Both the position numbers and the translations under genes were made by a program. 64,000 nucleotides of DNA, from the NCBI GenBank assembly GCA_964355175.1, contig CAYHBZ010000001.1, positions 304,523 to 368,522 on the forward strand. Direction: 5' to 3'. This DNA comes from an uncultured Gammaproteobacteria bacterium (GTDB lineage: Bacteria; Patescibacteriota; Patescibacteriia; Magasanikbacterales; GWA2-37-8). Positions 1 to 64,000 of the stretch are shown in pieces. A model generated the notes under the pieces. It saw nothing but the letters and a program-made list of their open reading frames with translations. It made no database searches and was not told where the DNA came from. Numbering within the stretch: the first letter of the stretch is position 1; the number at the start of each line of letters is the position of its first letter.

Positions 1-2708
1 TAGCCGGCATTGCGTTTAGCTCCGATACAAGTCTCACTTTTGGGAATACACATACCATTTTGTTGTCCAACCACACAACATTGATCGTTGACTGCATCCG
101 CACAAGTATTATTATTTTTAGTGCAATCAAATACAGAAAACTGAACAGTGTTACTTTTTTTGGAACCAATAGTGGTAACAAATAATGGACCAGAAGCCAC
201 ACCGCCTCCTGGCTTGGTAGTAATATGATGATTGGTATCAAGTGTGACGAAAGATGTTTCCAAACTTGAAAGCATACTAGAACTAGCCCCAATTTTCCAA
301 AAATAAGCCACATCTATATTTTCTAAATTATCACCATAAATATTCAAGACATTACCGACAAAAGGCACCGGCCCAGAAGGTGGATTAATAGCACAAATAC
401 CCGGTTTGGCATCACCACTCACAGTACGAATGGAAAAATTATTGTTGATTGGACTAAAAGTAACATTGTCGGCTAATTTTATTCTTACCGAAAAATCAAA
501 ATTTAAATCAATCGTGCTTGGTATTTTTACCATTACTTGCCCATCATTCCAAATAGAATTAAATTTTTTACATTCTTGAGGAAAATCAACACTACCAACA
601 ATATTTGGATTGGCGGCGTTGCCATCTTTATTTAAAATTACCGACCCACCCTGCGCTCCAAAATTCTTACCATAAATGACCAAATAATCTCCGCGAGCGG
701 TACTGGTAGCACTCAGAGCAGTAATGATAGGGCCGTTTGGATTAGAACCAGAAATAGAAAACTTTATTCCATTACTATACAGACCACCTTTTTTGGCCTG
801 CACGGTAAAACCACCATTACCCAGACCAACTGGCACAAAACTGCTAATTAAATTTTCATCCCAACTGCCAATTTTTACCTTAGATCCCTGAAAAAATATA
901 CCGTCATTAACTACATTGAGATCAGCCAATTTACCAAACCCTTTACCGGACACTGAAAATGGTTGGCCTTCAAAACCTGCCGCAGGATCTATGGTACAAA
1001 TCCCGGGATGAGAAATATTAGTAAGAGTAAAGACACTGCTGGCTCCCCAGCTATCATTGGTAACATCAGTGCCATTTGTACCACCAACCTCTGTCACTAC
1101 TTTCAGCGGACCGGTGGCAGCAATCGAGGCTGGCACAGAAACTACAATTTGATTATCGGTCCAATATTTAAAATTCGCGCCACAATTTACCGGCATGGCT
1201 TCTACCCATTTGCCACTCGTACTGCTAGCAAAATAAACATGGCCTGGATTTTTTCCAAAATATTTACCAAAAACAGATACATAATCCCCTACCGCTCCAT
1301 TATCCAAAGAAAAATAATCAACTCTTACTTTATTTACACAAACGCCGGTAGCCGCTCCAGCCACCTTTTCACAATAACCACTGGAACAATCGGAATTTTG
1401 TGTACAAATGTCGCCGGCACAAGATCCACACTCACCGCCACAATCGCCAGCCGGACTTGGGAAAGAAAATTTTTCTCCTACACTTTCGTCAAGCTTGTTA
1501 TCATAACAGTGGGTTGGTTTTAAATTTATTGAAAAATTAGTTTTAATTTGATTATTTCCCCAATCTATCCCCAATAAACCAATATTATGAGAACCTAGAG
1601 CTGCTTTGAGGGTGTTCCAATTTACAGTTAATGTGCCACTGGTATCACAATTATTCTGTGGCTGGACAGAAGTAATAAAATTATTATCGGCAATCAAATT
1701 TAATGTTTGCAAACCAACATCATCCTTGTAATCAACTATTACTCCGATAGTATCACCCTGACTAAAACCGTCTCCTGGCTGAGGAAATTTAACGGTAATT
1801 TGCGGAGGCGTAGAGTCGATTTTATCACCTGAAGTAAAACTAACATCACTGCAATTATAGGCACCACTGCAAGAAAGACTTTGCAAACCAGACTTTGTTT
1901 TAATATTGGCAGATTTTGCTATTACAATCTTATAAGGGGTCTTATACTCAAAACAATAATAATTGTTATTATTCAAACACTTAGTGGGAGGAGAAAAATA
2001 TACTTCACGATTATTGCCGCCCTGATAATTCCAAGTACCGTCGACCACACTGTTGGTAAAAGTATTAATTACCTGTATGTTATCCGGATGGCCACCAGCA
2101 CCAAGGTGATTTAAACTGTCGATGTCAACATCTTTATTAAAAACCATTATAGGAGAGTAGTTGGCCACACACACATTGCCGCCAGACGGTTTTTTATTAA
2201 TATGAAAAGATTCACCCGCACTACAGTCGACTCCCTGTGGGCAATCTCCACAGGATGGACATTTACCCCCGCAATTCGCGCCACCTTTGTCTATCTGCGC
2301 TTTACATTCTGGGTTGACTCCACCATTGAATCCGGTGGCTTCTACTAATTTAGTCATCACAAAAGCCACTATAGAATAAGCGGACAAAATAATCGCCAAG
2401 CCAATAGTAGCATTAATTAAGATTTTTTTGGCAGTACCAATCTGCTCTTCATTGCCGCCGGAAGTCATCCATTCATATCCGGCATATAACATCAGCACCA
2501 CCGCCAAAATTCCGAGCAACCCCAAAGCTGATTTAATAATATTGGCCACGATGATACGAATATCCACATGACCAAGACCGGTGGCATCCAAAGGCTGTAG
2601 ACCCAAATCAAGCGGAGCGGCCAGAGCTGAACTAGCAAAAAATAGACCAACGGAAAAAAATATTATACCAGCCGATATTAATAATAATTTTTTAAAATTA
2701 TTTTTCAT
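1..2708 (-). CDS. Large secreted/surface protein, 3' end cut by the window edge and absent from the ORF track. It has an N-terminal T4SS-pilin-like (VirB2/TrbC-like) two-helix module, Cys-rich linkers and repeated IPT/TIG-like modules.
   Basis: I translated the minus strand by hand from the ATG at 2708 and found no stop down to position 1. The N-terminus reads MKNNFKKLLLISAGIIFFSVGLFF...DIRIIVANIIKSALGLLGILAVVLMLYAGYEWMTSGGNEEQIGTAKKILINATIGLAIILSAYSIVAFVM. Cys-rich linkers follow (CGGKCPSCGDCPQGVDC, GDCGGECGSCAGDICTQNSDCSSGYC). Repeated GDYVSVFGKYFG / GDYLVIYGKNFG modules are typical of IPT/TIG domains. The start lies 2 nt after the stop of the upstream paralog. Confidence 0.7.
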   Translation of the reverse strand, partial: MKNNFKKLLLISAGIIFFSVGLFFASSALAAPLDLGLQPLDATGLGHVDIRIIVANIIKSALGLLGILAVVLMLYAGYEWMTSGGNEEQIGTAKKILINATIGLAIILSAYSIVAFVMTKLVEATGFNGGVNPECKAQIDKGGANCGGKCPSCGDCPQGVDCSAGESFHINKKPSGGNVCVANYSPIMVFNKDVDIDSLNHLGAGGHPDNIQVINTFTNSVVDGTWNYQGGNNREVYFSPPTKCLNNNNYYCFEYKTPYKIVIAKSANIKTKSGLQSLSCSGAYNCSDVSFTSGDKIDSTPPQITVKFPQPGDGFSQGDTIGVIVDYKDDVGLQTLNLIADNNFITSVQPQNNCDTSGTLTVNWNTLKAALGSHNIGLLGIDWGNNQIKTNFSINLKPTHCYDNKLDESVGEKFSFPSPAGDCGGECGSCAGDICTQNSDCSSGYCEKVAGAATGVCVNKVRVDYFSLDNGAVGDYVSVFGKYFGKNPGHVYFASSTSGKWVEAMPVNCGANFKYWTDNQIVVSVPASIAATGPLKVVTEVGGTNGTDVTNDSWGASSVFTLTNISHPGICTIDPAAGFEGQPFSVSGKGFGKLADLNVVNDGIFFQGSKVKIGSWDENLISSFVPVGLGNGGFTVQAKKGGLYSNGIKFSISGSNPNGPIITALSATSTARGDYLVIYGKNFGAQGGSVILNKDGNAANPNIVGSVDFPQECKKFNSIWNDGQVMVKIPSTIDLNFDFSVRIKLADNVTFSPINNNFSIRTVSGDAKPGICAINPPSGPVPFVGNVLNIYGDNLENIDVAYFWKIGASSSMLSSLETSFVTLDTNHHITTKPGGGVASGPLFVTTIGSKKSNTVQFSVFDCTKNNNTCADAVNDQCCVVGQQNGMCIPKSETCIGAKRNAG

Positions 2709-2709
2709 C

Positions 2710-4788
2710 TTAGTTAATCAGTTTTTTATTAGTCTTTATCCATTCTACACAAGTATCTTTGGTAAAATTATTACCAGCAGAAACCAATCCATCACAACAA
2801 AAATCTTTTCCGCCACTAACTGTTTCACAGCAGGTGTTACCGGGTTTGGTAGGATCACAAGTTGGAGAAATGCGACTTGGTGTAGTGGCCTGAGTTTTAT
2901 CCGGTCCAAGTCCAGGATAAAAACAATTGAAATGCGCGTCCTCTACCGTGGAACTAACCACCGGCATATAAAATTGATTATCCAAAAAGGTCGGATGTTC
3001 CATAGTTACTGTCTGATAATCCAAATTCAGATAAGGTTTGTGATAAGCTGGGATCCATGGCTTTTCCGGAGTAGACACAGTAGGAAATTCTATCAAATCA
3101 ATTGAACTAAGAGATTCAACTCTCATTCGTTTACTAAACACCATCTCCCATTTTTGATTTTTAACTACATAATCTGAATCTGGCGCCGGAGTGATATTCA
3201 CAAGATAAGGAGCGGTAATATCTATTTCGCTATTAATTTTGAAACTCCAATAATTATTATCTGGAACCAACCAGTTATTAAAAACCGGCAAAGTAGTGGT
3301 GGCGGTCTGAGCGGATCCATTTTTATTACCATCAAGAGCGTTACTAGCCAGATCCGATACGCCAGAAAAAGGCTGAGATTGGAATGTGCCGCCCAAAGTT
3401 TTAGCAGCTTTCAAAAGCAAAGTATATTCGTCTTCATTTAGACAAAAAATATCTCCACCGCAGGCATTCACTCCACATTTGAGCGACGGTGTAAATTCTA
3501 GAGTCCGGTAATTATTTACCAAATTAAAACTGCCGGCCGGTAAAATATTTTTTAAATTTTTTAAATATATATACTGATCCGATCCTAGCTTAGGAGCTTT
3601 ATAATATTTAGCTGTGCCAAAAGTAGATGTCGTAAAATCGCCCTGCAAACCGGTAGGATCAACTGCTTCGGAAAAAGTAATTTGAACTACTGAATTTCTA
3701 GCCTCCCCTTTTGGATTATCGGTAATGCTTTTTGGAAACACATCTACTACGGTTGGCGGAGTCAGATCGAGAGTGTTATTGCACACGAATTGCCAAGAAT
3801 AATAATCGTTGCCAAGATTTTGTTTGTTGAAAATAGATGGATAATTATTTTCAGAATTATTTTCTGCGATCTTTTTACCCAGATTGACAGTATACCCTAC
3901 CGATTCGGTTTCACTGCCCAAATAACCACCGTCAGATAAGGAAGAGTTGGTAATTGGTTTGAGAACCAAAGTAAAATGACCTTGGACATTATTGTAACTA
4001 CTTATTGATGACAAAACTACCAAACCAGTAATTGGCTGATTGCTGTCTGTACGCTTGACATTGATATAATCATCCATTAATTTCGATCCTGTGCCAGAAG
4101 GAGTCGTAGTCGCGTGATCACAATCGGTATTCCAATTAAATGTGGCTTTACCAGTGTTAATACAATCACCAAATGTATTGCTACCGTTGGTATCTACTAC
4201 AAAACTTGGCAGATAAACCGGCTTGGCAAAAGTAATCACAATTTTTGTATTACGCGGCACATCTTTTTGATCACGAGCTGGATAGTGATCTTTGACAACT
4301 TTACCCAAAGCACCACTGCCGGCAAAATTATAATTTTGGCTCGGGGCGGTATTGGTAGTACCTTCCGTACCAAAACCGTCTTTTACTCCAAGCATCTTCA
4401 TAATAAACGCCACGATCGAATAAGCGGATAAAATAATCACCAAACCAATCACGGCATTGCGAATAATACTTTTGGCCTGACCGATCTGATCTTCATTACC
4501 ACCGGCGGTCATCCAAAGATAGCCCGCATATAGTATGAGACATACCAAAACAATCCCGACTAAACCCAAAGCCGCGCGAATAATGTTGGCAATAATAATG
4601 CGAATATCAAAATTCGCCAAACCAAGCGGTTCTTGGATTATTTGCAAACCTTCATTGACGGTGTTCTGAGCTAAAGCGGTATTAAAAGACAAAAAAACCG
4701 CCACTAAAATTGCCCCCAATATAGTGACGGTCTTTAATTTATTGTATTTATTTTTTACGATCCATTGAAGCATGGGACAATGGAACAA
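2710..4788 (-). CDS. Secreted/surface protein with an N-terminal T4SS-pilin-like module, SbsA-type Ig-like domains and a Cys-rich C-terminus. It is a paralog of the 1..2708 protein over the N-terminal module.
   Basis: The 692-aa ORF carries the motif DIRIIIANIIRAALGLVGIVLVCLILYAGYLWMTAGGNEDQIGQAKSIIRNAVIGLVIILSAYSIVAFIM, nearly identical to the neighbouring gene. TPPTVVDVFP...ITFSEAVDP and DITAPYLVNITP segments resemble bacterial Ig-like (SbsA/Big_5) domains. The C-terminal part is Cys-rich (CCETVSGGKDFCCDG). Confidence 0.75.
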   Translation of the reverse strand: MFHCPMLQWIVKNKYNKLKTVTILGAILVAVFLSFNTALAQNTVNEGLQIIQEPLGLANFDIRIIIANIIRAALGLVGIVLVCLILYAGYLWMTAGGNEDQIGQAKSIIRNAVIGLVIILSAYSIVAFIMKMLGVKDGFGTEGTTNTAPSQNYNFAGSGALGKVVKDHYPARDQKDVPRNTKIVITFAKPVYLPSFVVDTNGSNTFGDCINTGKATFNWNTDCDHATTTPSGTGSKLMDDYINVKRTDSNQPITGLVVLSSISSYNNVQGHFTLVLKPITNSSLSDGGYLGSETESVGYTVNLGKKIAENNSENNYPSIFNKQNLGNDYYSWQFVCNNTLDLTPPTVVDVFPKSITDNPKGEARNSVVQITFSEAVDPTGLQGDFTTSTFGTAKYYKAPKLGSDQYIYLKNLKNILPAGSFNLVNNYRTLEFTPSLKCGVNACGGDIFCLNEDEYTLLLKAAKTLGGTFQSQPFSGVSDLASNALDGNKNGSAQTATTTLPVFNNWLVPDNNYWSFKINSEIDITAPYLVNITPAPDSDYVVKNQKWEMVFSKRMRVESLSSIDLIEFPTVSTPEKPWIPAYHKPYLNLDYQTVTMEHPTFLDNQFYMPVVSSTVEDAHFNCFYPGLGPDKTQATTPSRISPTCDPTKPGNTCCETVSGGKDFCCDGLVSAGNNFTKDTCVEWIKTNKKLIN

Positions 4789-4797
4789 AATTATAAA

Positions 4798-5040
4798 TTA
4801 TCTCTTCTTGGTTTCTTCTGGCAAACGACCAATTTTTTTAAGGTATTCCATTTTTCCAGCTACCTTAAGACTGTGCAAAGCACTTTTGCGACGCATGTTA
4901 CGACTCTTATCTTTGTCGTGATAGCGGATTTTCTTTACCTGTAAAATCTTACCTGACTGCTGCCAACGTTTTTTGACGCGGCGCATGTAGGATTCAAAGG
5001 ATTCGTTTTTTCTTCTTTTTATTTCTGACACAATATTCAC
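4798..5040 (-). CDS. rpsU: 30S ribosomal protein S21 with a basic C-terminal extension
   Basis: The segment KNESFESYMRRVKKRWQQSGKILQVKKIRYHDKDKSRNMRRKSA follows the S21 pattern (KNESLEDALRRFKR...REFYEKPS..RK). Confidence 0.6.
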   Translation of the reverse strand: MNIVSEIKRRKNESFESYMRRVKKRWQQSGKILQVKKIRYHDKDKSRNMRRKSALHSLKVAGKMEYLKKIGRLPEETKKR

Positions 5041-5102
5041 CTCCGTTTAAAATTAAAATTTACGGCAGATAGCATAAAAATGCTGTCTTCATTATACCTT
5101 AT

Positions 5103-6500
5103 TTATCGCTTATCGTCAAATCGACCCAACTTTCTTTTTAAGACTGTAACTAATTTTTTTTGATCCACGATTTCTTGAATACCGGATTCCATGTCGCGGA
5201 TGATGGCGGTGCCATCTTGCACTTCTTTTTGACCAATAATTACGGTGAAAGGAGCTTTCAAACTATCAGCCAACTCCATCTGACTCTTGAGCGAGGTTTT
5301 GAAAAAATTAAAAGCAATTTTTACTCCAGCACCGCGTAATTGATTTATTAATTTCAAAGTTACGCGACGAGCCTCTTCTCCCAGCTGAGCCACATAGGCA
5401 TCAGTTGGTACTTTTGGCATTTCACGATTATTTTTTTCATTGTATTGTTTGAGCGCCAAAACCGCGCGCTCGAGACCAATCGCCATACCAGCCGCCGGGG
5501 TTGGACGTCCGCCCATTTCTTCTACCAGCAGATCGTAGCGACCACCGCCACCTAAAGCGCTTTGCGATCCTTCTAAATCATCGGCTGGATAAATTTCAAA
5601 TACGGTATTAGTATAATAATTTAAACCGCGGACCAAAGTGTGATCCAATTGATATGGAATTTCAAGCACATCCAAATATTCCAATACTTTCATGAAATGA
5701 TTTTTGCTTTCCGCTCCGAGCCAATTAATAATTTGTGGCGCTTCTTCTTTTACAGTCTGACAGCCTACTTCTTTACAATCGAGCAGACGCATTGGATTTT
5801 TGGTAATACGCTGACGACACTCTTCGCAAAGATAAGAACGCTTACTGCGATAATAATTCACCAATTCATTTTTATAATTAGCGCGCTCAGCCGAAGTACC
5901 AATACTATTTATTTTTATTTCTACCGGCAAACCTAGATCTTTGAAAAAATCATAAGCTACCAAAATCAATTCGGCATCCATGGCTGGATCATTGGACCCA
6001 AAAGTTTCAAAACCAAACTGGTGAAACTGACGATAGCGACCGGCTTGCGGACGGTCATGACGGAACATTGGCCCCCAGTACCACAGCTTGGTAGGCTGAG
6101 GCATATTCCAGAACCCATGCATAATATAAGCACGCACTACGGAGGCAGTCATTTCTGGACGCATGGCTACTTTGGTGGTATCTTTATCTTCAAAAACATA
6201 CATCTCTTTGTCTACAACATCGGTACCTTTACCAATACCACGTACAAACACGCCTACTTCTTCCAAAATTGGGGTTTCAATACGAGCGAATTGAAAATGT
6301 TCGGCCAAATCAGAAATAGATTTATACATCGGCTTCCAATATTTTTCATCCTTTGGCAAAATATCGTGCATACCGCGCAACAACCCATAAGTACGTTTTC
6401 CTTTTTCAACAACGCCTTCTTTTTCTTTAACAGGCTTAGCGGCTTTCACAATCTTTTTCACTTCTGGTTTTTTCATTTTCATTTTTTTATCTTTAGACAT
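5103..6500 (-). CDS. hisS: Histidyl-tRNA synthetase
   Basis: Class II HisRS motifs are present: RGMHDILP, ETPILE, DKEMYVFEDK, RPEMTASVVRAY, WYWGPMFRHDRPQAGRYRQFHQFGFE, and GGGGRYD...AAGMAIGLER. The ORF-track start at 6530 is a TTG that overlaps the lepB stop. The ATG at 6500 (MSKDKK) is the more likely start. Confidence 0.9.
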   Translation of the reverse strand: MSKDKKMKMKKPEVKKIVKAAKPVKEKEGVVEKGKRTYGLLRGMHDILPKDEKYWKPMYKSISDLAEHFQFARIETPILEEVGVFVRGIGKGTDVVDKEMYVFEDKDTTKVAMRPEMTASVVRAYIMHGFWNMPQPTKLWYWGPMFRHDRPQAGRYRQFHQFGFETFGSNDPAMDAELILVAYDFFKDLGLPVEIKINSIGTSAERANYKNELVNYYRSKRSYLCEECRQRITKNPMRLLDCKEVGCQTVKEEAPQIINWLGAESKNHFMKVLEYLDVLEIPYQLDHTLVRGLNYYTNTVFEIYPADDLEGSQSALGGGGRYDLLVEEMGGRPTPAAGMAIGLERAVLALKQYNEKNNREMPKVPTDAYVAQLGEEARRVTLKLINQLRGAGVKIAFNFFKTSLKSQMELADSLKAPFTVIIGQKEVQDGTAIIRDMESGIQEIVDQKKLVTVLKRKLGRFDDKR

Positions 6501-6510
6501 AAAAGAAGAA

Positions 6511-7116
6511 TTAATATTTTGGAGCTTCAAAAACTTGAATGCGATTTATAGGCCAACCGCGTAGCCAGGTACGACCAACAATGAGACTGGCGTCCACTTT
6601 TCCGAACCGGCGAGAATCAAAACTATTTTCTCGATTATCCCCCATCATGAAATATTGATCTTTGGAAAGTGACATATTTATTTCACCTTCAGTGACAACA
6701 CTTTTTGGGATATAATTTTCTTCAAGCAATAAACCTTCGGGGTGTTCGTTGTTGTAAATAGTTACTTTATTTTCCGAAATTTTTACGCGTTCACCCGGCA
6801 AACCAATCACGCGCTTGAGAAAATATTCTTGGTGATTGTTTGGATATTTAAATACCACGACATCGCCGCGTTTGGGCGTATGCAGACGGTAACTCAACTC
6901 ATCAATAATGAGGTACTCGTGATCATAAAAATTTGGCTCCATGGAAGCGCCTTTGACGTAAAATGGTTTGAAAAGATAATAGCGTACCAGCGCAATCGTA
7001 ATACCGGCCAGCAGAGCAACTTTGATAAATTCCAAAAGTGCTAATCCGGCTCCAGCTAGATAACGACGCAAATAACGCCACAAATTTGAATTAAATTGAT
7101 TTTTTTCGTCAGTCAT
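6511..7116 (-). CDS. lepB: Signal peptidase I
   Basis: An N-terminal TM segment is followed by GASMEPNF, RGDVVVFKYP, KRVIGLPGE and GDNRENSFDSRRFG, which match the S26 peptidase boxes. Confidence 0.85.
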   Translation of the reverse strand: MTDEKNQFNSNLWRYLRRYLAGAGLALLEFIKVALLAGITIALVRYYLFKPFYVKGASMEPNFYDHEYLIIDELSYRLHTPKRGDVVVFKYPNNHQEYFLKRVIGLPGERVKISENKVTIYNNEHPEGLLLEENYIPKSVVTEGEINMSLSKDQYFMMGDNRENSFDSRRFGKVDASLIVGRTWLRGWPINRIQVFEAPKY

Positions 7117-7162
7117 AAATATGTTTAGTAGCCAGTATAATACCCCATTTTTTGCCTTTTGG

Positions 7163-7193
7163 CAAATTTAAAATCCCGAGCATAATCGGGATT
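7163..7193 (-). terminator. Hairpin after the tRNA pair, possibly an intrinsic terminator
   Basis: aatcccga (7172-7179) pairs with tcgggatt (7186-7193). On the minus strand a T-rich run follows the hairpin (plus-strand aaatttaaa). Confidence 0.4.
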
Positions 7194-7196
7194 TTG

Positions 7197-7270
7197 TGGG
7201 CGATTGAGGAATCGAACCTCAGACCTCGTCATTATCAGTGACGCGCTCTAACCATCTGAGCTAATCGCCC
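7197..7270 (-). tRNA. tRNA-Ile (anticodon GAU)
   Basis: The reverse complement is GGGCGATTAGCTCAGATGGTTAGAGCGCGTCACTGATAATGACGAGGTCTGAGGTTCGATTCCTCAATCGCCCA. It folds as a cloverleaf with anticodon loop CTGATAA. CCA is not encoded. Confidence 0.9.
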
Positions 7271-7320
7271 TTTTAATTAAAAAGACTATATCATTTCTCC
7301 CACGAAAAATCAAGACTTCG

Positions 7321-7394
7321 TGGGCGACAGAGGATTTGAACCTCTGACCTTTACAATGTCAATGTAACGCTCTAACCAACTGAGCTAGTCGCCC
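7321..7394 (-). tRNA. tRNA-Val (anticodon GAC)
   Basis: The reverse complement is GGGCGACTAGCTCAGTTGGTTAGAGCGTTACATTGACATTGTAAAGGTCAGAGGTTCAAATCCTCTGTCGCCCA. The anticodon loop is TTGACAT. Confidence 0.9.
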
Positions 7395-7592
7395 TTAAAA
7401 CAGATGGATTGTAGCAGATGTTACTAAAAAAATCAAGATGAGATTGGTTTTAATGTGCTGGTAGCAAAACTGTTCCGAGCGGCCATACGACTGCCGCAGC
7501 GCAACCTGCCAGGGCCTAACTCTGAGGAAAGCGATAAATACTTTTGGTACCGGCAAAAAACCAAAATCTGCGAGATAATGTTACAGGGGAAT

Positions 7593-8561
7593 TTAAAAAA
7601 TTTTTTTCAAATAATTCAATACATAGTCCCTTACGCCATCTTCCAATTCCCAGAATTTATCATGGTAACCCGCATCCCGCAGTAAATTAATTTCTGCTTT
7701 GGTATAATATTGATATTTATCCTTCAAATCTTCGGGCATTTCTATAAATTTAATCTTGGTCTCTTTTTCCAAAGCAGAAAAAATTGCTTTTGCCAAATCA
7801 GAGAAAGATCTGCTTTTCCCAGTACCAACATTAAAGATTCCATTGACGTTTGGATTCTTTAAAAAATATAAAACAACTTTTACCACATCCTTAACATATA
7901 TAAAATCCCTTAGCTGGCCGCCGTTAGAATATTCTTTATTGTAAGATTTAAACAATTTTATTTCATTAGTCTGAACTATTTGTTTGAAACCGTTAAGTAC
8001 TACCGAAGCCATTCTGCCTTTGTGATATTCATAAGGTCCATAAACGTTAAAAAATTTTAGACCCACCCACTGTGGTGGCCGCACTTTTTGCGCTAAAACC
8101 CAAAGATCAAATAAGTGTTTTGATTGGCCATACAAATTCAACGGCTCCAACTCAAAAATATTGTCATCAAAACCACGACTGCCGTCTCCGTAAGTGGCTG
8201 CAGAAGAAGCATATATAAATTGAATGTCTTTCTTCACACAATAATTAAATAGATGCTTACTATATTCATAGTTGGTTTGTAAAATAAAATCCTTATCATC
8301 TTCAGTAGTATCTGAACATGCTCCCATATGTATAATAGCTTTGATGTCAAAAAAATTATCTGATTTTATAGCTAACAAAAATTCATCCCTATCAAAATAT
8401 TTATCATATTTTAAGATTCCCAAATTCTTTCTCTTTGCATCATCAAGCAGATAGTCAACTATTATAATATCGTTGATCAACCCGGCATCATTTAGCGTCT
8501 TGATTATATTGGCACCAATAAATCCAGCCCCTCCTGTGATTATTAATTTGCTATTTGACAT
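7593..8561 (-). CDS. hldD: ADP-L-glycero-D-manno-heptose 6-epimerase (NAD-dependent epimerase family)
   Basis: ITGGAGFIGANIIKTLNDAG, HMGACSDTTE, YASSAATYGDG, YGQSKHLFD, FFNVYGPYEYHKGRMASVV and NVGTGKSRSF follow the HldD/RfaD sequence pattern closely. Confidence 0.8.
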   Translation of the reverse strand: MSNSKLIITGGAGFIGANIIKTLNDAGLINDIIIVDYLLDDAKRKNLGILKYDKYFDRDEFLLAIKSDNFFDIKAIIHMGACSDTTEDDKDFILQTNYEYSKHLFNYCVKKDIQFIYASSAATYGDGSRGFDDNIFELEPLNLYGQSKHLFDLWVLAQKVRPPQWVGLKFFNVYGPYEYHKGRMASVVLNGFKQIVQTNEIKLFKSYNKEYSNGGQLRDFIYVKDVVKVVLYFLKNPNVNGIFNVGTGKSRSFSDLAKAIFSALEKETKIKFIEMPEDLKDKYQYYTKAEINLLRDAGYHDKFWELEDGVRDYVLNYLKKIF

Positions 8562-8643
8562 ATTTAAAAAACAATAATAACACTTTAATAACTTCTGCCA
8601 GATGATAACCTATCTAAAAAAATAACTTTTTTCATAGAGCAAA

Positions 8644-9951
8644 TTAACTGTCCATTTTTCTACTTTCTTCTAAACGATAAGAATCACTTTCTTCGTGATG
8701 AGTACTTATTTCCAAAATTTCTGATTCATCCAAACCGCCAAAACGATGCTTCACGCCTTGAAAAATCCTCACGAAACTTCCGGGCAACATTTCACTAACA
8801 CTATCACCTACCTCCATACGCACTTTGCCTTTTAGAACTAGAAACATTTCATCTTTATTTTTGTGATAATGCAAACTACATTGAAAACCTTTATTCAAGC
8901 CCAAAATCTTACTACAATAAGAGTCGTTATTTTCCAACCATTTTTCATAGCCCCAGACTTTTTTTACAATAAAAACATCATCGATATGCCTTTGAGTGTT
9001 GGTAAGGACGGAAAGCAGTTCTGATTTATTTATTACCGACGTACCAGATTTTTGGACAACAATTTCACCGGCGCAATTTGACAGATAAGCAGCGGTCTCC
9101 AGGTCCGCCCCAGATAAAATTGAAGCGAACGCGACGGCCGCGATTGTGTCTCCAGCACCCGTAACATCGTATACCTTTACAGCTCTAGCCTTAATTTGTT
9201 TTAAATTCCCTTTTTTATCTGCAAGCAAAATTCCTTCACCACCTAGGGTTAAAAACACATCAGCGTTAAATATTTTTACCAAATTAATCGCTGCGTTGGT
9301 ATATGTATTCTCTCCAGTCATTTCTTGCGCTTCTTTCAAATTGGGACTAAGATAATCAACTCCTTTAAATAACAGATGTCGGCCTGGTTTAATATCAGCG
9401 AAGACTAACTTCTTGTTATTCCTACATAACTCCAACAGACGCTCAACTAAAATAGGAGCAAACAAACCCTTGGCATAATCCGATATCATTACACCATCAA
9501 CATTTTCAATTACTTTTGATATTTTATTTATAAACTCTTCAACTTCTGTTTCAGGTATATCATTGGTGTCTTCAATATCTACTCTCAGCAGTTGCTGACC
9601 TGTAGCCACAAAACGATGTTTAACCGTTGTAGGATATTTGGAAGAACTTATTATGCCTGAATAATCAATACCAACTTCTGACAACATTTCCAAAATTTTT
9701 TTTCCAAAAAAATCGGATCCAACGATACCAGCTAAAAAGACCTGCACCCCCAAAGCTGAAAAATTATTGGCCACATTAGCCCCACCGCCCAGTCGATAAT
9801 AGTCGTCTTTATTCTTTCTAAGAACCGAAACTGGCGCCTCCGGTGAAATTCTTTGAACTTCTCCATTCGTATATACATCCAACATGATATCACCTATAAC
9901 TAAAATTTTTTTATCCTTAAATTTCTCTAATATTTGGGCTATACTTAGCAT
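8644..9951 (-). CDS. Fusion of a PfkB-type sugar kinase (HldE domain-I-like heptose-7-phosphate kinase) with a C-terminal cupin of the phosphomannose-isomerase type
   Basis: The N-terminal part has ILVIGDIMLDVY..G.VQRISPEAPV and GGGANVANN...DVTGAGDT, the ribokinase/HldE kinase motifs. The C-terminal roughly 110 aa has VWGYEKW...SLHYHKNKDEMFLVLKG...HRF..., a two-His cupin core. The usual HldE cytidylyltransferase domain is absent. Confidence 0.7.
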   Translation of the reverse strand: MLSIAQILEKFKDKKILVIGDIMLDVYTNGEVQRISPEAPVSVLRKNKDDYYRLGGGANVANNFSALGVQVFLAGIVGSDFFGKKILEMLSEVGIDYSGIISSSKYPTTVKHRFVATGQQLLRVDIEDTNDIPETEVEEFINKISKVIENVDGVMISDYAKGLFAPILVERLLELCRNNKKLVFADIKPGRHLLFKGVDYLSPNLKEAQEMTGENTYTNAAINLVKIFNADVFLTLGGEGILLADKKGNLKQIKARAVKVYDVTGAGDTIAAVAFASILSGADLETAAYLSNCAGEIVVQKSGTSVINKSELLSVLTNTQRHIDDVFIVKKVWGYEKWLENNDSYCSKILGLNKGFQCSLHYHKNKDEMFLVLKGKVRMEVGDSVSEMLPGSFVRIFQGVKHRFGGLDESEILEISTHHEESDSYRLEESRKMDS

Positions 9952-10040
9952 AAAATTCTATTTCTACGTACTAATTTTACTTTATAATTTATAATTAATA
10001 CCCTATAATTATAACGCTAAAAACTGCCGAGGTCAATATG

Positions 10041-10069
10041 AAAATCAAAAAATCAGCTTGGTAGCTGAT
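10041..10069 (-). terminator. Intrinsic terminator downstream of the 16S rRNA
   Basis: On the minus strand, atcagc / gctgat (10052-10069) form a hairpin that is followed by tttttgatttt (plus-strand aaaatcaaaaa at 10041-10051). Confidence 0.5.
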
Positions 10070-10074
10070 TTTCG

Positions 10075-10103
10075 CTTGACTTCATAAATGTGACAAAGAA
10101 CCA
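10075..10103 (-). other. 3' half of the 16S rRNA processing stem
   Basis: cttgacttcataaatgtgacaaagaacca is complementary to 11837..11864, whose reverse complement is cttgacaacataaatgtgacaaagacca. The two halves bracket the mature 16S. Confidence 0.65.
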
Positions 10104-10183
10104 TATCTATCTTGTTCGCCGATTCTGATCAGAGATCAGGATAAGCTCGACTTGGATTCACATACTTTCGTATGAGTATCTCC

Positions 10184-11734
<1,551 letters not shown>

Positions 11735-11836
11735 TAAAAAAAGAGAATGATAAGCTCGGAAAAATTCCGAACTATTATTTGTTTTGTTGTTGAATAGACA
11801 GATTTTTAAATATATAAATTTTACTTTATATACTTA

Positions 11837-11864
11837 TGGTCTTTGTCACATTTATGTTGTCAAG
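11837..11864 (-). other. 5' half of the 16S rRNA processing stem
   Basis: This segment is complementary to 10075..10103 and lies in the leader between the predicted promoter and the 16S 5' end. Confidence 0.65.
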
Positions 11865-12039
11865 GTTCATTCTTTCCTTTTGAAGCCCAGATAAGGCTTC
11901 GACAAAGAAAGAAAAAAGAGGAAGCCATTTTGACTTACTCTTTTCTCTTTCCAGTATCGTCCGAAATTTCCGGTAGACTTAGAAAAATGATTTGATTTTG
12001 AGGTACAATTTGGAGGTAGGTTTTTTCAAAAGCTTTTAC

Positions 12040-12068
12040 ATAATAGCATAAGGTAAAAACCCTGTCAA
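12040..12068 (-). promoter_or_regulatory. Sigma-70-type promoter for the 16S rRNA unit
   Basis: The minus strand reads TTGACA (12068-12063), a 17-nt spacer, then TATTAT (12045-12040). It lies about 300 nt upstream of the 16S 5' end. Confidence 0.55.
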
Positions 12069-12088
12069 GGGCGGAAAAATGGCTTGGT

Positions 12089-12097
12089 TGTGGATAA
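12089..12097 (-). promoter_or_regulatory. Perfect TTATCCACA (DnaA-box consensus) 20 nt upstream of the 16S promoter -35
   Basis: The plus strand reads tgtggataa, an exact 9-mer match. It directly abuts the trmD stop codon. Confidence 0.3.
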
Positions 12098-12754
12098 TTA
12101 GCGACTTTCGCCTTTACGCCAATCCCTTATTTTTTTATGGTCTCCAGAAAGAAGAATTTTGGGCACTTTTAGGCCCATAAAATTTTCCGGACGGGTATAT
12201 TGAGGGTATTCAACAATTCCATCTTCAAAGGTTTCTTCTTTGAGCGAATCACTGTTGCCGAGAACTCCCGGCAATAAACGCGATACAGCTTCGATAATAA
12301 CCAGGGCTGGCAATTCGCCGCCCGCTAACACATAGTCCCCGACAGACACCCGATCATCCACAAATTTATAGACACGCTCGTCAAAGCCTTCATAGCGACC
12401 ACTGATGATGACCAGATTATCTAGTTTAGAAAATTGTTTGGCCATTTTTTGATCAAACTTTTTTCCATCCGGATCCATGATAATTATTTTGGTTTTTGGT
12501 TGTTTTATTTTTTTGCCATTTTTTACCAAATCCATATTTTCTAGAGTGAGATAAATTGGCTCTACTTGTAGTACCATACCAGCTCCCCCACCGTATGGTT
12601 TATCGTCGACATGGCGTTGCTTATCCAAAGTAAAATCACGAAAATTATGAGTAATAATTTCTATTAGTTCCTTATTTTGCGCACGCCCCAAAATACTATC
12701 TTGGCAATAGTGATGAATCAGATCTGGAAAAATTGTGAGAATGCTAAATTTCAT
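12098..12754 (-). CDS. trmD: tRNA (guanine37-N1)-methyltransferase
   Basis: MKFSILTIFPDL, DDKPYGGGAGMV, SGRYEGFDERV and GDYVLAGGELPALVIIEAVSRLLPGVLGN are TrmD signatures. Confidence 0.9.
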   Translation of the reverse strand: MKFSILTIFPDLIHHYCQDSILGRAQNKELIEIITHNFRDFTLDKQRHVDDKPYGGGAGMVLQVEPIYLTLENMDLVKNGKKIKQPKTKIIIMDPDGKKFDQKMAKQFSKLDNLVIISGRYEGFDERVYKFVDDRVSVGDYVLAGGELPALVIIEAVSRLLPGVLGNSDSLKEETFEDGIVEYPQYTRPENFMGLKVPKILLSGDHKKIRDWRKGESR

Positions 12755-12867
12755 AATTTCTAAGGTTGAGACAAAATAGAAAATTAATTTTCTATTTTGC
12801 GAGACCTGAATAAATTAGATGGCCTCGCAGAGGACTCATAGTCCCTTGATTATACTATCAAAAAGCT

Positions 12868-12901
12868 AAAAAAACAAGAATACCGACTTTCGTCGGTATT
12901 C
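12868..12901 (-). terminator. Intrinsic terminator after the 1472-aa gene
   Basis: gaataccgac (12878-12887) and gtcggtattc (12892-12901) form a 10-bp stem with loop tttc. A T-run follows on the minus strand. Confidence 0.55.
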
Positions 12902-12919
12902 TGTAAGTTATTTTAACTT

Positions 12920-15900
12920 TTATTTTACATTGAAATCAAAGCTATTCTCGGCAAGCACCACATTCTTGCTATCGAGTACTTTCACTTTTGCAGTGTAGGT
13001 ACCGGTAGCTAATTTCTTGCTCAAAGAGCTGGTAGCATTGAATTTAACGGCTTGACCTTTGGATAGCGTGCGGGTTCCGTCAACCTCACCCACTACTTTG
13101 CCATTGGCATCTACTACCTGGCGAACGATTTTTACTTTTACTGGTTTACCAGTTTCGTTCTTATAGGAGTAGGTGTACTTCACAGCACTGCCTGGTTTAT
13201 AATCAACTTTTAATCCGGTGATCACCACTTTGGAATCTGGATTATTGGTAGAAATTGAAGGTGGAGGCAGAGGTTTCTTTACAGTTACATCAAAGCTGTT
13301 TTCACCCAAAAGCTTATTTTTGGAATCCATTACTTTAACTTTGATAGTGTAGTTGCCGTCAGCCAATTTACTGCTTAGTAAATTGCTAGCGCTTGACTTA
13401 AAGGTCTTGCCTTTAGCAATCGAAGCGCTGCTATTTACCTGAGCCACTACTTTACCATTAGCATCGAGCACCTGGCGTGCTACTTTAATCTTTAAAGTAG
13501 CACTATTTTCATTCTTAAAGGAATAAGTGTAAGCAACTGAGCTGTTTGGAACATATTGCAATTTCTTTACTGGTAATATCACCAACTTGGAACCAGGATT
13601 GGAAAGAGTAAAGATTGTTACATTGGAAGAATTAGAGGATCCTACATTGGAAGATTCAGGTAAAGTGGTTAGAGCAGAAGCTTCTTTTAAACCTACAGTT
13701 ACTTGATAAATGGTGCTTAAAGCTCCAGTAGCTGAACGGAATCTGATGTTTAGTGTCTTTTGACCATCACCGGCAGACAACGCAAATACCTTGGTAGTGG
13801 CGTATAGTTCCCACACAGCGCCTACGAAAGCAGAGTCTTCGGAGATTATCATATCTTTAGCGTTGAAAGCTGAAAGATTGATAGTGATATTTCTAGAAGA
13901 TACTGAGGAAGGATTACCTGGTAAGCTGACGGAAACTTTCGAAGGAGCCGAACCAGCACCACTGGTAACACCACCACCGCCGCCGCTTGATCCACTACTA
14001 ACACTTACAGTGTTGCCAGTAAAGGTAGCGGAGTCAGATCCGGTATCAGTAGAATCTTTACTATCGGTAAAGGCAAGAGAAACAGTACCGTTTCCAGAGA
14101 CCTGGAACAATCCATCATTATTTGTTTTAGCACTAGCTACAGAGAAAATATTACCACTGCTTTGGAAGATACCGGTACTAGCACCAGTTTCAGTCAAAGT
14201 GATTGTTTCAGAGTCACTATAAGTATCGGAAGTGACAGTTACAGTCATAGTATCAGCAGAAGTAGTCAGGTTGGCGTCAGTATCTACTACTTTCAAATAC
14301 ACAGAACTAGCGGCAGTAGCATAGGTACTAGCGGCAGTACCAGCACCGTCTACGAAGTCAACCGAGGCAAGTGGGTGAACAATAGCGCCAGTTTCAGTGA
14401 CTGTACCAGTATTAGTAAAGGTGCCAGGAGCGTATAGAGTGTAGCTAGAACCGATAGTCAAAGAACCGGCATTGGTAATACTATCAGTAGAAGTGGTGTT
14501 ACCGGCCAAAGTATAGGTGCCGGCACCAAGAACTAAGCCCCAATATCTTTCAGCTGCTGGGGTTACAGAACCAGTACCAGTGTATCTTACAGTAGAGCTG
14601 GCCGAAGTAAATGTACCACTGTTAACAAAAGCGGTAGTACTGCTAGGGAAAGTCAAGGTAAAACTAGAACCATTTAAAGTCTTGCCGGAATTAATTGTAA
14701 GCACATTACTGACAGTGGTCGAACCAGACAAGGTGCCAGATGTGCCGTTGTTAACAACTAAATTCCAGTAAGTGGTGGAGGCGATGGTGGAGGTGGCACC
14801 GGAGAAGACTACAGTGGAGGTGCTGGCAGTGAAGGTACCGTTGCTTAATAATGGAGTGCCTGTACCGGTGAAGGTTAGGGTCTTGCCATTGGCGTCTAAA
14901 GTTTTTCCAGAGTTAATGGTTAAGACATTGCTGACGGTGGTGTAGCCACCTAATGTACCGGCAGTGCCGTTATCTACAGTCAAATTGTAATAGGTGGTGG
15001 AGGCAATAGTAGCAGTAGCACCGGAATAGACGACAATGGAGGTGCTGGCAGTGAAGGTACCGTTATTAACTAATGGGATACCGGTACCACTTAGAGTAAG
15101 AGTATAACTGCTTGCATCTAAAACCTTGCTGGCATTAACAGTTAGGACATTGCTGACTGTAGTGGAACCAGTTAAGAGGGCAGTCCCGGCGTTGTTAATA
15201 ACCAAATTAAAGTAAGTTGTGGAGGCAACGTCGGGTCCTGTAACACTATTTGAATAGGTAAAGGTAGAACTACCGGCGTTAAATGTGCCGTTATTAATAA
15301 ACGTAGAAGCGTTGTTACCTGTAACTTCTAAAGTACTTGTACCAGCATTAAAAACCGCGCCGCTGTTAATTCTGATACCAGTATTCCCTCCTGCTTGCAA
15401 TCCACCGTATACGGTTGAGCTAGCTGAATCAACCGTCACAGTATAAAAGGTACCGGAGGCCATATTTACACCATTACCAGTATATCTAATAAGTAAATTA
15501 CTAAAATTTGAAGCACCCGTATTATTAACAAACGGAGTTCCTGTGGCAGCTAAAGTAAGATTTTCAATACCTGGCTCCAAGATCGAAGGGGTACCCACAG
15601 TAAATAAATTATTTACTGTAGTACTACCTGTAATAGTGTTGGAAGTGGCACCATTCAAAGTCAAGTTGTAGTAGGTGGTAGAAGCAACGTTGGCGGTGGC
15701 ACCGGAGAAGACTACGGTAGAGGTACTGGCGGTGAAGGTACCGTTGCGTAAAAACGGAGTGCTGGTACCGGTCAATGCCAGAGTATAGCCGTTGGCATCC
15801 AAAGATTTAGTGGAGCTAACAGTAAGTACATTGGTGGTGGTCACATTACCGGCTAAAGTACCGGCAGTGCTGATTAATAGGTTGTAGTAGGAAGCAGAGG

Positions 15901-17338
15901 TGATTGGTTGGGTACTACCACCACCGTAGACCACAGTCGAAGTGCTGGCAGTAAAGGTACCACTTTGTGTAAATGGTGTGATACCTAACAAACTGATCGT
16001 GTATCCATTGGCGTCCAATACAGCGCCACTGCTAATTACAAGATTGTTCATTTCTACTATACCCGCCAATACGGCGGCAGTTGAATCGATTTGTAGACCG
16101 TAGTAGGTAAGGTTAGCGGCAACATTAGTAGCGCCGACACCGGAATATCTGACTACACCATTACTGGTAAGAGTACCAGTTTTAACAAGCGGAGTACCAG
16201 TGCCAGATAAATTCAAAGTGAAGCTAGAAGTATCGAGTGTCTTGCTGGCATTAATAGTCAATACACTACTGACAGTAGTAGAGCCAGACAGTGTACCTGA
16301 GGTGCCATTATCAACAGTCAAATTATAATAGGTGGTGGAGGCGATGGTGGCAGTAGCACCGGAGTATTTAACGGTAGAACCGCTTGGAACAAAAGTACCA
16401 TTTCGCACAAATGGAGTGCTCGTACCAGGCAAATTTATTGTACTTCCTGAATGGCCTGTTAAACTACCTGAGCTACCTATAGTAAGAATATTAGTAGTAG
16501 TAACATTAGAAGTTCCTGCTGTAGACAAAGTTACAGATCCATTTATAGTTAAATTATAAGGCACAAATCTACCTGAAGTTATACCACTATCACCAATTAA
16601 CTTTCCAGTACCAGTCATTGTTACAGTACCTGAAGTTTGAATCAAAGTACCTGGTGATAATATACTTCCTCCAACATTTAGATTAAAGGTAGATAAATCA
16701 AAAACTCTCAGTGAATTAACAGTAAGATCGTTGGTAGTTGTAACACTACTACCAAGCGTGGTATCATCGGCAATAGTAAGGTTGTAAAAATTTATTGATC
16801 CAGGGCCGCTAATAGTTTTAGTAAGACCGGACATCGTGAGAGTACCAACTGTTTGGCTAAGAGTAGTAGTGACATTAACATTACCAGACACATTAATTGT
16901 TCCAGTGGCGTTAAATGCAGTTCCGCCTAATCTCAGATCAACAACAGCCAAAGTACCGCCTACCTGAAAAGTACCGGCGTCTTGTGCAAAACTACCAGTG
17001 CCAGTAAGGGTTACGCCTGAATTAATATTAATAGTTCCGGTATATGTAGAATCCATTGATATGCCGGCAGTAGTTGTACTGACATCAAAAACAGCATTGG
17101 TAGTAGTTCTAGCTCCATTAAAAAACAAATCTTTACCGGTCAGAGTAGTACACGCTGCACCAACTCCACCGATAGTATCTTCCCAATTAGTAAGAGTTGA
17201 AGCCAGCTGAGAACTGCTCGCAGTCCAAGTACAAAAAGCCGCACTTGCCTGCTGACCAAAAAACATTGAGGAGAGCAGAAGTGCTGACCCCACTAAGAGT
17301 AGTTTAGACCTACTCAGAAATGACACATTCGTATTCAT
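12920..17338 (-). CDS. Giant secreted repeat protein (1472 aa), probably a beta-helix-type adhesin, with two C-terminal Ig-like modules
   Basis: The protein has a signal-like N-terminus (LLLVGSALLLSSMFFGQQASA). About 70-75-aa T/S/G/N-rich units recur many times (…TTVSNVLTINSGKTLDANGKTLTFTGTGTPL..NGTFTASTSTVV(Y/F)SGAT.TIASTTYYNLTV.NGT…). Two C-terminal modules of about 110 aa are also repeated (…YTYS(F/Y)KNE…KVKV(M/L)DSKN…ENSFD). Confidence 0.85.
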   Translation of the reverse strand: MNTNVSFLSRSKLLLVGSALLLSSMFFGQQASAAFCTWTASSSQLASTLTNWEDTIGGVGAACTTLTGKDLFFNGARTTTNAVFDVSTTTAGISMDSTYTGTININSGVTLTGTGSFAQDAGTFQVGGTLAVVDLRLGGTAFNATGTINVSGNVNVTTTLSQTVGTLTMSGLTKTISGPGSINFYNLTIADDTTLGSSVTTTNDLTVNSLRVFDLSTFNLNVGGSILSPGTLIQTSGTVTMTGTGKLIGDSGITSGRFVPYNLTINGSVTLSTAGTSNVTTTNILTIGSSGSLTGHSGSTINLPGTSTPFVRNGTFVPSGSTVKYSGATATIASTTYYNLTVDNGTSGTLSGSTTVSSVLTINASKTLDTSSFTLNLSGTGTPLVKTGTLTSNGVVRYSGVGATNVAANLTYYGLQIDSTAAVLAGIVEMNNLVISSGAVLDANGYTISLLGITPFTQSGTFTASTSTVVYGGGSTQPITSASYYNLLISTAGTLAGNVTTTNVLTVSSTKSLDANGYTLALTGTSTPFLRNGTFTASTSTVVFSGATANVASTTYYNLTLNGATSNTITGSTTVNNLFTVGTPSILEPGIENLTLAATGTPFVNNTGASNFSNLLIRYTGNGVNMASGTFYTVTVDSASSTVYGGLQAGGNTGIRINSGAVFNAGTSTLEVTGNNASTFINNGTFNAGSSTFTYSNSVTGPDVASTTYFNLVINNAGTALLTGSTTVSNVLTVNASKVLDASSYTLTLSGTGIPLVNNGTFTASTSIVVYSGATATIASTTYYNLTVDNGTAGTLGGYTTVSNVLTINSGKTLDANGKTLTFTGTGTPLLSNGTFTASTSTVVFSGATSTIASTTYWNLVVNNGTSGTLSGSTTVSNVLTINSGKTLNGSSFTLTFPSSTTAFVNSGTFTSASSTVRYTGTGSVTPAAERYWGLVLGAGTYTLAGNTTSTDSITNAGSLTIGSSYTLYAPGTFTNTGTVTETGAIVHPLASVDFVDGAGTAASTYATAASSVYLKVVDTDANLTTSADTMTVTVTSDTYSDSETITLTETGASTGIFQSSGNIFSVASAKTNNDGLFQVSGNGTVSLAFTDSKDSTDTGSDSATFTGNTVSVSSGSSGGGGGVTSGAGSAPSKVSVSLPGNPSSVSSRNITINLSAFNAKDMIISEDSAFVGAVWELYATTKVFALSAGDGQKTLNIRFRSATGALSTIYQVTVGLKEASALTTLPESSNVGSSNSSNVTIFTLSNPGSKLVILPVKKLQYVPNSSVAYTYSFKNENSATLKIKVARQVLDANGKVVAQVNSSASIAKGKTFKSSASNLLSSKLADGNYTIKVKVMDSKNKLLGENSFDVTVKKPLPPPSISTNNPDSKVVITGLKVDYKPGSAVKYTYSYKNETGKPVKVKIVRQVVDANGKVVGEVDGTRTLSKGQAVKFNATSSLSKKLATGTYTAKVKVLDSKNVVLAENSFDFNVK
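14450..16600 (-). repeat. Degenerate in-frame tandem repeats (unit about 220 nt) within the 1472-aa gene
   Basis: Recurring nucleotide blocks are visible, for example ggtggtggaggc(g/a)at(g/a)gt...gcaccggag(t/a)a...gtgaaggtaccgtt near 14770, 14990, 15670 and 16330. Confidence 0.6.
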
Positions 17339-17426
17339 AGAAGAAGATGAATTAATTACTTTTTATTTAATAAAAAATTAATAAAATTATTTTGTAGGAA
17401 TTTACTTAAAAATAGACTACAAATGC

Positions 17427-17455
17427 ATTATACACTTTTTTTAAATTCCTTGCAA
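17427..17455 (-). promoter_or_regulatory. Sigma-70-type promoter for the 1472-aa gene
   Basis: The minus strand reads TTGCAA (17455-17450), a 17-nt spacer, then TATAAT (17432-17427). Confidence 0.5.
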
Positions 17456-17474
17456 AGGATAAAAGTATTTTACA

Positions 17475-17483
17475 TGTGGATAA
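17475..17483 (-). promoter_or_regulatory. Perfect TTATCCACA box 19 nt upstream of the -35 of the 1472-aa gene promoter
   Basis: The plus strand reads tgtggataa, and the minus-strand context is CACTTATCCACA. Confidence 0.3.
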
Positions 17484-17520
17484 GTGCTCACGGAACGATT
17501 CTTCGTTTCACTTGGAGTGA

Positions 17521-17556
17521 TAAAAAACAAAAAACCGCCTCGACAAATCGAAACGG
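17521..17556 (-). terminator. Intrinsic terminator after the KH-domain gene
   Basis: On the minus strand, ccgtttcga / tcgaggcgg form a 9-bp stem that includes G:U pairs. It is followed by ttttttgtttttt. Confidence 0.55.
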
Positions 17557-17570
17557 TTTTTAAAATTTTC

Positions 17571-17954
17571 TTAGATTCCCAAGTCATCCACGGCGCTGGT
17601 GTCAATCATCGGTGCCGCACTTGCACTCTGCATAGGGCGAGGACCGCGACCGCCTACCGGCTCATTGATCTTTAGGTTCACGCGAGCATTGTGCTTGGCG
17701 CCTACGATCTTGAGCAAGGTGCGGATGGAGCGAGCGGTTTGGCCGCTGCGTCCAATGACATAGCCCATGTCGGCTGGATCGACATCCAAAGTAATGAGCA
17801 CACCGCGTTCATCAATGATACGGTCGGTCTTTACTTTGTCTGGGTTGTTCACAATCGCCTTTACAAGCGATTCAACAAACATCTGATCTGCTTCCATAGT
17901 ATTGTCGTTATATATTTCATTTCTACAGTCTGTCGACATGTGGAGGTATTCCAC
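17571..17954 (-). CDS. KH-domain RNA-binding protein (KhpA/YlqC-like) with a C-terminal extension
   Basis: FVESLVKAIVNNPDKVKTDRIIDERGVLITLDVDPADMGYVIGRSGQTARSIRTLLKIVG contains the KH GxxG core (GRSG). Its position next to rpsP is typical. The true start is probably an internal Met (MEADQMFVESL). Confidence 0.75.
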   Translation of the reverse strand: MEYLHMSTDCRNEIYNDNTMEADQMFVESLVKAIVNNPDKVKTDRIIDERGVLITLDVDPADMGYVIGRSGQTARSIRTLLKIVGAKHNARVNLKINEPVGGRGPRPMQSASAAPMIDTSAVDDLGI

Positions 17955-18005
17955 CAGCTCTGCTTTTCTATAATATCAAAATCCTGAAATTCGGTCAATC
18001 TTTTT

Positions 18006-18060
18006 GTCATCCCGAGCGATAGCGAGGGATCTTTAGATTCCTCATTATATTCGGAATGAC
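18006..18060 (-). repeat. Palindromic element copy A (intergenic, between rpsP and the KH gene)
   Basis: The sequence is gtcatcccgagcgatagcgagggatctttagattcctcattatattcggaatgac. The termini and the inner gagggatct/agattcctc segments are mutually complementary. It has the same architecture as copies B and C. Confidence 0.6.
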
Positions 18061-18066
18061 AGCGAA

Positions 18067-18381
18067 TTACGCAATTTTTTTCTTCTCGGCCAATTTAGTA
18101 GCGCGACGCTTACTGATAAATACTGATTTTTTTGTTTTGCCTTTTACCAATCCAGCTTTCAAAAACAAATTGTGCAAAGTTGGAGAGGCCTGAGCGCCTT
18201 TACCAATCCAGTAAGTAATTCTTTCGGCATTTGGCAAAAGTTGATTTTCTTTGGCGTGTGGATTGTAAGTACCAACCTGTTCCAAATAAGTACCCCAAGT
18301 ATCCTTGGTCTTTTCAGAAACGATAATGCGATATGTGGCAAATTTATTTTTACCAATACGCTGTAAACGAATTGCTAACAT
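18067..18381 (-). CDS. rpsP: 30S ribosomal protein S16
   Basis: MLAIRLQRIGKNKFATYRIIVSE...GTYNPH matches the S16 N-terminal signature. Confidence 0.9.
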   Translation of the reverse strand: MLAIRLQRIGKNKFATYRIIVSEKTKDTWGTYLEQVGTYNPHAKENQLLPNAERITYWIGKGAQASPTLHNLFLKAGLVKGKTKKSVFISKRRATKLAEKKKIA

Positions 18382-18464
18382 AGATTAATTTAATTTTTAT
18401 AAGAGTTTCTCTCATGACTTGTGAAGATCACGGAGAAGTTAAGAGCTGGCCTACTATACTATGT

Positions 18465-21400
18465 TTAGCTGGTTTTGTCAACATTTTCCTGGTCGGCGTA
18501 CTTCCCGATCTCGCCGATATTCACACTCAGTAGCTTGGAAACACCTTCGCCGCCCATAGTCACCCCGTAGAGCGCGTCGGCCGAGTGCATAGTGACGCGG
18601 TTGTGGGTAATCACGATAAATTGAGATTTGGCGGCCAATTCACTCATAATATTGGCAAAACGCAGAGTGTTGGCTTCATCGAGCGCCGCTTCAACTTCAT
18701 CCATTACTACAAATGGAGATGGGTTGCAGTTTAATATGGCGCAGATTAGCGCTATCGAGGTAAGGGTGCGTTCACCGCCCGACAGAGAGCTGATATTTTT
18801 TATTTTCTTACCGGGTGGGTTTACGATAATATCAATACCGGTAAGAATTTTATCGCGTTTTTTGTTTTTCAATACACCACCATTGTCATCCCCGTGAAAA
18901 CGGGGATCTTGGATTCCCGCTTCCGCGGGAATGACAGAGCCGTCGTTTGAAATGACATTACCATTGGCATCCAACATTTCTTCGCTTTCCGGTTCGCCAT
19001 AAATTTCTTCAAGCTGTGCTCCCCCACCATTAAATAATATTTGAAAATAACGATCAAATTCTTTGCGAATTTGTTTAAAGGCTTGTGAGCGTTTTTTCTT
19101 CATGATTTCGTCGAGTTCTTCGATCATCTTAGACAGATCCCCCACCGCTTTGGTCAAATCTTCCAGTTGACTGGAGAGAAAATCATAACGTTCTTTGGTG
19201 GTTTCGTATTCTTTCACTACTTCTTCATCAATACCACCAATCAAACTAAGCTGATATTTAAATTTAGAAATTGAATCCGCCACCTGATCCAGATCCACTT
19301 GAGAAAGCACACTATCCCAGCGTTCAGAGATACTCAAAAGCGAAGAACTGAGCTCATTATTGGCTTCATTATTTAGATCTTCATTTTTGGTTTCAATTTT
19401 AGCCAATTGAATCTTGAATTCATTGCGGCTACTCAGAATTTCATTAACTTCCGTCTGTTTTTTCTGCATTACTTCTTGCAAAGCAAACACGCGCTGTTTT
19501 TTAATTTCTTCCGCGTCATTAAAATTCTTTATTTCAGTAGCAATTTCCAAAATATCTTTCTCGCTGTTTTCAATTTCCGCTTTTACTTTATTTCTTTCCA
19601 CTTCCAAATCTTTCAGATGTTCGCCATACTCCTGCGGACTCATGCGAATAAAATTCAATTCTTTTTCCATCTGCACAAATTCGGCACTCTGCGAATCGCG
19701 CTGAGTGTGCAAAGCAATTAATTGATTTTGAGATTTTTCTTTTTCCATCTGGGCCAAAAGCTGGTCGGTCTTGGCTTTATCGAGTTGTATTTCTAAATCA
19801 CGGAAAATTTGTTCTTGTTTTATCAATTCTTCTTGATAATTAAAACCGGCATTTTCCGCAAAAGAAGTACTGCCGGAAAAACTCAAATGCATTCTTTTTT
19901 GTCCACGGAAACCACCTTTCATTACACCCCGTTTTTCCGCCACATCACCATCCAGAGTAACATAACGAATACGGCCGATACCCAAGCGTTGGGCCACAGC
20001 CAAATTTTTCACTATCAAGGTGTCGCCCAGGATAAATGAAAAAACATTACGAAATTTTTCATCAAATTTCACCAGATCAATCGCCAAACCAAATACGCCG
20101 TCTTCGTTTACTAGATTCTGGGCTTCGTAGCTTTCATTACGACCCACGATTTTATTAATCGGCAAAAAGGTGGCCACACCCATTTTTTCTTCACGCAAAA
20201 ATTCAATGGCGTTTTTGGCCACACTTTCATCAGCCACTACCAGCGATGATAAATTCGCGCCGGCGGCCACTTCCAGAGCGGTACGGTATTCATCCTGCAC
20301 TTCACCCAGCTCGGCCACCAGGCCATATACTTTTCCCAATCGATTTTTGTTTTCCAAAACTGAGCGTACGGCCGTAAGACCACTAAGCTCCAGATACTGA
20401 CGCTCGCTTTTTTGTTCAAATTGTTTGGTTTGCAATTGTGACAGACGCACCGCCGCCTGAGTTTTTTCGCGCGCCAAATCTTGCACCATCGCATTTTTTT
20501 GCGCGAACAATTTTTCCGCTTTCGAAATTTCCGCTTCAATGGACGCGCTATCACGATTTAATTTTTCTTTTTGAATCTGCAATTCCGCCACTTTATTTTC
20601 CAACCAACCGATATTTTGCTTGCCCAAATCACTATAGGCGTTTTGAATTTTGCCGGATAATATGGCCAACTCACGCTCCCAATCATTTTTAATTTTTACA
20701 GCCGCTTGATGTTTTTCTTGTAATTTTACAAACACTTCCTGACGACTTTCCGCGCGCGCCAAATCCGACAATTCATTCTGCACCGTTTCCAATTCTTTAA
20801 AAGCAATACGATAATTTTCATCCAATTCTTTTATGGTTTTATCCAGCTTATCCATCTCAGTTTTATTGCTCCAATATAGCGATCCATAGTATTTTTCTTG
20901 AGCTTCACGCAAATTTATTTCCACTTCATGGCGCTGTTCCAATTTACGGACCTGTTTGGAAAGCAGACGCAAACGCGGCTCTACTTCTTTGAGCAATGTA
21001 TCCACCTGCTTCATATTATCCTCTGTCCGCGCCAATTTCAGGCTGGCCTGGTGGTGTTTGATTTGATATTCCTTTATACCGGAAGCTTCATCCAAAAAAT
21101 CTTTACGCTCGGCTGGTGTCACCGTCAACATTTTGTCTATTGTCCCCTGACCGACTATACTATAAGAGTGCTGGCCAAACTGTGCCTTGGCAAGCAAAAG
21201 ATGGATATCCAGCATGCGCACCGGATTACTGTTTATGAGATACTCACCTTCGCCACTGCGATATAGACGGCGCGTAATCACCACTTCTTCGGCTTCAATA
21301 TCCGCGCGATTATCAGAATTATCGAGTACCATCGAAATTTCGCAAGCACCCAGTGCTCCGCGCGCTGCCGAGCCACCAAAAATAATATCTTCGCTCTTTT

Positions 21401-21593
21401 TACCACGCAAAGTTTTTAGGCTCTGTTCACCCATTACCCAGCGAATCGCATCCACCACATTGGATTTGCCCGAGCCGTTTGGCCCCACAATTGCAGTAAC
21501 ACTAAAACGACCGTCACGGGGCGGCAAAAAGTTTAATTTGGTCTTTTCAGCAAAGGATTTAAATCCCTGAATTTCTAAACTTTTGAGATACAT
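18465..21593 (-). CDS. smc: Chromosome segregation protein SMC
   Basis: MYLKSLEIQGFKSFAEKTKLNF...VGPNGSGKSNVVDAIRWV is the Walker A head. Long coiled coils and a hinge follow. The C-terminal head has LSGGERTLTSIAL and FVVMDEVEAALDE. The likely start is the ATG at 21593, because the ORF-track start at 21623 adds 10 non-conserved residues. Confidence 0.9.
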   Translation of the reverse strand: MYLKSLEIQGFKSFAEKTKLNFLPPRDGRFSVTAIVGPNGSGKSNVVDAIRWVMGEQSLKTLRGKKSEDIIFGGSAARGALGACEISMVLDNSDNRADIEAEEVVITRRLYRSGEGEYLINSNPVRMLDIHLLLAKAQFGQHSYSIVGQGTIDKMLTVTPAERKDFLDEASGIKEYQIKHHQASLKLARTEDNMKQVDTLLKEVEPRLRLLSKQVRKLEQRHEVEINLREAQEKYYGSLYWSNKTEMDKLDKTIKELDENYRIAFKELETVQNELSDLARAESRQEVFVKLQEKHQAAVKIKNDWERELAILSGKIQNAYSDLGKQNIGWLENKVAELQIQKEKLNRDSASIEAEISKAEKLFAQKNAMVQDLAREKTQAAVRLSQLQTKQFEQKSERQYLELSGLTAVRSVLENKNRLGKVYGLVAELGEVQDEYRTALEVAAGANLSSLVVADESVAKNAIEFLREEKMGVATFLPINKIVGRNESYEAQNLVNEDGVFGLAIDLVKFDEKFRNVFSFILGDTLIVKNLAVAQRLGIGRIRYVTLDGDVAEKRGVMKGGFRGQKRMHLSFSGSTSFAENAGFNYQEELIKQEQIFRDLEIQLDKAKTDQLLAQMEKEKSQNQLIALHTQRDSQSAEFVQMEKELNFIRMSPQEYGEHLKDLEVERNKVKAEIENSEKDILEIATEIKNFNDAEEIKKQRVFALQEVMQKKQTEVNEILSSRNEFKIQLAKIETKNEDLNNEANNELSSSLLSISERWDSVLSQVDLDQVADSISKFKYQLSLIGGIDEEVVKEYETTKERYDFLSSQLEDLTKAVGDLSKMIEELDEIMKKKRSQAFKQIRKEFDRYFQILFNGGGAQLEEIYGEPESEEMLDANGNVISNDGSVIPAEAGIQDPRFHGDDNGGVLKNKKRDKILTGIDIIVNPPGKKIKNISSLSGGERTLTSIALICAILNCNPSPFVVMDEVEAALDEANTLRFANIMSELAAKSQFIVITHNRVTMHSADALYGVTMGGEGVSKLLSVNIGEIGKYADQENVDKTS
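18885..18935 (-). repeat. Palindromic element copy B, inserted in frame inside smc
   Basis: The sequence is gtcatccccgtgaaaacggggatcttggattcccgcttccgcgggaatgac. It contains two hairpins (tccccgt/acgggga and attcccgc/gcgggaat). On the minus strand it is read as VIPAEAGIQDPRFHGDD within the SMC C-terminal head loop. Confidence 0.6.
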
Positions 21594-21628
21594 AATTATG
21601 CGGCTTATTATACCACAGCCCAATTATC

Positions 21629-21657
21629 TTGACAAAACCCCAAAATGGGGATATAAT
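21629..21657 (+). promoter_or_regulatory. Consensus sigma-70 promoter for nrnA
   Basis: TTGACA (21629-21634), a 17-nt spacer, then TATAAT (21652-21657). The ORF-track TTG start at 21629 is in fact this -35 hexamer. Confidence 0.6.
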
Positions 21658-21673
21658 CGCCTGTTCCTTATAT

Positions 21674-22630
21674 ATGAAGAAAATAGTTTTACAAATTCAC
21701 GATAAGATCAAAAACGCCAAAAATGTGGTTTTGATTCCGCATCAAAACGCCGATGGCGATGCCCTGGGATCGGCGGGCGCGCTTTTTGATTATCTCACTT
21801 CGCTTGGCATCCAAGTGCGTATTTTTTGTCTTACCCCTCTGAATCCCCGCCTGAGCTTTTTGCCGCATAGTGAAAAACTCACCACCGACCAAAGTATTTT
21901 TTTGGATAAAGAAATTGATTATATTATCGTAGTGGATTCCGGCGATCTGGAATATGCCGGCGTCCATAATTTGGTAAAAGATCATCCGGCCGAAATTATT
22001 AATATTGATCACCACCACACCAACAAACAATTTGGTACTCATAATTTAGTGATCCCCACCATGAGCTCTACCGCAGAAGTAATTTTTCATTTTCTGCGTC
22101 ATGTTCGCGCGCGCTTTACCCATCGTATTGCCACTGCCCTACTTACCGGCATCATCACCGACACCGATAATTTCACCAATGCCGCCACCTCCCAAAGCGC
22201 TATGGCCGCGGCCGGCGAACTGATTCGTCACGGTGGCAATTTGAATCTGATCAACACCCATACTGTCCGCAATAAATCCGTGAATCTCTTGCATTTATGG
22301 GGCGAAGTACTAAATCGCCTCCAAAAACACGAGGGTCTGGATATGGTCTATACCTATATCACCCAAGCCGATTTGGACAAACACCAAGTGAGCGAAAACG
22401 AAAGTGAAGGCATTGCCAATTTTCTCAACAACTTAGACGAAGGCAAGCTGGCCTTAATTCTCAAAGAAACAAAAGACGGAAAAATCAAAGGCAGTTTCCG
22501 TACCACTCGCGACGACACCGATGTCTCGGCGCTCGCCAAAAAAATGGGCGGCGGCGGACACAAAAAAGCGGCGGGATTTTCTACTACAGGTACAATTGAA
22601 GAAGTATTAGAAAAAATAATGGCTTTGTAA
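21674..22630 (+). CDS. nrnA: DHH/DHHA1 phosphoesterase (NrnA-like oligoribonuclease/pAp phosphatase)
   Basis: HQNADGDALGS, VVDSGD, NIDHHHTN, GIITDTDNF and GGGGHKKAAGF are the DHH and DHHA1 motifs. The start is placed at the ATG at 21674 (MKKIVLQ). Confidence 0.8.
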   Translation: MKKIVLQIHDKIKNAKNVVLIPHQNADGDALGSAGALFDYLTSLGIQVRIFCLTPLNPRLSFLPHSEKLTTDQSIFLDKEIDYIIVVDSGDLEYAGVHNLVKDHPAEIINIDHHHTNKQFGTHNLVIPTMSSTAEVIFHFLRHVRARFTHRIATALLTGIITDTDNFTNAATSQSAMAAAGELIRHGGNLNLINTHTVRNKSVNLLHLWGEVLNRLQKHEGLDMVYTYITQADLDKHQVSENESEGIANFLNNLDEGKLALILKETKDGKIKGSFRTTRDDTDVSALAKKMGGGGHKKAAGFSTTGTIEEVLEKIMAL

Positions 22631-22638
22631 TTTTTTGG

Positions 22639-22667
22639 TTGACCTGCGAGTATAATAATAGTAAAAT
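22639..22667 (+). promoter_or_regulatory. Putative clpP promoter
   Basis: TTGACC (22639-22644), a 17-nt spacer, then TAAAAT (22662-22667). Confidence 0.4.
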
Positions 22668-22670
22668 ATC

Positions 22671-22844
22671 AATAATACTTTCCATTCACTCACCTGTGAA
22701 AACACTCGGATAATTTGCAACCCGCCGAAGCTCTGGCTCTGAACTCGTCGCTTGGCTCCTCAAACAGCAGAGCCAGCCACGCTTCGTCGGCTCACAAATT
22801 ATTTCCTCGTGTTTTCAATGGTTCGTTCATTGGAAAATATTATT
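22671..22844 (+). repeat. 174-nt imperfect palindrome forming the predicted clpP 5' leader
   Basis: The left arm is aataatactttccattcactcacctgtgaaaacactcggataatttgcaacccgccgaagc. The reverse complement of the right arm is aataatattttccaatgaacgaaccattgaaaacacgaggaaataatttgtgagccgacgaagc. The central part has ctggctctg (22733-22741) paired with cagagccag (22768-22776). Confidence 0.55.
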
Positions 22845-22865
22845 TCTACATAATTAAAACATACT

Positions 22866-23462
22866 ATGAATAACGACATTAAATCCCAGATACTTATTCC
22901 GACCGTTATTGAAAAAACCAGCTACGGCGAACGTGCCTACGATATCTATTCTCGCTTGCTTATAGATCGCATTATCTTCCTCGGCCAAGCGATCGACGAT
23001 CATGTGGCCAATATTGTAATCGCTCAATTGTTATTCTTGGAAAATCAAGACCCTAGCAAAGATATCAAAATATATATCAATTCCCCAGGAGGATCTGTAT
23101 CCGCCGGCATGGCCATCTACGACACCATGAAATATATCAAAGCCGATGTATCTACTATTTGTATCGGCATGGCCGCCAGTATGGCCGCCGTCTTGCTCGC
23201 ATCTGGCGCCAAAGGCAAACGCATGATTCTGCCCAACGCTGAAGTGATGATTCACCAAGTAATGGGCGGCATGGAAGGCCAAGCCAGTGATATCAAAATC
23301 CACGCTGAACGGATCCTACGCATGAAACAATCTCTGAATAAAATTTTGGCTGAACACACTGGTCAAGATATAAAAAAAGTAGAACAAGACACCGACCGTG
23401 ATAATTTTATGATTGCCAAAGACGCCGTCGCTTACGGCCTAGTAGACAAAATTGTTGAATAA
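22866..23462 (+). CDS. clpP: ATP-dependent Clp protease proteolytic subunit
   Basis: [35 protein letters not shown] and [11 protein letters not shown] (catalytic Ser) together with MIHQ (catalytic His) identify ClpP. Confidence 0.95.
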
Positions 23463-23483
23463 TTAGCTATAATTAGCCAAAAA

Positions 23484-23507
23484 ATACCCAAAATTGGGTA
23501 TTTTTTG
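23484..23507 (+). terminator. Intrinsic terminator after clpP
   Basis: atacccaaaattgggtat forms a hairpin (23484-23501) that is followed by ttttt. Confidence 0.6.
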
Positions 23508-23517
23508 TTTTACCCCC

Positions 23518-23546
23518 TTGACAAGATCCTCATTCTATGCTATACT
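23518..23546 (+). promoter_or_regulatory. Consensus promoter with no downstream plus-strand ORF
   Basis: TTGACA (23518-23523), a 17-nt spacer, then TATACT (23541-23546). Confidence 0.6.
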
Positions 23547-23552
23547 TATGAG

Positions 23553-23803
23553 TTGCTAAAAGTGAAGCACCCCGATTCGTTCGGGAACAGGATAAATAAG
23601 CATAGCCGCCCCATAAGGGTATTAGGATCCAGGTCAGTGCAAATTATCGATTCACAACAAGTAAGTATAATTAGCACCGACCCGTATCCACTACAAGCAT
23701 GGGGATGTGTTGACGGATAGAACTGGCTTCGGCTCGTCTTCTCCCTTGACACATCTTCTTGGGTGCGGTTTCCGGGGAATTAATTTTCCCCACAAAAACA
23801 ACA
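23553..23803 (+). ncRNA. Candidate structured non-coding RNA of unknown class
   Basis: The region is bounded by a consensus promoter and a strong terminator. Internal hairpins include cccga/tcggg (23571-23585) and a 16-position stem at 23632-23647 / 23667-23682. Further pairs are gatgtgt/acacatc (23704-23710 / 23749-23755) and ggggaa/ttcccc (23774-23791). The region is more GC-rich than other intergenic DNA in the window. The two ORF-track ORFs here do not look protein-like. Confidence 0.4.
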
Positions 23804-23835
23804 CTGCCTACTTCAAAAAAGTAGGCAGTTTTTTT
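23804..23835. terminator. Bidirectional intrinsic terminator
   Basis: ctgcctac (23804-23811) pairs with gtaggcag (23821-23828). A T-run follows on the plus strand and a T-rich tract follows on the minus strand. It would serve both the ncRNA candidate and the VanW-like gene. Confidence 0.6.
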
Positions 23836-23854
23836 ATTTTTATTTAATTTATTA

Positions 23855-25846
23855 CTAATTGTTTATCGGCACTGGTTCGCTAGGTGTAGCTCCTTGAGCT
23901 TCTGTCGCACCAACCGCCGGAGCTGCACAAGTTTCGCCTGGTTTGCACTCTGGCACCGCGTCCACACCCACCATACAAATTTTTGGCAACGGTCGATAGT
24001 AGCTATCAAACACACGATCTATTTTTTCACCAGCTGGCGTAACTCTACTATAAGTAAAACTGGCCACCGCGCCGCGAAAAGCATTTTGACATTTTACTTC
24101 GCCAGGTTTTAATTTAGCACTTTTTATTTCTTGTGGCTCGCCCGATGGAATCCATTTTTTTACGAGCGGATGAGTGTACGACCCATTGCGACCATCCGGT
24201 TTACCCCAGAGCGTGAAGATAAGTTGTTGTTTTTTATAATCAATCTCGGTCTGCAACAACAAATAATGTCCGGTATCATTTTTAAATTTTAAATCGAGTG
24301 ACGGCTCATACAAAGTAGCATCGGTACCGGGATTGCCATTCACCGGATCGGAATAATACCCGACCACCAAAGAATGATTTTGACGTTGGGTAATATCCAT
24401 ACCAGAATTCATGGCCATACGGAAAAGAGTGGTACCGATCTGACACATACCACCACCTATTTCATTTTTTATTTCGTTTCCTTTAATCACCGCTTCCGGC
24501 AGAAAACCATTTTCCGCCGTAAACGGACCAGCATAGCGGATAGCGGAAAATTCTTCATCTGGTTTTATAAGCGCACCATTTAGACGTGCCACGGCGTGGG
24601 CGATATTTTTGATACGATTGGTATGGCTATCTTTAAAAGTAGAATATCCCACCCCTACCACTTCTTCAATACCAAGCTCATTGGCATTGGCCATTTTTAC
24701 TACCGGCTCCGCCACATCTACAGTAAGCGCTACGGTTTTATTGGCTTGAGCCGGATGATAATTTCTATCTTTAAAAGCGGCATTGAGATCAGCATAAGTT
24801 TTTTCAGCATTCAAAGTAAGACCCGTTTGACTGGCTTGAAATTCCTTGACTTTACCTTTTTCATCCACGGCAAATTTGGCATCTTGCGCCGATCTATCTA
24901 CTAGGGGGCGCAGGCTCTCCAAATAAGTTTTTACTTTTTCTTGATTTAAAATAAATATCGGCTGTTGATTTTCATCCTTGGTCACTTCAATCCAGCCGCC
25001 ATATTGCGCCAAGGTCAAAGGCCAATCACGACGAGCTTTGGTCTGCGGATCCACATAATTTAATCCTAGATCACCATATCCCAAAACAGCCGCTAAATTT
25101 TCACTGGCTTTTTGGGCGTCAGAAAATTTTATGGCCGGTTCAAATTGTTTGGCGGTGACCGGTATATTTCCGAGATAGAGCTGACTCAAATTTGTTTGAA
25201 TTTGTTCAATAATTTTTTCATACTCAAATTCCAGCCCAGACTGCTCGGACACCACCGAATAATTCAACGGTGAAAAAGAAGTAATAAAAATATTAGCGTT
25301 GCGCGGTTTGTCTACTTTGTCGTCCAGATTATCTTTAAGCAGGCTCATTAAATTTAGCCAGTCTACTTTTACCGGCACATTCAAATTAGTATTTTGAACA
25401 CGATAATACAGCGGTCCAAACAAACGCGCCGGCCAACTACCCCCGCGGCCAAGTCCGTAAGCCGCCTGCCACAAAGCATAGCTGTCCAGCTTCACCAATT
25501 CAGCTGCCTCGCCGCCGCTGGCGACAGTATCAATACGCAAAACGGTTTTTTTATCGTTCACATTCACATCCAAATTTATACCCTCTTTGGACAATCTATT
25601 GTTGGTAGTCTCAATAAAATTATTTAAATCAGAGCGTGTCATCGAGCCAAGATGATAATTTCCGGCATAAACTCCCGGATAAATTTTATCCTGATAAACT
25701 TTCAAATAAGTAGCCGTTGCCCCCGAAACCACACCAAGTACCGCGACCAAAACCAAAAAAAATACCGCGACTATTTTTAGCGGACGCTTCCAAGGTTTTG
25801 CCTCCACCGATTCGCTCGGAAAGGTCTGTTTGATATCTTCATTCAT
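23855..25846 (-). CDS. VanW-family membrane-anchored protein
   Basis: The protein has an N-terminal TM segment. GGGMCQIGTTLFRMAMNSGMDITQRQNHS matches the VanW core motif. The tail is Cys-containing. Confidence 0.65.
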   Translation of the reverse strand: MNEDIKQTFPSESVEAKPWKRPLKIVAVFFLVLVAVLGVVSGATATYLKVYQDKIYPGVYAGNYHLGSMTRSDLNNFIETTNNRLSKEGINLDVNVNDKKTVLRIDTVASGGEAAELVKLDSYALWQAAYGLGRGGSWPARLFGPLYYRVQNTNLNVPVKVDWLNLMSLLKDNLDDKVDKPRNANIFITSFSPLNYSVVSEQSGLEFEYEKIIEQIQTNLSQLYLGNIPVTAKQFEPAIKFSDAQKASENLAAVLGYGDLGLNYVDPQTKARRDWPLTLAQYGGWIEVTKDENQQPIFILNQEKVKTYLESLRPLVDRSAQDAKFAVDEKGKVKEFQASQTGLTLNAEKTYADLNAAFKDRNYHPAQANKTVALTVDVAEPVVKMANANELGIEEVVGVGYSTFKDSHTNRIKNIAHAVARLNGALIKPDEEFSAIRYAGPFTAENGFLPEAVIKGNEIKNEIGGGMCQIGTTLFRMAMNSGMDITQRQNHSLVVGYYSDPVNGNPGTDATLYEPSLDLKFKNDTGHYLLLQTEIDYKKQQLIFTLWGKPDGRNGSYTHPLVKKWIPSGEPQEIKSAKLKPGEVKCQNAFRGAVASFTYSRVTPAGEKIDRVFDSYYRPLPKICMVGVDAVPECKPGETCAAPAVGATEAQGATPSEPVPINN

Positions 25847-25848
25847 AA

Positions 25849-26301
25849 TTATTCCTCCACTATAATAATTGGGATATTACCATCTACTTTATTTTTTGGC
25901 AACGCCACCGTCAGTACCCCATTTTTAAACTCAGCTCGGGCCATTTCCACTTTTACTTCCACCGGCAATACGATGGTGCGTGAAAATTTACCCCAATAAC
26001 ATTCGCGATAAAAAAATTCCAGCTCAGTGCTCAGCGGCGATTGGCGCTCACCACGAATCGTGAGCACATCATTTTGTAAATGCAATTCCACATTTTCCGG
26101 TTTGCATCCGGCCATCGGCGCCACCACTACCACTTCGTCTTTTGTCTGCACCACATCTATCGCCAGCTGACCTTCGCTGTTTAAAGCCGAAGATTCCGTC
26201 GAATTCCCTTTCATGAAATCGGCTAAGATAGAAAAATCATCTGCATTGTTTTCAAGTGGCAGAGAAAAATTATTATTCATATGTCTATTATTATACAACA
26301 A
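25849..26301 (-). CDS. Hsp20/alpha-crystallin small heat-shock protein
   Basis: DVVQTKDEVVVVAPMAG...LTIRGERQ...GKFSRTIVLP...A.FKNGVLTVALPK is the alpha-crystallin domain pattern. Confidence 0.85.
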   Translation of the reverse strand: MLYNNRHMNNNFSLPLENNADDFSILADFMKGNSTESSALNSEGQLAIDVVQTKDEVVVVAPMAGCKPENVELHLQNDVLTIRGERQSPLSTELEFFYRECYWGKFSRTIVLPVEVKVEMARAEFKNGVLTVALPKNKVDGNIPIIIVEE

Positions 26302-26352
26302 ATTTCAAAAAAACAAAAATCGGCGACCAAAGCCAAATTTGCTAATTTTGCA

Positions 26353-28203
26353 CTATCGTTTTGGAACCTTTTGATCAATCTTGGAAGCCAATTTATGCTC
26401 GGCGCAATAATCCACTACGGCCTCAAGGAAAATCTTGCCGTACTTGGCCAATTTTATATCACCAAATCCGGAAATCTTACGCACATCCTCCAAAGTCAGC
26501 GGCAGATAGGCCGACAGTTCGAGCAAAGTAGCGTCGGAAAATATCAGATAAGCCGGTACATTTTCTTTCTGTGCCAATTCGGTGCGGACGATTTTGAGTT
26601 TACCAAATAATTCCTCTTCATAAGGAATATCTCCGAGAGACACTTTCTTGCTTTTTTCTTTCACGGTTTCTATTTCTTTTTTATCCGCGATTTTTACCAA
26701 GAAAATTTTCTCTTTGCCCAGCAGGACATCACGACTTTTTTCCGTAAGCGCCAAAATTGGATATTCACTGCCGACTTGTTTGAGATAATCAAAAGAAATC
26801 AAATCTTTAAAATAGCGAAACCAATCTTCTTTGGGAATATCTTTGCCAATGCCGTAAGTTTTCAGAGTTTTGTGATACTCGCTAATTTTTTGGTTTTTGG
26901 AACCGCGCAAAAAATCCACCACATAAGTAAGTCCATAGCGACTTTCCAATCTGGCCACGGCCGACAAAGCTTTTTGGGCAATTACGGTAGCGTCAAATTT
27001 TTCACGTACGGTGAGACAGACATCACAATTACCACACTGCTCCGGCGCTTCTTCATCGAAATAATTTAATATGGCCCGACGGCGGCAAGCATTGGCTTCG
27101 CATAGAGTAGCCATTTGCGAAAGTTTACGCAACATTATTCGTGTTTGCTCCGGATTATTTTCTACAGCGGCAAATCTTTTGAGTTTCATTACATCACCGC
27201 CGCTGTAAAATAAAATTGCTTCACTTTTCAGCCCATCACGGCCGGCACGTCCGGTTTCCTGATAATAGCTTTCGATATTTTTTGGCAAATCACCGTGAAT
27301 CACAAAACGCACATTGGACTTGTTTATACCCATGCCAAAAGCAATCGTAGCCACAATTATTTTTATCTGATCTTTGATAAATAGGTCCTGGTGTTTTTGT
27401 CTTTTGTCTCCATTTAATCCGGCATGATAAGACTTTACCGAAAAACCGTCGGCTTTTAATTTATCCGCCATCTTGTCGGCCGAATTACGCGATAATACAT
27501 AGATAATACCAGAATCATCGCGATGTTTTTTCAGGTAAGCTACTATCTGCTCATACATTTTTCGTTTTGGCTCGACACTATAATGAATATTGGGGCGATT
27601 GAAACTAGAGGTAAAAACGCTTGGTTTTTTTAGCTGTAATTTATTTAAAATATCATCACGCGTGAGCTGATCCGCCGTAGCCGTGAGCGCGATAGTCGGC
27701 ACCTGTGGAAATTGTTTTTTCAGCGACGACAACAAGCGATACTCTGGCCTGAAATCATGCCCCCAGCTGGAAATACAATGCGCTTCATCAATCGCAAACA
27801 AAGAAATATCCAAATCTCTCAAAAAAACCAAAAACTGCTGATTATTACCAAGCAGCCTCTCTGGAGAAACATATAATAATTTTATTTCTTTTCTTTCCAA
27901 CTGCCTATAAATATCCGAAAGTTCATCATTATCAAGCGATGAATTCATGTAGGCCGCCCTGATGCCATTGAGGCGCAAAGCATCTACTTGATCTTTCATC
28001 AGAGCGATGAGCGGCGAGATTACCACCGTCAAACCACCAAACATCAAAGCCGGAATCTGATAACATAGTGACTTTCCCCCGCCAGTGGGCATCAAAACAA
28101 ACGCATCTCGTTTTTGCAAGATGGTTTGGATAATTTCTTCTTGATTGAATCGAAATGATTCGTAACCAAATTTGGTTTTAAGAATTTGCGCGGGAGATTG
28201 CAT
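26353..28203 (-). CDS. recQ: ATP-dependent DNA helicase RecQ
   Basis: [52 protein letters not shown] and GRAGRDG are present. A zinc-binding Cys cluster (CRRR...CGNCDVC) and a C-terminal HRDC-like region follow. Confidence 0.9.
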
Positions 28204-28221
28204 TAGTTTAAAAGTTTCAGG

Positions 28222-28641
28222 CTATTGTGCACAAGAACGAGCCAATAAATAATCGTTGGCCGTCGGCTCGGCGCCATTTTTAATTTCATTGGCGCGCTTC
28301 TCGCCCAATTTGGCATAGAAACACGCTTCCATAGCCGGAGTAATTTGAGTCGGCAACTTCGCCGGATCAATACCCACTTTCTCCAGCGCTTGTTCTTGGG
28401 CCGGAGATAACATCGGATTCTTGTCTACTGCCGCATTGTTTGTATTTTTTGTCGTAGAGGCTGGTTGTCCATATGAATTTTGAAGCAAAGGTTTGATACC
28501 ATATGGATCGGCCACATACAGATAAATACCCGCAATGATTAGGAGAAAGAAAATGATTCCCAGAATCATAAAAAATATTTGCAGAAATTTTTTCATATAA
28601 TTTTGATTTAAATATATTACCAGATTTATTGTATCACCCAT
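28222..28641 (-). CDS. Small membrane-anchored protein of unknown function
   Basis: The ORF has one clear TM segment (FLQIFFMILGIIFFLLIIAGIYLYV). The likely start is the internal MKKF. Confidence 0.5.
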   Translation of the reverse strand: MGDTINLVIYLNQNYMKKFLQIFFMILGIIFFLLIIAGIYLYVADPYGIKPLLQNSYGQPASTTKNTNNAAVDKNPMLSPAQEQALEKVGIDPAKLPTQITPAMEACFYAKLGEKRANEIKNGAEPTANDYLLARSCAQ

Positions 28642-28688
28642 CTATAACAAAAGCAAAAAGCGAGCTATTAACTCACTTTTCACGTCCG

Positions 28689-28779
28689 CGGAGAGGCAGG
28701 GATTTGAACCCTGGATGCAGTTTTAAAGCTGCATAACACATTAGCAGTGTGCCGCTTTCGACCACTCAGCCACCTCTCC
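28689..28779 (-). tRNA. tRNA-Ser (anticodon GCU), class II with a long variable arm
   Basis: The reverse complement is GGAGAGGTGGCTGAGTGGTCGAAAGCGGCACACTGCTAATGTGTTATGCAGCTTTAAAACTGCATCCAGGGTTCAAATCCCTGCCTCTCCG. The anticodon loop is CTGCTAA. Confidence 0.9.
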
Positions 28780-28861
28780 AAAATATGTAAATTGTGCTAT
28801 AATTGTACCAGAAAAATAAAAATAGTCAACCCATCTGCAATTATCAACTTAGCTATTGATT

Positions 28862-30445
28862 ATGAAAAAAATACTTTTTTGGCTGTTATTGGTACTAAAT
28901 TTAGTCTATCCGCTGACCATTATATCCAATACCCTAGACGGTGATTTCGGTTGGCATCTGCGTTTTGGACAGGATATCCACACGCAGAGCTCTTTTCCCT
29001 ACCTCGATACCTACACCTATACAAAATATGGCGAACCTTGGACCAATCACGAGTGGGGCGGCGACTGGATTATTTACCAGGTTTATTCTCATCTAGGATA
29101 CTTCTGGATCAATATCATCGTGGCACTGGCCGGCGCTCTCGCTTTTTGGATTATCGGCAAAGCATTTATTAAAAAACCTGGAGTTTCTTTTTTGTTTTTT
29201 GCTCTGGCCTGCCAGATGGCCGTGTACCATATTTTCGCGCCACGTCTGGCGATGTTTTCGCAATTATTTGCCGCTTTGATTATTTTAATAATTGAAAAAT
29301 ATTCCTCCCGTCCGCGCGCGCTATACCTGATACCGTTTATTATCTGGCTGTGGTCCGTTTTGCACGGTAGCTGGATTTTGGGCTTTATTATTATGAATAT
29401 TTATTTGGGTTGTGCCGTGCTTCCATATATTGTGGGCCAAAAATACCAAAAATATTTTAATGAAGAAAAAAAGCCGCTTACTTTTATTTATCAGCTAATA
29501 GGGATTCAATTGCTGGCGGCAGTGCTAATTATAATCAATCCCTACGGCATAAAAATTTGGCAAGAAATCTTTCAGTATTTTGGACAAAATTACTACAAAG
29601 CCCACATTAGCGAATGGACACCGAGCTATGCTTATCCGGTGTTTCCAAAAATTTTGATTTTGCAGACCATTACCTTAGTATTGGTAATATACGGCTTTAT
29701 CAAACGCAAAGTAAAATTTACTTACCTGACTTTTTTCCTGGCCTTTTTTTACGCGGCCATGATGTACAAACGCCAAGCGATTTTTACCGCCCTGCTTTCC
29801 GCCCCAATATTATATTATACCGCCACTTTTATGCGGGAACAGATGACCAATTTAAAATTTTATAACTTTTTTATAAAACAAAAAGAAAAATTCTATTTTG
29901 TCGGAATAATTATCACGATACTTTTGATAATATTCTATGCCCGCCAAATGCACTATACCGATGATCCTTGGAATGACAAAATTCTTTCCTATAATAACGC
30001 TCCGCCCTACGAAGCGACCATATTTTTACAAAACTATACCGCGGGAAAATCAATAAAATTATTCAATGAATTCAGTTGGGGTGGATTTTTAAATTGGATG
30101 TTGCCAAATGCTCTGGTATATCTGGACGGCCGCGGCAGTGCCACCTGGATGCACGACAAAAATACCAGCATGCTACAACACTATATCGAACTCAAAGAAG
30201 AAGATAATGCCGTAAAAATAATTGAAGATACCGGGGCGGACTATATCATGTTACGCTATCCCAAATTTGTCATTAGCGGCATTCCCAGCTTCGCCGACCG
30301 ACATTTATTTGGTGATAATTTCAAAGAATATTTCGTGAATCATGAAGAAAAACTGAGGGAGAAAATTGACAATAGCGGTCACTGGAAAAAAATATATTCA
30401 GACAATCGCGCTAACATCTGGCAAAAAATTAATCCCGCGCCATAA
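28862..30445 (+). CDS. Polytopic integral membrane protein, possibly a GT-C-type glycosyltransferase
   Basis: More than 10 hydrophobic segments are followed by a soluble C-terminal domain. The start is placed at the ATG at 28862 (MKKILF). The functional call is only a guess based on architecture. Confidence 0.6.
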   Translation: MKKILFWLLLVLNLVYPLTIISNTLDGDFGWHLRFGQDIHTQSSFPYLDTYTYTKYGEPWTNHEWGGDWIIYQVYSHLGYFWINIIVALAGALAFWIIGKAFIKKPGVSFLFFALACQMAVYHIFAPRLAMFSQLFAALIILIIEKYSSRPRALYLIPFIIWLWSVLHGSWILGFIIMNIYLGCAVLPYIVGQKYQKYFNEEKKPLTFIYQLIGIQLLAAVLIIINPYGIKIWQEIFQYFGQNYYKAHISEWTPSYAYPVFPKILILQTITLVLVIYGFIKRKVKFTYLTFFLAFFYAAMMYKRQAIFTALLSAPILYYTATFMREQMTNLKFYNFFIKQKEKFYFVGIIITILLIIFYARQMHYTDDPWNDKILSYNNAPPYEATIFLQNYTAGKSIKLFNEFSWGGFLNWMLPNALVYLDGRGSATWMHDKNTSMLQHYIELKEEDNAVKIIEDTGADYIMLRYPKFVISGIPSFADRHLFGDNFKEYFVNHEEKLREKIDNSGHWKKIYSDNRANIWQKINPAP

Positions 30446-31157
30446 CCAGTCCATACACTTTTTGCGCTCCGGCGGATTTTAATACACGCGCACACTCCTG
30501 CATCGTGGCCCCGCTCGTGAAAACATCATCCACCAAAATAATATTTTTAGAGAGCGCGTCACGACCTTGCCAAACAAAAGCGCCATTTAGATTGGACAGG
30601 CGCTCAGCTCGATTTAATTTGGCTTGCTGTTTGGTAAATTTTATTCTCTGTAAATTGAGATCATCCAACTGAATACCCGGATGATCTTTTTTTAATACTT
30701 GAAAAATATTTTGCGCGATTAATTGCGCCTGATTGAATCCGCGCTCACGCCGACGCCGGCTATGTAGCGGCACGGGCACAAGTGTGGCATCACAGCTAGG
30801 CAGATTACCGGCTTGCCAAATAGTATTCAAAAATTCTGTCGTGATTTGAAGCCAAAGATTATTGATATCCGTAACTAGATTATACTTAAATTTTTTTATC
30901 AATCCACTCACCGCTCTATTATTTTGATAATTAAAAAAGGCGGCCACAGCTTCTAGACTGCTGGCCGCCTGACAATTGAGACAATTTTTGCCGTTTAAAT
31001 TTTTCAGATGACAAACTGGACAATAAAATTCTCCGCCGTTAAAACTTTGTATTATACAACTATCACACCACCACACACCCTCTTGATCGCAGCCCAAACA
31101 AAATATCGGAAACAAACAATCCTTTATAAATTGCACTAGCTCCCCTCCCCTAAACAT
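30429..31157 (-). CDS. comFC: ComF-family competence protein (ComFC, phosphoribosyltransferase domain)
   Basis: N-terminal Cys clusters are present (CLGCDQEG..C, CPVCH...CLNC). RGFNQAQLIA and ILVDDVFTSGATMQECARVLKSAGA form the PRTase motif. The start lies 4 nt after the upstream stop. Confidence 0.8.
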   Translation of the reverse strand: MFRGGELVQFIKDCLFPIFCLGCDQEGVWWCDSCIIQSFNGGEFYCPVCHLKNLNGKNCLNCQAASSLEAVAAFFNYQNNRAVSGLIKKFKYNLVTDINNLWLQITTEFLNTIWQAGNLPSCDATLVPVPLHSRRRRERGFNQAQLIAQNIFQVLKKDHPGIQLDDLNLQRIKFTKQQAKLNRAERLSNLNGAFVWQGRDALSKNIILVDDVFTSGATMQECARVLKSAGAQKVYGLVMARD

Positions 31158-31160
31158 ATT

Positions 31161-31757
31161 TTATTTTACCATTGTAAAATTATCTACAAACCAAGTGTCG
31201 CCACTTTTTACCAAGCTCACTTTGGCCTGAGCGTCTTTTTGAGTAATCACTCCGCCTTTTTCTTCAGTAATTTTTACCTGCAAATCTACCGTCGCGCTGA
31301 CATCAGTCCAAGCGGATATTTTGGCGCTATAGGCCTCCACACTCACGGCATAAAAATTTGGACTATTAGCGGGAATATTAGCCGGAATTTTGGCACTTAA
31401 TTGTTTCCAGTAGCTGTCGGTGGCCAAACTTTCCACATCCATCATATTCTGATAGCGGCTTTCCGAAGAATATGAATTCAATCTTTCCACGAAAATTTTA
31501 GCAAAATTTTGAGCGGCCTTTTGCTGAGTTTCCAAAGTGCTGGTTTTTGGCACATTTACATTCTGTAGATTGGTGACTGGCAAAGTGGTGCCGGCAGGAT
31601 TACTTTCAGAGTCGCCAGGCAATACTGTATTACCAGCATTATCTACTGCCGGAGCATTTTTATTTTTGGAGCGCACATACAAAAATATACTGACACCCAA
31701 AATAAATAATACGATTAAACTAACTACGATAAAAATACGGGCGCGTAATGACATCAT
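31161..31757 (-). CDS. Bitopic membrane protein with a C-terminal alpha+beta domain, possibly VirB8-like (NTF2-like)
   Basis: A single N-terminal TM segment (IFIVVSLIVLFILGVSIFLYV) is followed by a low-complexity linker and a globular domain of about 120 aa. The gene lies immediately downstream of VirB4. The VirB8 assignment rests only on architecture and context. Confidence 0.5.
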   Translation of the reverse strand: MMSLRARIFIVVSLIVLFILGVSIFLYVRSKNKNAPAVDNAGNTVLPGDSESNPAGTTLPVTNLQNVNVPKTSTLETQQKAAQNFAKIFVERLNSYSSESRYQNMMDVESLATDSYWKQLSAKIPANIPANSPNFYAVSVEAYSAKISAWTDVSATVDLQVKITEEKGGVITQKDAQAKVSLVKSGDTWFVDNFTMVK

Positions 31758-31766
31758 ACAAAATTA

Positions 31767-33635
31767 TTATTTAGTTTGATTTTCAAATTCTTGTTTGGCG
31801 CGTTCGATCTCAAGCAACTGCTGCGGGTTGGTGGTCACCAGCTGATCTTCGGTATACGAAGCCACGATCTTGATAGCGGCATGTTTGAGACCGGCAAAAA
31901 ATATTCCTTCACCCGGAGCACTCTCCAACAATAAATATTTTTCACTATCCGTAAGCATGAAAACTTTTTGAATGTTGTCCACGGCGGCCGGAGATTGGCG
32001 GAGCAACAATTGCAAAGCCGAATTGGTCACAATCGCCTGTCCGTATTGGGAATGCAAGAAATCATTTACATCCTGCGTAATAGTCGTGACACCCAAATAA
32101 TATTTACGACAGCGTTTCACCAAAGCAAAAATAAATCTGGCGGAATCTTCGTGTTGCATCAGCCACCAGGCTTCATCAATTACGAGCACGCGCTTGCGAC
32201 GCTCGGAGCGCACCGTGTTCCAAATATAATTGATAATCGCGTAAATAGCGAGCGGACGCAATTCATCTTCCAAATCACGCACACTATACACCACCAACTG
32301 ATTTTTCATTTCCACATTGGTTGGCGAATTGAATAGTCCACTAAAAGTACCTTCGGTATATTTTTTCAATTTTAATACCAATTCGTTCGAGCCTTCCATA
32401 CCTTCGAGCACTTCCTGCAAATCTTGCATGATTGGCGCTTCGACAGTATTGAGATCCACACCGGATACGATATCTTTTTTGGCGTAAGTTTCGATGAGCG
32501 CTCTATCGATTACCGAATCCTGCTCAGTAGTAATACCACCAAGCATAATACGGAGTAATCCTTTCACAGTAATAACCGCGCTACGAATAATATCGTCGAC
32601 AGACAAATCCTGCTCCATTGGGCGAGGCAGATCAAATGGATTTACTTTACTCTCACTGCTCAAAGAAATATTAATATAAGTACCACCGACCGCGTCAGAG
32701 AGATGTTTATATTCCATTTCCGGATCAATCACAATCACTTCCAGGCCCATCATGAGAGAGCGCAAAATTTCCAATTTAATGGCATAGCTTTTACCGGCAC
32801 CGGAAGTAGCAAATACTACCATATTGGCATTCTGCATCGAAAAACGATCAAACAAAATCAAACTATTGTTGTGACGATTGATTCCGTACAAGATACCATT
32901 ATCGGAAGTAAGCTCGGCAGAAATAAATGGAAAAGACGCGGCAATCGGCGATGAATTCATGTTGTAGGAAATCATCAATTCATCATTGCACAGCGGCAAA
33001 GTAGAATTAAAACCTTGCTCAGCTTGATACAATACTTTGCGACTCATGATCAATTTACTGCCAAAAATACTTTCGATATCTTCGGATAACTGATCCAATT
33101 TTTCTTTATTTTTGGTATAAATAGTGACATAAAAAGCAAACTGAAAAAAGTGCTCTGTCCCCTGGGTTAGATTGTCGCGCAAGCCTTCAATATCACGCAA
33201 AGCGGTCTCACGAATTGGATCACGCGGCGCGCCCTTTTCGGCATCGGCGCTAATCTGCGCTTCGAGCGCACCTACTTTATTTTTTAATTGTTTCAAAATA
33301 ATTTCGGCTTTAATCGGATAAAAGAACATTGAAATATCCATATTCACCGACAAACCAATCACGGGAGAGCTCCAACCCACGGAAATATAACGCGGATAAT
33401 TCATGATGAAAAGCGTACGACAAAAAGTGGTGCCAAGCTGGATAAAATTGGACTCAATATTAAAAGCCGCCGGCGCGATAATATCACGCAACGACACCAC
33501 GCCCTCACGATAGACCTGCTCTTCTTGCAGAGTAATGAGTTCGGCAGCGGTAGCTTTTTCTAACTTGCTTTTATCTTTACTACCCAAACTCGCTTTATCG
33601 TTTTGTTTGGCAATGAATTGTGGTTTAAAGGCCAT
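31767..33635 (-). CDS. virB4: VirB4/TraC/PrgJ-family T4SS ATPase, C-terminal 622-aa part
   Basis: DIIAPAAFNIESNFIQLG..FCRTLFIMNYPRYISVGW is the VirB4 middle domain. VVFATSGAGKSYAIKLE is Walker A and RVLVIDEAWWLM is Walker B. TQDVNDF is also present. Confidence 0.85.
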   Translation of the reverse strand: MAFKPQFIAKQNDKASLGSKDKSKLEKATAAELITLQEEQVYREGVVSLRDIIAPAAFNIESNFIQLGTTFCRTLFIMNYPRYISVGWSSPVIGLSVNMDISMFFYPIKAEIILKQLKNKVGALEAQISADAEKGAPRDPIRETALRDIEGLRDNLTQGTEHFFQFAFYVTIYTKNKEKLDQLSEDIESIFGSKLIMSRKVLYQAEQGFNSTLPLCNDELMISYNMNSSPIAASFPFISAELTSDNGILYGINRHNNSLILFDRFSMQNANMVVFATSGAGKSYAIKLEILRSLMMGLEVIVIDPEMEYKHLSDAVGGTYINISLSSESKVNPFDLPRPMEQDLSVDDIIRSAVITVKGLLRIMLGGITTEQDSVIDRALIETYAKKDIVSGVDLNTVEAPIMQDLQEVLEGMEGSNELVLKLKKYTEGTFSGLFNSPTNVEMKNQLVVYSVRDLEDELRPLAIYAIINYIWNTVRSERRKRVLVIDEAWWLMQHEDSARFIFALVKRCRKYYLGVTTITQDVNDFLHSQYGQAIVTNSALQLLLRQSPAAVDNIQKVFMLTDSEKYLLLESAPGEGIFFAGLKHAAIKIVASYTEDQLVTTNPQQLLEIERAKQEFENQTK

Positions 33636-33638
33636 ATT

Positions 33639-34325
33639 TTATTCTTGTTCAATTTGCATCTTATCCATTGGCGCCATACGCTCGGTGAGAGCGATATCGG
33701 GATTATAAGTAGAGTACAATACTTCTACCAGAGACTGAGTGTCGAGGCGCACCACTTCCAGACCAATTCCGCGCAAACCAGACTCTACTTGGCGCACACG
33801 CTGATCTAAATCATATTTGCGTTTGGTGAATCTTTCCGCTTTTAGTTTTACCGTCACGGCCGGATGAAAAACTTCGCTCAAACGCGCCCAAAAACTTTTT
33901 TGTTTATTGGACAAAGGATCATAAGGCACCACTACATAAAAATTTTTGCTCATAATCTCCCCCATCTCGACAAGCTCCGACACAAAAGATCGATAGTCGG
34001 CAATCTGCGCGCGCAACAATTCATTGGTCTGTTCGCGCTCGCGTTTGAGCAAATCTTCCAGGTACGGCTTGATATATAATTCACGCGACTGAATTACCAC
34101 CTGCAAAGGGTGGTCCAAACCGTTGAGAAAACTCACATAAGCGGATACGATAGCGTTTTGTTCGTCTTCATTTTTCAAAGCAAAATTAATGCTCGATACT
34201 AACATTATAGCACGCATCGTGCCATCTTTCATCACCACGGTATCCTGTCTGATTTCTGAAACAGACAAAAATCTTTGGGCGGATGGTATGCTGGTTTTTT
34301 TTGCTGCCGCTTTTTTATTCTTCAT
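33639..34325 (-). CDS. VirB4 N-terminal segment encoded as a separate 228-aa ORF
   Basis: DTVVMKDGTMRAIMLVSSINFALKNEDEQNAIVSAYVSFLNGLDHPLQVVIQS follows, as I recall it, the N-terminal pattern of Gram-positive VirB4 proteins (Tn916 Orf16/PrgJ type). It is separated from the 622-aa ORF by TAA-AAT-ATG in the same frame. Confidence 0.55.
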   Translation of the reverse strand: MKNKKAAAKKTSIPSAQRFLSVSEIRQDTVVMKDGTMRAIMLVSSINFALKNEDEQNAIVSAYVSFLNGLDHPLQVVIQSRELYIKPYLEDLLKREREQTNELLRAQIADYRSFVSELVEMGEIMSKNFYVVVPYDPLSNKQKSFWARLSEVFHPAVTVKLKAERFTKRKYDLDQRVRQVESGLRGIGLEVVRLDTQSLVEVLYSTYNPDIALTERMAPMDKMQIEQE

Positions 34326-34331
34326 ATAAAA

Positions 34332-34784
34332 TTAATCTTCCGGTTTATAATAACCGCCGGTATTTACCGCCAAGGCCAAATCGCGCAGACGGTTATAGGA
34401 TAAATTTGGCACCTCCGCGATCTTTTCTACTAGCACCACCGTTTCCATTTTGCGCAATTGTTCCAATTCTTCTTTGGTGTCCATTTTATACCAGATGCGT
34501 CGACTCGGTCGGCGCAGTGTCTGAAACAAATTCAATAAAAAATAATGAAAAGACTGTCCGTTGATTTTTACAAAAGCCAAGATCAGAGAAAAGCTACCTA
34601 GAGTGGCTAGAGAGAAAATGAACAAAGCCATGTCCGCCAATTTAAAAGTAATAAATAAAATCAGTCCGGCAATTAGCAAGATCAAAAACTGACGCGTAGT
34701 CACCGGTCCAAAAATTTTATCCTCAACGTCAATAAATTGTGGCACTACAAACTGTTCCATATTAAATAGCCAACTCTTTTTCAA
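34332..34784 (-). CDS. PrgI-family (VirB3-like) small membrane protein
   Basis: VPQFIDVEDKIFGPVTTRQFLILLIAGLILFITF followed by a second TM segment is the PrgI-family pattern. The gene lies directly upstream of VirB4, as in Gram-positive T4SS loci. The likely start is the internal MEQF. Confidence 0.6.
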   Translation of the reverse strand: MKKSWLFNMEQFVVPQFIDVEDKIFGPVTTRQFLILLIAGLILFITFKLADMALFIFSLATLGSFSLILAFVKINGQSFHYFLLNLFQTLRRPSRRIWYKMDTKEELEQLRKMETVVLVEKIAEVPNLSYNRLRDLALAVNTGGYYKPED

Positions 34785-35901
34785 AATTAATTAAAGCTTC
34801 AATTTCCGCTAAAGAAATTTTATCTCTTTCTCCCAGCACTCCGGATAGTGGTCGTCTCTGCTCTATCGCCTCATCCACCGCGCTAATATAAGATTGATAC
34901 AGAGGACTATTATGCCAAGCGTCCCAGGATTTCATAAACAGCAGATAGGATTCTTCTTTCAAGTTCAAAAATTTTTGTTTCAGGCGCTCAGCGGCATCGA
35001 CCGGCTTGGAAGACAGGCGGCGAAAATCTACCAGATTGAAAAATTGAATCTCGTCGAGAGGCCCCATGGCCATCGGTTTGCTATGCACATCGTGCATCAT
35101 CGCTCTAGGAGTCACCGAAGCCGCGCGCATTGGCGCAATATTTTGGGCCGGTTTCTGCTCTGTTTTTTTTGCGATCAAATCTTCGATCGGCGCCGAAGCT
35201 ACGCCGGCACTGAAAATAATTTTATCTACAATATTTTCTTTCACTTCCTTTTTTTCTACTTTCGGCAAGTAAGTGGTTGGTTTGGATTTTTCGGTCAATT
35301 CTCTAGCCTGAGTTTCAGTCAATCCCAATCCACCGTCTTTTATAGAACGGCCACAAGCATCCAGAGTATCAGGTTCACTGCGAATATCTTTTAGACGGAG
35401 CTGAACGACACTACGCAAGCGACTATCAATTTGAGGTGAAACTTTAAATGATAAACTGGAAATGATTTTGGAAACTTGATCGGTGCGATTGGATGCTACG
35501 GTAGTTTTGGCATGTTCACTGTCTGGGACTTCTTCATGGAGCAATGATTTCAAATCTTCATTTTTCAAAACTGGCTTTCCTGGCACTTTTTTATCGTCAT
35601 CCTGAGCGACTTTATTGTCATCCCGAACGGATGTGAGGGATCTTTCCGGCCTGTTAGATTCCTCGCTTACACTCGGAATGACAGTATTCACCTTTGGAAC
35701 GACAGGTGCTAAAACAGGCTTCACAGGTGCGGACACAGGCACAGCCGGTGTTGGCGCCACTGGTGTCGGTGCAACTGTTGGTACAGCCACTGTCGGTGTA
35801 GACGCGCCGGCCTGGCGTTTTTTTATTTCAGTCAAAGAAACCCTCTCGGTCGTGCCGTCGGATTTTTTTACCGTAATCATGATTTGATTATTGTCTGGCA
35901 T
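34762..35901 (-). CDS. Hypothetical protein (379 aa) with a Pro/Val/Ala-rich segment and an embedded palindromic element
   Basis: The ORF is part of the operon and its ends overlap or abut the neighbouring genes. The repeat-derived peptide VIPSVSEESNRPERSLTSVRDDNKVAQDDD is embedded in it. I recognise no domain. Confidence 0.6.
   Translation of the reverse strand: MPDNNQIMITVKKSDGTTERVSLTEIKKRQAGASTPTVAVPTVAPTPVAPTPAVPVSAPVKPVLAPVVPKVNTVIPSVSEESNRPERSLTSVRDDNKVAQDDDKKVPGKPVLKNEDLKSLLHEEVPDSEHAKTTVASNRTDQVSKIISSLSFKVSPQIDSRLRSVVQLRLKDIRSEPDTLDACGRSIKDGGLGLTETQARELTEKSKPTTYLPKVEKKEVKENIVDKIIFSAGVASAPIEDLIAKKTEQKPAQNIAPMRAASVTPRAMMHDVHSKPMAMGPLDEIQFFNLVDFRRLSSKPVDAAERLKQKFLNLKEESYLLFMKSWDAWHNSPLYQSYISAVDEAIEQRRPLSGVLGERDKISLAEIEALINFEKELAI
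35596..35682 (-). repeat. Palindromic element copy C (35617-35682) plus an adjacent half-copy (35596-35610), in frame within the 379-aa ORF
   Basis: The full copy is gtcatcccgaacggatgtgagggatctttccggcctgttagattcctcgcttacactcggaatgac. The half-copy gtcatcctgagcgac matches the left arm of copy A at 13 of 15 positions. Confidence 0.6.
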
Positions 35902-35903
35902 AT

Positions 35904-36914
35904 TTATAAGCTATGTTGATGTAAACCAATCACCAGGCGTAATAATTCTCTGAGCCAATTCTGCACGGCTTGAGTATTTGGTTCATTTTGATAAAAATCG
36001 GCAATAAATTTTTCTTGAGCAAAAGTTTTAATATCCGCTTCATAAACCAAAGCAAATACTTGGTGAACAGCTTCCTGAACTTTCACGCCAGAAACAGCTT
36101 CGGAAGTGGTCGGTATAAATTCTCCATTATAATCCAAAGTACGAATCAAACCATCAAATTCTTTATCCAATTCTTGGGCATTCAAGCCATTATAAGCCAT
36201 CAACAAACGATCGCGCACTGGCACACCTACCACCACCGATTGATAAAAATAATTTTGTAATAAAAATTTATGATCAGATATTGATAAATCCCTAAAATAT
36301 GCCCAGGCCATTTGTATTATTAGACTACTGACCAAAACTTCCAGCCAATAAAACTGTGCACCTTCGTAATCGTCTTCCTTGGTAGCCGCAGGCAAAGAAT
36401 TTAATAATTTTCCGACATAACTAGTTGAAGCCGCGCCGGTAATTATTTGCCTCAAGGTATAGACAAATAAAATATCATCATAATAAGGCAACTTGCCGGC
36501 CAAAATCAAACTAATTTCTTCATCGTTATACGGCTTGATTTCTTTCAGATCAGGCGACAAATTATCAGTAGCGGCTGATACCAAAAAAATCTGTGAAGAT
36601 AAGCTATTTAACAACTCTTGATCGCTGGGGTTGGCTATAAAACTTTTGATAAGATCGACGCTGATTAAACTTATTAAAACCTTATCAATTTTTACAAGCA
36701 GTCCATTACTGGTATTTTGCAATTGTTTGGATAGATTTTCGGCCACACCATAGATACCCTTGGAATTTGGAGTAAACAGCTCTAGACGATCCTCGGCGGC
36801 GACCAATTCATTCAAAGCCAAGACAACCTCATTTTGTGGCTGAGAATAAAAGGTATATAATTTTTGCGCTCCAAGCTTTAAGGCCATATTTAAGAAAATA
36901 TTTTTTCGTTCCAA
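35904..36914 (-). CDS. Hypothetical soluble protein (336 aa) in the T4SS-like operon
   Basis: The ORF has no TM segment and a helical-looking composition. It overlaps the upstream gene by 25 nt. Confidence 0.6.
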   Translation of the reverse strand: MERKNIFLNMALKLGAQKLYTFYSQPQNEVVLALNELVAAEDRLELFTPNSKGIYGVAENLSKQLQNTSNGLLVKIDKVLISLISVDLIKSFIANPSDQELLNSLSSQIFLVSAATDNLSPDLKEIKPYNDEEISLILAGKLPYYDDILFVYTLRQIITGAASTSYVGKLLNSLPAATKEDDYEGAQFYWLEVLVSSLIIQMAWAYFRDLSISDHKFLLQNYFYQSVVVGVPVRDRLLMAYNGLNAQELDKEFDGLIRTLDYNGEFIPTTSEAVSGVKVQEAVHQVFALVYEADIKTFAQEKFIADFYQNEPNTQAVQNWLRELLRLVIGLHQHSL

Positions 36915-37963
36915 TGAAATTGATTATCGGATTCGCTGAAATATACCAACTCATCAGTTATTAATTTTTGCTCCTGCAAAATCGAGCTGAACTGGACTAA
37001 TAAATTTAATTGATCTTCATCAATCAAACTAACTTTACTTTTAACTACCGACAATAATTTTTTAATAAAATCAGGGGCTTGAGTTTTTAGCCAATCGGCG
37101 ACTGCGGTGGCACTGCCCAACCATTGGGTGAGATCCGGTAATGCTTGCAAAAAATTCAAATAGGTTGCGGATTTATCAATTTCCGCTTGCGGTTCCACCT
37201 TTTCTTCGTGCAAACATTTATCTTCTGTGATATTTTTCCAAATTTTTCCACTTACCAAAGAGTCGTAAATTACCAATATATATTCCAAAGCGGCTTTCAA
37301 CGGCGCATCTAAGCTGGTAACCTCGATAAATTGTCTAGCAAATTCTTCTACTTTTGTTTCTTCATTATCGGTTTTGAATTCATCCAGCATTTTCACCCAT
37401 TGAGAGATAGATTTATTATTTTTATCATCGAGATCGCCGACAATATTTTTATTTTCAGAGATATCGTCGGCAAATTTGCCGGCATCTTCTTTGTAAATAT
37501 TTATAAAACAATATTGGGCGAAGTAATTTCTAATACTTTCGATAACTTGTATCTTGCCAGACAACACAGCCAACAACAAAAATCTGGAGCCAAGTAAAAA
37601 ATCTTGACGCAAACTTTTCTGTTGAGCAAAATTCAAAAAACCAAGCCAGGCATAATACTTTTGATAAAACCAATTTTGTTCATCATTTAAAAAATCAAAA
37701 AATATTTTTTTATTAGACCAATCTTCCAAAGACCCGAGAATTTCACTATCTGCACCATCGTAGTAATCAGATTGATAATGGTACAAAGAAAACAGCAAAT
37801 TCAGCTGCACCTGTTCACTGGCCAAGACTGATTGATCTACATCAGCCCAATCTCTGGCGGTATAATCCGAGCTATTGTTTTCTAATTTACGCAACAAAAC
37901 CTGGCGCTCCTGCTCTGAGCGCTCTGGAAAAAAATTGGAAATTAATTCTTCGTAAGAAAACAT
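36890..37963 (-). CDS. Hypothetical soluble protein (357 aa) in the T4SS-like operon
   Basis: The ORF has no TM segment and is acidic. It is the gene immediately downstream of the VirB6-like gene. Confidence 0.6.
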   Translation of the reverse strand: MFSYEELISNFFPERSEQERQVLLRKLENNSSDYTARDWADVDQSVLASEQVQLNLLFSLYHYQSDYYDGADSEILGSLEDWSNKKIFFDFLNDEQNWFYQKYYAWLGFLNFAQQKSLRQDFLLGSRFLLLAVLSGKIQVIESIRNYFAQYCFINIYKEDAGKFADDISENKNIVGDLDDKNNKSISQWVKMLDEFKTDNEETKVEEFARQFIEVTSLDAPLKAALEYILVIYDSLVSGKIWKNITEDKCLHEEKVEPQAEIDKSATYLNFLQALPDLTQWLGSATAVADWLKTQAPDFIKKLLSVVKSKVSLIDEDQLNLLVQFSSILQEQKLITDELVYFSESDNQFHWNEKIFS

Positions 37964-37992
37964 ACTACCTGTTTATTTTATTGATCAAAATT

Positions 37993-40900
37993 TTATGATG
38001 TTGGATCTTTCTTATTTTTTTCAGCAGTTCCTTTTTCTACCGGTTTAAATGCCGCCATCTGCCTCTTTGGTGCCTTGCCGTCATCAGTAAAAGCCCCTTC
38101 ATTGTATAAAGAAATCAACTGACTGATATTTGTAATATGCTCCTGCTTACCTTTTGCCATCACAGTAATATTCATTTTACCGGTCTGATAAGCTTCCTGA
38201 GCGTCTACCTGAGATTTCTTGGCCAAAGTCATCAACACATCTTGAGGGTTGGTAAACAACTGATCCTTTACCAATTCATTAAACCAATCATTGGTAGTTT
38301 GCTGGTGTAAGGCGTCTTCTTTATTCTTTATATGTCCAAGACGTTTACCTGATTTTACCTCAGAGTATCTCCCGGCCAGCCCAATACCGTCATCGGAAAA
38401 TTTCTGTGCCCAATTATGACGCCCTGAATCAGACCCATTGGCTTTTTTACCATTAATCAAGAGACCATCCTTTTCTGTAAAATAATCTTCAACGTTTTCC
38501 GTGGAAGCCAAACCGGCCATATGGTTTAGATAACGTGGAGTAGTTTTTTGATGGTTTAAATGACTGGTAATATCACCTCTGGATATACGATACGCTTTGC
38601 CTCTGGTTCTAGTAGCATAGCCTGTACCCTCATCTAAGTTAATATAGGAATGCGATTGTTTACCGGCACGATTGCCAACATCCAATTTGTTGACCTCACC
38701 CAACACACCATCTTGGGCGATTCCAGCACCCACCAATACATGCCTTTGTTTACCTCTGCTAGATTTGATATTATCGGCATGGCCACCATTTTCAGTATGA
38801 GAACCACCGGCCATCTCATCGCGTAAATTGGTAACAAATTGAATTTGAGATTGATTATCATCCTGCGTCTTGATATATTGAGCCATTTTAGACTTATCGG
38901 TAATTGTTTTTAATGGAGCACTGTCAGCACCAAACTTATCACCGAATGTTTTTAATTCACTACCGGTAAAATCTTGATTTTCCAATTTATCATAAAATTG
39001 AGCCACACTCATACCCATTTCTTGCACAGCATAATCCATCACTTTGGCTACTTGTTTATGCATACCGGCAAATTCTAAATCACCACCAGTACTCAAAACC
39101 GCAAACAAATCATTAATTTTTTCAACGTTAAACTCCTTGCCTTGCCAACCAAGCCCACCATCTGCAACATTTTTTTGCATCTCCGCTTTTAAATCAGGTG
39201 CCATCGCGCGCCAAATACCATCATCAAGCCAACTTTTAGAAACACCATGATCAAGCATAGCGGCCATAATATTTTTATCGGCAGAAGTTGGCCCAGTACC
39301 TTTACCCTCTTTCGCATCTTTTCTCTTTTGAATCATCGCCAAAAGATTGGTACCAAAGTTACTGGTATAGGTGCTATAATCCATGTCCGTAAATCTTTTA
39401 CGATAATATTCTCTACCTTCAGATAAAGCCTCGTTTGGCACAGTGATACCTCGAGGTTTGTAAACTTCTTCTTGCTCTACTTCACTCAATAAATAATTAT
39501 GATCTTTGGAATAGGCATTTTTTTCCTCAGTTTCCTTGGCATGAGCCGCTGAATTCTCCCAAGAAATACTAGAGGTTCTTTTGGCTCTAGCTTTCTGTAC
39601 AGCCTCTTTTCTAGCGTCCTTAAGTGTCTGATCATTGTTATCTATAGATGAAATTTCTTCCTGTAGGGTTTCAATACTATCTTCTTTAGCTTTTATCGTA
39701 CTCCCATTTTTTACATCAAAATCGTTAAATGCTTTTTTGGCAGCTTCTAATTCTTCCGGATTGGAAGGATCCGCCGCTCCCAAAGCTGCTTGTAGCCTAT
39801 TTTTTTCCGAAGACAATTTACCAAGCTCTTCCTGTTCCGCTTTTAGCTGAGTGCGTTTGAGGGCCGAACCTTCAGAATGCATATTGTTGGCTGATTCCAA
39901 AATTTCCTGAGCCTCAAGCTCAGCTTTTATTGCCTCTTCGTCAAAGCCATGTTTTGCTTTAGTTAAATTATTGCTGAGTTGCGTTTTGGCAGTATCAGCA
40001 CCAAGTTCGGCTCCAGCTTGCTTTCTGAGAAGGCCCTTACCGCCATGTTTTATTATTTTACCATTTTCATCTTTCTTATCTTCGGTGTCAGAAAAAGCAA
40101 CGGCGGCTTTCTTTTCCAATTCTTCAATTTCAGCATGTTCTGTGCCTTCTTCAGCTGCTATAGCTGCTTGCTTGGCGAGTAATGCTCCGGCATGTTCCAT
40201 GAAATGCAACTTAGCACCACCTTCAGCTAAATGAGCGGCTTTCTCAGACAATTCCGCTTTAAACTTCGCCTCCACCTTGGCGGCGACCACTTGTTTTCCT
40301 TTGCCACTTTTACGATATTCTTCCAATGTTCCCGACATCAGTTCCTTGGTTCGTTCTTTGTTTCTATCAGCTCTTTCATTATGACCAACAACTTGTTCAG
40401 CTATACTACCTTTTTCATATTGAAATTTACCATCTTTAAAACGAGAACTCTCCAAAGTGGCACGGCGACCATACTCTTGGAATTCAGAAGTTTTAGCGGC
40501 AGAGCGTTCTTTTTCCGCGGCCAACATACCTTGGGCAACACGATCAAAGCCATCTGGCATATCACGCAAAAATGCACCTTTAGGAATGGCCGTTATCCTT
40601 TTATCTATCAATTCTTCTTGTAGTTTGGATTGATCTTCTGTTTTCTTTAAAGTTTTACGGCTGCCAATTAATTTGGCGCGAGCTTCATAGCGATTTTTTT
40701 GAAACCAACTCCTTGAATCCTTATCTTCATATTCATATTCACCTTCGATATCTTTACCATTTTCATCTTTCTTATTAACAAATTTCATTCTGGCGTTTCC
40801 TTTATCATCTAATTTTACATTACCGTGCTCATCTTTCTCCTCCTCCATTTTTAATCTAGGACCTTCCGAACGATAAATTTTCCAGCTTTCCAACTGGCGT

Positions 40901-42189
40901 TTGGCAAAATTTTGAACTCTTTCTACCGTATCTCCCAAAGGTGTCGCATTCCAAACCGCACTCTTGATACCACTGCCAGCGGCACTCACCGCTTTACTAC
41001 CCATATCTTTGGTCTTATTAAATGCCCACATACCGGCCGCTACACCAGAGCCAACCGTAGCCACTTTCTTGGCAAAATCCGTGGCCTTGCTCATCGCACT
41101 GCCACCTACTGTACCAAGCGACTGCGCGGTCTTGGCACCAACAAGTAAAATACCAATTGCGATAGCGAAGTTGGCAATTTTATCAAAACTCATCACCGCG
41201 CTAATACCCACGGTCGCGGCCGCGCCGTTAACTTTCGCACCCGGCATATTTTCTTGCGGAGCGGAATTATTCTCTTTGCTACTAATTTCAGAATTTATCT
41301 GACCACTGCCCACTACCGCAAATGACAGCCATAGGAAAAATACTACGACCGGACCCACGATGACATGATTACCAAACTCACTCCACCATTGCGAAGCATA
41401 TTTTTCGGTTTGCGGAATCACGCTGAGCACAAAAGCAAATGGCGACAACACAATCAAAATCCACAGCACCAACATGCGAGCCAAAAGCATAAATACAAAT
41501 ACGGCCATAATGCCCAAAGTGAGAGCGGCAAAACCAAGTGCGCCCACCGCGGCACCAAAAATTTCTGAATTACTGGTGAGACCTTGCGGACCAGTTTCGG
41601 GATTGAGAGAATAAATTTTATCCAAACTAAAAGCGTTGATCAAATTACCACCGGCCGTGGCGGCGATACCGTTTACAAAAGTAATCATTACCACCTGAGA
41701 AATATCAATAATCACGCCACAAATTATTCGACTGAAATTTACCAAAATAGCGGCAAAGAAAAACTTCACCAACATTTTTTTCCATTCGTATTGTTCTAGA
41801 CCCAAGATAGTACCAAAAGCCACCAGCAACAAAACCACCACAAAAAACATATTGGTAATATCACGCACCATCACCCAGCCTACCTGCACAGCGGTGGAAT
41901 TCAGATAGCCATTATAGCCGGCAATCTCAATAATAAACGACAAACAAAAAATCGCCAGACGAATCATCAAAGCCGCAGCGGCCAAGAGCATGGTCGTGAT
42001 TGCTTTGACAAAAGTATTAGGCTCAAAACCACCGGCGGCGGCCGGCTCGGCATACACCACATTTGTACCCATCACCGCATACACACCCAGACCCAAAACC
42101 AGCAAAAATACAAAAAGGGCCACTTGGTTTTTGTGGGCAGATAAAAAGTTATAGAGTTTAATTGTTCTCGCTTTAATACTTGAGAACAT
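37993..42189 (-). CDS. VirB6/TrbL-like polytopic membrane protein with a charged C-terminal extension of about 1000 aa
   Basis: The N-terminal 350 aa or so contain at least 6 TM segments (…MVRDITNMFFVVVLLLVAFGTILG…ILVNFSRIICGVIIDISQVVMITF…), as in VirB6/TrbL/PrgH-type channel proteins. The remainder is K/E/A-rich and looks like coiled coil. It is the first gene of the operon. Confidence 0.6.
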   Translation of the reverse strand: MFSSIKARTIKLYNFLSAHKNQVALFVFLLVLGLGVYAVMGTNVVYAEPAAAGGFEPNTFVKAITTMLLAAAALMIRLAIFCLSFIIEIAGYNGYLNSTAVQVGWVMVRDITNMFFVVVLLLVAFGTILGLEQYEWKKMLVKFFFAAILVNFSRIICGVIIDISQVVMITFVNGIAATAGGNLINAFSLDKIYSLNPETGPQGLTSNSEIFGAAVGALGFAALTLGIMAVFVFMLLARMLVLWILIVLSPFAFVLSVIPQTEKYASQWWSEFGNHVIVGPVVVFFLWLSFAVVGSGQINSEISSKENNSAPQENMPGAKVNGAAATVGISAVMSFDKIANFAIAIGILLVGAKTAQSLGTVGGSAMSKATDFAKKVATVGSGVAAGMWAFNKTKDMGSKAVSAAGSGIKSAVWNATPLGDTVERVQNFAKRQLESWKIYRSEGPRLKMEEEKDEHGNVKLDDKGNARMKFVNKKDENGKDIEGEYEYEDKDSRSWFQKNRYEARAKLIGSRKTLKKTEDQSKLQEELIDKRITAIPKGAFLRDMPDGFDRVAQGMLAAEKERSAAKTSEFQEYGRRATLESSRFKDGKFQYEKGSIAEQVVGHNERADRNKERTKELMSGTLEEYRKSGKGKQVVAAKVEAKFKAELSEKAAHLAEGGAKLHFMEHAGALLAKQAAIAAEEGTEHAEIEELEKKAAVAFSDTEDKKDENGKIIKHGGKGLLRKQAGAELGADTAKTQLSNNLTKAKHGFDEEAIKAELEAQEILESANNMHSEGSALKRTQLKAEQEELGKLSSEKNRLQAALGAADPSNPEELEAAKKAFNDFDVKNGSTIKAKEDSIETLQEEISSIDNNDQTLKDARKEAVQKARAKRTSSISWENSAAHAKETEEKNAYSKDHNYLLSEVEQEEVYKPRGITVPNEALSEGREYYRKRFTDMDYSTYTSNFGTNLLAMIQKRKDAKEGKGTGPTSADKNIMAAMLDHGVSKSWLDDGIWRAMAPDLKAEMQKNVADGGLGWQGKEFNVEKINDLFAVLSTGGDLEFAGMHKQVAKVMDYAVQEMGMSVAQFYDKLENQDFTGSELKTFGDKFGADSAPLKTITDKSKMAQYIKTQDDNQSQIQFVTNLRDEMAGGSHTENGGHADNIKSSRGKQRHVLVGAGIAQDGVLGEVNKLDVGNRAGKQSHSYINLDEGTGYATRTRGKAYRISRGDITSHLNHQKTTPRYLNHMAGLASTENVEDYFTEKDGLLINGKKANGSDSGRHNWAQKFSDDGIGLAGRYSEVKSGKRLGHIKNKEDALHQQTTNDWFNELVKDQLFTNPQDVLMTLAKKSQVDAQEAYQTGKMNITVMAKGKQEHITNISQLISLYNEGAFTDDGKAPKRQMAAFKPVEKGTAEKNKKDPTS

Positions 42190-42210
42190 GAAAATAAATT
42201 TACTGTCATT

Positions 42211-42239
42211 ATTATATCATAATTCAGCTAAGCGAACAA
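42211..42239 (-). promoter_or_regulatory. Putative extended -10 promoter for the T4SS-like operon
   Basis: The minus strand reads TTGTTC (42239-42234), a 17-nt spacer whose last bases give TGA, then TATAAT (42216-42211). Confidence 0.4.
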
Positions 42240-42264
42240 ACAAAACCCTCATCTCTCCAAACAC

Positions 42265-42273
42265 TTATCCACA
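42265..42273 (+). promoter_or_regulatory. Perfect TTATCCACA box in the divergent promoter region, 21 nt upstream of TTGACA (42295-42300)
   Basis: This is an exact 9-mer in the context CACTTATCCACA, the same extended context as the box at 17475. Confidence 0.3.
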
Positions 42274-42390
42274 CATTTATTTTTAATAAAAAAATTGACA
42301 GTGCTAGACCGATTTGTTAAGGTGAATTAAATGCTCTTTACACTGTGTGTTGAGCTTTTCGCTCACACCAACCACCCCCAAGAGGACGCC

Positions 42391-42714
42391 ATGAAGCTGC
42401 TCGTCAGTCTCACTTGCTTGGCGCTCTCCTGCGCCACCGAACCTCCCCCGACGATCTCGACGACGTCGAGTCTCATCACCACCGACCCGTGCCAGGGCAA
42501 ACAGTGGCTGGAAGAACATATCCTGGACTGCGGTCCAGGCAAATTCTACTGCTACCCCAAAGTGACTCAGCCGAAAAATGCCAACTGCCGGCTGATGTGC
42601 CAGACGCACTGGTACCCTATCAGCTGGGTCGAAGGCCAGGAGGGCGACAGCTACATCCGCATTCGCGACGACTTCACCGGAGATATCCTCCTGTGCCTCG
42701 TGCGAGCAAAATGA
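42391..42714 (+). CDS. Small Cys-containing secreted protein encoded in the high-GC island
   Basis: MKLLVSLTCLALSCA is signal-like. AGAGGA lies 6 nt upstream of the ATG. Codon usage is GC3-rich, unlike the rest of the window. I recognise no family. Confidence 0.5.
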   Translation: MKLLVSLTCLALSCATEPPPTISTTSSLITTDPCQGKQWLEEHILDCGPGKFYCYPKVTQPKNANCRLMCQTHWYPISWVEGQEGDSYIRIRDDFTGDILLCLVRAK

Positions 42715-42819
42715 GGTGACTCAACGGGGTTTCCGCCAAGGGGCTGACGCTAGCCGTCGGCTCCTGGCTCCCCAACTCATTTAGATAACGGCTTTAGGGC
42801 TGTTTTTTTATTTTTGGAG

Positions 42820-42828
42820 TTATCCACA
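42820..42828 (+). promoter_or_regulatory. Perfect TTATCCACA box between the two GC-island genes
   Basis: This is an exact 9-mer inside the AT-rich spacer of the island. Confidence 0.25.
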
Positions 42829-42905
42829 GAGATATTGTATTTTTATCAAATTGTGGCATACTAAAATAGTATGGGTAATAAATTACCCTCAATCTAGCCA
42901 AATGG

Positions 42906-42934
42906 TTGACAGAAACAACCGTTTGTGCTATAAT
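42906..42934 (+). promoter_or_regulatory. Consensus sigma-70 promoter for the second GC-island gene
   Basis: TTGACA (42906-42911), a 17-nt spacer, then TATAAT (42929-42934). Confidence 0.55.
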
Positions 42935-43018
42935 AAGCAATCGTTCTTTACAAGTGCTAATTTTGCCTATTTGGGCGAAATTGGCCAATATAACGAGAGA
43001 AGGAAATAAAAATGGGAA

Positions 43019-43072
43019 GAGATTGTGGTGGAATGTTTGTTTGCTAAGGCAAGCACACAGTCCACCACAATC
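43019..43072 (+). other. Perfect 13-bp hairpin in the 5' leader of the second island gene
   Basis: agattgtggtgga (43019-43031) pairs with tccaccacaatct (43060-43072). The left arm lies inside an 11-codon mini-ORF (ATG at 43009, MGRDCGGMFVC, stop 43042-43044) that is preceded by gaaggaaa. Confidence 0.5.
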
Positions 43073-43146
43073 TCGGACGCATGTTGCTCCAAGATAGTGT
43101 GGTCGGTTCTCACGAACCGCTAGCCTCTCTGTCTCAGGAGAACACC

Positions 43147-43554
43147 ATGCGCTACGCGCTCCTGGCCATCACGGCCGTTCTGTTCGTCGCCTGTGCGTCC
43201 GAAGCCGGAAATTCCGGCCCGGGCAACAGCTCCAACCAATGGCAGCCGACTGCCGACGCCGGGTCGCACAACGACTCCAGCGCCAAGCAGGCCGACAGCA
43301 GCTCGCAGCCGCAACCGGACCAGCAGGTCGTCGAAGTGAACGCCTGCGTGGACCTCAGCGTCAACGACGGCATCTACGACTGCCAGGACGGCAATCCGCA
43401 GACGACCATCGTGGCCAATCCGGAAACGTGCGAGTACCAGGCTGAAATGTGGTACTCTACGCCGGACAAGACCCAGGTCCTGGACGGCGCCAAGCGCGTC
43501 ATCGCCAAGGTCGGCAAGTACACGGTTGACTGCGTGCGCAAAGAGACGAAGTAA
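43147..43554 (+). CDS. Small lipoprotein-like secreted protein encoded in the high-GC island
   Basis: MRYALLAITAVLFVAC has a lipobox-like FVAC. AGGAG lies 8 nt upstream of the ATG. The mature part is S/Q/D-rich and then contains Cys. Codons are GC3-rich. Confidence 0.6.
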   Translation: MRYALLAITAVLFVACASEAGNSGPGNSSNQWQPTADAGSHNDSSAKQADSSSQPQPDQQVVEVNACVDLSVNDGIYDCQDGNPQTTIVANPETCEYQAEMWYSTPDKTQVLDGAKRVIAKVGKYTVDCVRKETK

Positions 43555-43703
43555 TGCAGAACTTCGTCGCCGGCAAACGCCGGTCCTTCCGCGAGCCCCC
43601 AGCTCGCCCTCCTCCTCTCGTGTCCGCTTCTGCATCGGCGCCATTCCCCATGGCGCCGCGGACACTTCCTTAGGATATTATTTTGTTAGTGTTTTGAGGA
43701 AAT

Positions 43704-43735
43704 AAAAAAATCTCGGTTTATGACCGAGATTTTTT
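43704..43735. terminator. Bidirectional intrinsic terminator
   Basis: An A-run precedes tctcggt (43711-43717), which pairs with accgaga (43723-43729), and a T-run follows. It sits between the island gene and the convergent 2649-aa gene. Confidence 0.6.
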
Positions 43736-43755
43736 GTTATTTTTAAATTATATAA

Positions 43756-46700
43756 CTATGGATTTTCTATTTTATTTACTGGCACAACTACTCTAGACTT
43801 AAATAAAGTATTAGAGTGAGAATTTTCAGATGTATCAGTATATATAGAATAAAAACTACACTCTTGCATTTTACCATCATAGCAACTACTTGTACCATCT
43901 GTACCTGCAGTTTCACTATCCACACAAGTACCATTACACCATCCCCAATTATCCAACACCTGAACTTTTGGTTGATAAACACAGCAACCGCCCAGTTTGG
44001 CATCATCCCATTTTGTCTTTTGAACACCACTGAGGACATCACAATTTTCATGCCAGATAGGAGCGCCTTCTTGGCCAGTACAATTATAATAAACTGTGGC
44101 GGTATATGGATGGAGATCACAGCTTTGATTTAGAATATATCCAAAGGCAGGAGCTTTGGTCTCATCAGCGGTACACTGAGGCAACAACTTGCCGTTACAT
44201 TCACTATCCATAGTACAAGGCACACTAGAACCGTTACATACACCGGCTTTACACATACCGCCTATAAAGTATCCGCGCTGATTCCAAAAACTACCATCAC
44301 TGGTTTTTTTGATATCACTTGGATCACCGGTACCCGGGTCAATAATAATTCTTCGCACCGGCATATGATCTGAGTCGGCATTATAGAAGAATTTGAAACT
44401 TGCTTCGTATGGCTTGGTGTCGATGACCAGATGATCAGTAGCGGATGCGGGCAATTTATTGTTAATGTTGAAACCATCCTGGAATATTTCCTGACATTTG
44501 CCGCTGGTGTCACAATCACCGACCGGATGTACTTGAGGAACTGATTTAGAAGGATCGTGGGCATCGCCATTATAATTTGTAGCTATATTAGTCACATCCA
44601 AATCTTTGGTAGTCAAAACCAATTTATCACTGGTGGTTGGCGATCTATATAATTGAGTTTTGTTATCAGAGAATATACTGATATTGCCAAACGGAATCTT
44701 AGCATAAACCTGCACGAGCAAACTCAGCGACTCTTTGATCTTGTCTACCAAAGGCTTACCACTGGTTGGGGCTTTGGAACTCATATTCTTTGGCAAACAT
44801 ACTTTCACCTGATCTCCAACACAACTATTTTCGTAACAAGCGGCATCAGTAGCACAACCTAAAGTACTGCTAACTACCCCATTGAAACTACAGTTACCTG
44901 CACAGAAGAAACCATTCTTTTCACAATTACTACTGCCATTGGCAGCATTACAGTCCAAAGCCATCTTTGGCGTGGTTGTACTACTGGTACAAGAGTTGGC
45001 TGAAAGATTACAAACCGAAGTATCGCCAAAAGCATTCTTACACTTAGTATTATCACCGGTACCGTCGGAATTTTTACATTTAAATTGACAAGTATTGTTG
45101 TTACCATGATTAGCACAAACGATATTGTAATTACAATTACTGTCTTGAGTACAACTGGAATAACTGGCAAGACTCCAGCGATCATAAGTTAAATTATTTG
45201 AGGTAAAACCTTTGTATCCTACAGGAGAACCTTTAGGACACATAGCTGTACTAAGCGGCTCTTCAAAAATTCCATTCGTGCCAAAACAAGAACGTAATAA
45301 ATACAACGGACTATTAGGGCTTTTGGTTTTAGAGTCATTCATGAAAGCGAACGGTGAGCTGGTAGCTTCACGAGTAAAATTCACTTTATTTTTATAAACG
45401 GCATCTACATTGGAAACATCTATCGTTTTGAAATCGCTTTTGGTATATTTCCACAACCTATCCGCCCAAGGTGCAAATTTTGTATCCAAACTGTCGAACT
45501 GGACATAGGCCTGGCAACCAATCTGAGTGTTTTGGAAACTTGACATAATGTTTGAATACCAAGTACCGTCCGGATAAGCTTTTGGTTCATCCGGCACACA
45601 GTGGGTATAACACCAATCTGGGTCATAATTATCACAGCCCTTAATTCCGCTAGCGGCTTTATAATCACTATGGAAACCTACGCCACAGATAGTGTGTGGA
45701 GATTCTTCAAAACCGTCATCAAGCGCAAGGGCAAACACACAATCAGAATCTGAATTATACACGTTAGCAGATGTATTAAAACATCTATCAAAACCACCCA
45801 AATCCGATCTGTAAATATTCGCGGCCACACAATACTTTGTTCCTTCCGGTAGTGCCGCGGCCGACTGTGGATTACTGCCATTGATATCCACTGATCCCTC
45901 TATTGAACCAAGTGGCAACCAACTCATACATGGATATTGTGGATCGTCCTTTGTACCACCAATTACTCTAGATTTATCATACTCCAAACAAAAACCTTTC
46001 CAACCATACAAATTTTGAATTTTATTATCTTTTATCTGACAGGTACCTCCGGCTTTTTCACATTCTCCTGGTGGCAATTGAGCCGGATTTTTAGCATCAA
46101 AAGCAACACTACATGGCTGATCATCTTTTGAACCACCTAAACATACACCTTTATTATCTTCAGCATACACTGTCTTCAAGGAAGAATCATTTTTCTGAGA
46201 AAAATACTTGACTACGGACTTATTACCAAATGTTACTTTGGCATAATCACAATCACAAACCTGAGCCGCCGGATCTCCGGCATCAAATACAGCACCACCA
46301 TTTTCAAAGCATTTATTTAATTTGGTGGAATCCTTCAAATTATTCGCAAAAATATTTGGAAAAGGAGAGTCTTTTTCCGGATAAGCGCGACAAGCCTTAC
46401 CAATACTAGAAGCGGCCAAATCACTATTTTTGCCATCATTACCTTGCAAACACCATCCATTTGTACAAACACCGTCATTTTGTGCACCACAAGATACAGT
46501 AGTTGTAGCTGATTTACAACCAAATTTATTACTACCACCCGCGCACTTTGTGACATCATTTCCACAAGGAATAAGCCTAAGCAATCTCCAATCAGGATCG
46601 GGATCAGAAGCTTTGGCGATATTAAATTGCCACAATTCCTCTACCGGATAACTTCCCAAAATAGACAGACCTACTAACTCTCTTCCTTTCCAGGACACAT

Positions 46701-49700
46701 CGCGAGTTACATATTTTTCTTCAGTCAAAACCTTATTGGAATACTCACTTTGTCCGGTAATAAATTCGGCGCAATTTGCAGCTTGCCCATTTGGATCACT
46801 GGCACTAGGCAACTTGTCACAGAGGCCAATCGCGGTACACTGGGAAACTTTTTTATTTTGTTTATCATCCCATTTGTCGGTGCTGGCTTTGCATTGGAGC
46901 CATTCCGCGCATTCGCGATCACGCTTCACTGAAATAATACGATTAGCGTCTAGATTACCAGTAGTCATTGGATTGACTTTGGTGACTGCAAATAAATTAC
47001 CACTGATATCGCCCAAAGTACTATCGCTTTTGGCGTAGGTAGCTACAGTATCATATACCTTGGTTGGTTTATCGGTTTGATCAAACAGCGCACACCCGGC
47101 TTTTTGACTAACCTGTCCAGCACAATCACCTTCTGTTAGTTTAGTATTGTCAAACAAATAATAAGTTTGATCTTTATCAGCGTGGTCAATAAATTCAGAA
47201 CAGGTATCTTGTTCAGCCGGACACTCACCTACAAAATTTTTGTATTTGCCGGTATCACCAAATGACCACAGGTTAAAATAATTTCCATTTTTCTTATAAT
47301 CAGGATAGCAGGCTTGTTTGTCTTTCAGGTCGGGCAAACAAATATTTCCGCCAGAACATTCATCATTACTGCTACAGAAAGTTTGTGGATTGGCCACAGC
47401 CAAAGTAGTGCTGTTGCCACAGACACTCACACCTTTCCAAAACCAACCGGATATAGGTTGTTTGGATATCGGATCATTGAAGGTTCGCAGGGAACAAATT
47501 TTATTTCCACTCACAGCCGGATCTTTGAAATAGGCTGTACCTTTGCTGGAATTATAAGCATCACAACCTACCGCTTCCGCTTTACACAAAATACCACTTT
47601 TCGGACCAGCGTCACTAGTATTATCTTCAAACTGATTTGGATCAATTTTTACTGTGGTAGTAACATATTTTATTTTACCGGTCGCAGTCAAAGTCTGTTT
47701 ACCGGCATAGGTACAACCAAGATCTACAGCATTACAACTACTATTACTCTTACCATCGGCCACTAGATATATAGTACTACTGTCGGTACTATCGGCTGGG
47801 ACATAATAGGTCGAATCCAATACTTGCGGATGAGACAAACTACTATTATTTATATTGGCAGCAGTAATCTCGGACAAAGTAAATCCTTTTATATTCATAT
47901 AACAGCCACTCTTGCCCTGCTCTACCTGACAAGAGAACGACTTCCCGCCTACCACAGCAGTGCTCTTGGTACCGCCAATGCCCGACAAGAATACATTATA
48001 GGCGCGCGGACCGGCATCGGATACTTTATTAAAAGTATCTTTAAAAGCGGTACAACCAATAGCACCATCACGACAGAGATAACTAAAGTTGGTAAGGTAA
48101 TACAAAGTATCACCCAAACTATTTTTTGGACCGGTGTAAGCGGTACAGCCCAAAGCGGCGCCCGGTAAATTATCAGCCGGTTCGTCATCGCAAATTGAAT
48201 CCACTCGCAAAGAATTCTTTACCAAGTAGATATAATCGGAGACTTTTGTCAGACGAATATTATCCAAGAATAGACTACCGCTACCATTTAAAGTAAAGAT
48301 AAGACTGTTTAAAGTGGCGGTATCGGAAGATGGTAATTTAATGTTGAATTTGAATACTTGCCAGTTGTTATTGGCGCTAAAAATTGAAATATCAGTTGTC
48401 TTGCCGTTGTTGTCACTCATTTTCACAGACGCATTTAGACCGGTCCCTTTGGCCCAGAAAGTGAGATCATAACTCTGATCAGAAGCCTTGTCCACATCGC
48501 CACCCGAAACCGGTACAGATTTGGAAAGTACTGCGTTGTTGCCGGACAGTTCCAAGGAATGTTCACCGGCGTGATTTGATTCATTAGACCATACTACCGT
48601 GCCACCGTTTACCGACCAGCCTTTGGCCGCGGAAACTGAATCGGCAGTTTCAAAGGTAATGATAGGATTAGTGCTGCTGGCATCCAAACCAATAGTTTGA
48701 ATATTATTACCGTGATTGCCTTTATAGGCGCGACAAGAAACCATCTCAGCCGCGCAAGTCTGGCTGGATTGGTTGTGACTTATTATACCTCCTGGCAAAC
48801 CATAATAATAACAAGCACCATCTTTGGCTTCGCCGTTGCCAAAACATTTGTCTGGACCAGCCATTTCGTCACTATTTAGACGATACTGTGCACAGTCGGC
48901 GGATACTACCACAGTAGTGTGCATCAGAGCATAGTAAACATTGCCTTGATCATCATTAAATTGTCGACAATCCGGATCAGCAGTTCCGCTCTTATATAAT
49001 TTTTCATTACATTGATATTGCTTGGCATAGTTGCGCTCAACATCATCCTTAAATACTGTCAAAGGATTACCGTCAGTATATTTTTGCAAAGTATATGATT
49101 GTAATTGATAGCCACCAACTTTTGAACCTTCGTAAGTATAGAAATTTTTCTGTTTATTTTCATCCGGCTTGATACAACTGCGCAACAGGGTAAAATTTTC
49201 TACTTTTTCACCACCGTCTTGCGAGGATTCCATATTAGTGAAACCGGTACAATTATCGTCCGCCACAGTACATTCTTTGCCGGATTCAAAATTATTATAT
49301 TTGGAAGGAGGCACTATATAAGCGAGCGGATTGCCGCCGGAATAAGTGGTAGGCATTTCTTGATAGGCATTATACCCTACACAGCGGGCATCACACTGGT
49401 CGTTCCAGGCCGTGACAGTGTTATTGTCTACCTGGGCCGCCAAAAATTTACCGGGAATACCAGGAGCATCAGTGTCATTTACATTTTTGAATATCGAACA
49501 GCCGACTTCGCTAGCAATACAAACCTTGGCATAGCTGTCGCACTCTGTTTTTGGAGTCATCTTGATAAGATCGGACAAACTCTGTGGCCAATTTATACCA
49601 TTGGCACTGTTGGCATCTTTATCATAACAATTCAAATAATCCGGAGCTTTTTTGAGATATACCAAATCAGTATTAACATTACTCACACTTGGAGCATTTC

Positions 49701-51705
49701 CAGCGCTGGCATTTTTTACCAATCTAAAAGCACTACAACCGGCGGCTGAAGCATCACAGCTAGAAACTTTGTTATTTAAATAAATACCTTTGTTGGAAAT
49801 ATCAGTATAAGGAGCACTAAGCGCGGTAGATGTTGTCCAGCCAGCATTATTTTGATTCAAACTATACGCGCTACAACCAACATCATTTTGTTCACAACTG
49901 CCGGTATCTAAAGTGCGATACAAATAACCAACCTGCTCACCCTGACTATTGGTAAATGAGCGGCAAGTAGCATATTTTGGTTCACATTTTTGACCTTCCT
50001 CAAACTTCCAGACATTTTTTTCACGCACACAGTTGCCATAGCCTATACAATGACCGGTGCTGTCGCGACCCACGCAGGTTTTGATATCCATACATTCCTC
50101 TAAACGATCCGGCACATCCGCACCTACCGGAGTTGTGCCATACCCCAGAGCATCACAACGAGTTTGTTCTAATTTTACTACCCAATTTGGATCTACCAAA
50201 TGACAATATGGGAAATTGGTCGGATCATCATTTACGCTAAGCACATTGCCTTGTGCGTCTTTTACATAACTACATTTATAAAAACTTTTCACTACCTCTT
50301 CTAGAGTGGCGGGATTATCCGGATCACTGCGTTTGGCTGCAATCTCCATGCCTAATGGGAAAATACCAAGCTGGCGCAACACCGCGATATTGCTATAGCA
50401 ATAATTATTATCTTTATCAAAACAACGTGGGTCCTGATTGGCCGTAACATTGGTCGGTGGAATCAATTTGGAGGTAGGGTGTAAAAAACCGCGCTTCATC
50501 GCCTCGGCGATGGTGAGAGGATCTCCATGTTTGGCTTCTTGGATAGCTTGGACCAAGCTATCATCAGCACGACAGTTGTATACACCATGCGAATCACAAC
50601 TATTGAGCTGGGTCAAAATATCATAATCCTCGGCCGCGGTTAATTTTGGTGTCAAAAATTCACTAAAGACAGCTTCGGCGGCGGCGCGACCGGCCAGTTC
50701 GGTACCGGCGCTGTTTGGATTCTGACCAACATTAGCAGCTGGACATTTGCCGCTACCGGTAACACCTGGAATACTCACACAGCCGGCTCCAAACGGGAGC
50801 ATTCCATTTTCTCGGAAATTTTTGAGCATCTGACTGGAGAGAGTATTCAAAAATATACTGAGGGTGGAAGGGATAATTTCATAAGCACCAGATCCCATGG
50901 CGGCGCCAATCTGAGCTTGGCTTTTATCGTTTTGTTTGTTGGGCGCATTGGCTTTCATTTCGTCAGCCGTTACTTGAGCTGGCGTTTTGATGCGGTTATC
51001 AATCAGACCGGTCACAGCTTTGAAACCGCCGCCCTCGGCACGGGTAGCTCTGGCATCATCAGTCTGCTGAGCGTAGAGACGGTCAATTTTTTCAGTAGTT
51101 TTAATATTTATACCCAAATCAGTATCATCCACTTTTAAAGAAGCGGAAAAAACTTTACTAGGGTCAATTCCATTATTATAAACACTACTCAAAGAATTAC
51201 CCCAATTAGTGGAAAAAGTTCGTAAATTACAAGCCGGCTTGGGCGGATTGGCACCATAATTATAGTTCAAACCTATTCTGAGGGCTAGATCCAACTTGAT
51301 ATCTGGCACTTTACATAGATCCAAGCCGAAAGTTTTTCCCAGACTATCGATAGCGGCACCGGCGGCGTCATTACCCACATCTTTGAGATAGCCGCCCACA
51401 CTCTTGGTATGAGCAAACGGATTCTGACCTTTGCCACCCGAAGCCAACCAGACGGCGCTGTCATAGGCCACTTTACGCATAAAATAACCGACAGCTTGTT
51501 GAGCGGCATTCATCACGGCAATTTTCCAACCATTTTTAATTGTGTCCCATATGCTTTTCGCCTGTGCCTGAACATCAGCAATAACTGAAACTGGCAACTG
51601 AGCCTGAGCCGGCTGAGCGGACAAAATAAATTCAGTAAATGAAGAAAAAACAAATAGAGTCAAAAGTATGCCGACCGCGAATTTTTTTGTTTTTCTAAAA
51701 AACAT
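43756..51705 (-). CDS. Giant Cys-rich secreted protein (2649 aa) with no domain I can name
   Basis: The ORF is uninterrupted over 7.9 kb. It has a signal-like N-terminus (FAVGILLTLFVFSSFTEFILSAQPAQA). Cysteines are very frequent throughout, often as C-x(n)-C pairs. Confidence 0.85.
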   Translation of the reverse strand: MFFRKTKKFAVGILLTLFVFSSFTEFILSAQPAQAQLPVSVIADVQAQAKSIWDTIKNGWKIAVMNAAQQAVGYFMRKVAYDSAVWLASGGKGQNPFAHTKSVGGYLKDVGNDAAGAAIDSLGKTFGLDLCKVPDIKLDLALRIGLNYNYGANPPKPACNLRTFSTNWGNSLSSVYNNGIDPSKVFSASLKVDDTDLGINIKTTEKIDRLYAQQTDDARATRAEGGGFKAVTGLIDNRIKTPAQVTADEMKANAPNKQNDKSQAQIGAAMGSGAYEIIPSTLSIFLNTLSSQMLKNFRENGMLPFGAGCVSIPGVTGSGKCPAANVGQNPNSAGTELAGRAAAEAVFSEFLTPKLTAAEDYDILTQLNSCDSHGVYNCRADDSLVQAIQEAKHGDPLTIAEAMKRGFLHPTSKLIPPTNVTANQDPRCFDKDNNYCYSNIAVLRQLGIFPLGMEIAAKRSDPDNPATLEEVVKSFYKCSYVKDAQGNVLSVNDDPTNFPYCHLVDPNWVVKLEQTRCDALGYGTTPVGADVPDRLEECMDIKTCVGRDSTGHCIGYGNCVREKNVWKFEEGQKCEPKYATCRSFTNSQGEQVGYLYRTLDTGSCEQNDVGCSAYSLNQNNAGWTTSTALSAPYTDISNKGIYLNNKVSSCDASAAGCSAFRLVKNASAGNAPSVSNVNTDLVYLKKAPDYLNCYDKDANSANGINWPQSLSDLIKMTPKTECDSYAKVCIASEVGCSIFKNVNDTDAPGIPGKFLAAQVDNNTVTAWNDQCDARCVGYNAYQEMPTTYSGGNPLAYIVPPSKYNNFESGKECTVADDNCTGFTNMESSQDGGEKVENFTLLRSCIKPDENKQKNFYTYEGSKVGGYQLQSYTLQKYTDGNPLTVFKDDVERNYAKQYQCNEKLYKSGTADPDCRQFNDDQGNVYYALMHTTVVVSADCAQYRLNSDEMAGPDKCFGNGEAKDGACYYYGLPGGIISHNQSSQTCAAEMVSCRAYKGNHGNNIQTIGLDASSTNPIITFETADSVSAAKGWSVNGGTVVWSNESNHAGEHSLELSGNNAVLSKSVPVSGGDVDKASDQSYDLTFWAKGTGLNASVKMSDNNGKTTDISIFSANNNWQVFKFNIKLPSSDTATLNSLIFTLNGSGSLFLDNIRLTKVSDYIYLVKNSLRVDSICDDEPADNLPGAALGCTAYTGPKNSLGDTLYYLTNFSYLCRDGAIGCTAFKDTFNKVSDAGPRAYNVFLSGIGGTKSTAVVGGKSFSCQVEQGKSGCYMNIKGFTLSEITAANINNSSLSHPQVLDSTYYVPADSTDSSTIYLVADGKSNSSCNAVDLGCTYAGKQTLTATGKIKYVTTTVKIDPNQFEDNTSDAGPKSGILCKAEAVGCDAYNSSKGTAYFKDPAVSGNKICSLRTFNDPISKQPISGWFWKGVSVCGNSTTLAVANPQTFCSSNDECSGGNICLPDLKDKQACYPDYKKNGNYFNLWSFGDTGKYKNFVGECPAEQDTCSEFIDHADKDQTYYLFDNTKLTEGDCAGQVSQKAGCALFDQTDKPTKVYDTVATYAKSDSTLGDISGNLFAVTKVNPMTTGNLDANRIISVKRDRECAEWLQCKASTDKWDDKQNKKVSQCTAIGLCDKLPSASDPNGQAANCAEFITGQSEYSNKVLTEEKYVTRDVSWKGRELVGLSILGSYPVEELWQFNIAKASDPDPDWRLLRLIPCGNDVTKCAGGSNKFGCKSATTTVSCGAQNDGVCTNGWCLQGNDGKNSDLAASSIGKACRAYPEKDSPFPNIFANNLKDSTKLNKCFENGGAVFDAGDPAAQVCDCDYAKVTFGNKSVVKYFSQKNDSSLKTVYAEDNKGVCLGGSKDDQPCSVAFDAKNPAQLPPGECEKAGGTCQIKDNKIQNLYGWKGFCLEYDKSRVIGGTKDDPQYPCMSWLPLGSIEGSVDINGSNPQSAAALPEGTKYCVAANIYRSDLGGFDRCFNTSANVYNSDSDCVFALALDDGFEESPHTICGVGFHSDYKAASGIKGCDNYDPDWCYTHCVPDEPKAYPDGTWYSNIMSSFQNTQIGCQAYVQFDSLDTKFAPWADRLWKYTKSDFKTIDVSNVDAVYKNKVNFTREATSSPFAFMNDSKTKSPNSPLYLLRSCFGTNGIFEEPLSTAMCPKGSPVGYKGFTSNNLTYDRWSLASYSSCTQDSNCNYNIVCANHGNNNTCQFKCKNSDGTGDNTKCKNAFGDTSVCNLSANSCTSSTTTPKMALDCNAANGSSNCEKNGFFCAGNCSFNGVVSSTLGCATDAACYENSCVGDQVKVCLPKNMSSKAPTSGKPLVDKIKESLSLLVQVYAKIPFGNISIFSDNKTQLYRSPTTSDKLVLTTKDLDVTNIATNYNGDAHDPSKSVPQVHPVGDCDTSGKCQEIFQDGFNINNKLPASATDHLVIDTKPYEASFKFFYNADSDHMPVRRIIIDPGTGDPSDIKKTSDGSFWNQRGYFIGGMCKAGVCNGSSVPCTMDSECNGKLLPQCTADETKAPAFGYILNQSCDLHPYTATVYYNCTGQEGAPIWHENCDVLSGVQKTKWDDAKLGGCCVYQPKVQVLDNWGWCNGTCVDSETAGTDGTSSCYDGKMQECSFYSIYTDTSENSHSNTLFKSRVVVPVNKIENP

Positions 51706-51718
51706 ATTAGGGTTTGGG

Positions 51719-52381
51719 CTATCTATTAGCAGACGAAGTGGAAATATTATTTAAATTTTGAATATTGTTGTTGGTATTATTTGGACTCATCATTTCCTGT
51801 ATCATCTGCATCAATTCAGCATCGCTATAATTATCCACGATTTCTTTTTTTACACCGGCACCTATCAACATCGCTCTGACCTGAACCGGATCTTTTATTG
51901 CCTGCTCTAGATTTGTAATCGGAGCGGTAGCCGGAGCCTGCAAATCAGCTGGCGTGGCACCGACAGTGCTGGTAGCGGAAACCTCAGTAGCTTCTAGGGC
52001 CTGTCCACAATCAGTGCCTTCGGCACACAGCGGATTGGTTTTGGTCTGTATTTCTTTGCCATCCAGGATGCTATCGCCATCGGTATCAGGCAAATAAGGA
52101 CTGGTGCCATAAACATAAAGCTCGTCAAAATCACTCAGCTCATCGCGATCGGTATCACGAAATCTCAAAGCATCCACGGTATCTACCTGATCTTTTATTG
52201 AAGCGGAAATTTCTTTGTTAAGAGCGAAGCGACTATAGATATTATTGCGAATTTGCAAAACACCCAAACCAATCGCTAAAATAGCAAAAGCCAACAGCAA
52301 GACAAAACCAATCTTCTGTTCTTTAGTTAAGATTGAGCTAATAGTTTTTTGACTGTCAGCCATAACCAGAATTAATTTCAT
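51719..52381 (-). CDS. Membrane-anchored protein with thrombospondin type-3-like calcium-binding repeats
   Basis: A TM segment (IGFVLLLAFAILAIGLGVLQI) is followed by DTDRDELSDFDE and DTDGDSILDGKE, which fit the D-x-D-x-D-G motif. The stop lies 13 nt upstream of the giant gene start. Confidence 0.65.
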   Translation of the reverse strand: MKLILVMADSQKTISSILTKEQKIGFVLLLAFAILAIGLGVLQIRNNIYSRFALNKEISASIKDQVDTVDALRFRDTDRDELSDFDELYVYGTSPYLPDTDGDSILDGKEIQTKTNPLCAEGTDCGQALEATEVSATSTVGATPADLQAPATAPITNLEQAIKDPVQVRAMLIGAGVKKEIVDNYSDAELMQMIQEMMSPNNTNNNIQNLNNISTSSANR

Positions 52382-52406
52382 TAATTATACCACAGAAACC
52401 ACATTA

Positions 52407-53258
52407 TTATAATGTGGATATCTTTGATAGCTGCTCCCAATTAGCAACTGACAGCTCTTGCGCCCGCACTGTTTCTGAAAAGCCCATATTTTTTAGGGCT
52501 AATTGAAGTTTTTCTTTGTTTTGTTTGCCGAAATAAGGCAGAAGATTTTTTATCAACAATTTACGTTTCTGAGCAAAACCAATTTTCACCATTTGAAAAA
52601 ACTTTTTATTATATTCGGCATCAGGTCGTTTCTGATCTATTTTTATTTTTAATACGGCCGAGTCCACCTGAGGCGAGGGCCAAAAATTATTTCTATTTAC
52701 TTCCCCTACCATCTCCGCTTGGCCAAAATATTGCACTGCGATAGCCAACACTGACATATCGCCCGGCTTGGAACAAATACGCTGAGCCACTTCTTTTTGT
52801 ACCATTAGGGTCATCTCTTTTGGTTTATTGGATAAATCTTCCAAAAATAGCTTCAGAACCGGCGAAGTGATTTGATATGGCAAATTGGCCACCACTTTAT
52901 AATTTTTGGGAAATATTTTCGGATCGGCGCGCAGGACATTGCCCCAAATAATTTCAAAATTATCTTCTTGGCTTTGGGCCAAACGCGAGCTGATTTCTTG
53001 CCAATACGCCTCAAGTTTTTTTTCAATTTCAAAAGCCAGCAATTTTTTTACTTTCGCGGCCAGATCCAAAGTAAGGATGCCAAAACCAGGACCGACTTCG
53101 ATCACGGTATCTTTTTTATTTACTCCGCTCACAGCAATGATCATATCAATGACCTCCGGATTGATTAGATAATTTTGACCGTATTCTTTGGATGGTCGCA
53201 GCTGAAATTTCGCACAAAGATGTTTGAGATAATCAACATTAAAAAGTTTTTCATTCAT
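52407..53258 (-). CDS. rsmA: 16S rRNA (adenine1518/1519-N6)-dimethyltransferase
   Basis: YGQNYLINPEVID, VIEVGPGFGILT and ANLPYQITSP are KsgA/RsmA motifs. Confidence 0.9.
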   Translation of the reverse strand: MNEKLFNVDYLKHLCAKFQLRPSKEYGQNYLINPEVIDMIIAVSGVNKKDTVIEVGPGFGILTLDLAAKVKKLLAFEIEKKLEAYWQEISSRLAQSQEDNFEIIWGNVLRADPKIFPKNYKVVANLPYQITSPVLKLFLEDLSNKPKEMTLMVQKEVAQRICSKPGDMSVLAIAVQYFGQAEMVGEVNRNNFWPSPQVDSAVLKIKIDQKRPDAEYNKKFFQMVKIGFAQKRKLLIKNLLPYFGKQNKEKLQLALKNMGFSETVRAQELSVANWEQLSKISTL

Positions 53259-53259
53259 A

Positions 53260-53859
53260 TTATATTTGTACTTCCAAACCGCCTTGTCTTAACATTTTTA
53301 TTTTATTCCCGACAGCCGATACGATAGTGGTGTGAGGATTATGAGGCAATTCGCCATAATCCAAAATAATATCCGGTTGCTCCGATAGGGATTTAAATAT
53401 TTCATAAAACTCAGCGGCGGAATAACAGCTAGGCTGACCAGCTAAATTGGCGGAAGTGGCGACAAGCGGTCTTTGGATTTTTTCCGTAATTGATTTTATC
53501 AGCGGATAATCGGATACGCGTATGGCTACCGTATTATTTTTACCTACCACTCCCTTGGCCAATTTACCTAGAGCATAGTTACCTACCACGGTAATAGGAC
53601 CAGGCCAATAAGCATGGGCCAGACGATTTAAATTATAATTCCAGAGCAAATATTTTTTGGCCATTTCGATACTATTTACGGTTACTAGTAATGGCTTGTC
53701 GTCACTGCGGCCTTTGATTTTGAAAATTCTATCTACCGCCGCTTGATTGGTAGCGTCACAGCCTAGGCCGTAAGAAGTCTCAGTTGGAAAAACCAAAACT
53801 TTTCCGTTTAAAATTTCGGAAACTACTTGGGCTAGATTGCATTCTGACAGTATTTGCAT
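53260..53859 (-). CDS. tsaC: L-threonylcarbamoyladenylate synthase (YrdC/TsaC type)
   Basis: VLVFPTETSYGLGCDA, IKGRSDDKPL, WPGPITVV and TSANLAGQP are present. The start is placed at the ATG at 53859 (MQILSE), directly after the prfB stop. The longer ORF-track start would overlap prfB by 83 nt. Confidence 0.8.
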   Translation of the reverse strand: MQILSECNLAQVVSEILNGKVLVFPTETSYGLGCDATNQAAVDRIFKIKGRSDDKPLLVTVNSIEMAKKYLLWNYNLNRLAHAYWPGPITVVGNYALGKLAKGVVGKNNTVAIRVSDYPLIKSITEKIQRPLVATSANLAGQPSCYSAAEFYEIFKSLSEQPDIILDYGELPHNPHTTIVSAVGNKIKMLRQGGLEVQI

Positions 53860-53860
53860 A

Positions 53861-54937
53861 TTATTCTTTAATCCATTTGAGATAGGATTCGCACAGTGGC
53901 AATAATTCTCCTTCGAGCACGCCTTCCGGATCGGTACTTTCATAATCGGTGCGATGATCTTTTACCAGATGATACGGATGCAAGACATAACTTCTGATTT
54001 GATTCCCCCACTCAGCGCTTTTGTATTCGCCGCGTAATTCTTTGTGTTCTTTGGCGAGTTTTTCTTCTTCAATACGATACAGCTTCGCTTTGAGAATTTT
54101 CATCGCGGTTTCTTTGTTTTGGGTTTGGGAGCGTTCGTTTTGGCAGGATACGCTGATACCGGTAGGAAGATGAACGATACGCACAGCACTATAGGTGGTG
54201 TTTACACTCTGTCCACCTTTGCCACCGCTCATAAAGGTATCAATACGCAAATCTTTTGGGTCAATACTTACCTCTACTTTGTCATCCAGCTCGGGCAACA
54301 CCTCTACGAGCGCAAAGGAAGTATGTCGCATTTTTTCAGCATCAAACGGCGAAATACGCACGAGACGATGCACACCGTGTTCGGATTTGAGATAGCCAAA
54401 AGCGTAGCGTCCGGACACGCGAAAAGTAATGGATTTGTATCCGGTTTCTTGCCCGCGACTTTCATCCAATATTTCTATACGCCATTTTTGTTTTTCACAA
54501 AATCTGCTAATCATACGCAAAAGCATTTCTGTCCAATCCTGCGCTTCGGTGCCACCACTGCCGGCATGCATGGATACTATGGCGTTGGTCTGATCGTATG
54601 GCCCATTTAAAAGTAAAAATAATTCATATTCCTCAAACTTTTTTTCGAGCTGAGTAATTTGCGCCTCAATTTCTTTTTCCAGACTGGGATCTTCTGACTG
54701 GCTCAGCTCCAAAAGATCATTAGCTTGTTTTTTTATCTCATCCCATTTGTCTACTTCTCCTTTTATATTCTGATAGTCTTGACTTATAGCTTGCGCACTT
54801 TTTTGATCAGACCAAAAATCGGCGGCGTTCATCTGCTTGGCCAATTGCTCCATTTTATTTTTTAAATCCTCTAATTTTAAAAGAGTGACCGCCTCCTCAA
54901 TCTTTTTATTCAAAATCCGCAACTTTTCCAAAAGCAT
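53861..54937 (-). CDS. prfB: Peptide chain release factor 2, a single uninterrupted ORF
   Basis: The SPF tripeptide (RISPFDA) and the GGQ motif (SGGKGGQSVNTT) are present, together with the N-terminal DFWSD region. No frameshift site is needed to obtain the full-length protein. Confidence 0.9.
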   Translation of the reverse strand: MLLEKLRILNKKIEEAVTLLKLEDLKNKMEQLAKQMNAADFWSDQKSAQAISQDYQNIKGEVDKWDEIKKQANDLLELSQSEDPSLEKEIEAQITQLEKKFEEYELFLLLNGPYDQTNAIVSMHAGSGGTEAQDWTEMLLRMISRFCEKQKWRIEILDESRGQETGYKSITFRVSGRYAFGYLKSEHGVHRLVRISPFDAEKMRHTSFALVEVLPELDDKVEVSIDPKDLRIDTFMSGGKGGQSVNTTYSAVRIVHLPTGISVSCQNERSQTQNKETAMKILKAKLYRIEEEKLAKEHKELRGEYKSAEWGNQIRSYVLHPYHLVKDHRTDYESTDPEGVLEGELLPLCESYLKWIKE

Positions 54938-54938
54938 A

Positions 54939-55436
54939 TTAGAAAATCTTTACCAAACCCAGGGTAAAAGCCAAAGTAATTAGATTGGAAGCGATTACTC
55001 CAGCCAATAGATACGGCCAAGCTTTTTTGGTGGGCATACCCAAAATAAAAGCGATCAGGGCGGCCGTAATTCCACCATTGATTGGCAAGGGCAAGCTCAT
55101 AAAAATAAACAAACCCCATAGTTCATACTTTTGATATTTAGCAAATTTCTCCTGGGCGTGCAATATGGTTTTCGCCCAAGCTTTTCCAAAAAAACCGGAA
55201 TTTTGAGAGATCCAATTGTGGAATCGTTCAGCTAATAATAAAATCAAAGAAATCGGCACCATATTACCCACCGTCACTATCGCCATGGCTTCCCATGGAT
55301 TCAGATGAAAAACAACCACACCAATAGCCAAAGATACCTTTTCGGTAAAAGGCAACATGGATAGAATAAAAGTAGCAATTTCCGGAGGAAAGCCTTGGAA
55401 AAAATTGACTATATATTGAATGGTTGGATTGTTCAT
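54939..55436 (-). CDS. Small multi-pass membrane protein, possibly of the small multidrug export (COG2426) family
   Basis: The protein has four to five TM segments. The family call is from memory of the pattern and is weak. Confidence 0.5.
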   Translation of the reverse strand: MNNPTIQYIVNFFQGFPPEIATFILSMLPFTEKVSLAIGVVVFHLNPWEAMAIVTVGNMVPISLILLLAERFHNWISQNSGFFGKAWAKTILHAQEKFAKYQKYELWGLFIFMSLPLPINGGITAALIAFILGMPTKKAWPYLLAGVIASNLITLAFTLGLVKIF

Positions 55437-55544
55437 AGATAATCTATAGTTTAGCCTATAAAAACTCTTTTGACAAATATTGACCTTTTATATGATATAC
55501 GACTGTGCTATGATAGAAATAATTAATTTTTAACCATATAACAT

Positions 55545-55937
55545 ATGGAACTCAATACCCTTTTGTTCCTAGTCGGACGTATCGTATTCGGCGGCTATTT
55601 CATCATGAGTGGCCTCAACCACTTTCAGCATGCGGATATGCTCAGTGGATATGCGGCCAGCAAAGGAGTAAAATCTCCAAAGATGGCGGTATACTTTAGC
55701 GGTTTACTGTTACTGGTTGGCGGCTTGGGCGTATTACTGGGCGTATGGGTACAGTTAGCAGTATTATGCCTAGTACTTTTCTTGTTGCCAGTTAGTTTTA
55801 TGATGCATGCTTTCTGGAAAATTACTGACCAAAATATGAAGATGACAGAGAGTGTCAATTTCAAAAAAAATATGGCATTACTAGGCGCGGCTTTAATGTT
55901 GCTTGCTATTTCTACTCCTTGGCCTTTGTCGCTGTAA
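55545..55937 (+). CDS. DoxX-family membrane protein
   Basis: GRIVFGGYFIMSGLNHF plus three further TM segments is the typical DoxX layout. Confidence 0.7.
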   Translation: MELNTLLFLVGRIVFGGYFIMSGLNHFQHADMLSGYAASKGVKSPKMAVYFSGLLLLVGGLGVLLGVWVQLAVLCLVLFLLPVSFMMHAFWKITDQNMKMTESVNFKKNMALLGAALMLLAISTPWPLSL

Positions 55938-55954
55938 AATAAATAAAAATAAAA

Positions 55955-55983
55955 GCAGCCAATCAATTGGCTGCTTTTTTTCT
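55955..55983. terminator. Bidirectional intrinsic terminator
   Basis: gcagccaat pairs with attggctgc (55955-55974). It is flanked by an A-run and a T-run and sits between the convergent doxX and the 2283-aa gene. Confidence 0.6.
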
Positions 55984-55995
55984 TTTTTTTAATAA

Positions 55996-58900
55996 TTAAT
56001 TGATCGGTACAGACACCAAAAGATCTTTTATAAACGCGCTAATACCATCACTTATAATAACCTTCGGTTTAAATACACCCGGCGCAGAATAAGTGTGCGA
56101 TAAAGAACTGTTTATCACCGATGCCGGCGTGATTACCCCGTCGCCAAAATCCCAGGTATATGAATAATAAGGTTTATCTGATTCGTAGAGATAAACATTT
56201 TTAAAGTAAGAATCAAAGACAGCTGGACACCAGGCATTGCCGCAATAAGAAGTAAAGTACATTTCACTGTAAGCTTTGTTGGCCAATAATTTGCCTACCG
56301 GGATTTTGTAATGTTTCCATTGACCATAAGTGGTGTAATCTTTAAAACTGTTGTCTGTATTGGCAGATTCTCCGTATACAGCATTTAAAGCAATATAATT
56401 TTTCACATTCCAATCCGGGTAGCCATTGTCAAAACCAAAGCCGTGGCTCCAGCCGAGACCATTAGATTTGAAGTCCAACTCTACTATCGTACTAGAGGTG
56501 ATGGTATATGGATGATTCACCGCTTTCCACATCATCTTATTTAAATATAGCGTATCGCCATTGTCTTGCGCTTCGCCTGAACCGGAGGCGAACGATGGAA
56601 TGATGTTACGAAGGTTTAATTTACTGAAATCCAATTTAGCCAGTACTTTGGAAGCGGCTCCGCCGGCTGGTTCGGCGGTGAAACTCAGCGCCAGAGATGA
56701 AGTCCCTATAATTGGTGCAGAAAAAACACTGGCCGTAAGCGGTAAATAACCAGAGTTTATATTCACACTCTTGGTATCAATATTTTTACCATCACTCACT
56801 ATCACTTTGGCATTAAAGGTTCCGACTGAATTATAAATATGATTTATAGTATTCATAGCCGGTGAACTTTCTGTCACTACCCCGTCCCCAAAATCCCAAC
56901 TGTAGGAATAATTGGATTTGTCCGATTCATAAACATTAATATTTTTGAAATAAGAATCAAAGACAGCCGGACATGAGCTGTTGCCACAATAGGAATTAAA
57001 GTACATTTCGCTGTAGGCTTTGTTGGCTAATAATTTTCCTACTGGAATTTTGTAGTGTTTCCATTGGCCGAACTCTTTGTAATCATTGAAAGAATTATCA
57101 GTGGTAGGAGATTCGCCGTAAACCGCGCTGAGAGCTATAAAATGTTTCACATTCCAATCTGGATAACCGTTATCAAAACCAAAACCGTGACTCCAACCCT
57201 TGCCATTGGATTTGAAATCCAATTCTACCACGGTATTAGGTGTAATTGTATGAGAGTAATTTACCGCTTTCCACATCATTTTATTTAGATAAAGAGTGTG
57301 CCCATTATCTTGAACTTCGGCGGATCCAGACGCATAAGATGGTATAATGTTGCGGAGATTTAATTTGCTAAAGTCTAAAGCTAAAACCTGTTTACCGGCT
57401 CCATCAGTCGCGTTGGCAGAAAAATCCACCGCTAGCGGCGGCACCCCACTGGTAGAGCTAGCGACAATGGCGGCTTTGAGAGGCAGGTAGCCTGGGCTGA
57501 TAATTACACTTTTAGTGTCAGTATTTTTACCGTCACTCACAATAACTTTCGCGGAGAAATCACCATCTTGTAGATATTGGTGGGTAGTGGCGGCAAAGAC
57601 AACCGAACTTTGTACAGGCGTACCATCCCCAAAATCCCAACTGTAAGAATAATAAGATTTATCAGATTCGTAGACATGGACATTTTTGAAATAAGAATCA
57701 AAGACAGCCGGACATGAGCTGTTGCCACAATAGGAATTAAAGTACATTTCGCTGTAGGCTTTGTTGGCTAATAATTTTCCTACTGGAATTTTGTAGTGTT
57801 TCCATTGGCCGAACTCTTTGTAATCATTGAAAGAATTATCAGTGCTGGCAGATAAACCATATACCGAACTCAAAGAGATATAATTTTTCACATTCCAATC
57901 TGGATAACCATTATCAAAACCAAAGCCATGACTCCAGCCCTTGCCATTGGATTTGAAATCCAATTCTACCATAGTATTTGGTGTAATTGTGTATGGACTG
58001 TTTACTGCCTTCCACATCATTTTGTTTAGATATAAAGCATCACCATTATCCTGGACTTCAGCTGAACCAGAAGCGTAAGAAGGTATAATATTGCGAAGAT
58101 TTAATTTGCTAAAGTCTAATTTAGCCGGCACTTTGGAAGCAGACCCTCCGATTGTTTCAGCACTAAATTTGACTGTGACGGGCGGCACACCAATAGTAGT
58201 GTCCGCGACAAGCTGAACACTCAATGGCATTACATACACACTACTAATTGGACCGACAAAATTACCGGTTAAACTCTCATAACCACTCTTATTCACTGCG
58301 ACAACACTGTAATAATATGATCCGTTACTAGGAAAATTATTATCGGTATATTCTGTTGATGAAACATTGGCAATGTTAGCTAGCGGCATTAATCCTGCAG
58401 TACTACTAACCATCAACTGCGAACGATAAATATTGAAATGATCGAAATTGCCAACAGGATCAAGATATTTGTCCCATTTCAAAACCACCCCGTCTTTAGT
58501 AGAAGTCGCTGTAATATTATTTACACTTTGAGGAATATTAAAATCTTTAGTAAGATCAGCAGTATTGAACACCATTTGTGCGCCATACAAATAACCGCTA
58601 GACCACACGGCCATCAAATTATTTCCGTTGCCGGCCAAAGATACCGCGTCGCTATTAAAATAATTTTGACTGGCTAAATTTATATTCTGTGGCGACAGCC
58701 AACTGCCGTTCGCCAATTTGGTTGTCCAAGCTAAATTAGTTTGACCGCTATTGTTATTATAATTTTGATATACAATCTGCACCTTGCCCTGACCAGCCAG
58801 TGCCAACTTCGGATATTCAGCACTCATACCACTAATAATCGGCGACACTTCTTCATTTGACTTCCAGACCACTCCATTAAACCAGGTGTACATCACTCTG

Positions 58901-61900
58901 GATCGGCTTTGTCCGGAAACTGGATCCTGATAATATTCCCTAAAGGCGTAATGCAAATTATTATTTTCTGATTTCAATACCGGCATATCTACCGAACTAG
59001 TGGACACTATTACCGATGATGACCAACTAGATCCGCTTTTGATAGTATGCTTTATTTTATTTTCGCTTCCCGCTTTATAAACCAAGTGTAATTTATTGTC
59101 GGCTGTCACGGCTAACAAAGGATAACTTGGGTATTGGTCAAAATTAAGATTATTAATAGCCGACCAACTGCCAGACAGGGGTTTAGATATAAAATTGATT
59201 GTTCTATTACCAGAAGTCTGACAACTATCATTCCAAGTCGCACCATCCACCCAAGCGACCGAAGTATTGCCGACACTATCTACAGTAAAATTTGGATCGC
59301 GTGATTCGGTAGAATTATTGGACAAATTAGCCGGACCAACCCATTTACTACCATCAAAATAGTAATGGTAAATTTCCTGATCATTGAAACTAACGCAACC
59401 GCCGCTACCACCGGAACTTTGCCACATCAAATGAGGATTAGATCCGACCATTTTTAACTTTAACGAACTTACAGGACGATAACCGGTTAAGTTGCCGTCG
59501 GTCTGCCACACTTTTTCATAGACAACTATCGGCTCAGTCCAAGTGCTATTTTGGTATTTTAGATACATTAATCTTTCTTTGATTATACGCGGGCTTTGAC
59601 TGAGATTGTCTTCTAAATAACGATACACCACATGAGCGACACCGGAGGAATCATATTCCAACATATATTGATCACGCGAAATGCTAGCCGTGCTAGTGCT
59701 GCTTTCCACTACATATTGAGGCATCGCCCAAGGATCAGCCGGCTTAGCGGACGGATCTTTGATAGTAAAATAATTATCACTGTTATCAATACCTTCTAAG
59801 AAATTTTTTGCGTCCGCGCCGCGTACTCTGATTTTAAATTTATCCCCTGTATAAGATGAACTGAGCGGTATGGCCCAATTATAACTTCCGGTATTTGGAA
59901 TATTGTTAACCAAACTTGTAAATGAATTTGGATATTCTAAATATAAACTTACTTTGGAAACACCGCCGGTTGACGAAGAGGTCCAATTAATCGTATTGGT
60001 CGCGCCCAGCGTAAATATTTCACCGCCGTTTGGTGAAGTCACCGTAAAGGTGGGAGCTGTGCCGTCGATTATTTCAAACGGCCCCCATTCTTTGGAAACA
60101 GATTCATTGCCACGAAAATCTCTTAAGTTGCCTTTTATTTTATAACCAGTACCTAGAGGTAAATCCGTTGGCACATACCATTTCATTTCCGCGTAATTAT
60201 TTACCGCTTGATTCACGGCTGTTCCCAAAAATTGCCAGATTTGATTCGTCGGATTCCATAGATAAAAATCCCCTTCCTTAATTCCCACATTATCCGATCC
60301 AAAGGTTAATAAACTATATTCTTGTTGATTTTTTACTTTATAAGTAGTCGCCCAACGTAATTCCGTGGCGGAATTTACTGGCGCAACCGTATCTGATTTT
60401 AAATGTGAAAAAAAACGAATATTAGTAGTGGTGGCATTTGGTGAAACATCGAAAGACTGACGGAAACCGTCATATTGTGTTTTTTCTATATATCCAAACA
60501 ACCGGCCATTATTATATCCTCCTTTGCTAAAATTTCCATCATTGTCTGTACTGACAGAGCCCGTACCCTGAGTAAACCCACCTACATTAGGAAATTTTTC
60601 TTTATCCAAAGTAACAAATCCGCTAATTCCACCAACATATTTACTGTCAGTGGCACTCATCTGCACCGACACTGGATTGGAATAATAATGTAAATTATTG
60701 TTAGTATCGAGCACACCCATCGAAAAATCATAAATTACATTCTCTTCAAAATAACCTATTATATATTTACTAGGATCATAACCGGTGTAGTTCCAGTTGG
60801 TATCGGTTTTTTTCTTGAACATCAAAATATAACCAGCGCGATTTGGATCCGGTTTTGATTGTGGGATAGTGGCAATAACCGCCGGGTTGCCGTTTAGGCT
60901 ATATTTAAAAACGGAAAAATATAACGGCAAGGCGGCGTAACTATTCGCGGCGCTGGCAAAATTAAAATTTTTCGCTATCCAGTTGTCATCATAGTTGGCG
61001 TCCCGATCGCCTTCCGCGTACAATCTAAAATCAACATTGCCGATATAGCCGATAGTATCCGGTATGTTAAAATTAACAACAACGGTTTCGTTTGGCTTGA
61101 TCACCGTACCTGCCGGCAAATTAAATGTCAGACCAGTATTATAATTATCCGCGAAAATATAAAAAGTGGTGGTGGCGACATAATCATATCCTCGATTTTT
61201 TATAGTCACAGTAAAATTTGCCTGACTTCTGTTTACCAAATTACCGGCATTTACCAAATCAACAAAAATTAAATCACCTTGCGCCAAAGCTCGAACAACC
61301 GATAAAGTAGACTTTATTTCCTGGTCAAAACTACCATCAGCCGCCTGACTCAATAAAATATTTTTATTCAAAACAGCCACCTTATCCAAATTCACTTGGT
61401 AAATCTTCCAAGTACTGACAGTCGCGCTTTCATCAATTACATTTTCCACACCAAGCAATCTTTCGTTCGTAGTATCATATTGTGAATTTAAATAATTCAA
61501 CAAACTGTTAATCTTACTCTGAATGGAAATTTGAAATCCTCCATCCGCGGCCAAAGTAAGGGTTTTGAAAGGATACAAATATTGCGCGGTAAAATTTATT
61601 AAATAATAGCTAGGGTTACTATTTTCAGTATAACGCATCGCTCCATCGGATGGGATACTATTGGTTATAAATAATAAAACTTTTGGCAAAGCATCTGAAA
61701 TAGAATAACTTCCGGCCCACAGCGCCCAAGCTACCTGCGCGCTAGTTTCCACATCACTGGCATATCTAGGCTGTAAACCATAGCCGCCGTCTTTATTTTT
61801 TTGCGCGATAATTTCATCCAAAAGCGCCTGGTAAGGCTGACCTAGACCAACCAAAATTCTAGCCTTTATCGCTTTCTCACGCAGATTGACCGGAGCGGTA

Positions 61901-62847
61901 TTTTTCAAAAAATTCACCGCGGCCGTATACTGATCATTATTGGTAAGTTTAAAATCACTTAACGCGAAAACCACTTCGGCCGTAGTCTCATACTGATTAT
62001 AGCGACCAAAACTACCATCGGGATTTTGCTGAGTAGAAATATAATACAAAGCATTATCGGAAGGATACTTTTCAATACCATCATAGCTAGCAATAATCGG
62101 CGTACCGGCACTAACACTCTCTACGCCCAGCCAAGCACGCAAATATTCACCAATAGTAGCCTGACGCCCATTTCTTTTTTTCAAATTTTCTTCAATCGAA
62201 TTTGCCTGTTCGCGAATACCGGCACCAGAGACAGAATATAAATCCAAATCAGATTGTTTTTCGATAAATCTATTTTTTATATCTGCCTTGATAGCTGATT
62301 CGTTCAAATCATGCAGAATATTTCTTTTAGGATTAGCTTTGAGATCTTTGCGCCAATCTACCACACTGTTTAAATTTGGATCAACGGTTTTATTTTGCGC
62401 TACATACGGATGTGCTTCTTTAATTCTGCTGGTCAAAAAATCTCTTTCTATTTTTATCCTATTTTGATCGGAGTTTTTATCGGTAGCAATTTCGCGATAT
62501 TGACCTACCATTTCCTGAATATCTTTAGGTACATGGTATTGATCCATCGCATCAGCGTCCCCCATTTTATGTTTGGGAATAGTTAGATTTTTCAAAGATT
62601 CACTATCGCGACGAGATGAAAACTCAGCGGCCTTTTGCTGATAAACAGAAAAATCCTGTGGCAAAACCACTTCCTGTTCCCAATCTATCGCCGACCAATC
62701 TGTTTCTGGTAAATTTGAAGCGGTAGAACTAACCGACAATACACCCTTGGTATTTTTCACACCGACAGCTTGTGCCAAAGTAGGCAAAAAATTACCTACG
62801 ACTAGGCTGATGATTATAGGTGTGACCAAAAGGCGTTTTAGGAACAT
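55996..62847 (-). CDS. Giant multidomain secreted protein (2283 aa) with prenyltransferase/terpenoid-cyclase-like repeats, a beta-propeller-like region, an Fn3-like domain and three C-terminal modules each ending in a PKD domain
   Basis: The N-terminus is signal-like. QQNPDGSFG, QKNKDGGYG and QAADGSF repeats fit the prenyltransferase-like alpha/alpha toroid pattern. S/W-containing strands recur (SGSSWSS, SGSWSA, NGSWLSP). An Fn3-like segment is present (VLKWDKY...FNIYRS...YYYSVVAVNKSGYES). WDFGDG...VIVSDGKN PKD motifs occur three times. Confidence 0.85.
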   Translation of the reverse strand: MFLKRLLVTPIIISLVVGNFLPTLAQAVGVKNTKGVLSVSSTASNLPETDWSAIDWEQEVVLPQDFSVYQQKAAEFSSRRDSESLKNLTIPKHKMGDADAMDQYHVPKDIQEMVGQYREIATDKNSDQNRIKIERDFLTSRIKEAHPYVAQNKTVDPNLNSVVDWRKDLKANPKRNILHDLNESAIKADIKNRFIEKQSDLDLYSVSGAGIREQANSIEENLKKRNGRQATIGEYLRAWLGVESVSAGTPIIASYDGIEKYPSDNALYYISTQQNPDGSFGRYNQYETTAEVVFALSDFKLTNNDQYTAAVNFLKNTAPVNLREKAIKARILVGLGQPYQALLDEIIAQKNKDGGYGLQPRYASDVETSAQVAWALWAGSYSISDALPKVLLFITNSIPSDGAMRYTENSNPSYYLINFTAQYLYPFKTLTLAADGGFQISIQSKINSLLNYLNSQYDTTNERLLGVENVIDESATVSTWKIYQVNLDKVAVLNKNILLSQAADGSFDQEIKSTLSVVRALAQGDLIFVDLVNAGNLVNRSQANFTVTIKNRGYDYVATTTFYIFADNYNTGLTFNLPAGTVIKPNETVVVNFNIPDTIGYIGNVDFRLYAEGDRDANYDDNWIAKNFNFASAANSYAALPLYFSVFKYSLNGNPAVIATIPQSKPDPNRAGYILMFKKKTDTNWNYTGYDPSKYIIGYFEENVIYDFSMGVLDTNNNLHYYSNPVSVQMSATDSKYVGGISGFVTLDKEKFPNVGGFTQGTGSVSTDNDGNFSKGGYNNGRLFGYIEKTQYDGFRQSFDVSPNATTTNIRFFSHLKSDTVAPVNSATELRWATTYKVKNQQEYSLLTFGSDNVGIKEGDFYLWNPTNQIWQFLGTAVNQAVNNYAEMKWYVPTDLPLGTGYKIKGNLRDFRGNESVSKEWGPFEIIDGTAPTFTVTSPNGGEIFTLGATNTINWTSSSTGGVSKVSLYLEYPNSFTSLVNNIPNTGSYNWAIPLSSSYTGDKFKIRVRGADAKNFLEGIDNSDNYFTIKDPSAKPADPWAMPQYVVESSTSTASISRDQYMLEYDSSGVAHVVYRYLEDNLSQSPRIIKERLMYLKYQNSTWTEPIVVYEKVWQTDGNLTGYRPVSSLKLKMVGSNPHLMWQSSGGSGGCVSFNDQEIYHYYFDGSKWVGPANLSNNSTESRDPNFTVDSVGNTSVAWVDGATWNDSCQTSGNRTINFISKPLSGSWSAINNLNFDQYPSYPLLAVTADNKLHLVYKAGSENKIKHTIKSGSSWSSSVIVSTSSVDMPVLKSENNNLHYAFREYYQDPVSGQSRSRVMYTWFNGVVWKSNEEVSPIISGMSAEYPKLALAGQGKVQIVYQNYNNNSGQTNLAWTTKLANGSWLSPQNINLASQNYFNSDAVSLAGNGNNLMAVWSSGYLYGAQMVFNTADLTKDFNIPQSVNNITATSTKDGVVLKWDKYLDPVGNFDHFNIYRSQLMVSSTAGLMPLANIANVSSTEYTDNNFPSNGSYYYSVVAVNKSGYESLTGNFVGPISSVYVMPLSVQLVADTTIGVPPVTVKFSAETIGGSASKVPAKLDFSKLNLRNIIPSYASGSAEVQDNGDALYLNKMMWKAVNSPYTITPNTMVELDFKSNGKGWSHGFGFDNGYPDWNVKNYISLSSVYGLSASTDNSFNDYKEFGQWKHYKIPVGKLLANKAYSEMYFNSYCGNSSCPAVFDSYFKNVHVYESDKSYYSYSWDFGDGTPVQSSVVFAATTHQYLQDGDFSAKVIVSDGKNTDTKSVIISPGYLPLKAAIVASSTSGVPPLAVDFSANATDGAGKQVLALDFSKLNLRNIIPSYASGSAEVQDNGHTLYLNKMMWKAVNYSHTITPNTVVELDFKSNGKGWSHGFGFDNGYPDWNVKHFIALSAVYGESPTTDNSFNDYKEFGQWKHYKIPVGKLLANKAYSEMYFNSYCGNSSCPAVFDSYFKNINVYESDKSNYSYSWDFGDGVVTESSPAMNTINHIYNSVGTFNAKVIVSDGKNIDTKSVNINSGYLPLTASVFSAPIIGTSSLALSFTAEPAGGAASKVLAKLDFSKLNLRNIIPSFASGSGEAQDNGDTLYLNKMMWKAVNHPYTITSSTIVELDFKSNGLGWSHGFGFDNGYPDWNVKNYIALNAVYGESANTDNSFKDYTTYGQWKHYKIPVGKLLANKAYSEMYFTSYCGNAWCPAVFDSYFKNVYLYESDKPYYSYTWDFGDGVITPASVINSSLSHTYSAPGVFKPKVIISDGISAFIKDLLVSVPIN
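55999..58230 (-). repeat. Three in-frame tandem copies of a roughly 741-nt (247-codon) module
   Basis: 56941-57103 is identical to 57682-57844, which is 163 nt at an offset of 741 nt. The third copy (about 55999-56740) is clearly diverged. All three copies contain LDFSKLNLRNIIPS...WSHGFGFDNGYPDWNVK...WDFGDG. Confidence 0.75.
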
Positions 62848-62857
62848 ATAATTAAAT

Positions 62858-63517
62858 TTAAGATAACATCCTTATTATTAGAAAACAAAATAGATAAACC
62901 ACTATTGAAAAAAATACTAGGTACATAAAAATATTGCCCATTTCCAATGTATCTAGTTTGCGTTCTACAAAAAATTTTTTATCCGACAATAATTTATTGG
63001 CTTCGTTTGCTATATCAACAAGAAATAATTTCGTAAATTTAGTAGGTAAAAATATCAAATTCTTTTCATAGAACTCAAAATCCGTATCATCGTCGGCATT
63101 ATCTGAAGACGAAAACACAATCGCAATGCTATAATAATAGCTCTTTAAAGATACACTCTTGGTTATAATAAAACGATCTACCATCTTTAATGGAAGACGT
63201 ACCGAATCACACCAAATTTCTCCTGAAACATAATCTATTTTAAAAGCATGCGACCCCGATAGAGCCAAAATATTTTTCAAGATTAGATAAAAAACAAACA
63301 GAACTAAAACAAGGCCAAGATAATCTTTTGGCGCCTGCGGAATTAAACGAGACAGTCCATATCTTTGGTAAGTAAAATAAAAAATTAAGAAAAATACAAC
63401 AAACCACGACAAATTAAGAAAAATAGCGAGATAATTTTTTTGTTTAACAATCAATTCTTGATTTGAATGCTTGACGGAAAATCTTCCAAAAGTAATAATT
63501 TTTTGCAATAAATTCAT
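62858..63517 (-). CDS. Hypothetical membrane protein (219 aa)
   Basis: The ORF has three TM segments (two N-terminal, one C-terminal). I recognise no motif. Confidence 0.5.
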   Translation of the reverse strand: MNLLQKIITFGRFSVKHSNQELIVKQKNYLAIFLNLSWFVVFFLIFYFTYQRYGLSRLIPQAPKDYLGLVLVLFVFYLILKNILALSGSHAFKIDYVSGEIWCDSVRLPLKMVDRFIITKSVSLKSYYYSIAIVFSSSDNADDDTDFEFYEKNLIFLPTKFTKLFLVDIANEANKLLSDKKFFVERKLDTLEMGNIFMYLVFFSIVVYLFCFLIIRMLS

Positions 63518-63523
63518 AATAAT

Positions 63524-64000
63524 TTAATTGATTTTTTTATGCCAATGTAGCTTATCCACTTTTCTAATATTTTCCTCTTCGCCGATAATCTCTAAATATT
63601 CCAATAATTTTATCAATTCATCGTCATCCTCCTGTCCGATAAACTCTTTTACAAATACAGCGTTGCCGTAGTTACGCTCCAATTTTTCTTTAGAATCATC
63701 CACCATAATAATTGAATCCAAGGCATAGCCGGTTTTTTTCTTTATTTTTCGTAAATCTTTTATATTATAAAAATAACCTAAATCGTGATCAAACCGACGA
63801 ACACAATGCTGACTCGTCAAAACTATTTTTAGCTCCCCGAGATCTTTAAAAATAACATCGACAACTTGACCTGCATAGTCCTCGCCTGATGAGGTCCAGA
63901 CCGCAACATCAAATAATTCTAAACACTGCTGTAAAAATTTATCTAGTCCAGGTCTTTTATAAATATTATATTCAAATACCTTAAAATCCGGCTCCCGCCC
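63524..64000 (-). CDS. NIF/FCP1-like HAD-family phosphatase, 5' end cut by the window edge
   Basis: The frame stays open to position 64000 beyond the ORF-track TTG start. My hand translation upstream reads ...YKRPGLDKFLQQCLELFDVAVWTSSGEDYAGQVVDVIF..., followed by IIMVDDS...NAV.V..F. This matches the layout of CTD-phosphatase-like HAD proteins. Confidence 0.6.
   Translation of the reverse strand, partial: GREPDFKVFEYNIYKRPGLDKFLQQCLELFDVAVWTSSGEDYAGQVVDVIFKDLGELKIVLTSQHCVRRFDHDLGYFYNIKDLRKIKKKTGYALDSIIMVDDSKEKLERNYGNAVFVKEFIGQEDDDELIKLLEYLEIIGEEENIRKVDKLHWHKKIN

Follow-up and report, generated by a model that had tools for sequence, protein, structure and literature searches.

The region between clpP and a convergent VanW-like gene in this Patescibacteria (CPR) genome raises the question of whether it encodes a structured RNA of its own and, if so, whether that RNA belongs to a described family. 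Patescibacteria represent a large share of bacterial diversity, possess very small genomes without many of the standard factors, and, to our knowledge, almost nothing is known of their non-coding RNAs. An earlier note, made from sequence alone, had suggested that the locus may hold an undescribed RNA class. Our analysis of the 64-kb window (the whole stretch of DNA analysed) and of homologous loci supports this suggestion: the gene, its strand, its structure, its conservation and its absence from Rfam are shown, and no relation to a described family was detected. Novelty is claimed for the RNA family only, not for its function.

Promoter, terminator and coding potential

The gene and its neighbours are arranged as follows.

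22866–23462, + strand: clpP, the upstream neighbour (Pfam CLP_protease)
23516–23546, + strand: promoter, CC-TTGACA with the −35 hexamer at 23518–23523, a 17-nt spacer and the TATACT −10 hexamer at 23541–23546
23553–23836, + strand: predicted primary transcript, about 283 nt, deduced from promoter and terminator, ends not experimentally mapped
23803–23836, + strand: intrinsic terminator, stem 23803–23829 and T-run
23855–25846, − strand: gene for a VanW-like protein with a PG_binding_4 domain, the convergent neighbour

Most of what the earlier note had proposed for the borders of the gene held. The RNA does lie between clpP and the VanW-like gene, and the promoter described as a perfect TTGACA-17-TATACT (23518–23546) stands as a near-consensus site, which scores 11/12, is the top site of a 2-kb scan and carries a TG extension (23538–23539) inside its 17-nt spacer. 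The hairpin and T-run noted at 23804–23835 are a strong terminator, with a stem of 11–12 bp rather than 8 bp, followed by T7; it is bidirectional, and the convergent VanW-like gene ends there as well. The stretch reported as about 250 nt without a credible ORF is likewise confirmed, at about 283 nt. The 5' end is predicted about 6–7 nt past the −10 hexamer, and the 3' end is inferred to fall within the T-run. Upstream, clpP has its own terminator-like hairpin at about 23484–23507, which was read from the sequence and is not listed by the terminator scan.

The promoter resembles that of a ribosomal RNA gene. CYTTGACA-N17-TANNNT occurs at two sites in the 64 kb, against 0.08 expected; the second precedes the 16S rRNA gene by about 300 nt, and TATGCTAT is common to both promoter sites. 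A perfect TTGACA −35 hexamer with 17-nt spacing also precedes nearly all homologous copies (pattern TTGACA-17-TAnnnT).

We rejected a coding reading of the locus, since its ORFs clash with the promoter and the terminator and no frame is conserved. The 71-aa ORF begins upstream of the −35 hexamer, the 46-aa GTG ORF reads through the terminator, and, of 123 distinct homologous cores, at most 50% keep any given frame open on either strand.

A conserved hairpin core in the 3' part of the transcript

The earlier note had treated the whole transcript as the unit. This requires correction: wide conservation is restricted to a 3' segment of roughly 90–100 nt, the long hairpin 23682–23768, whose elements are listed here.

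23682–23690, + strand: 5' strand of helix P1, CCGUAUCCA, pairing with 23760–23768
23691–23700, + strand: 10-nt bulge, CUACAAGCAU (family consensus CGACAAGCAU)
23701–23713, + strand: 5' strand of helix P2, GGGGAUGUGUUGA, pairing with 23746–23758
23715–23717, + strand: 5' strand of helix P3, GGA, pairing with UCC at 23742–23744 (RNAalifold)
23722–23737, + strand: P4 apical hairpin, AC-U-GGC[UUCG]GCU-C-GU, tetraloop 23728–23731
23746–23758, + strand: 3' strand of P2, UUGACACAUCUUC (RNAalifold, covariation)
23759, + strand: single unpaired U facing the 10-nt bulge
23760–23768, + strand: 3' strand of P1, UGGGUGCGG (RNAalifold, covariation)

Using nhmmer and a covariance model, we found the core in 9 other GTDB Patescibacteria species genomes. 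The covariance model also recovered it at 53–101 bits in 118 of 120 metagenome contigs (98/100 and 20/22 loci), and at 62.8 bits on one phage contig (L203). On viral contigs, a relaxed DNA pattern gave 33 matches, of which the L203 copy is the only real one; the other 32, chance matches that all fail the covariance model, serve as a specificity control. On 14 other CPR clpP loci, a larger model run with filters off returned only noise. We conclude that the family is confined to a clade, including Magasanikiibacteriota- and Uhrbacteria-type genomes, and is not universal in CPR; across this clade the RNA is conserved and appears to be single-copy. Well over a hundred uncultivated Patescibacteria genomes share the core of about 100 bases.

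Covariation supports the proposed structure. Among aligned pair cells, 94.1% are paired, compared with 72.7% in shuffles (0/500 reach the observed value) and 41–50% with slid partners, and both sides change in 23 of 30 pairs (653 cells). The earlier note would have been refuted by a lack of conservation or covariation in relatives, and both are strong. Over 93 distinct sequences, P1 has 99.4% of its cells paired, and both sides change in 7/9 pairs; the corresponding values for P2 are 95.3% and 6/10 pairs, and P3, with the family consensus GGR/YCC, has 88% of cells paired. P2 opens with an invariant GGRG/CUUC (G-C, G.U, R-U, G-C). The isolated core alone folds into the conserved P1/P2 structure.

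The family also contains a 16-nt invariant block. Written as C(G/U)ACAAGCAU, the core bulge places 10 nt opposite a single U. The pattern used to gather the metagenome set already prescribes the bulge and CUUCUUG, so their invariance is unbiased only in the 10 genome-derived copies. The bulge is invariant in the 9 genome loci found without a sequence pattern, except for G to U in the window lineage, and the bulge position that the metagenome pattern left free is G in 117 of 123 distinct cores. At the apex, the family consensus of P4 is GGY-UNCG-RCU (93 distinct sequences), with near-invariant G.U (23725/23734) and G-C (23726/23733) pairs. These positions were left unfixed by the search pattern, and their counts are G64 = G in 93/93, G65 92/93, C86 91/93 and U87 90/93. 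The closing pair of P4 covaries (C-G 60, U-A 22, A-U 5, G-C 4). The P2–P4 arm measures 49–54 nt, although 38–68 nt were permitted.

The full-length transcript has a minimum free energy (MFE) of −98.1 kcal/mol (z = −5.9 against dinucleotide shuffles), and a stable fold is likewise predicted for the minus strand (z = −6.75). The covariance model gives the minus strand at most 26 bits and the plus strand about 100 bits. Invariant G.U pairs, found in 93/93, 73/93 and 90/93 sequences, would be A.C mismatches on the opposite strand. We therefore read the RNA from the plus strand, to which the G.U pairs, the covariance-model scores and both transcription signals point; a minus-strand RNA was rejected on the G.U pairs, the scores and the promoter orientation.

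The VanW-like gene adjoins the RNA in 99 of 129 homologous loci. The same two genes flank the RNA gene in either orientation, with inversion in about one quarter of the loci, and other contexts place it next to RuvB or NIF3-like genes. Conserved neighbours encode ClpP, VanW-like, HSP20 (hsp20 lies two genes from the RNA) and DHH/DHHA1 proteins, none an obvious RNA-binding protein. The clpP/VanW placement reflects inherited gene order, and a functional link has not been demonstrated. The phage copy, which lacks a terminator, immediately precedes a small ORF, with groES and groEL next in line; no GroEL was found beside host copies.

Two further elements of the window copy are lineage-specific decorations.

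23553–23680, + strand: lineage-specific 5' domain, about 125 nt, with a hairpin at 23571–23585 and a long irregular hairpin
23774–23791, + strand: P5 hairpin, GGGGAA-UUAA-UUUUCCCC, in a sub-lineage only

The 5' domain showed no conservation past near-identical relatives with nhmmer or blastn, and homologues place the core CAC between about 21 and 337 nt after the predicted start, itself taken as 6 nt past the −10 hexamer. Its long irregular hairpin includes the 23632–23647/23667–23682 pairing; in addition, UGCUAA (23554–23559) can pair with UUAGCA (23671–23676), and GCCGCCCCA (23605–23613) is an alternative partner of the P1 3' strand. The MFE of the window's full-length RNA uses this kind of alternative pairing, whereas the fold with conserved P1 reaches −91.5 kcal/mol, a gap of 6.6 kcal/mol. 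We rejected the MFE pairing of the P1 strands as the conserved structure, since the partner sequences are missing from most homologues. Many long forms contain the P1 5' strand twice, and the extra copy can compete for the 3' strand (z < −2 in 11/64, with 14-of-14 repeats in three). Hairpins of other sequence occupy the P5 position in seven homologous loci (L001, L005, L132, L134, L163, L195 and L202). In the minimal forms of about 125 nt, P5 is absent and the basal stem with its U-run is the terminator.

The individual helices of the earlier note fared unevenly. Its gatgtgt/acacatc helix with a C(UUCG)G loop corresponds to P2/P4 and is confirmed by covariation. The 16-position stem (23632–23647/23667–23682) is present (14/16 pairs) and compatible with P1, but it is common only to three close relatives, among which there is one compensatory change. 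The cccga/tcggg hairpin (23571–23585) is present as a lineage-specific element without covariation support, and ggggaa/ttcccc (23774–23791) holds as a hairpin that recurs with different sequence in the sub-lineage. In contrast, ccccat/atgggg failed: AUGGGG is part of the invariant bulge and P2, and the CCCCAU partner is missing in most homologues. Two elements were absent from that note, the closing helix P1 (23682–23690/23760–23768) and the invariant bulge (23691–23700).

Comparison with described RNA families

A confident Rfam hit would have made this RNA a known class. With Rfam 15 (4227 covariance models) at gathering thresholds, nothing was found at the locus in a search of the whole window. 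At E ≤ 10 on both strands there was still nothing over the core, and the only matches fell on two terminator hairpins (for example the trpB motif, 31.7 bits against a threshold of 59). Ten homologous loci gave only tRNAs at gathering thresholds, and ten further ones gave no recurrent family at E ≤ 5. ARAGORN found three tRNAs and no tmRNA in the window. The earlier note's failure to find signatures of RNase P RNA, tmRNA, SRP RNA or 6S RNA thus held with Rfam and ARAGORN: tmRNA is ruled out by the absence of a match with either, and RNase P RNA by the lack of a model match and by a conserved unit that is a single unbranched hairpin, whereas RNase P RNA has a multi-helix catalytic core with the P4 pseudoknot and regions CR-I to CR-V. 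Nor was any description of this RNA found in the literature searched, including searches with the literal sequence and the CPR content of large motif-discovery papers.

The RNA does not qualify as a cis-regulatory leader or riboswitch, as in the window and in most host loci a terminator follows it and/or the next gene is convergent; the sole exception is the phage copy upstream of groES-groEL. It meets the generic criteria for an independent structured sRNA gene, namely a promoter, a terminator, no ORF and covariation on one strand.

SRP 4.5S RNA (RF00169) offers the closest general shape. It too is a small stable RNA forming a single long irregular hairpin of about 100–115 nt, with a conserved asymmetric loop (many nucleotides 5', one 3') and an apical structural tetraloop, and its function depends on the distance between apex and distal site, much as the arm length of the new RNA is fixed. 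SRP helix 8 carries a GNRA-type tetraloop and conserved GGAA...AGCAGC-type loops bound by Ffh. The apex of the new RNA is instead GGY-UNCG-RCU, without GNRA and the symmetric and asymmetric Ffh-binding loops, about 25 bp separate its main conserved loop from the apex, and there is no covariance-model signal. No GGAAGCAGC-type motif was found in or near the RNA. An SRP motif search of the collected loci found no canonical SRP RNA, and a search of the same loci for the Ffh M-domain matched only L094, a false-positive locus for the RNA.

6S RNA (RF00013) is a regulatory RNA, abundant and expressed from a strong sigma-70-type promoter of its own; it forms a rod that is mostly double-stranded but has a conserved single-stranded region at its centre. 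The new RNA is similar in these respects, although its abundance is only inferred. However, 6S RNA is about 180 nt long with a large two-stranded bubble that mimics an open promoter, whereas the new RNA has a loop of 10 nt against 1 nt, minimal forms of about 125 nt, far higher sequence conservation and no model match. The raiA motif and OLE RNAs likewise possess their own promoter and terminator, strong covariation and invariant unpaired nucleotides, and were clade-restricted and without known function when first described. Unlike them, the new RNA is found in Patescibacteria rather than in Firmicutes or Actinobacteria and is a much smaller and simpler single unbranched hairpin; no sequence or structural similarity exists, and Rfam, which includes raiA and OLE, gave no match. 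In its conservation, rRNA-like promoter, invariant block, covariation and phage copy, the family resembles 6S, SRP, OLE and raiA RNAs as they stood before their functions were found.

Ribosomal protein S15 uses a G.U/G-C step on 16S rRNA helix 22 and on its own mRNA. The apical invariant 5'-GG-3'/5'-CU-3' step (G.U then G-C) of the new RNA is similar, and a second block, G-C/G.U/G.U/G-C, adjoins the bulge. The likeness extends to only two base pairs: a three-way junction, a match to the Rfam S15 leader and any link to rpsO are all absent, and we regard the likeness as a lead for a binding test rather than as a classification.

Possible roles and rival explanations

Our preferred reading, which we hold at slightly less than even odds, is a new family of stable small RNAs, probably abundant, of a housekeeping type and protein-binding, with its own rRNA-like promoter and terminator; the function is inferred. 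In this reading, the functional unit would be a rod-like hairpin of about 90–100 nt with an upper arm of fixed length, presenting three invariant patches: the bulge CGACAAGCAU flanked by invariant pairs that include a tandem G.U, the GGR/YCC helix, and the G.U/G-C step under the UNCG tetraloop. These patches may be recognition surfaces for one or more proteins, although no binding data support this inference. We favour a recognition surface over a simple seed because the flanking pairs are invariant in identity, the arm length is fixed and the apical GG/CU is invariant. The RNA would then be the scaffold or regulator of an abundant ribonucleoprotein, with a lifestyle like that of 4.5S, 6S or raiA-type RNAs, and would not be an antisense regulator of its own neighbours. 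High abundance is inferred from the promoter alone; without expression data or an identified partner, high expression, protein binding and any cellular role all remain inferences.

Among the rivals, a trans-acting base-pairing sRNA survives best, though we consider it unlikely. Here the bulge CGACAAGCAU(GG) would be a seed for an invariant target, for example a stable RNA or the conserved start region of an mRNA, AUG being present in the complement of the bulge. No other invariant single-stranded element is as long, an invariant single-stranded 10-mer would also be expected of a seed aimed at an invariant target, and classical sRNAs likewise have their own promoter and terminator. By eye, the bulge can pair with CAUGCAAGUCG, a universal 16S segment, at 9/11 positions; however, such a match somewhere in the rRNAs is expected about 0.5 times by chance on a rough estimate, and we judge it to be chance. 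RNAduplex found no convincing target at 39 gene starts of the window (best −11.3 kcal/mol, 8 bp, in an unrelated gene), and near-exact bulge complements number 4 in the window against 3.6 expected, one being the locus itself. A simple seed also fails to explain why the flanking pairs are invariant in identity, why the arm length is fixed and why the apical G.U/G-C does not vary.

It is very improbable that the RNA is a highly diverged equivalent of SRP 4.5S RNA or of 6S RNA, the RNA-polymerase decoy, past recognition by Rfam. A hairpin that resembles 4.5S RNA in its length of about 110 nt, its tetraloop and its conserved asymmetric loops, the rRNA-type promoter, and clade-wide conservation in an apparently single copy would fit this view. 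No canonical SRP or 6S RNA was found in 191 kb of related sequence, a sample too small to be informative. Against it, the SRP helix-8 elements (a GNRA-type tetraloop with GGAAGCAGC-type loops) are missing, the SRP and 6S models find nothing even at E ≤ 10, a loop of 10 nt against 1 nt is not a two-stranded open-promoter-like bubble, and the minimal forms have just about 125 nt compared with about 150–200 nt for 6S RNA. Functional replacement of SRP or 6S RNA is thus excluded by anatomy only, not by co-occurrence.

We give scarcely more credence to a ligand- or temperature-sensing RNA tied to protein quality control, in which alternative P1 pairings would switch state and act on the RNA's own stability or on read-through into clpP, VanW/hsp20 or the phage groES-groEL. 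Several observations favour it, including the proteostasis neighbours (clpP adjacent, hsp20 two genes off), the terminator-less phage copy ahead of a small ORF and groES-groEL, the embedding of the motif in the terminator of minimal forms, the competing P1 copy of many long forms (11/64 at z < −2), and the window's alternative fold, 6.6 kcal/mol more stable than the conserved one. However, host copies face a convergent gene or are followed by a strong, separate terminator, leaving no ORF for cis regulation. About one quarter of loci carry the RNA in the opposite orientation with respect to the same neighbours, the RuvB and NIF3-like contexts suggest that the heat-shock link may be inherited gene order, short forms lack the competing strand, and the phage evidence is one case.

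A structured 3' tail or terminator region shared between the two neighbouring genes, or an element acting at the DNA level, which would also have refuted the earlier note and would suit the convergent flanking genes, the bidirectional terminator and the well-folding minus strand (z = −6.75), is all but excluded by the consensus promoters of nearly all copies, the terminator-like hairpin of clpP ahead of the RNA, the strand-specific G.U pairs with a 70–80 bit score gap between strands, and the occurrence of both orientations and other contexts.

Returning to the ribonucleoprotein reading, a bolder version is possible, though less likely than not. The RNA would represent a new class of housekeeping ribonucleoprotein RNA, abundant, confined to a single large CPR lineage and driven by an rRNA-type promoter, its bulge and G.U patches binding a core machine (the ribosome or assembly intermediates, RNA polymerase or proteostasis), while long forms would add regulation through the alternative-P1 switch. 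If this were true, the RNA might compensate for protein factors missing from these reduced genomes. The family may account for unannotated intergenic sequence in CPR genomes, and its minimal form of about 125 nt provides a small, concrete target for biochemistry and for the mining of metatranscriptomes.

Transcription signals and known RNA families

A plus-strand RNA gene occupies window positions 23518-23835, between clpP (22866-23462, +) and a VanW-like gene (23855-25846, -). From the sequence alone, the earlier note had read a promoter and a terminator there with no credible ORF between them, and the promoter, terminator, ORF and folding results together bear this out. The promoter is the top promoter-like site of the surrounding 2 kb, and the interval of about 250 nt between it and the terminator meets only two ORFs, both incompatible with the promoter and terminator: a 71-aa ORF that begins 5' of the -35 hexamer and a 46-aa GTG ORF that crosses the terminator. 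The predicted transcript has a minimum free energy (MFE) of -98.1 kcal/mol (z = -5.9). Within the conserved 3' hairpin (the core, 23682-23768), every frame of either strand is interrupted in at least half of the sequences.

Features of the RNA gene (window coordinates, plus strand)
23518-23546: promoter (+), TTGACA, a 17-nt spacer with a TG extension, TATACT
23682-23690 / 23760-23768: P1, closing helix
23691-23700: bulge of 10 nt, facing a single U at 23759
23701-23713 / 23746-23758: P2, beginning with invariant G-C, G.U, R-U, G-C
23715-23717 / 23742-23744: P3, GGA/UCC
23722-23737: apical hairpin, AC-N-GGY[UNCG]RCU-C-GU
23803-23829: terminator, an 11-12 bp hairpin followed by seven T

The pattern CYTTGACA-N17-TANNNT occurs at 2 sites in the 64-kb window against 0.08 expected. 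The second site, at 12040-12070 (-), precedes the 16S rRNA gene by about 300 nt; it and the RNA promoter have TATGCTAT in common ahead of the -10 hexamer. Judged by this resemblance, the promoter is likely of the stable-RNA type, and the RNA is probably abundant, high expression being inferred here without measurement. A perfect TTGACA at 17-nt spacing to TAnnnT precedes nearly every homologous copy, at about 21 to 340 nt from the core. In the shortest forms, of about 125 nt (L148, L111, L093 and L091), an extension of P1 with a U-run serves as terminator. The 16S rRNA gene itself (10186-11741, -) carries a 36-nt insertion near model position 80 and is split from tRNA-Val/tRNA-Ile by a PfkB-family kinase-cupin fusion gene and an epimerase gene; the window contains no 23S or 5S gene.

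With Rfam 15 at gathering thresholds, the whole window yielded only the 16S rRNA and three tRNAs. At E <= 10 the locus gave only weak matches, on the two terminator hairpins, and none over the core, so that the proposal of an undescribed class, which a confident Rfam match would have refuted, held. ARAGORN found no tmRNA. The RNA fails the defining tests of SRP RNA, 6S RNA, RNase P RNA and tmRNA; 4.5S RNA is the closest to it in shape. No description was found in the open-access literature searched, including by the literal core sequence and in large motif-discovery papers. What is shown is the gene with its strand, structure and distribution, and that Rfam has no entry for it; that it founds a new family is likely, within the limits of a literature search confined to open-access text.

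Homologues and the conserved core

The window genome belongs to the Patescibacteria (CPR) and has gene content typical of the group; Magasanikiibacteriota, Uhrbacteria and unnamed Patescibacteria MAGs encode ClpP proteins 73-77% identical to its own. Scanning one genome per GTDB species with ClpP as anchor yielded 80 loci. Among these, nhmmer detected the 3' half of the RNA (window ~23680-23780) in eight and a covariance model recovered a ninth (L017); the 5' 125 nt went undetected. All nine lie on Patescibacteria-type contigs, several of them TPA records labelled 'Gammaproteobacteria'. The TPA_asm MAG records L001, L002, L004, L006, L009 and L010, titled 'uncultured Gammaproteobacteria bacterium', have the CPR-type clpP-RNA-VanW order and a ClpP 74-78% identical to that of the window, and these labels are probably wrong.

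When metagenomes were scanned with CACNACAAGCATGGRG-N(38-68)-CTTCTTG, at least 120 contigs matched. With scores of 53-101 bits, covariance models matched 98 of the first 100 loci and 20 of the other 22; the G+C of matched homologues spans 0.36-0.62. L094 and L154 (spacers of 67 and 39 nt), the sole failures among 120 pattern matches, were set aside as chance matches; the non-member L094 has a gene for a canonical Ffh M domain. The specificity of the model was checked on viral contigs, where a relaxed pattern had 33 matches and only one of these (L203) scored.

The conserved unit is an unbranched hairpin. From nine sequences alone, RNAalifold derived 30 pairs, and compensatory changes occur in 16. 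Across 93 distinct sequences, standard pairs fill 94.1% of cells, compared with 72.7% in column shuffles, none of which (0/500) reached the observed pairing; sliding the partners by 1-3 columns lowers it to 41-50%. Both sides have changed in 23 of the 30 pairs (653 cells), and P1 is paired in 99.4% of cells with up to five pair types per position. The earlier note had named conservation and covariation in relatives among its tests: covariation is strong in the core, and conservation is present for the 3' half, the 5' 125 nt being confined to near relatives.

The metagenome search pattern itself prescribed the bulge and CUUCUUG, and their invariance in that set is partly imposed; in the genome-derived copies, which are pattern-free, both are invariant except for a G to U change at the second bulge position in the window lineage. 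Further support for a conserved fold comes from the core folding in isolation to exactly the conserved structure, from an arm (P2-P4) of 49-54 nt in 121 of 123 distinct copies where 38-68 nt was permitted, and from near-invariant positions that the pattern left free, namely the apical G.U/G-C step (90-93 of 93) and the GG/CC of P3. A minus-strand RNA was rejected: there the invariant G.U pairs become A.C mismatches and the covariance-model score is at most 26 bits, while promoters and terminators also agree with the plus strand.

As a side observation, bulge sequence CGACAAGCAUG (23691-23701) is complementary, except for two central A residues, to the universal segment CAUGCAAGUCG in the 16S 5' domain (window about 11680, -). 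With roughly 0.5 such matches expected by chance in rRNAs, this is most likely coincidence.

The 5' domain and alternative pairing

Only the near relatives L081, L090, L178 and L192 share the window copy's 5' 125 nt. Of the helices first proposed, two fall within this lineage-specific domain, the hairpin at 23571-23585 and the 16-position stem; the stem is compatible with P1 and has one compensatory change, in L192. The ccccat/atgggg helix is unsupported.

The full-length MFE fold lacks P1: GCCGCCCCA (23605-23613) pairs instead with the P1 3' strand (23760-23768), and this alternative, at -98.1 against -91.5 kcal/mol with P1 enforced, is favoured by 6.6 kcal/mol. Among 64 distinct long forms, 11 show pairing of the 5' extension with the P1 3' strand at z < -2, and several of these carry a near-exact second P1 5' strand plus CACGAC 60-150 nt upstream (a 14/14 match in L085, L110 and L127). 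Long forms with such a copy, sometimes with CACGAC, are common and include L085, L110, L127, L142, L152 and L200. The copy could serve to switch the conformation, or it could be a remnant of a duplication.

Genomic context and possible function

The gene usually sits between convergent clpP and VanW-like genes, with DHH/DHHA1 and SMC beyond one of them and HSP20 beyond the other. The VanW-like gene adjoins it in 99 of 129 loci, the remainder being mostly truncated contigs. In about three quarters of loci the RNA gene faces the VanW-like gene, and in the others it faces clpP; gene, promoter and terminator are inverted together relative to the flanks (VanW> RNA> <clpP in 18-24 loci, against clpP> RNA> <VanW in the window), as checked base by base in L083-L085. 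In a second context (8-11 loci, e.g. L160, L199, L200 and L158), its position is downstream of NIF3-like and RuvB genes that are divergently oriented, and neither clpP nor a VanW-like gene is close by. Because both orientations and a second context occur, we read the neighbourhood as probably no operon but an inherited gene order in which the RNA gene is self-contained. No obvious RNA-binding protein is encoded among the neighbours.

The phage copy, L203 (IMGVR_UViG_3300033066_000406), is a genuine member (62.8 bits) on a 37.9-kb IMG/VR contig encoding small and large terminase subunits, a weak portal match and a ParB-methyltransferase. The apical loop of this copy reads GAAA, with the G.U/G-C step retained. 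At L203:2505-4638 a small ORF, groES and groEL come directly after the RNA, without an intervening terminator; no groEL lies near host copies. Together with the host clpP/hsp20 neighbourhoods, this single case hints at a possible link to protein quality control.

Our preferred reading, held tentatively and short of probable, is a stable RNA that binds a protein; both function and binding are inferred. It is favoured because the nucleotides flanking the bulge are kept in identity and not in pairing alone, as a binding site might be, and because second and third invariant patches, which may also be contacted, lie along a rod of fixed arm length. A seed-type sRNA remains possible but ranks lower, since a plain antisense seed would need neither conserved flanks, nor a fixed arm length, nor extra invariant patches. 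That the RNA senses or switches in connection with proteostasis genes is unlikely. A little less likely still is a diverged 4.5S- or 6S-like RNA: the shape most resembles 4.5S RNA, but the RNA fails the tests that define SRP RNA and 6S RNA. A mere 3' tail or DNA-level element is all but excluded.

Elsewhere in the window, Pfam gave nothing for a 1472-aa ORF (12920-17338), nor for the 1398- and 2649-aa members of a minus-strand cluster whose very large ORFs also include one of 2283 aa (unscanned). This cluster (28856-42189 and 43756-62847) carries type-IV-secretion-like genes (a TraG/VirB4-type P-loop ATPase and a PrgI-family protein), and a T4SS-pilin/Big_5 protein is encoded apart from it, at 2710-4788.

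Follow-up and report, generated by a model that had tools for sequence, protein, structure and literature searches.

A chromosomal, relaxase-less Patescibacteria-type T4SS operon with comF at its 3' end in a member of the Magasanikbacteria

On the minus strand of the window, by which we mean the whole 64-kb stretch of DNA that was analysed, nine tightly packed open reading frames run in one direction from 42189 to 30429, and their junctions are either gaps of 1 to 29 nt or slight overlaps. A first-pass annotation had described nine co-directional packed genes, which we confirmed at exactly the coordinates below, and had read them as a minimal T4SS-like operon that lacks both a coupling protein and a relaxase, a description that ORF scans of the window bore out. 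The genes are:

g1, 37993..42189, minus strand: extended VirB6/TrbL-like polytopic membrane protein, 1398 aa
g2, 36890..37963, minus strand: cytoplasmic protein, 357 aa, first copy in a fast-evolving family, no assigned function
g3, 35904..36914, minus strand: distant paralogue of g2, 336 aa
g4, 34762..35901, minus strand: cytoplasmic protein, 379 aa, Pro-rich linker and conserved C-terminal domain, no assigned function
g5, 34332..34784, minus strand: PrgI/VirB3-like protein with two TM helices, 142 aa from a probable start at 34760
g6, 33639..34325, minus strand: TrsD-like protein, 228 aa, equivalent of the VirB4 N-terminal domain
g7, 31767..33635, minus strand: VirB4 ATPase, 622 aa, linker and P-loop domain
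g8, 31161..31757, minus strand: VirB8-like bitopic protein, 198 aa, TM helix, disordered linker and NTF2-like domain
g9, 30429..31157, minus strand: ComF (ComFC/GntX family), 242 aa, N-terminal Cys-rich zinc-finger region and phosphoribosyltransferase-like domain

The membrane translocon set is present, consisting of the extended VirB6 (g1), PrgI/VirB3 (g5), the TrsD-like protein with VirB4 (g6, g7) and the VirB8-like protein (g8). In g1, about 7-8 TM segments lie within residues 23-350, the first being a signal or TM segment, and the remaining ~1050 aa beyond residue 350 are hydrophilic and K/E/A-rich; the cluster therefore contains the VirB6-like polytopic channel protein that a Patescibacteria-type T4SS requires. 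The sequence of g5 gives a TM hairpin that matches Pfam PF12666 PrgI (7.2e-9, 36.5 bits, cutoff 27), and this gene is present in 74 loci with a median identity of 65%. g8 is bitopic, with a single N-terminal TM helix and an NTF2-like domain nearest to VirB8, DotI, TraM or PrgL, as expected of a VirB8 protein in a T4SS cluster. The early assignments of g1 to VirB6 and of g8 to VirB8 were both upheld on structural comparison.

VirB4 had been described as lying in two pieces. There are indeed two genes, but not a broken one: a TrsD-like gene stands beside a VirB4 gene, and the split is kept in all relatives. g6 aligns with the N-terminal parts of VirB4 models, matches NF041427 TrsD/TraD (2.7e-8) and shares 27% identity (E 3e-8) with the protein annotated as TrsD on the L. 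paracasei plasmid plca36; a TrsD-like ORF is located upstream of virB4 in 79 loci. g7 was matched by the CD1110-family VirB4 model NF045971 (1.3e-106, 357.6 bits, cutoff 325; model positions 174-728) and by Pfam P-loop_TraG (7.7e-28), and the Walker A (GAGKS) and Walker B (DE) motifs are invariant in the VirB4 alignment. Its homologues come from at least 120 Patescibacteria or Magasanikbacteria clusters at 79-99% identity and, among the matches listed (at least 120), are 590-643 aa long, nearly all 620-643 aa; the nearest plasmid VirB4s, from Bacillota and Actinomycetota, are 27-34% identical. By sequence comparison the ATPase is of the Gram-positive (CD1110/TrsE) type and close to other Patescibacteria VirB4s, and the separate TrsD-like and PrgI/VirB3 genes beside virB4 likewise fit a Patescibacteria-type T4SS.

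The remaining three proteins had been listed as soluble and of no known function. They are cytoplasmic and functionally unassigned, as proposed, but they are not three unrelated proteins. Pairwise BLAST of g2 against g3 was not significant; a profile-profile comparison of the first with the second copies by hhalign gave a probability of 99.7% (E 5.8e-26, 230 columns), and on this profile evidence g2 and g3 are distant paralogues. Two copies of the family occur in 13 loci only, and most relatives have a single one. On the identical public contig g3 is called with 327 aa (probable start 36887), and the 336 aa given above represent the longest ORF. In 68 loci members of the g2 family separate g1 from g4, and g4 lies directly upstream of prgI in 73. 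No match was found for g2 among Pfam, NCBIfam and PDB sequences, nor for a g4 profile of 61 sequences among PDB sequences and Pfam. All three proteins are lineage-specific, being confined to ABY1, and they evolve very fast (~15-35% identity where VirB4 keeps 80%), which fits host-specific substrates. This argues for a T4SS that exports effectors towards a host, or builds a pilus or adhesin there from VirB2-like fusions and giant secreted proteins, with comF as an unrelated passenger. Several giant secreted proteins are indeed encoded in the window. Three further features of the window are:

43756..51705, minus strand: giant secreted protein, 2649 aa, signal peptide (N-terminal TM or signal segment)
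42391..43554, plus strand: lipA (42391-42714) and lipB (43147-43554), small Cys-rich lipoprotein genes with lipoboxes
3..4788, minus strand: two tandem large proteins with N-terminal VirB2-like T4SS_pilin and Ig-like domains (Pfam)

Homologues of the giant protein are found on the same strand upstream of g1 in 28 loci, and it is probably part of the T4SS cluster; no Pfam domain was detected in its 2649 aa. In the interval that separates the giant gene from g1, lipA and lipB lie on the opposite strand within GC-rich blocks; the region has a 12/12 promoter and terminators. In related loci the equivalent gap carries opposite-strand lipoprotein-like ORFs that are non-homologous to lipA and lipB. 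Of the tandem proteins, the one at 3-2717 matches PF18895 T4SS_pilin at 3.9e-7 and carries TIG and Big_7 domains, while that at 2710-4788 matches PF18895 at 2.7e-8 and carries Big_5; both may be distal parts of this T4SS. Protein export has moreover been proposed for the Saccharibacteria T4SS by Wang et al. (PMC10633639), and effector-translocating T4SSs without a coupling protein, such as Ptl and Brucella VirB, are known from the literature. Nevertheless, we consider export quite unlikely as the explanation of the locus: no effector, signal or chaperone was identified, the pilin genes are 26 kb distant, and the retention of comF in the operon would be left unexplained.

The operon is flanked by 16S rRNA, SMC, ClpP, RecQ, KsgA and PrfB, and housekeeping genes extend for ~30 kb to one side of it and for 22 kb to the other. 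The reported absence of VirD4, relaxase, VirB1-like hydrolase, VirB9/10 and VirB11 was confirmed for the 64-kb window by a Pfam scan of all large ORFs, which found none of them, and by tblastn of Gram-positive conjugative plasmid transfer proteins (including MobQ and VirD4), which gave no match. Within the window the cluster is thus chromosomal, and virB4 has neither a relaxase nor a coupling protein gene nearby, as is typical of Patescibacteria-type systems. A remnant or active integrated conjugative element, with relaxase, coupling protein and oriT beyond the window, would agree with the VirB4 family, which is that of Gram-positive conjugative elements, and a few Patescibacteria are described in the literature as carrying relaxases. 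The window instead shows a chromosomal locus between housekeeping genes, VirB4 is 74-99% identical over 80 species genomes with fixed chromosomal synteny, and no integrase, relaxase, T4CP, ComEC or DprA recurs beside the cluster in 22 related neighbourhoods. In the published survey a relaxase was located near virB4 in only 15 cases (PMC12102498), and a conjugative element is very improbable.

The pGO1/pSK41-type MPF-FATA system of L. paracasei plca36 (NC_011352) has the same core order VirB3-like, TrsD, VirB4, a VirB4 that is 27% identical to g7 over 97% of the length, a TrbL/VirB6-family protein and a monoderm architecture without VirB7/9/10. The window has no counterpart of the plasmid's MobQ relaxase, VirD4-like coupling protein, lysozyme (which serves as VirB1), topoisomerase or CagC-like pilin, and the plasmid for its part carries no comF. 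Membership among conjugative MPF-FATA T4SSs or ICEs was rejected, since relaxase, coupling protein and peptidoglycan hydrolase are absent from the window. The relaxase-less Patescibacteria T4SS clade, defined by Quinonero-Coronel et al. 2025 with DNA import as the proposed role (PMC12102498), is chromosomal like our locus, with VirB4 and separate TrsD, PrgI/VirB3 and VirB6, VirB2-like pilins in the genome, KsgA nearby and no adjacent relaxase or coupling protein. Its ABY1 members additionally share comF in the locus and detectable VirB8-like proteins; according to the survey, recognisable VirB8 homologues occur almost exclusively in ABY1, whose T4SS loci commonly co-localise with comF and also with recG and radA (PMC12102498). 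In the Southlakia epibionticum cluster SEML1_0006-0019, in contrast, the operon itself includes the pilin array along with peptidase/lysozyme genes, and comF is missing. Structural homologues of VirB8 were not detected in the Saccharibacteria cluster (PMC12102498), relative to which the present locus has VirB8-like g8, has its pilin-fusion genes 26 kb off and adds g2, g3, g4 and the 1398-aa extended VirB6. As a whole, the locus is best explained, and probably correctly so, as a vertically inherited, chromosomal, non-conjugative Patescibacteria T4SS derived from the MPF-FATA conjugation systems of monoderms (pGO1 and CD1110 branches).

The last gene, g9, has the Cys-rich zinc finger, the PRT-like domain and the ComF model match that define ComFC/ComF. 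It aligns with positions 11-190 of 190 of TIGR00201 ComF (5.2e-28), although its 98 bits are below the curated cutoff of 234, and with GntX at 8e-25. All 55 orthologues keep C20, C23, C31 and the DDxxTxGxT motif unchanged, and with the profile a match to H. pylori ComF 7p0h was obtained at 1e-4, limited to the C-terminal region. Zinc-finger region, PRT-like domain and conserved PRT motif are common to g9 and the ComFC/GntX (YhgH) competence proteins, from which it differs by the sub-cutoff score and by lying within a T4SS operon instead of beside comFA or on its own. The comF ATG is 3 nt from the g8 stop. More importantly, the proposed linkage of virB4 and comF proved to be conserved: the order virB4, virB8-like, comF is kept in 70 of 72 related species genomes (median g8-comF gap 3 nt), and the linkage was also found in one more distant locus. 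comF is hence fixed at the 3' end of the operon in this lineage (class ABY1, Magasanikbacteria). The linkage is lineage-specific, while the T4SS itself is phylum-wide; the published survey describes comF at T4SS loci for class ABY1 only (PMC12102498), and in another, more distant patescibacterial locus, L083 (VirB4 54% identical), comF and the VirB8-like gene are both absent. Beyond comF, the relatives carry variable housekeeping genes. So close and nearly universal a linkage of comF with the VirB8-like gene over 70 species, kept while the downstream context changes, looks like more than passive hitch-hiking and speaks against the reading of comF that we prefer below.

From the comF linkage, the first-pass annotation had suggested a ComB-analogous import role. 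Here, the relaxase-less T4SS would take DNA from an attached host cell or the medium and pass ssDNA directly to ComF; it would be the monoderm counterpart, in function, of H. pylori ComB or archaeal Ced and would feed recombination and/or nucleotide salvage. The VirB-like set without relaxase or coupling protein and the conserved, translationally coupled comF stand in its favour, but ComB membership did not hold. H. pylori ComB likewise derives from a T4SS and has no relaxase, VirD4 or VirB11, and H. pylori transformation also needs a ComF protein; its comF, however, is not inside a T4SS operon, and ComB has ComB7/9/10 (VirB7/9/10), whereas no ORF of the window gave a VirB9 or VirB10 match. 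Lacking VirB7/9/10 and belonging to a monoderm cell, the locus was rejected as a ComB family member. ComB works in a diderm envelope and brings dsDNA into the periplasm, after which ComEC and ComFC act at the inner membrane, and H. pylori ComFC reportedly works at this ComEC step and not with ComB. Archaeal Ced (CedA/A1/A2/CedB) provides a precedent for relaxase-free DNA import by a VirB4/HerA-type ATPase in a single-membrane cell, but its clade ancestry is different and CedA-like genes are missing here; membership was rejected (58 bits for the CedB model, whose cutoff is 700, with a match confined to the P-loop region). ComB and Ced at least show that T4SS-type DNA importers exist. Additionally, a RecQ helicase gene lies 2 kb beyond comF, and these organisms are known from the literature to lack nucleotide synthesis. 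On the other side, the T4SS components show no DNA-binding domain beyond a weak Pfam hint of HTH_56 in g1 (E 0.018), and the comF linkage is restricted to one class of the phylum.

Genetic data come from S. epibionticum, the only genetically tractable patescibacterium (PMC10633639). All functional data are from Saccharimonadia, whose T4SS operon is without comF. In S. epibionticum the T4SS is essential, while none of ComEC, ComF and DprA counts as a fitness gene; deletion of comEC abolishes transformation with the T4SS intact (Wang et al. 2023, PMC10633639). The essential task of the T4SS in that species is therefore independent of ComF. For these reasons a ComB-like import role here is possible but unproven, and we regard direct transfer of ssDNA from the T4SS to ComF as unlikely. 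The reading we prefer, to which we give about even credence, is that comF is the genome's ordinary ComFC, which handles incoming ssDNA together with ComEC and DprA and is co-transcribed with the T4SS without being a structural or obligatory part of the channel.

In summary, the kind of locus, the ABY1 comF arrangement and the DNA-import hypothesis have already been published in 2025 (PMC12102498), and the present operon belongs in this setting. The machine would assemble in a single membrane and form a VirB4-powered conduit at host-cell contact. The VirB2-like pilin-fusion proteins may contribute to it, and, if Southlakia epibionticum is a guide, the conduit may be required for the epibiotic lifestyle. 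Because relaxase and coupling protein are absent, the system presumably does not conjugate. Since comF and the VirB8-like gene are both absent in L083 and VirB8 homologues are almost limited to ABY1, the two genes may have been added as one module whose role is tied to the T4SS. If comF is co-transcribed with the T4SS, the cell would produce its functions for DNA uptake and handling at the time it builds the host-contact machine.

The operon described in the first-pass annotation was recovered with exactly the same boundaries: nine minus-strand ORFs that all run in one direction (g1 to g9, with 1398, 357, 336, 379, 150, 228, 622, 198 and 242 aa) span 30429–42189, and in an identical public contig 1–29 nt separate the called genes. 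The last gene, comF (g9), does lie directly behind g8, as had been claimed; its start codon comes 3 nt after the stop of g8. The operon ends there, because the 3′ end of comF is overlapped by a gene of the opposite strand:

28856–30445, plus strand, convergent membrane-protein gene

A promoter scan gave 32 sites versus 32.4 in shuffled sequence, hence no excess, and is thus uninformative on the operon structure.

The component assignments made earlier proved correct overall, with refinements. The g5 product is a PrgI/VirB3 protein with two TM helices (Pfam PrgI, 7e-9, above threshold). The g6 protein has matches to the TrsD/TraD family and to the N-terminal portion of VirB4 models; g7 exceeds the cutoff of the CD1110-family VirB4 model and covers model positions 174–728. 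As had been proposed, the two genes jointly represent one VirB4; the division, however, is a native TrsD-like/VirB4 split and not a frameshift, since three lines of sequence evidence agree. The VirB4 homologues listed (at least 120) all measure 590–643 aa, nearly all of them 620–643, a TrsD-like ORF lies 5′ of virB4 in 79 loci, and separate TrsD and VirB4 genes also occur on Gram-positive plasmids such as the L. paracasei plasmid plca36, where the protein annotated as TrsD shares 27% identity with g6. Stop-codon read-through from g6 into g7 was rejected: the frames agree in the window and differ in the related loci L004 and L005. For g8, an AlphaFold model built on 32 homologues (pLDDT 82, domain >90) predicts one TM helix and a disordered linker, followed by three helices and a sheet of four strands. 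The N-terminal 450 residues of g1 yielded only a moderate model (pLDDT 64; TM core 70–86), for which TrwI chains top the Foldseek ranking; the g1 profile gave nothing except coiled-coil noise against PDB sequences. Two g1 family members match Pfam TrbL weakly, and a g1 homologue matched at E 2.8e-15 bears Pfam TrbL_3. Thus, the predicted VirB6-like nature of g1 and VirB8-like build of g8 both pass structural comparison, and g1 is an "extended VirB6", its membrane domain being followed by ~1050 hydrophilic residues. Structural confirmation of the two components, VirB6-like and VirB8-like, for a locus of Magasanikbacteria is new here.

The three proteins g2, g3 and g4, previously called soluble, indeed have neither signal peptide nor TM helix. 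They are without match in Pfam, NCBIfam and PDB sequences, and profiles of g4 (61 sequences) and g2/g3 (62 sequences) likewise found nothing in PDB sequences and Pfam. The description is refined in that g2 and g3 are distant paralogues, as hhalign aligns them with a probability of 99.7% (E 6e-26) despite a non-significant pairwise BLAST. This paralogy is new in the present analysis; two copies of the family are retained in only 13 related loci.

In a scan that covered each species by a single genome, relatives of the g7 VirB4 turned up in 497 genomes, the best 80 with a VirB4 identity of 74–99%. Each of these best 80 of 497 is a Magasanikbacteria or Patescibacteria record, with many apparently mislabelled as Gammaproteobacteria, and the near-identical VirB4 relatives and their loci carry the label Candidatus Magasanikbacteria, phylum Patescibacteria. 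Many public TPA MAG records with the Magasanikbacteria-type operon bear the title "uncultured Gammaproteobacteria bacterium" (e.g. L004, L006 and L011–L013), apparently a labelling error at source. A T4SS survey assigns Magasanikbacteria to the class ABY1 (PMC12102498), and one of our related loci (L014, Magasanikbacteria GW2011_GWA2_37_8) is from a genome also present in that dataset (Quinonero-Coronel et al. 2025, PMC12102498). The block g4-prgI-trsD-virB4-g8-comF is collinear in nearly all of the best 80 loci. We checked the virB4-comF linkage in the 72 loci that extend 1.5 kb or more past virB4 and found it conserved: in 70 of them comF follows directly 3′ of g8 on the same strand (median gap 3 nt), and the two exceptions are one 3.2 kb insertion and one inversion. 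This count is added by the present analysis. That g8 and comF are coupled so tightly and so persistently points to some functional tie, and counts for a reading in which the T4SS imports DNA directly to ComF. Conservation is very uneven among the operon proteins, with median identities to the window proteins of 80% for VirB4, 70% for TrsD, 65% for PrgI, 45% for g1, 40% for ComF, 36% for g8, 34% for g4 and ~15–30% for g2/g3. Past comF the neighbourhood is variable (Suf, ABC transporters, SMC, VanW, ClpP), and no recurrent coupling protein, relaxase, ComEC or DprA was found there in the related loci. In the window one meets:

26353–28203, minus strand, RecQ helicase, 2 kb past comF, beyond the convergent membrane-protein gene, a tRNA-Ser and a 139-aa ORF

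A RecQ gene also lies downstream of comF in two related loci (L003 and L079); its proximity echoes a published remark on recombination genes close to ABY1 T4SS loci.

In the most distant available g8 homologue the order VirB4, g8, ComF is kept (VirB4 71% identical over the C-terminal half). The more distant patescibacterial locus L083 (VirB4 54% identical) reads giant protein, TrbL_3 VirB6, 177-aa protein, PrgI, TrsD-like, VirB4, 116-aa protein and T4SS_pilin, and adjoins yidC, dnaA and dnaN; g8 and comF were not found at this locus. Thus comF and the recognisable VirB8-like gene have been added in one lineage to a core that the whole phylum shares. That the linkage is confined to one class speaks against ComF as integral to T4SS function. 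The L083 virB4 (8567–10405) has an in-frame TGA six codons before the end of the called gene, which may reflect an alternative genetic code of that lineage (UGA as sense) or an over-extended gene call.

The window is ordinary chromosome, with genes for 16S rRNA, three tRNAs, HisRS, signal peptidase, TrmD, SMC, ClpP, RecQ, KsgA, Sua5 and a class-I peptide chain release factor.

10186–11741, minus strand, 16S rRNA gene

No 23S rRNA gene was found in the ~10 kb of window downstream of the 16S gene, so that the rRNA genes appear unlinked; protein-coding genes, tRNA-Val and tRNA-Ile lie there instead. Within the 64-kb window no ORF matched a coupling protein, relaxase, VirB1-type hydrolase, VirB9/10 or VirB11, and tblastn of the plca36 transfer proteins (MobQ, VirD4, lysozyme and others) hit only VirB4. 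Both searches agree with the reported absence of these genes, and classical conjugation, already judged unlikely, is further disfavoured by flanks and synteny. A conjugative element or ICE, rejected on its housekeeping flanks and the synteny, is extremely improbable and for practical purposes excluded.

The window outside the operon also holds these genes:

43756–51705, minus strand, giant secreted protein, 2649 aa, no Pfam domain, upstream of g1
42391–42714, plus strand, lipA, small Cys-rich lipoprotein in the gap 42190–43755
43147–43554, plus strand, lipB, small Cys-rich lipoprotein in the same gap
51719–52381, minus strand, 220-aa bitopic protein beside KsgA
3–2717, minus strand, T4SS_pilin (PF18895) fusion protein, VirB2-like N-terminus with Ig-like TIG and Big_7
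2710–4788, minus strand, T4SS_pilin (PF18895) fusion protein, VirB2-like N-terminus with Ig-like Big_5
55996–62847, minus strand, giant secreted protein, 2283 aa, PKD, CARDB and fn3
12920–17338, minus strand, giant secreted protein, 1472 aa

Homologues of the 2649-aa protein share position and strand in 28 related loci, and it is therefore probably a member of the T4SS cluster, as adhesin or substrate. The 1.5 kb gap between its gene and g1 contains two GC-rich blocks (~57% and ~63% GC vs ~40% for the genome) in which lipA and lipB are encoded, and lipA/lipB have a perfect 12/12 sigma-70-like promoter (42906–42934) and their own terminators. A structured RNA was rejected here, as no credible Rfam match appeared and two opposite-strand lipoproteins are encoded. 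In most of 20 related loci examined the equivalent gap is GC-rich with an opposite-strand lipoprotein-like ORF, none with detectable homology to lipA or lipB; the lipoprotein slot keeps its position, and its sequence is hypervariable. This slot and the conserved giant protein are additions of the present analysis. A homologue of the 220-aa protein lies directly 5′ of g4 in L078 (6993–7772) and L080 (159–935), two related loci in which that position lacks the giant gene, g1 and g2; it thus appears that two separable modules make up the cluster. The tandem genes at 3–4788, 26 kb from the operon, encode pilin-adhesin fusions and not small pilins. Huge surface proteins occur in the window at an unusually high density, given how small the genome is. 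The giant secreted and pilin-fusion proteins, like the fast-evolving cytoplasmic g2, g3 and g4, are compatible with host-specific export or adhesion; that the locus is a machine for export or a pilus in which comF is a passenger is quite unlikely in our estimate.

The locus is a member of the known Patescibacteria T4SS system. The Patescibacteria VirB4 clade is monophyletic and related to MPF-FATA; TrsD, PrgI/VirB3, VirB6 and VirB2-like pilins are widespread, VirB8 homologues are nearly confined to ABY1, relaxases are almost absent and T4CPs seldom lie close to virB4 (Quinonero-Coronel et al. 2025, PMC12102498). The g9 protein matches ComF TIGR00201 over its full length (5e-28) and also GntX, with scores below the curated cutoffs, and its Cys cluster and PRT motif are kept in 55 orthologues. 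Against the PDB the single sequence found no match, and its profile reached H. pylori ComF solely via the PRT motif. In 2022 Damke et al. reportedly found that H. pylori ComFC acts with ComEC, not ComB. For this reason, and because VirB7/9/10 are missing here in contrast to the H. pylori system, the suggested ComB-like label does not hold by membership.

In Southlakia epibionticum epibiotic growth requires the T4SS cluster, whereas ComEC, ComF and DprA are not fitness genes, and deletion of comEC abolishes natural transformation (Wang et al. 2023, PMC10633639). Transformation of Saccharibacteria needs ComEC although the T4SS is intact, and of the T4SS and ComF only the former is essential; both points weigh against direct T4SS-to-ComF import, which we consider unlikely. 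Improbable, too, is that the relaxase-less ABY1 T4SS is a contact-dependent DNA importer, with the VirB8-like protein and ComF as a cytoplasmic/membrane hand-over station and ComF replacing the coupling protein. We rather favour, as a probable explanation of the whole, a known T4SS with an ordinary, co-expressed ComFC; this reading, direct import, export and the conjugative element together take up all our confidence. For comF by itself our preferred reading, at about even odds, is that the gene would encode an ordinary ComFC that works with ComEC and DprA and is co-expressed with a host-contact machine.

Both the kind of system and the import hypothesis were published in 2025; a review of that year offered pilus-conduit uptake as speculation, and a literature search found no later functional study of the Patescibacteria T4SS. 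With the comF hint and the import hypothesis in print since then, the present locus is no new kind and of modest novelty; the underlying biological question is important. If true, the importer reading would give ComB and Ced a counterpart in monoderm bacteria, one that provides DNA and nucleotides from the host. Conserved in class ABY1, the fusion of the operon with comF is among the few genomic hints at the T4SS substrate, and the cargo of this essential, phylum-wide system matters for understanding how a quarter of all bacterial diversity lives at the expense of host cells.

Follow-up and report, generated by a model that had tools for sequence, protein, structure and literature searches.

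A central question at this locus is whether one virB4 gene has been cut in two by a stop codon or whether two separate genes lie side by side. The window (the whole stretch of DNA that was analysed, 64,000 nucleotides) contains a minus-strand junction at 33633..33641, where a 228-aa open reading frame ends with TAA (33641-33639), a single spacer codon AAT follows (33638-33636), and a 622-aa open reading frame begins with ATG (33635-33633). Direct reading of the minus-strand letters (...ATT GAA CAA GAA TAA AAT ATG GCC TTT...) confirmed that the stop of the first frame, the spacer codon and the start of the second share one frame, as had been claimed in the original prediction. That prediction left three explanations standing, namely a natural two-subunit VirB4, a recent nonsense mutation with incipient decay of the system, and a stop that is partially read through or re-initiated.

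We consider it very probable that the TAA is the ordinary stop of a separate and ancient gene, and that VirB4 is made as two proteins encoded within a conserved gene trio on a Magasanikbacteria-type chromosome. The two proteins are homologous to complementary parts of VirB4, the same split occurs in the plasmid pSK41, both the split and the adjacency of the genes are conserved, and no relation between their frames is conserved. Of the three explanations, it is therefore the natural two-subunit VirB4 that was supported, by the VirB4 N-terminal homology of the 228-aa protein and by the presence of the split in every relative examined.

Homology of the two proteins to VirB4

The larger protein (short VirB4 ATPase, 622 aa; 31767..33635, minus strand) was assigned through matches to the NCBIfam model NF045971, to Pfam P-loop_TraG and to the PDB entry 4ag5. 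Against NF045971, the CD1110-family VirB4 model, it scored 357.6 bits (cut-off 325) and covered positions 174-728 of 752, so that the full length of the model is not covered by one polypeptide. It also matched positions 292-887 of the VirB4_plasma model and positions 274-374 of Pfam TraC_F_IV. The P-loop_TraG family was recognised with an E-value of 7.7e-28, and residues 244-601 aligned with the ATPase domain at the C-terminus of VirB4 from Thermoanaerobacter, known from the crystal structure 4ag5 (E 2e-48). The Walker A motif GAGKS and the DE of Walker B were invariant in the alignment of homologues. By blastp, the protein aligned with residues 221-772 of pCF10 PrgJ (5e-42), its residue 45 lying opposite residue 221 of the 796-aa PrgJ. 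Because the matches begin at position 174 of the CD1110 model and at residue 221 of PrgJ, we conclude that roughly the first 175-220 residues known from one-piece VirB4 are missing from the 622-aa protein. What it contains is the latter half of the classical N-terminal domain followed by the P-loop ATPase domain, and its best 120 homologues are all 590-643 aa long. An AlphaFold2 model of this protein reached a pLDDT of 46 from a shallow alignment (80-96% identity) and was too poor for a fold search.

The missing N-terminal part of VirB4 is provided by the separate 228-aa protein, which is TrsD-like (33639..34325, minus strand, with the TAA stop at 33641-33639 included in the coordinates). The NCBIfam TrsD/TraD model NF041427 matched it with an E-value of 2.7e-8 and 33.9 bits, a score well short of the curated threshold of 200; the protein belongs to the broad family as a distant relative of staphylococcal TrsD, and is no equivalog. 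Pfam lists the protein itself and all 120 of its close homologues under the family PF26593 'TraC-like'. Among the VirB4 models, it matched positions 3-119 of 752 in the CD1110 model, 90-234 of 894 in VirB4_plasma and 7-67 of 789 in another VirB4 model, and positions 19-180 were matched in Pfam TraC_F_IV. The alignment of both pieces to VirB4 models, which had been proposed as a check, thus gave a complementary tiling with no overlap. The upstream piece carries the N-terminal VirB4 pattern that had been ascribed to it, and the rest of VirB4, with the middle and ATPase domains, is covered by the 622-aa protein as predicted.

The structure of the smaller protein was then considered beside its sequence. 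A hydropathy scan found no hydrophobic segment, and the protein is small and soluble. An AlphaFold2 model built from an alignment of 88 homologues reached a pLDDT of 90.3, and a Foldseek search of this model against the PDB returned chains of R388 TrwK/VirB4 as all of the top 14 matches. The best of these had an E-value of 7.6e-4, a probability of 1.0 and a TM-score of 0.51, and the next match had an E-value of 0.24. Sequence searches of PDB entries gave chance matches only and did not reach TrwK, either by phmmer with the 228-aa protein or with the 88-sequence profile of its family. An hhalign comparison of the family profile with the single sequence of pCF10 PrgJ was non-significant (E 0.14), and the aligned stretch was colinear. 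The homology of the 228-aa protein to the VirB4 N-terminus is real, and the protein corresponds, as a polypeptide of its own, to the N-terminal ~175-230 residues of the one-piece form. The original prediction had noted that an absence of VirB4 N-terminal homology in profile searches would point to an independent gene; such matches were found.

It had also been proposed that the TAA lies at a domain boundary. In R388 TrwK, the N-terminal domain comprises residues 15-400 and the C-terminal ATPase domain residues 400-823 (PMC9259494). Since this boundary lies at ~400 and the ATPase domain begins ~240 residues into the 622-aa protein, the cut falls inside the classical VirB4 N-terminal domain and not between that domain and the ATPase domain. 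What remains of the proposal is that the cut follows a compact sub-domain, which AlphaFold2 predicts with confidence on its own.

Gene neighbourhood and known counterparts

The first gene of the conserved trio encodes a PrgI-family (VirB3-like) small membrane protein of 150 aa (34332..34784, minus strand), which matched Pfam PrgI PF12666 (E 7.2e-9; 36.5 bits, cut-off 27) and has one long hydrophobic segment at residues 24-62. Of 75 related loci, 74 have the PrgI, TrsD-like and VirB4 genes side by side in this colinear order. Directly after virB4 lies a gene for a single-pass membrane protein of 198 aa, whose one hydrophobic segment is N-terminal (31161..31757, minus strand); profile searches gave it no family match, and it stands downstream of virB4 in all 55 loci in which it was detected. 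Upstream of the PrgI-like gene, a conserved neighbour of 379 aa (34762..35901, minus strand) was detected in 74 of 80 related loci and had no significant family match in profile searches. A 1398-aa protein further upstream (37993..42189, minus strand) had no Pfam or NCBIfam match, and in a hydropathy scan about seven hydrophobic segments fell within the N-terminal 350 residues. From this topology only, we infer that it may be a polytopic VirB6-like component of the system. The cluster is closed by a ComF-family gene (30429..31157, minus strand; TIGR00201 comF, E 5.2e-28), which is present in 70 of 80 related loci. Between the genes of this cluster, spacers of a few bases are the norm.

The window is chromosomal and contains genes for a 16S rRNA, three tRNAs, HisRS, signal peptidase, TrmD, SMC, ClpP, RecQ, RF2, KsgA and Sua5. 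No relaxase family match was found in the large ORFs scanned within the window, several of which match no family.

We found a close parallel in the trio of pSK41, which encodes a PrgI-like protein of 135 aa, TrsD of 227 aa and a VirB4 (DUF87) of 672 aa, against 150, 228 and 622 aa in the window. The profile of the 228-aa family aligned by hhalign with nearly the whole length of pSK41 TrsD (E 1.1e-5, probability 82%), and the 622-aa protein aligned by blastp with pSK41 TrsE colinearly from the N-termini (3e-50, 25% identity). The plasmids pSK41 and pGO1 represent the pGO1 subclass of MPF_FATA (NCBIfam NF041427). However, pSK41 is a conjugative plasmid with a relaxase and a coupling protein, whereas the system in the window is chromosomal and lies among housekeeping genes, and the similarity of the sequences is remote, as the 33.9 bits against a cut-off of 200 indicate. 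The premise that VirB4 of Gram-positive bacteria forms one polypeptide is correct for pCF10 PrgJ (796 aa), but it does not extend to pSK41, where TrsD precedes a separate VirB4. Compared with the one-piece proteins (pCF10 PrgJ and the CD1110 family; R388 TrwK), the two window proteins jointly cover the full length, the small protein resembling TrwK in fold and the ATPase domain matching 4ag5; the difference is that the first ~175-230 residues form a separate polypeptide in the window.

The arrangement has already been described within the Patescibacteria. According to Quinonero-Coronel et al. 2025 (PMC12102498), TrsD outnumbers every other T4SS component in this group, with 2,272 homologues found, of which 1,664 adjoin virB4, and the TrsD homologue is essential in Ca. 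S. epibionticum. The same study states the homology of TrsD to VirB4, places TrsD in the pGO1 subclass of MPF_FATA with no function assigned, and reports that comF adjoins T4SS genes in class ABY1. The window resembles these systems in its phylum-level group, in its chromosomal location, in having a TrsD homologue directly beside virB4 together with a PrgI/VirB3 homologue, in the nearby comF, and in a VirB2-like pilin located elsewhere in the genome. We noted no substantive difference, and the window is one further instance. Taken with the pSK41 trio and Pfam PF26593, this earlier work means that the two-gene VirB4 is already known and that the window is an example of it. PMC12102498 is silent on the frames at the junction, and the structural match between TrsD and TrwK is a small addition made here. 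The term 'TrsD' does not occur in the main text of Guglielmini 2014, and a literature search did not find the phrase 'split VirB4'.

An intriguing question is whether the TrsD-like protein completes VirB4 at all, or whether this homologue of the VirB4 N-terminus works independently as an adaptor or regulator. Such an independent role could be argued from Gracilibacteria, where TrsD homologues are mostly not adjacent to virB4 (PMC12102498), and from the long disordered tails carried by many members of the family. However, the segment resembled by TrsD is exactly the one missing from the short VirB4, the adjacency and gene order described above are kept in 74 of 75 loci, and the same pairing is present in pSK41. 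We therefore regard an independent TrsD as improbable, and favour the reading in which the two proteins together constitute VirB4.

Conservation of the split and of the junction

We assessed the split at the level of proteins and of genomes. An identical 228-aa protein is encoded on seven contigs of public assemblies, and in both of those that were read (ENA ERZ4201065 and Logan ERR3856789) the junction is the same base for base, so the stop is not an artefact peculiar to the window. The 120 best-matching homologues, at 98 to 70% identity with the 228-aa protein, were all 214-232 aa long. The best 150 cluster representatives, drawn from 50%-identity clusters of 1.84 billion proteins, were all 112-443 aa long, and none carried an ATPase. 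Eight of the longer representatives were read, and all eight had the same domain followed by P/Q/A-rich disordered tails, with no ATPase. No fused orthologue was found down to ~30% identity.

Genomes were compared across 80 species-level representatives of Magasanikbacteria, Falkowbacteria and other Patescibacteria (99 to 46% identity). Both genes were present in 79 loci, and they were separate ORFs in every one of them. The comparison of orthologs as fused or split, proposed as a further check, therefore gave a split in all relatives examined. The spacer between the two ORFs varied between -8 and 140 nt (median 7). The upstream ORF stops with TAA in most of the loci (63), and with TAG or TGA in the others (11 and 5, respectively). 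Relative to this stop, 24 loci have the downstream start in frame, 38 have it at +1 and 17 at +2. In L078, which at 99% identity is the nearest relative, the junction reads TAA-TATAT-ATG, a 5-nt spacer that puts the start out of frame; in L001 (96% identical) it reads TAA-TAT-ATG. The second gene begins with MAFKP... in most loci, and both ORF ends are conserved. Given the distribution of frames among the 79 loci, the in-frame arrangement in the window is a one-in-three chance outcome and no conserved feature.

These data bear directly on the possibility that programmed or leaky read-through of the TAA yields some fused VirB4 beside the two separate proteins. In the window the three codons are in frame with no additional stop between the ORFs, and 24 of the 79 relatives are in frame as well. 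However, this count equals the chance expectation, the 99%-identical relative is out of frame, and several of the in-frame loci carry additional stops in their spacers. Neither the frame relation nor the stop context of the junction is conserved among the 79 loci. The commonest stop in the window is UAA, and a gene for RF2, whose product reads UAA, is present (53861..54937). UAA is also generally the least leaky stop, which counts against read-through. We consider read-through very unlikely.

The prediction had paired read-through with re-initiation, and this second half fared better. Coupled re-initiation across the 3-nt gap is plausible and would be ordinary operon behaviour. Tight translational coupling is not universal, because the spacer exceeds 15 nt in 24 of the 79 loci. 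Shine-Dalgarno motifs are almost absent from the genes of the window, so the lack of one before virB4 is uninformative.

The remaining explanation, in which a recent nonsense mutation cut a one-piece VirB4 and the system is beginning to decay, could draw on the in-frame TAA-AAT-ATG arrangement itself and on the existence of one-piece proteins such as pCF10 PrgJ. Against it, no fused homologue occurs among the best 120 proteins or the best 150 cluster representatives, and all 79 related genomes, some as distant as 46% identity, keep two ORFs with varying spacers and frames. Conservation is high in both proteins and extends to the MAFKP start of the second, and pSK41 has the same split. With no one-piece orthologue among these sequences and with both ORF ends conserved, a recent mutation is refuted by the comparisons and is almost certainly not the cause of the stop. 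Reassignment of the stop codon was likewise rejected, as TAA terminates most ORFs in the window and RF2 is encoded.

Proposed assembly and meaning of the two-gene VirB4

For the two-protein VirB4, a mechanism can be proposed from the R388 structure. [quoted passage not shown] By analogy, the TrsD-like protein would bind the short VirB4 in trans and rebuild the full N-terminal domain. Together with the PrgI-like protein, these two proteins would make a membrane-anchored energising unit, and the assembled module would power a chromosomal type IV secretion system. The short spacer would give translationally coupled and roughly equal synthesis of both pieces, such coupling being suggested by the very short spacers in most genomes.

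A more speculative role for the split may also be considered. With the first sub-domain of the VirB4 N-terminal domain detached as a free TrsD, its stoichiometry or occupancy may be set independently of the ATPase, and the free protein could in this way be a regulated switch in the assembly of an essential T4SS. In R388, the N-terminal domain of VirB4 binds VirB3 in the central subunit and the VirB8 tails in the outer subunit; because of this binding, a free TrsD could choose which copies of the ATPase are membrane-anchored. We regard this switch as an unlikely elaboration, offered by analogy.

These results indicate that annotating the site as a pseudogene, a frameshift or a recoding event would be wrong, and that the 228-aa gene is to be named TrsD-like (VirB4 N-terminal-like) and not hypothetical. 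Beyond correct annotation, the finding is of little importance. It makes a modest structural addition, in that the TrsD-like protein has the fold of the TrwK/VirB4 N-terminus and the cut lies inside the N-terminal domain. The fold match provides a concrete hypothesis for TrsD, in a secretion system on which cultivated Patescibacteria depend for their life as epibionts.

Pilin-like protein and giant open reading frames

We found a 692-aa protein (2710..4788, minus strand) that carries a T4SS pilin domain at residues 65-129 (PF18895; E 2.7e-8), a pilin-like NCBIfam match (Mbov_0395; E 3.7e-5), and a bacterial Ig-like Big_5 domain. The protein looks like a VirB2-like pilin joined to a large extracellular part, and its gene lies about 29 kb from virB4, the gene of the 622-aa VirB4 ATPase. 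Four giant ORFs of 2649, 1398, 1472, and 2283 aa were also noted in the window, all on the minus strand. No family match at all was obtained for the 2649-aa ORF (43756..51705) or the 1398-aa ORF (37993..42189), the latter of which possesses approximately seven N-terminal hydrophobic segments and sits within the T4SS gene run. The 1472-aa ORF (12920..17338) returned weak, sub-threshold Pfam matches only, near its C-terminus, and the 2283-aa ORF (55996..62847) is characterized by PKD and Ig-like repeats.

Translation-associated genes and signals

The 16S rRNA gene (10186..11741) and a downstream segment (7196..7394) were located on the minus strand. Within the window, no 23S rRNA gene adjoins the 16S rRNA gene; a PfkB-cupin kinase, an epimerase, tRNA-Val, and tRNA-Ile were encountered on its 3' side. 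Linkage between the rRNA genes appears to be absent. Almost no Shine-Dalgarno motifs were detected in the 30 nt preceding the starts of the window's 32 large ORFs, despite the presence of the canonical CACCTCCTT in the 16S rRNA tail. The release factor RF2 gene prfB (53861..54937, minus strand; 473 bits) was found to be a single unbroken ORF, without the +1 programmed frameshift that is common in RF2 genes of other bacteria. Because the RF2 ORF runs 83 nt into the Sua5 ORF as listed (53260..53943), Sua5 translation probably starts further downstream.

Related loci and the conserved ComF-family gene

Low-complexity P/Q/A/T-rich tails of 100-220 residues, either N- or C-terminal, were noted in some TrsD-like proteins of other Patescibacteria (cluster representatives P0122, P0131, P0138, P0169, P0173, P0175, P0191, and P0198); the window's TrsD-like protein, encoded directly upstream of virB4, has none. 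Among the related loci, L002, L012-L015, L021, L023, and many others come from MAG records (TPA_asm, accessions CAY.../CAZ...), many of which bear the title 'uncultured Gammaproteobacteria bacterium' and single ones 'Candidatus Udaeobacter' or 'Methylomirabilis'. All of these records contain the Magasanikbacteria-type locus of the window at 66-86% identity, and their organism labels are probably wrong. Directly after the T4SS genes of the window lies a ComF-family gene (30429..31157, minus strand), which was kept in the same place in 70 of the 80 related species-level loci (L001-L080). That competence genes are linked to the T4SS in this way was previously noted for the class ABY1 (Quinonero-Coronel et al. 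2025; PMC12102498).

Follow-up and report, generated by a model that had tools for sequence, protein, structure and literature searches.

A G+C-rich island beside a T4SS-like operon as the probable local copy of a Magasanikbacteria-wide locus for diversifying lipoproteins

The window analysed here, a stretch of 64,000 nt, carries a short island of strongly deviating base composition between a T4SS-like operon and the gene of a giant Cys-rich protein. The question raised by this locus is whether the island was acquired from elsewhere, as the initial annotation proposed, or belongs to the lineage in which it lies. Mean G+C of the window was 0.408 (sd 0.058, 200-nt windows). G+C rose to 0.603 in a first block (42360-42775) and to 0.632 in a second (43060-43670; peak 0.68 in 200-nt windows), with an abrupt shift at both island borders. 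The spacer between the blocks (42780-43075) was A+T-rich, with a G+C of 0.358. Elsewhere in the window, 200-nt G+C exceeded 0.55 only in the 16S rRNA, in the KhpA gene (17571-17954) and in a short stretch near 35612. GC3 of the two island genes (Table 1) was far above GC1 and GC2 in the called frames and also above the range of 0.26-0.57 seen in the 35 other ORFs of the window. The coding strand of the island was C-rich, with a GC skew of -0.04 to -0.16, i.e. not strong. The compositional picture drawn earlier was therefore accurate, including the abrupt change, the GC3-rich codons of both genes and the A+T-rich promoters and spacer, in which the regulatory DNA is native. The hand counts given for it (39 G+C of 60 at 43141-43200 and 18 of 60 at 37321-37380) were exact on recount.

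The two genes of the island, ORF1 and ORF2, were called on the plus strand with the lengths annotated earlier. These lengths were preferred over upstream-extended versions of 127 and 157 aa on the basis of Shine-Dalgarno position, promoter position and orthologue lengths. The 127-aa call for ORF1, with a start at 42331, was rejected because the orthologues do not use this start, which coincides with the predicted start of transcription. Good Shine-Dalgarno sites precede both genes (AGAGGA-N5-ATG for ORF1, GGAG-N8-ATG for ORF2), again as annotated, and each gene is monocistronic, with its own promoter and terminator. The predicted transcripts begin near 42330 and 42941 and end near 42810 and 43740.

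Table 1. Features of the island and its neighbourhood, in window coordinates.
Feature	Position	Strand	Remarks
VirB4-like gene	31767-33635	-	downstream in T4SS operon
TrsD-like gene	33639-34325	-	downstream in T4SS operon
PrgI gene	34332-34784	-	downstream in T4SS operon
First gene of divergent T4SS-like operon	37993-42189	-	1398 aa, polytopic N-terminal domain; synteny anchor
TTATCCACA box 1	42265-42273	+	21 nt upstream of ORF1 -35 hexamer
ORF1 promoter-like site	42295-42323	+	TTGACA-N17-TAAGGT, read from sequence; kept in L004 and L008
ORF1	42391-42714	+	107-aa lipoprotein-like protein; G+C 0.58, GC3 0.78
ORF1 G+C-rich 3'UTR hairpin and intrinsic terminator	42715-42812	+	terminator stem 42787-42804
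TTATCCACA box 2	42820-42828	+	head of ORF2 control region; invariant in L001, L004 and L008
Two palindromes, candidate operators	42855-42888	+	GGCATACTAaaaTAGTATGgg and GGGTAATaaATTACCC, upstream of ORF2 -35 hexamer
ORF2 promoter	42906-42934	+	TTGACA-17-TATAAT, 12/12 consensus, extended -10 TG
ORF2 5'UTR	42941-43146	+	about 205-210 nt, conserved, highly structured
Purine-rich motif ACGAGAGAAGGA	42993-43004	+	in 5'UTR; complementary to 43610-43621
ORF2	43147-43554	+	135-aa lipoprotein-like protein; G+C 0.63, GC3 0.87
ORF2 3'UTR	43555-43740	+	three G+C-rich hairpins, CU-rich motif, A+T-rich hairpin (about 43666-43700), terminator
CU-rich motif TCCTCCTCTCGT	43610-43621	+	in 3'UTR; complementary (11/12) to 42993-43004
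Bidirectional terminator	43705-43735	both	common to ORF2 and convergent giant gene
Giant Cys-rich protein gene	43756-51705	-	2649 aa; convergent with ORF2

Both products are small predicted lipoproteins, in which a signal peptide with lipobox Cys is joined by a flexible, polar linker to a small domain containing Cys. In ORF1 the signal MKLLVSLTCLALSC, before ATEPPP, is followed by a short T/S/P linker and an all-beta domain with six Cys; the signal ends in LALSC, which is lipobox-like and atypical at position -3 (A-L-S-C). In ORF2 the signal MRYALLAITAVLFVAC, before ASEAGN, leads into an N/S/Q/P/D-rich linker and a C-terminal domain with four Cys. Its lipobox reads LFVAC here, and LLSAC and MFNAC, each before A, in the related loci L004 and L001. 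Lipoboxes were judged by eye and with a simple pattern, and the lipobox Cys of both proteins is invariant in the orthologues. The several cysteines and the lipoprotein-like character noted earlier for the second protein were both recovered, the latter also for the first. No Pfam or NCBIfam family was found for ORF1, and ORF2 showed a sub-threshold match to SP_0198 in the signal and linker part only (21 bits, cutoff 100). AF2 models of the two proteins were poor (pLDDT 34, and 53 for ORF1, which was modelled with beta strands), and Foldseek against the PDB returned noise and no fold match; function is therefore read from context only. A signal peptidase I is encoded at 6511-7116, and lgt and lsp were not among the genes of the 64-kb window.

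An abrupt change at the borders would be expected of an assembly chimera, in which reads of a high-GC organism had been joined into a CPR contig. Two assemblies were informative here. L006 (Logan SRR24858483) matches 41960-43429 at 100% and spans the left border and the spacer, and L003 (ENA ERZ4201065) matches 42965-43942 at 99.9% and spans the right border. Since these are independent assemblies from other samples and together bridge both borders, the island is not a chimera, and the misassembly raised earlier as an alternative is practically refuted. The same architecture was also present in L001, L004, L008 and dozens of other MAGs, and the probability that we attach to a chimera is vanishingly small.

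Recurrence of the island was assessed at 80 syntenic loci, nearly all from Magasanikbacteria species representatives, with the 1398-aa operon protein as anchor. The 3.5 kb upstream of the operon contained 38 G+C-rich islands, or 17 per 100 kb compared to 2 per 100 kb within the operon. The region divergent from the first operon gene was about 9-fold enriched in such islands across the 75 Magasanikbacteria species. A composition-blind lipoprotein detector returned 35 candidates upstream of the operon; 30 of these, in 28 species, were more than 0.10 above the G+C of their locus, and the remaining five look spurious. G+C-rich small lipoprotein genes of the same architecture and syntenic position were present in at least 28 species, with GC3 mostly of 0.6-0.96, a background G+C of 0.37-0.49 and anchor protein identities spanning 40-80%. 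The 6-Cys domain pattern of ORF1 recurred among the island lipoproteins of relatives. About half of the syntenic loci lacked a G+C-rich lipoprotein in the 3.5-kb region. In at least 28 species with A+T-rich genomes, this gene class is marked by very high G+C, chiefly at third codon positions and also in adjacent parts of the UTRs. The same oddity at the same spot in so many related species indicates that it is inherited and actively maintained, not recently borrowed.

This recurrence weighs against the origin proposed in the initial annotation, i.e. recent acquisition of both coding sequences from a high-GC organism, possibly a host or partner cell, with later expression under native promoters. 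The annotation had itself pointed to ubiquitous homologues of similar G+C in the same lineage as a sign of a composition driven by selection, and at least 28 Magasanikbacteria species carry such genes at this syntenic site. A recent transfer would account for the strongly atypical composition and GC3 and for the missing ORF1 in L001. Third-position changes in ORF2 were also more often from GC to AT than from AT to GC, as in amelioration (25 vs 7, polarised by majority rule, a parsimony that is biased in that direction). However, no donor lineage emerged from the protein, plasmid, phage, viral and metagenome collections searched. Word-indexed searches with ORF2, ORF1 and a family alignment and an exhaustive HMM search, covering 5.8 billion proteins and 1.84 billion representatives, gave 3, 2, 6 and 8 matches, all of them small lipoproteins of the same lineage and architecture, and all relatives found carried the same lineage-specific signal and linker module. 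Plasmids and phages (blastn), IMG/VR viral contigs and JGI metagenomes contained no homologue outside the lineage. There was no integrase, transposase or other mobility gene in the island neighbourhood, and no tRNA junction at the island, the nearest tRNA being 28.7 kb away. Flanking insertion repeats were absent; only short, chance-like A+T-rich repeats were seen. The G+C-rich tract moreover includes conserved native UTR structure. We therefore regard recent acquisition as very unlikely. We consider it probable that the island is the local copy of a Magasanikbacteria-wide locus, in which a conserved expression platform carries the genes of diversifying surface lipoproteins that are associated with the T4SS. 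Similar to genomic islands acquired by horizontal transfer, it is short and atypical in composition, its genes are oriented against those around them, and the presence of one cassette differs among relatives. Unlike those islands, it occupies one syntenic site across a whole lineage, has no mobility genes, insertion scars or donor homologues, and keeps its G+C without amelioration. A compositional island thus need not mean horizontal transfer.

Evolution at the locus is fastest, and most mosaic, in the proteins, with presence or absence of ORF1 and a swap of the ORF2 C-terminal domain. Coding sequences were the least conserved part of the locus. The flanking non-coding DNA was conserved: it has the TTATCCACA box, a promoter of consensus sequence and two structured UTRs, the 5'UTR of about 210 nt and the 3'UTR with its terminator. 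Orthologues of ORF1 at the same position in L004 (P0005) and L008 showed 47-49% amino acid identity, with the Cys conserved, dN of 0.43-0.46 and dS of 0.8-1.4; the locus comparison found no ORF1 in L001. ORF2 has the orthologues P0002 (75%) and P0003 (64%), and its dN/dS was 0.29-0.60 compared to about 0.13 in the neighbouring gene. L004 and L008 share only the signal and linker with ORF2, and their C-terminal domain is unrelated, Cys-free and still G+C-rich. The eight relatives found in the HMM search had shuffled N- and C-modules. Nearest relatives conflicted along the locus: the leader was closest to L004 (0.88), and the ORF2 coding sequence and 3'UTR were closest to L001 (0.76-0.88, compared to 0.45-0.67).

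A mosaic locus with modular domains and with cassettes present or absent between relatives would also be expected of a landing site refilled from an unsampled G+C-rich gene pool, be it a Magasanikbacteria plasmid or phage or the hosts, with the composition being that of the pool. The conserved flanks could then act as recombination arms, and the excess of GC-to-AT changes would fit decay after import. No member of such a pool was found in the plasmid, phage, viral-contig and protein collections, all relatives share the lineage-specific signal and linker module, and parts of the conserved UTRs are themselves G+C-rich. These observations make a refilled landing site unlikely.

Programmed hypervariation was considered as well, with the island as a DGR target or a vls-like expression site and the downstream G+C-rich hairpins as the homing or recombination signal. 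In its favour, DGRs abound in CPR genomes, the lipoprotein locus vls of Borrelia combines high G+C with an A+T-rich genomic background, and hairpins and conserved G+C-rich sequence lie downstream of the variable C-terminal domain of ORF2. However, no second copy of any island segment was found in the 64 kb and no reverse transcriptase domain among the ORFs of the window. Differences between orthologues were indels and changes at all codon positions and were not adenine-specific, and the coding strand is C-rich without strong GC skew. This explanation appears highly improbable. A likeness to the variable surface lipoprotein loci Borrelia vlsE/vls and Mycoplasma Vlp/Vsp can nevertheless be seen: in the genes of the (predicted) surface lipoproteins, the 5' region and signal peptide are conserved and the rest varies strongly, and the vls locus, like this island, is much more G+C-rich than its genome. 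In contrast to these loci, arrays of silent cassettes, tandem repeats and phase-variable tracts were absent from the 64 kb, there was no G-rich strand skew, and the variation documented in this analysis distinguishes species and not members of one clone.

Recurrent boxes near the promoters had been noticed earlier and were confirmed: TTATCCACA occurs at 42265 and 42820, and four times in the window compared to 0.67 expected. Box 1 and the start codon of the first T4SS operon gene are 75 nt apart. Upstream of this gene the box was found in 18 of 75 species, and in 36 of 75 when up to one mismatch was allowed, an enrichment of about 20-fold; its distance to the gene was 59-118 nt (292 nt at one locus), and it was oriented away from the operon. 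The ORF1 promoter was missed by the consensus scan because of its weak -10 hexamer. The palindromes upstream of ORF2 occupy invariant or near-invariant alignment columns, and the second was also flagged in the promoter/terminator scan. The earlier description of the spacer as carrying host-style consensus promoters was incomplete in that the spacer is not promoter alone and also includes the conserved structured 5'UTR.

The ORF2 5'UTR had an MFE of -96.5 kcal/mol (z = -9.5), with a stem at 42956-42986 and a long hairpin, P1, at 43019-43074, and its distal segment can pair with the Shine-Dalgarno sequence and start codon. RNAalifold on eight species gave 45 pairs, 15 of them with compensatory changes, and P1 was found with covariation in the window and in L001, L004, L008-L013 and L015. 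Identity of the 5'UTR to relatives was 0.74-0.88, compared to 0.66-0.75 for flanking coding sequence (dS about 1.1-1.3). The ORF2 3'UTR had an MFE of -81.8 kcal/mol (z = -10.1), and RNAalifold on nine species gave 38 pairs, 15 of them compensatory. The inner stem of its third hairpin is GGCGCCAT/ATGGCGCC here and GCCGGTCT/AGACCGGC in L004, and the hairpin ggcgccat/atggcgcc reported earlier is present in this G+C-rich tail. The ORF1 3'UTR has a nested hairpin (GGGG..GCCA[GGCyGAC..GTCGGCy]TGGC..CCCC), which L004 and L008 retain with an altered inner-stem sequence. Rfam at gathering threshold identified only rRNA and tRNAs in the window, and a permissive scan of 42150-43800 gave chance-level matches, the best relevant one being CcsR1 (16.7 bits, cutoff 65). 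Both ORF2 UTR structures are candidate new cis-regulatory RNA motifs.

Strong UTR structure could also indicate structured non-coding RNAs in place of genes in the G+C-rich blocks, with ORFs that are artefacts of composition; in A+T-rich genomes a G+C-rich patch is often an RNA gene, and the other large patch here is the 16S rRNA. The coding regions behaved otherwise. GC3 exceeds GC1 and GC2 in the called frames, the orthologues keep intact frames with indels in multiples of three, Cys and signal peptides are conserved, and dN/dS is below 1. Folding z-scores of the coding sequences relative to shuffles were only -1.6 and -3.3, so that these regions are not much more structured, and no Rfam family matched. 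The chance that the blocks are non-coding appears extremely small.

Within the ORF2 mRNA, the purine-rich motif of the 5'UTR appears to pair with the CU-rich motif of the 3'UTR, which would close the mRNA around the variable coding cassette. In a hand-anchored alignment of ten species, 86.7% of cells of this helix were paired compared to 67.2% in shuffles (0/500), 10 of 12 pairs had changed on both sides, and the covariation score was 0.628 compared to 0.19-0.28 in slid controls. In the window itself 11 of 12 positions are complementary, with only seven perfect pairs. Perfect k-mer tests were individually significant only in L012, L013 and L015, and duplex energies and longest perfect k-mers across 26 genes supported the helix only in the leader-bearing clade. 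Such generic tests of complementarity are noisy because purine/pyrimidine tracts and A/T runs pair promiscuously. Base pairing between 5'UTR and 3'UTR is known in the S. aureus icaR and B. subtilis hbs mRNAs. As in these, a pyrimidine-rich, anti-SD-like 3'UTR motif containing CCUCC is complementary to a purine-rich, SD-like 5'UTR motif of the same mRNA, and the putative pairing could control translation and/or ribonuclease access. In contrast to icaR and hbs, the purine motif of ORF2 is distinct from the SD of the gene and lies 150-250 nt upstream of the main start, near a possible uORF; the evidence for pairing is comparative, and neither UTR is in Rfam.

The neighbouring operon was confirmed as T4SS-like, as annotated earlier: VirB4, TrsD-like and PrgI genes were found, and the divergent arrangement is conserved among relatives. 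A T4SS pilin-like protein is encoded at 2710-4788. The giant-protein gene on the other side is syntenic in L001, L002 and L004. The first operon protein had no Pfam, NCBIfam or PDB sequence match and no detectable VirB6 homology. Its identification as VirB6, which the position would fit, was set aside, and in view of the missing family match the protein served as a positional anchor only. In Southlakia, the one case tested, a chromosomal MPF-FATA-like T4SS near ksgA and dnaA, without relaxase, is essential for epibiotic growth (PMC12102498). T4SSs are widespread and chromosomal in Patescibacteria, and their substrates and specificity factors are unknown (PMC12102498); the context of the present locus agrees with that type of system.

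Small lipoproteins are also encoded beside other T4SS genes. TrbK of RP4 and YddJ of ICEBs1 are entry-exclusion lipoproteins, the latter targeting ConG, a VirB6 homologue. Like VirB7, TrbK and YddJ, the (predicted) lipoproteins ORF1 and ORF2 are small and fast-evolving; their genes directly adjoin, and diverge from, that of the polytopic first protein of the operon, and they are polymorphic between close relatives, as in specificity or exclusion determinants. To our knowledge, none of VirB7, TrbK and YddJ has been reported with a lineage-wide G+C anomaly or conserved structured UTRs, and no sequence or fold similarity of ORF1 or ORF2 to them was found. Classical conjugative exclusion is not obviously applicable, since Patescibacteria T4SSs are mostly without relaxases. 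VirB7 is part of the diderm outer-membrane core, which monoderm-type systems do not have (PMC12102498).

Under our preferred reading of a lineage-wide lipoprotein locus, the genes would be transcribed divergently from a chromosomal, monoderm-conjugation-type (MPF-FATA-like) T4SS operon. Their products would be anchored on the outer face of the cytoplasmic membrane, held by disulfides, and may act at the surface with the T4SS as specificity factors in host-cell or kin recognition (exclusion-like). Such a role would explain their diversification, which would proceed by substitution and also, via the conserved UTR flanks, by homologous recombination of a cassette-like kind. A part in host interaction or immunity, as suggested earlier, would be plausible. 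The locus is a concrete candidate for a host/kin-recognition component of the Patescibacteria T4SS, of which it is a conserved, previously unremarked partner, and it encodes the most rapidly diversifying proteins of the region.

ORF2 showed 29 third-position changes between G and C, yet GC3 was 0.81-0.90 in all three orthologues, which indicates that the G+C is maintained and not frozen. Codon bias from high expression was rejected as an explanation, since rpsP has a GC3 of 0.33 and KhpA of only 0.57. G+C serving RNA structure in the coding sequence was likewise discarded; the weak folding z-scores given above weaken a pure RNA-structure explanation. A force specific to the locus would have to uphold the G+C. 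One candidate is selection on the mRNA, for stability or for translation control with the UTR platform; another is a recombination hot spot with GC-biased gene conversion. Because the extreme local G+C is maintained and not acquired, the locus can be used to test these two forces against each other in bacteria.

A more far-reaching reading, which we hold to be doubtful, is that of a dedicated platform in which the paired, conserved and structured UTRs serve as recombination arms, a locus-specific process raises GC3 of the exchangeable cassette to 0.7-0.96 in genomes of about 40% G+C, and the lipoprotein is the host/kin-specificity determinant of the essential CPR T4SS. The process could be, for example, a mutational mechanism targeted to the locus, or a recombination hot spot with strong GC-biased gene conversion. 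Even more speculatively, codon usage might be adapted to a G+C-rich host, in which the genes would be expressed once transferred by the T4SS.

The window, a piece of bacterial chromosome of ~41% G+C, encodes 16S rRNA, three tRNAs and ordinary housekeeping proteins (HisRS, signal peptidase I, TrmD, KhpA, ClpP, RecQ, KsgA, Sua5, RF-1). The island beside the T4SS-like operon has an A+T-rich spacer with a G+C-rich block on either side, and the 200-nt maximum in the second block lies ~4.7 sd over the mean. Outside the island, nothing in the 64 kb exceeds 0.55 G+C except the rRNA, a short stretch near 35.6 kb and the KhpA gene. The KhpA gene, which adjoins rpsP, is the sole other protein-coding stretch with 200-nt G+C above 0.55. 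Two G+C counts made by hand in the initial annotation were exact on recount, and the two plus-strand genes it described, ORF1 and ORF2, are real. G+C at third codon positions (GC3) was 0.78 in ORF1 and 0.87 in ORF2, compared to 0.26-0.57 in all 35 other ORFs; the anomaly is mostly at these positions, with GC1 and GC2 raised just mildly. Both genes possess Shine-Dalgarno (SD) sites and encode short signal peptides with a lipobox-like Cys at the end, with six further cysteines in ORF1 and four in ORF2. The ORF2 promoter showed a 12/12 consensus match and has an extended -10. The two genes have separate terminators, that of ORF2 being bidirectional and common to the convergent giant gene. Contigs from two other samples matched at 100% over 41960-43429 and 99.9% over 42965-43942; both island borders, flagged initially as a possible assembly artefact, are therefore independently assembled.

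Positions of features in the window
Feature	Position	Strand	Detail
T4SS-pilin-domain protein	2710-4788	-	692 aa
TTATCCACA site	12089-12097	-	
TTATCCACA site	17475-17483	-	
KhpA (KH-domain) gene	17571-17954	-	GC3 0.57
GTCATTCCCGTGnAAACGGGAATC-type copies	18015-18070		
ComF	30429-31157		
VirB4-like	31767-33635		
TrsD-like	33639-34325		
PrgI	34332-34784		
TTATCCACA site	42265-42273	+	
G+C-rich block 1	42360-42775		G+C 0.603
ORF1	42391-42714	+	107 aa
Spacer	42780-43075		G+C 0.358
TTATCCACA site	42820-42828	+	
Purine-rich 5'UTR motif	42993-43004		ACGAGAGAAGGA
AGGAAATAAAAA repeat	43001-43012	+	
Possible leader uORF	43013-43048	+	ATG at 43013; MGRDCGGMFVC, stop
Hairpin P1 (ORF2 5'UTR)	43019-43074		
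G+C-rich block 2	43060-43670		G+C 0.632; 200-nt maximum 0.68
ORF2	43147-43554	+	135 aa
CU-rich 3'UTR motif	43610-43621		TCCTCCTCTCGT
AGGAAATAAAAA repeat	43697-43708	+	
Giant protein	43756-51705	-	2649 aa
KsgA	52407-53258		
Giant protein	55996-62847	-	2283 aa

The initial annotation proposed that the island was horizontally acquired, possibly from a G+C-rich host or partner, and that homologues of similar G+C throughout the lineage would refute this. Searching 5.8 billion proteins with a family profile yielded six, all from this lineage and none from outside it. When 1.84 billion representatives were searched exhaustively with an ORF2 profile HMM, eight matches emerged, all small lipoproteins, in which a conserved N-module (MRY..L..NAC|ASEAGN..) is recombined with different C-domains. 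No donor lineage emerged from these protein searches. Scans of plasmid, phage, IMG/VR and JGI data gave zero matches, and no mobility genes, tRNA junctions or insertion repeats were found at the island.

To survey the locus across the lineage, 80 syntenic loci were taken from GTDB species representatives, anchored on a conserved domain (A3, 79-80% identity among close relatives) at the N-terminus of the first operon protein. Essentially all were Magasanikbacteria, by titles or similarity. Many of the locus-bearing MAGs (L009, L019, L020, L024, L025 and others) are titled 'uncultured Gammaproteobacteria bacterium'; such titles are probably placeholders or mislabels. G+C-rich islands, defined as 200-nt windows >0.15 over the locus mean, numbered 38 within 3.5 kb upstream of the anchor gene (17 per 100 kb), and occurred at 2 per 100 kb inside and downstream of it. 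A composition-blind lipoprotein detector found 35 candidates on the divergent strand in the same 3.5 kb. Thirty of them, in 28 species, were >0.10 over local G+C, with GC3 mostly 0.6-0.96; the other five look like spurious ORFs. The lineage lipoproteins are 120-240 aa long, with a lipobox signal, a D/S/T/G/P-rich linker and a small Cys-rich domain, and sort into several BLAST families; the pattern C-x3-[WY][LIM]-x6-C-x8-C-x10-C-x3-C...C is common to ORF1 and several of them. G+C-rich lipoprotein genes at the same site in 28 species are the very outcome that the initial annotation named as refuting horizontal transfer, and transfer from a G+C-rich partner is not supported. Across the lineage, this site beside the CPR T4SS holds a hypervariable lipoprotein locus of anomalous composition whose UTRs are conserved and structured. 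No description of it was found in the literature searched, and a recurring locus of this kind is of more interest than a one-off island.

Homologues were extremely few: three for ORF2 (including a Candidatus Magasanikbacteria MAG protein, 75% identity) and two for ORF1 (one with 48% identity), all on syntenic contigs. Each contig carries the T4SS-like operon (VirB4, TrsD/TraC-like, PrgI) with a 1275-1398-aa polytopic protein, small plus-strand gene(s) divergent from the operon, and a convergent giant Cys-rich protein. The ORF1 cassette is wholly absent from the related locus L001, where the two TTATCCACA promoter regions consequently lie directly next to each other. The ORF2 counterparts in L004 and L008 have only the signal peptide and linker in common with ORF2, and end in an unrelated C-terminal domain that has no Cys but is still 0.60-0.65 G+C. 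Between the window and L004, L008 and L001, the non-coding parts were more conserved than the lipoprotein genes: identity was 0.74-0.89 in the promoter region and 5'UTR, 0.78-0.94 in the distal hairpin and terminator, 0.66-0.75 in flanking coding sequence, and 0.45-0.67 in the lipoprotein coding sequences of L004 and L008 (0.76-0.81 for ORF2 of L001). Synonymous divergence in the neighbouring gene is ~0.9-1.3, and neutral non-coding DNA would therefore be expected to be far more diverged than the leader. The nearest relative also differs by segment, being L004 for the leader, and L001 and L002 for the ORF2 coding sequence and 3'UTR; with adjacent segments in such conflict, the locus is a recombination mosaic. 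In L011, two tandem paralogous lipoprotein cassettes (3442-4011 and 5097-5588, both minus strand) each have their own structured leader copy and near-identical 3'UTRs, which shows duplication of the UTR-CDS-UTR unit in its entirety, as a module.

Among three ORF2 orthologues, 29 third-position differences were G<->C, and GC3 was still 0.81-0.90. Third-position sites turn over yet stay G or C, and the high G+C is maintained. The proximal 5'UTR is also part of the G+C-rich tract, as is most of the 3'UTR; the bias is thus regional and not purely codon-level. Of three candidate sources, we tentatively rank selection on the mRNA first, GC-biased gene conversion at a recombination-prone locus second, and refilling from an unsampled pool third. 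The coding sequences were little more structured than dinucleotide shuffles (z = -1.6, -3.3). Third-position changes in ORF2 were 25 GC->AT and 7 AT->GC by majority-rule polarisation, a biased method on which we do not rely; this excess is compatible with A+T-biased mutation opposed by some force, or with post-import decay. Codon bias from high expression was ruled out as the G+C source (rpsP GC3 0.33).

The A+T-rich spacer and G+C-rich tail are conserved RNA structure. The ORF2 5'UTR, ~205-210 nt counted from the consensus promoter, had a folding z of -9.5, and its long hairpin P1 carries compensatory changes across the window, L001, L004, L008-L013 and L015. RNAalifold on eight species gave 45 pairs in the 5'UTR, 15 with double changes; in the predicted MFE structure the distal 5'UTR pairs with the SD and start codon. 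The 3'UTR (z = -10.1) contains three G+C-rich hairpins, one A+T-rich hairpin and the terminator, and 15/38 consensus pairs were compensatory. The inner stem of its hairpin 3 is wholly re-written between species with a perfect 8-bp stem kept. No Rfam family matched either UTR.

The two UTRs also contain complementary motifs, purine-rich and CU-rich, which change together between species: CAAGAGAG(AG) with (CT)CTCTCTTG in L010 and L015, CAGAAAGAGAA with TTCTCTTTCTG in L012, CCCAAGAG with CTCTTGGG in L011, and CCCAAGAGAAAAAT with ATTTTTCTCTTGGG in L013; L001 and L008 have a U-A pair at the window's A-U. The helix has 11/12 pairs in the window alone. In a ten-species hand-anchored alignment, 86.7% of cells were paired versus 67.2% in shuffles (0/500), 10/12 pairs had changed on both sides, and the helix score was 0.63 versus 0.19-0.28 in slid controls. 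Alignment-free tests reached individual significance in three species only, and RNAalifold offered the purine motif an alternative local partner, the invariant 5'-terminal GUUCUUU.

The leader holds a possible uORF, preceded by the SD AAGGA and extending into the 5' arm of P1. Relatives (L004, L008-L011, L015) have GTG/TTG/ATG-started uORFs of varied lengths in the same place; L001 has none or one of 3 codons. Since the peptide is not conserved, any function of the uORF would have to lie in the act of translation. Small palindromic repeats (GTCATTCCCGTGnAAACGGGAATC and variants) are inserted in the loops of P1 and of the 3'UTR A+T-rich hairpin in L010, L011, L012 and L013, with related copies between the window's KhpA and rpsP genes; in this lineage, the family resembles a REP- or MITE-like element. 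The ORF2 cassette lies between two copies of an exact 12-nt direct repeat, AGGAAATAAAAA, the first directly after the leader purine motif and the second directly before the terminator. The repeat is A-rich without obvious co-variation in relatives, and is therefore probably due to chance.

Patescibacteria T4SSs are MPF-FATA-like, with VirB4, TrsD and PrgI, chromosomal near ksgA and dnaA, and usually without relaxase. The system was essential to the epibiotic growth of the one strain tested, and no lipoprotein associated with it is mentioned in the paper (PMC12102498). The window operon matches this description; the components recognised in the window are PrgI, the TrsD-like and VirB4-like proteins, ComF, the T4SS-pilin-domain protein and KsgA. 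The TTATCCACA box noted initially is conserved in the divergent control region, exact in 18/75 species and with <=1 mismatch in 36/75. Its distance to the first start codon of the operon is 59-118 nt in every exact case but one (292 nt), and its enrichment there is ~20-fold. We therefore infer that the lipoproteins share regulation with the T4SS and would work alongside it on the cell surface, as specificity factors subject to diversifying selection. As a rough split, host recognition or adhesion ranks a little above exclusion or kin recognition of the TrbK or YddJ kind; a surface antigen unrelated to the T4SS is less likely. Structure prediction of ORF1 and ORF2 was no help on function.

TTATCCACA is a perfect DnaA-box consensus, present four times in the window (0.67 expected), and may serve generally as a regulator site near promoters or reflect oriC proximity. 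Three of the four sites, including that at the 16S rRNA promoter region, precede a -35-like hexamer by ~20 nt and are oriented to the downstream gene; the fourth (42820) is ~77 nt upstream of the ORF2 consensus -35, with a weak TTGTGG hexamer ~22 nt off. In L009-L015, a second box, TTGTCCACA, follows TTATCCACA at the T4SS locus. The T4SS pilin domain (PF18895) protein, which also has a bacterial Ig-like domain (Big_5), lies ~27 kb from the operon. KsgA is flanked by two giant proteins. The 2649-aa protein is extremely Cys-rich and had no match in a Pfam search; its C-terminus is conserved beside the lipoprotein locus in relatives. The 2283-aa protein contains PKD, Ig-like and fn3 domains.
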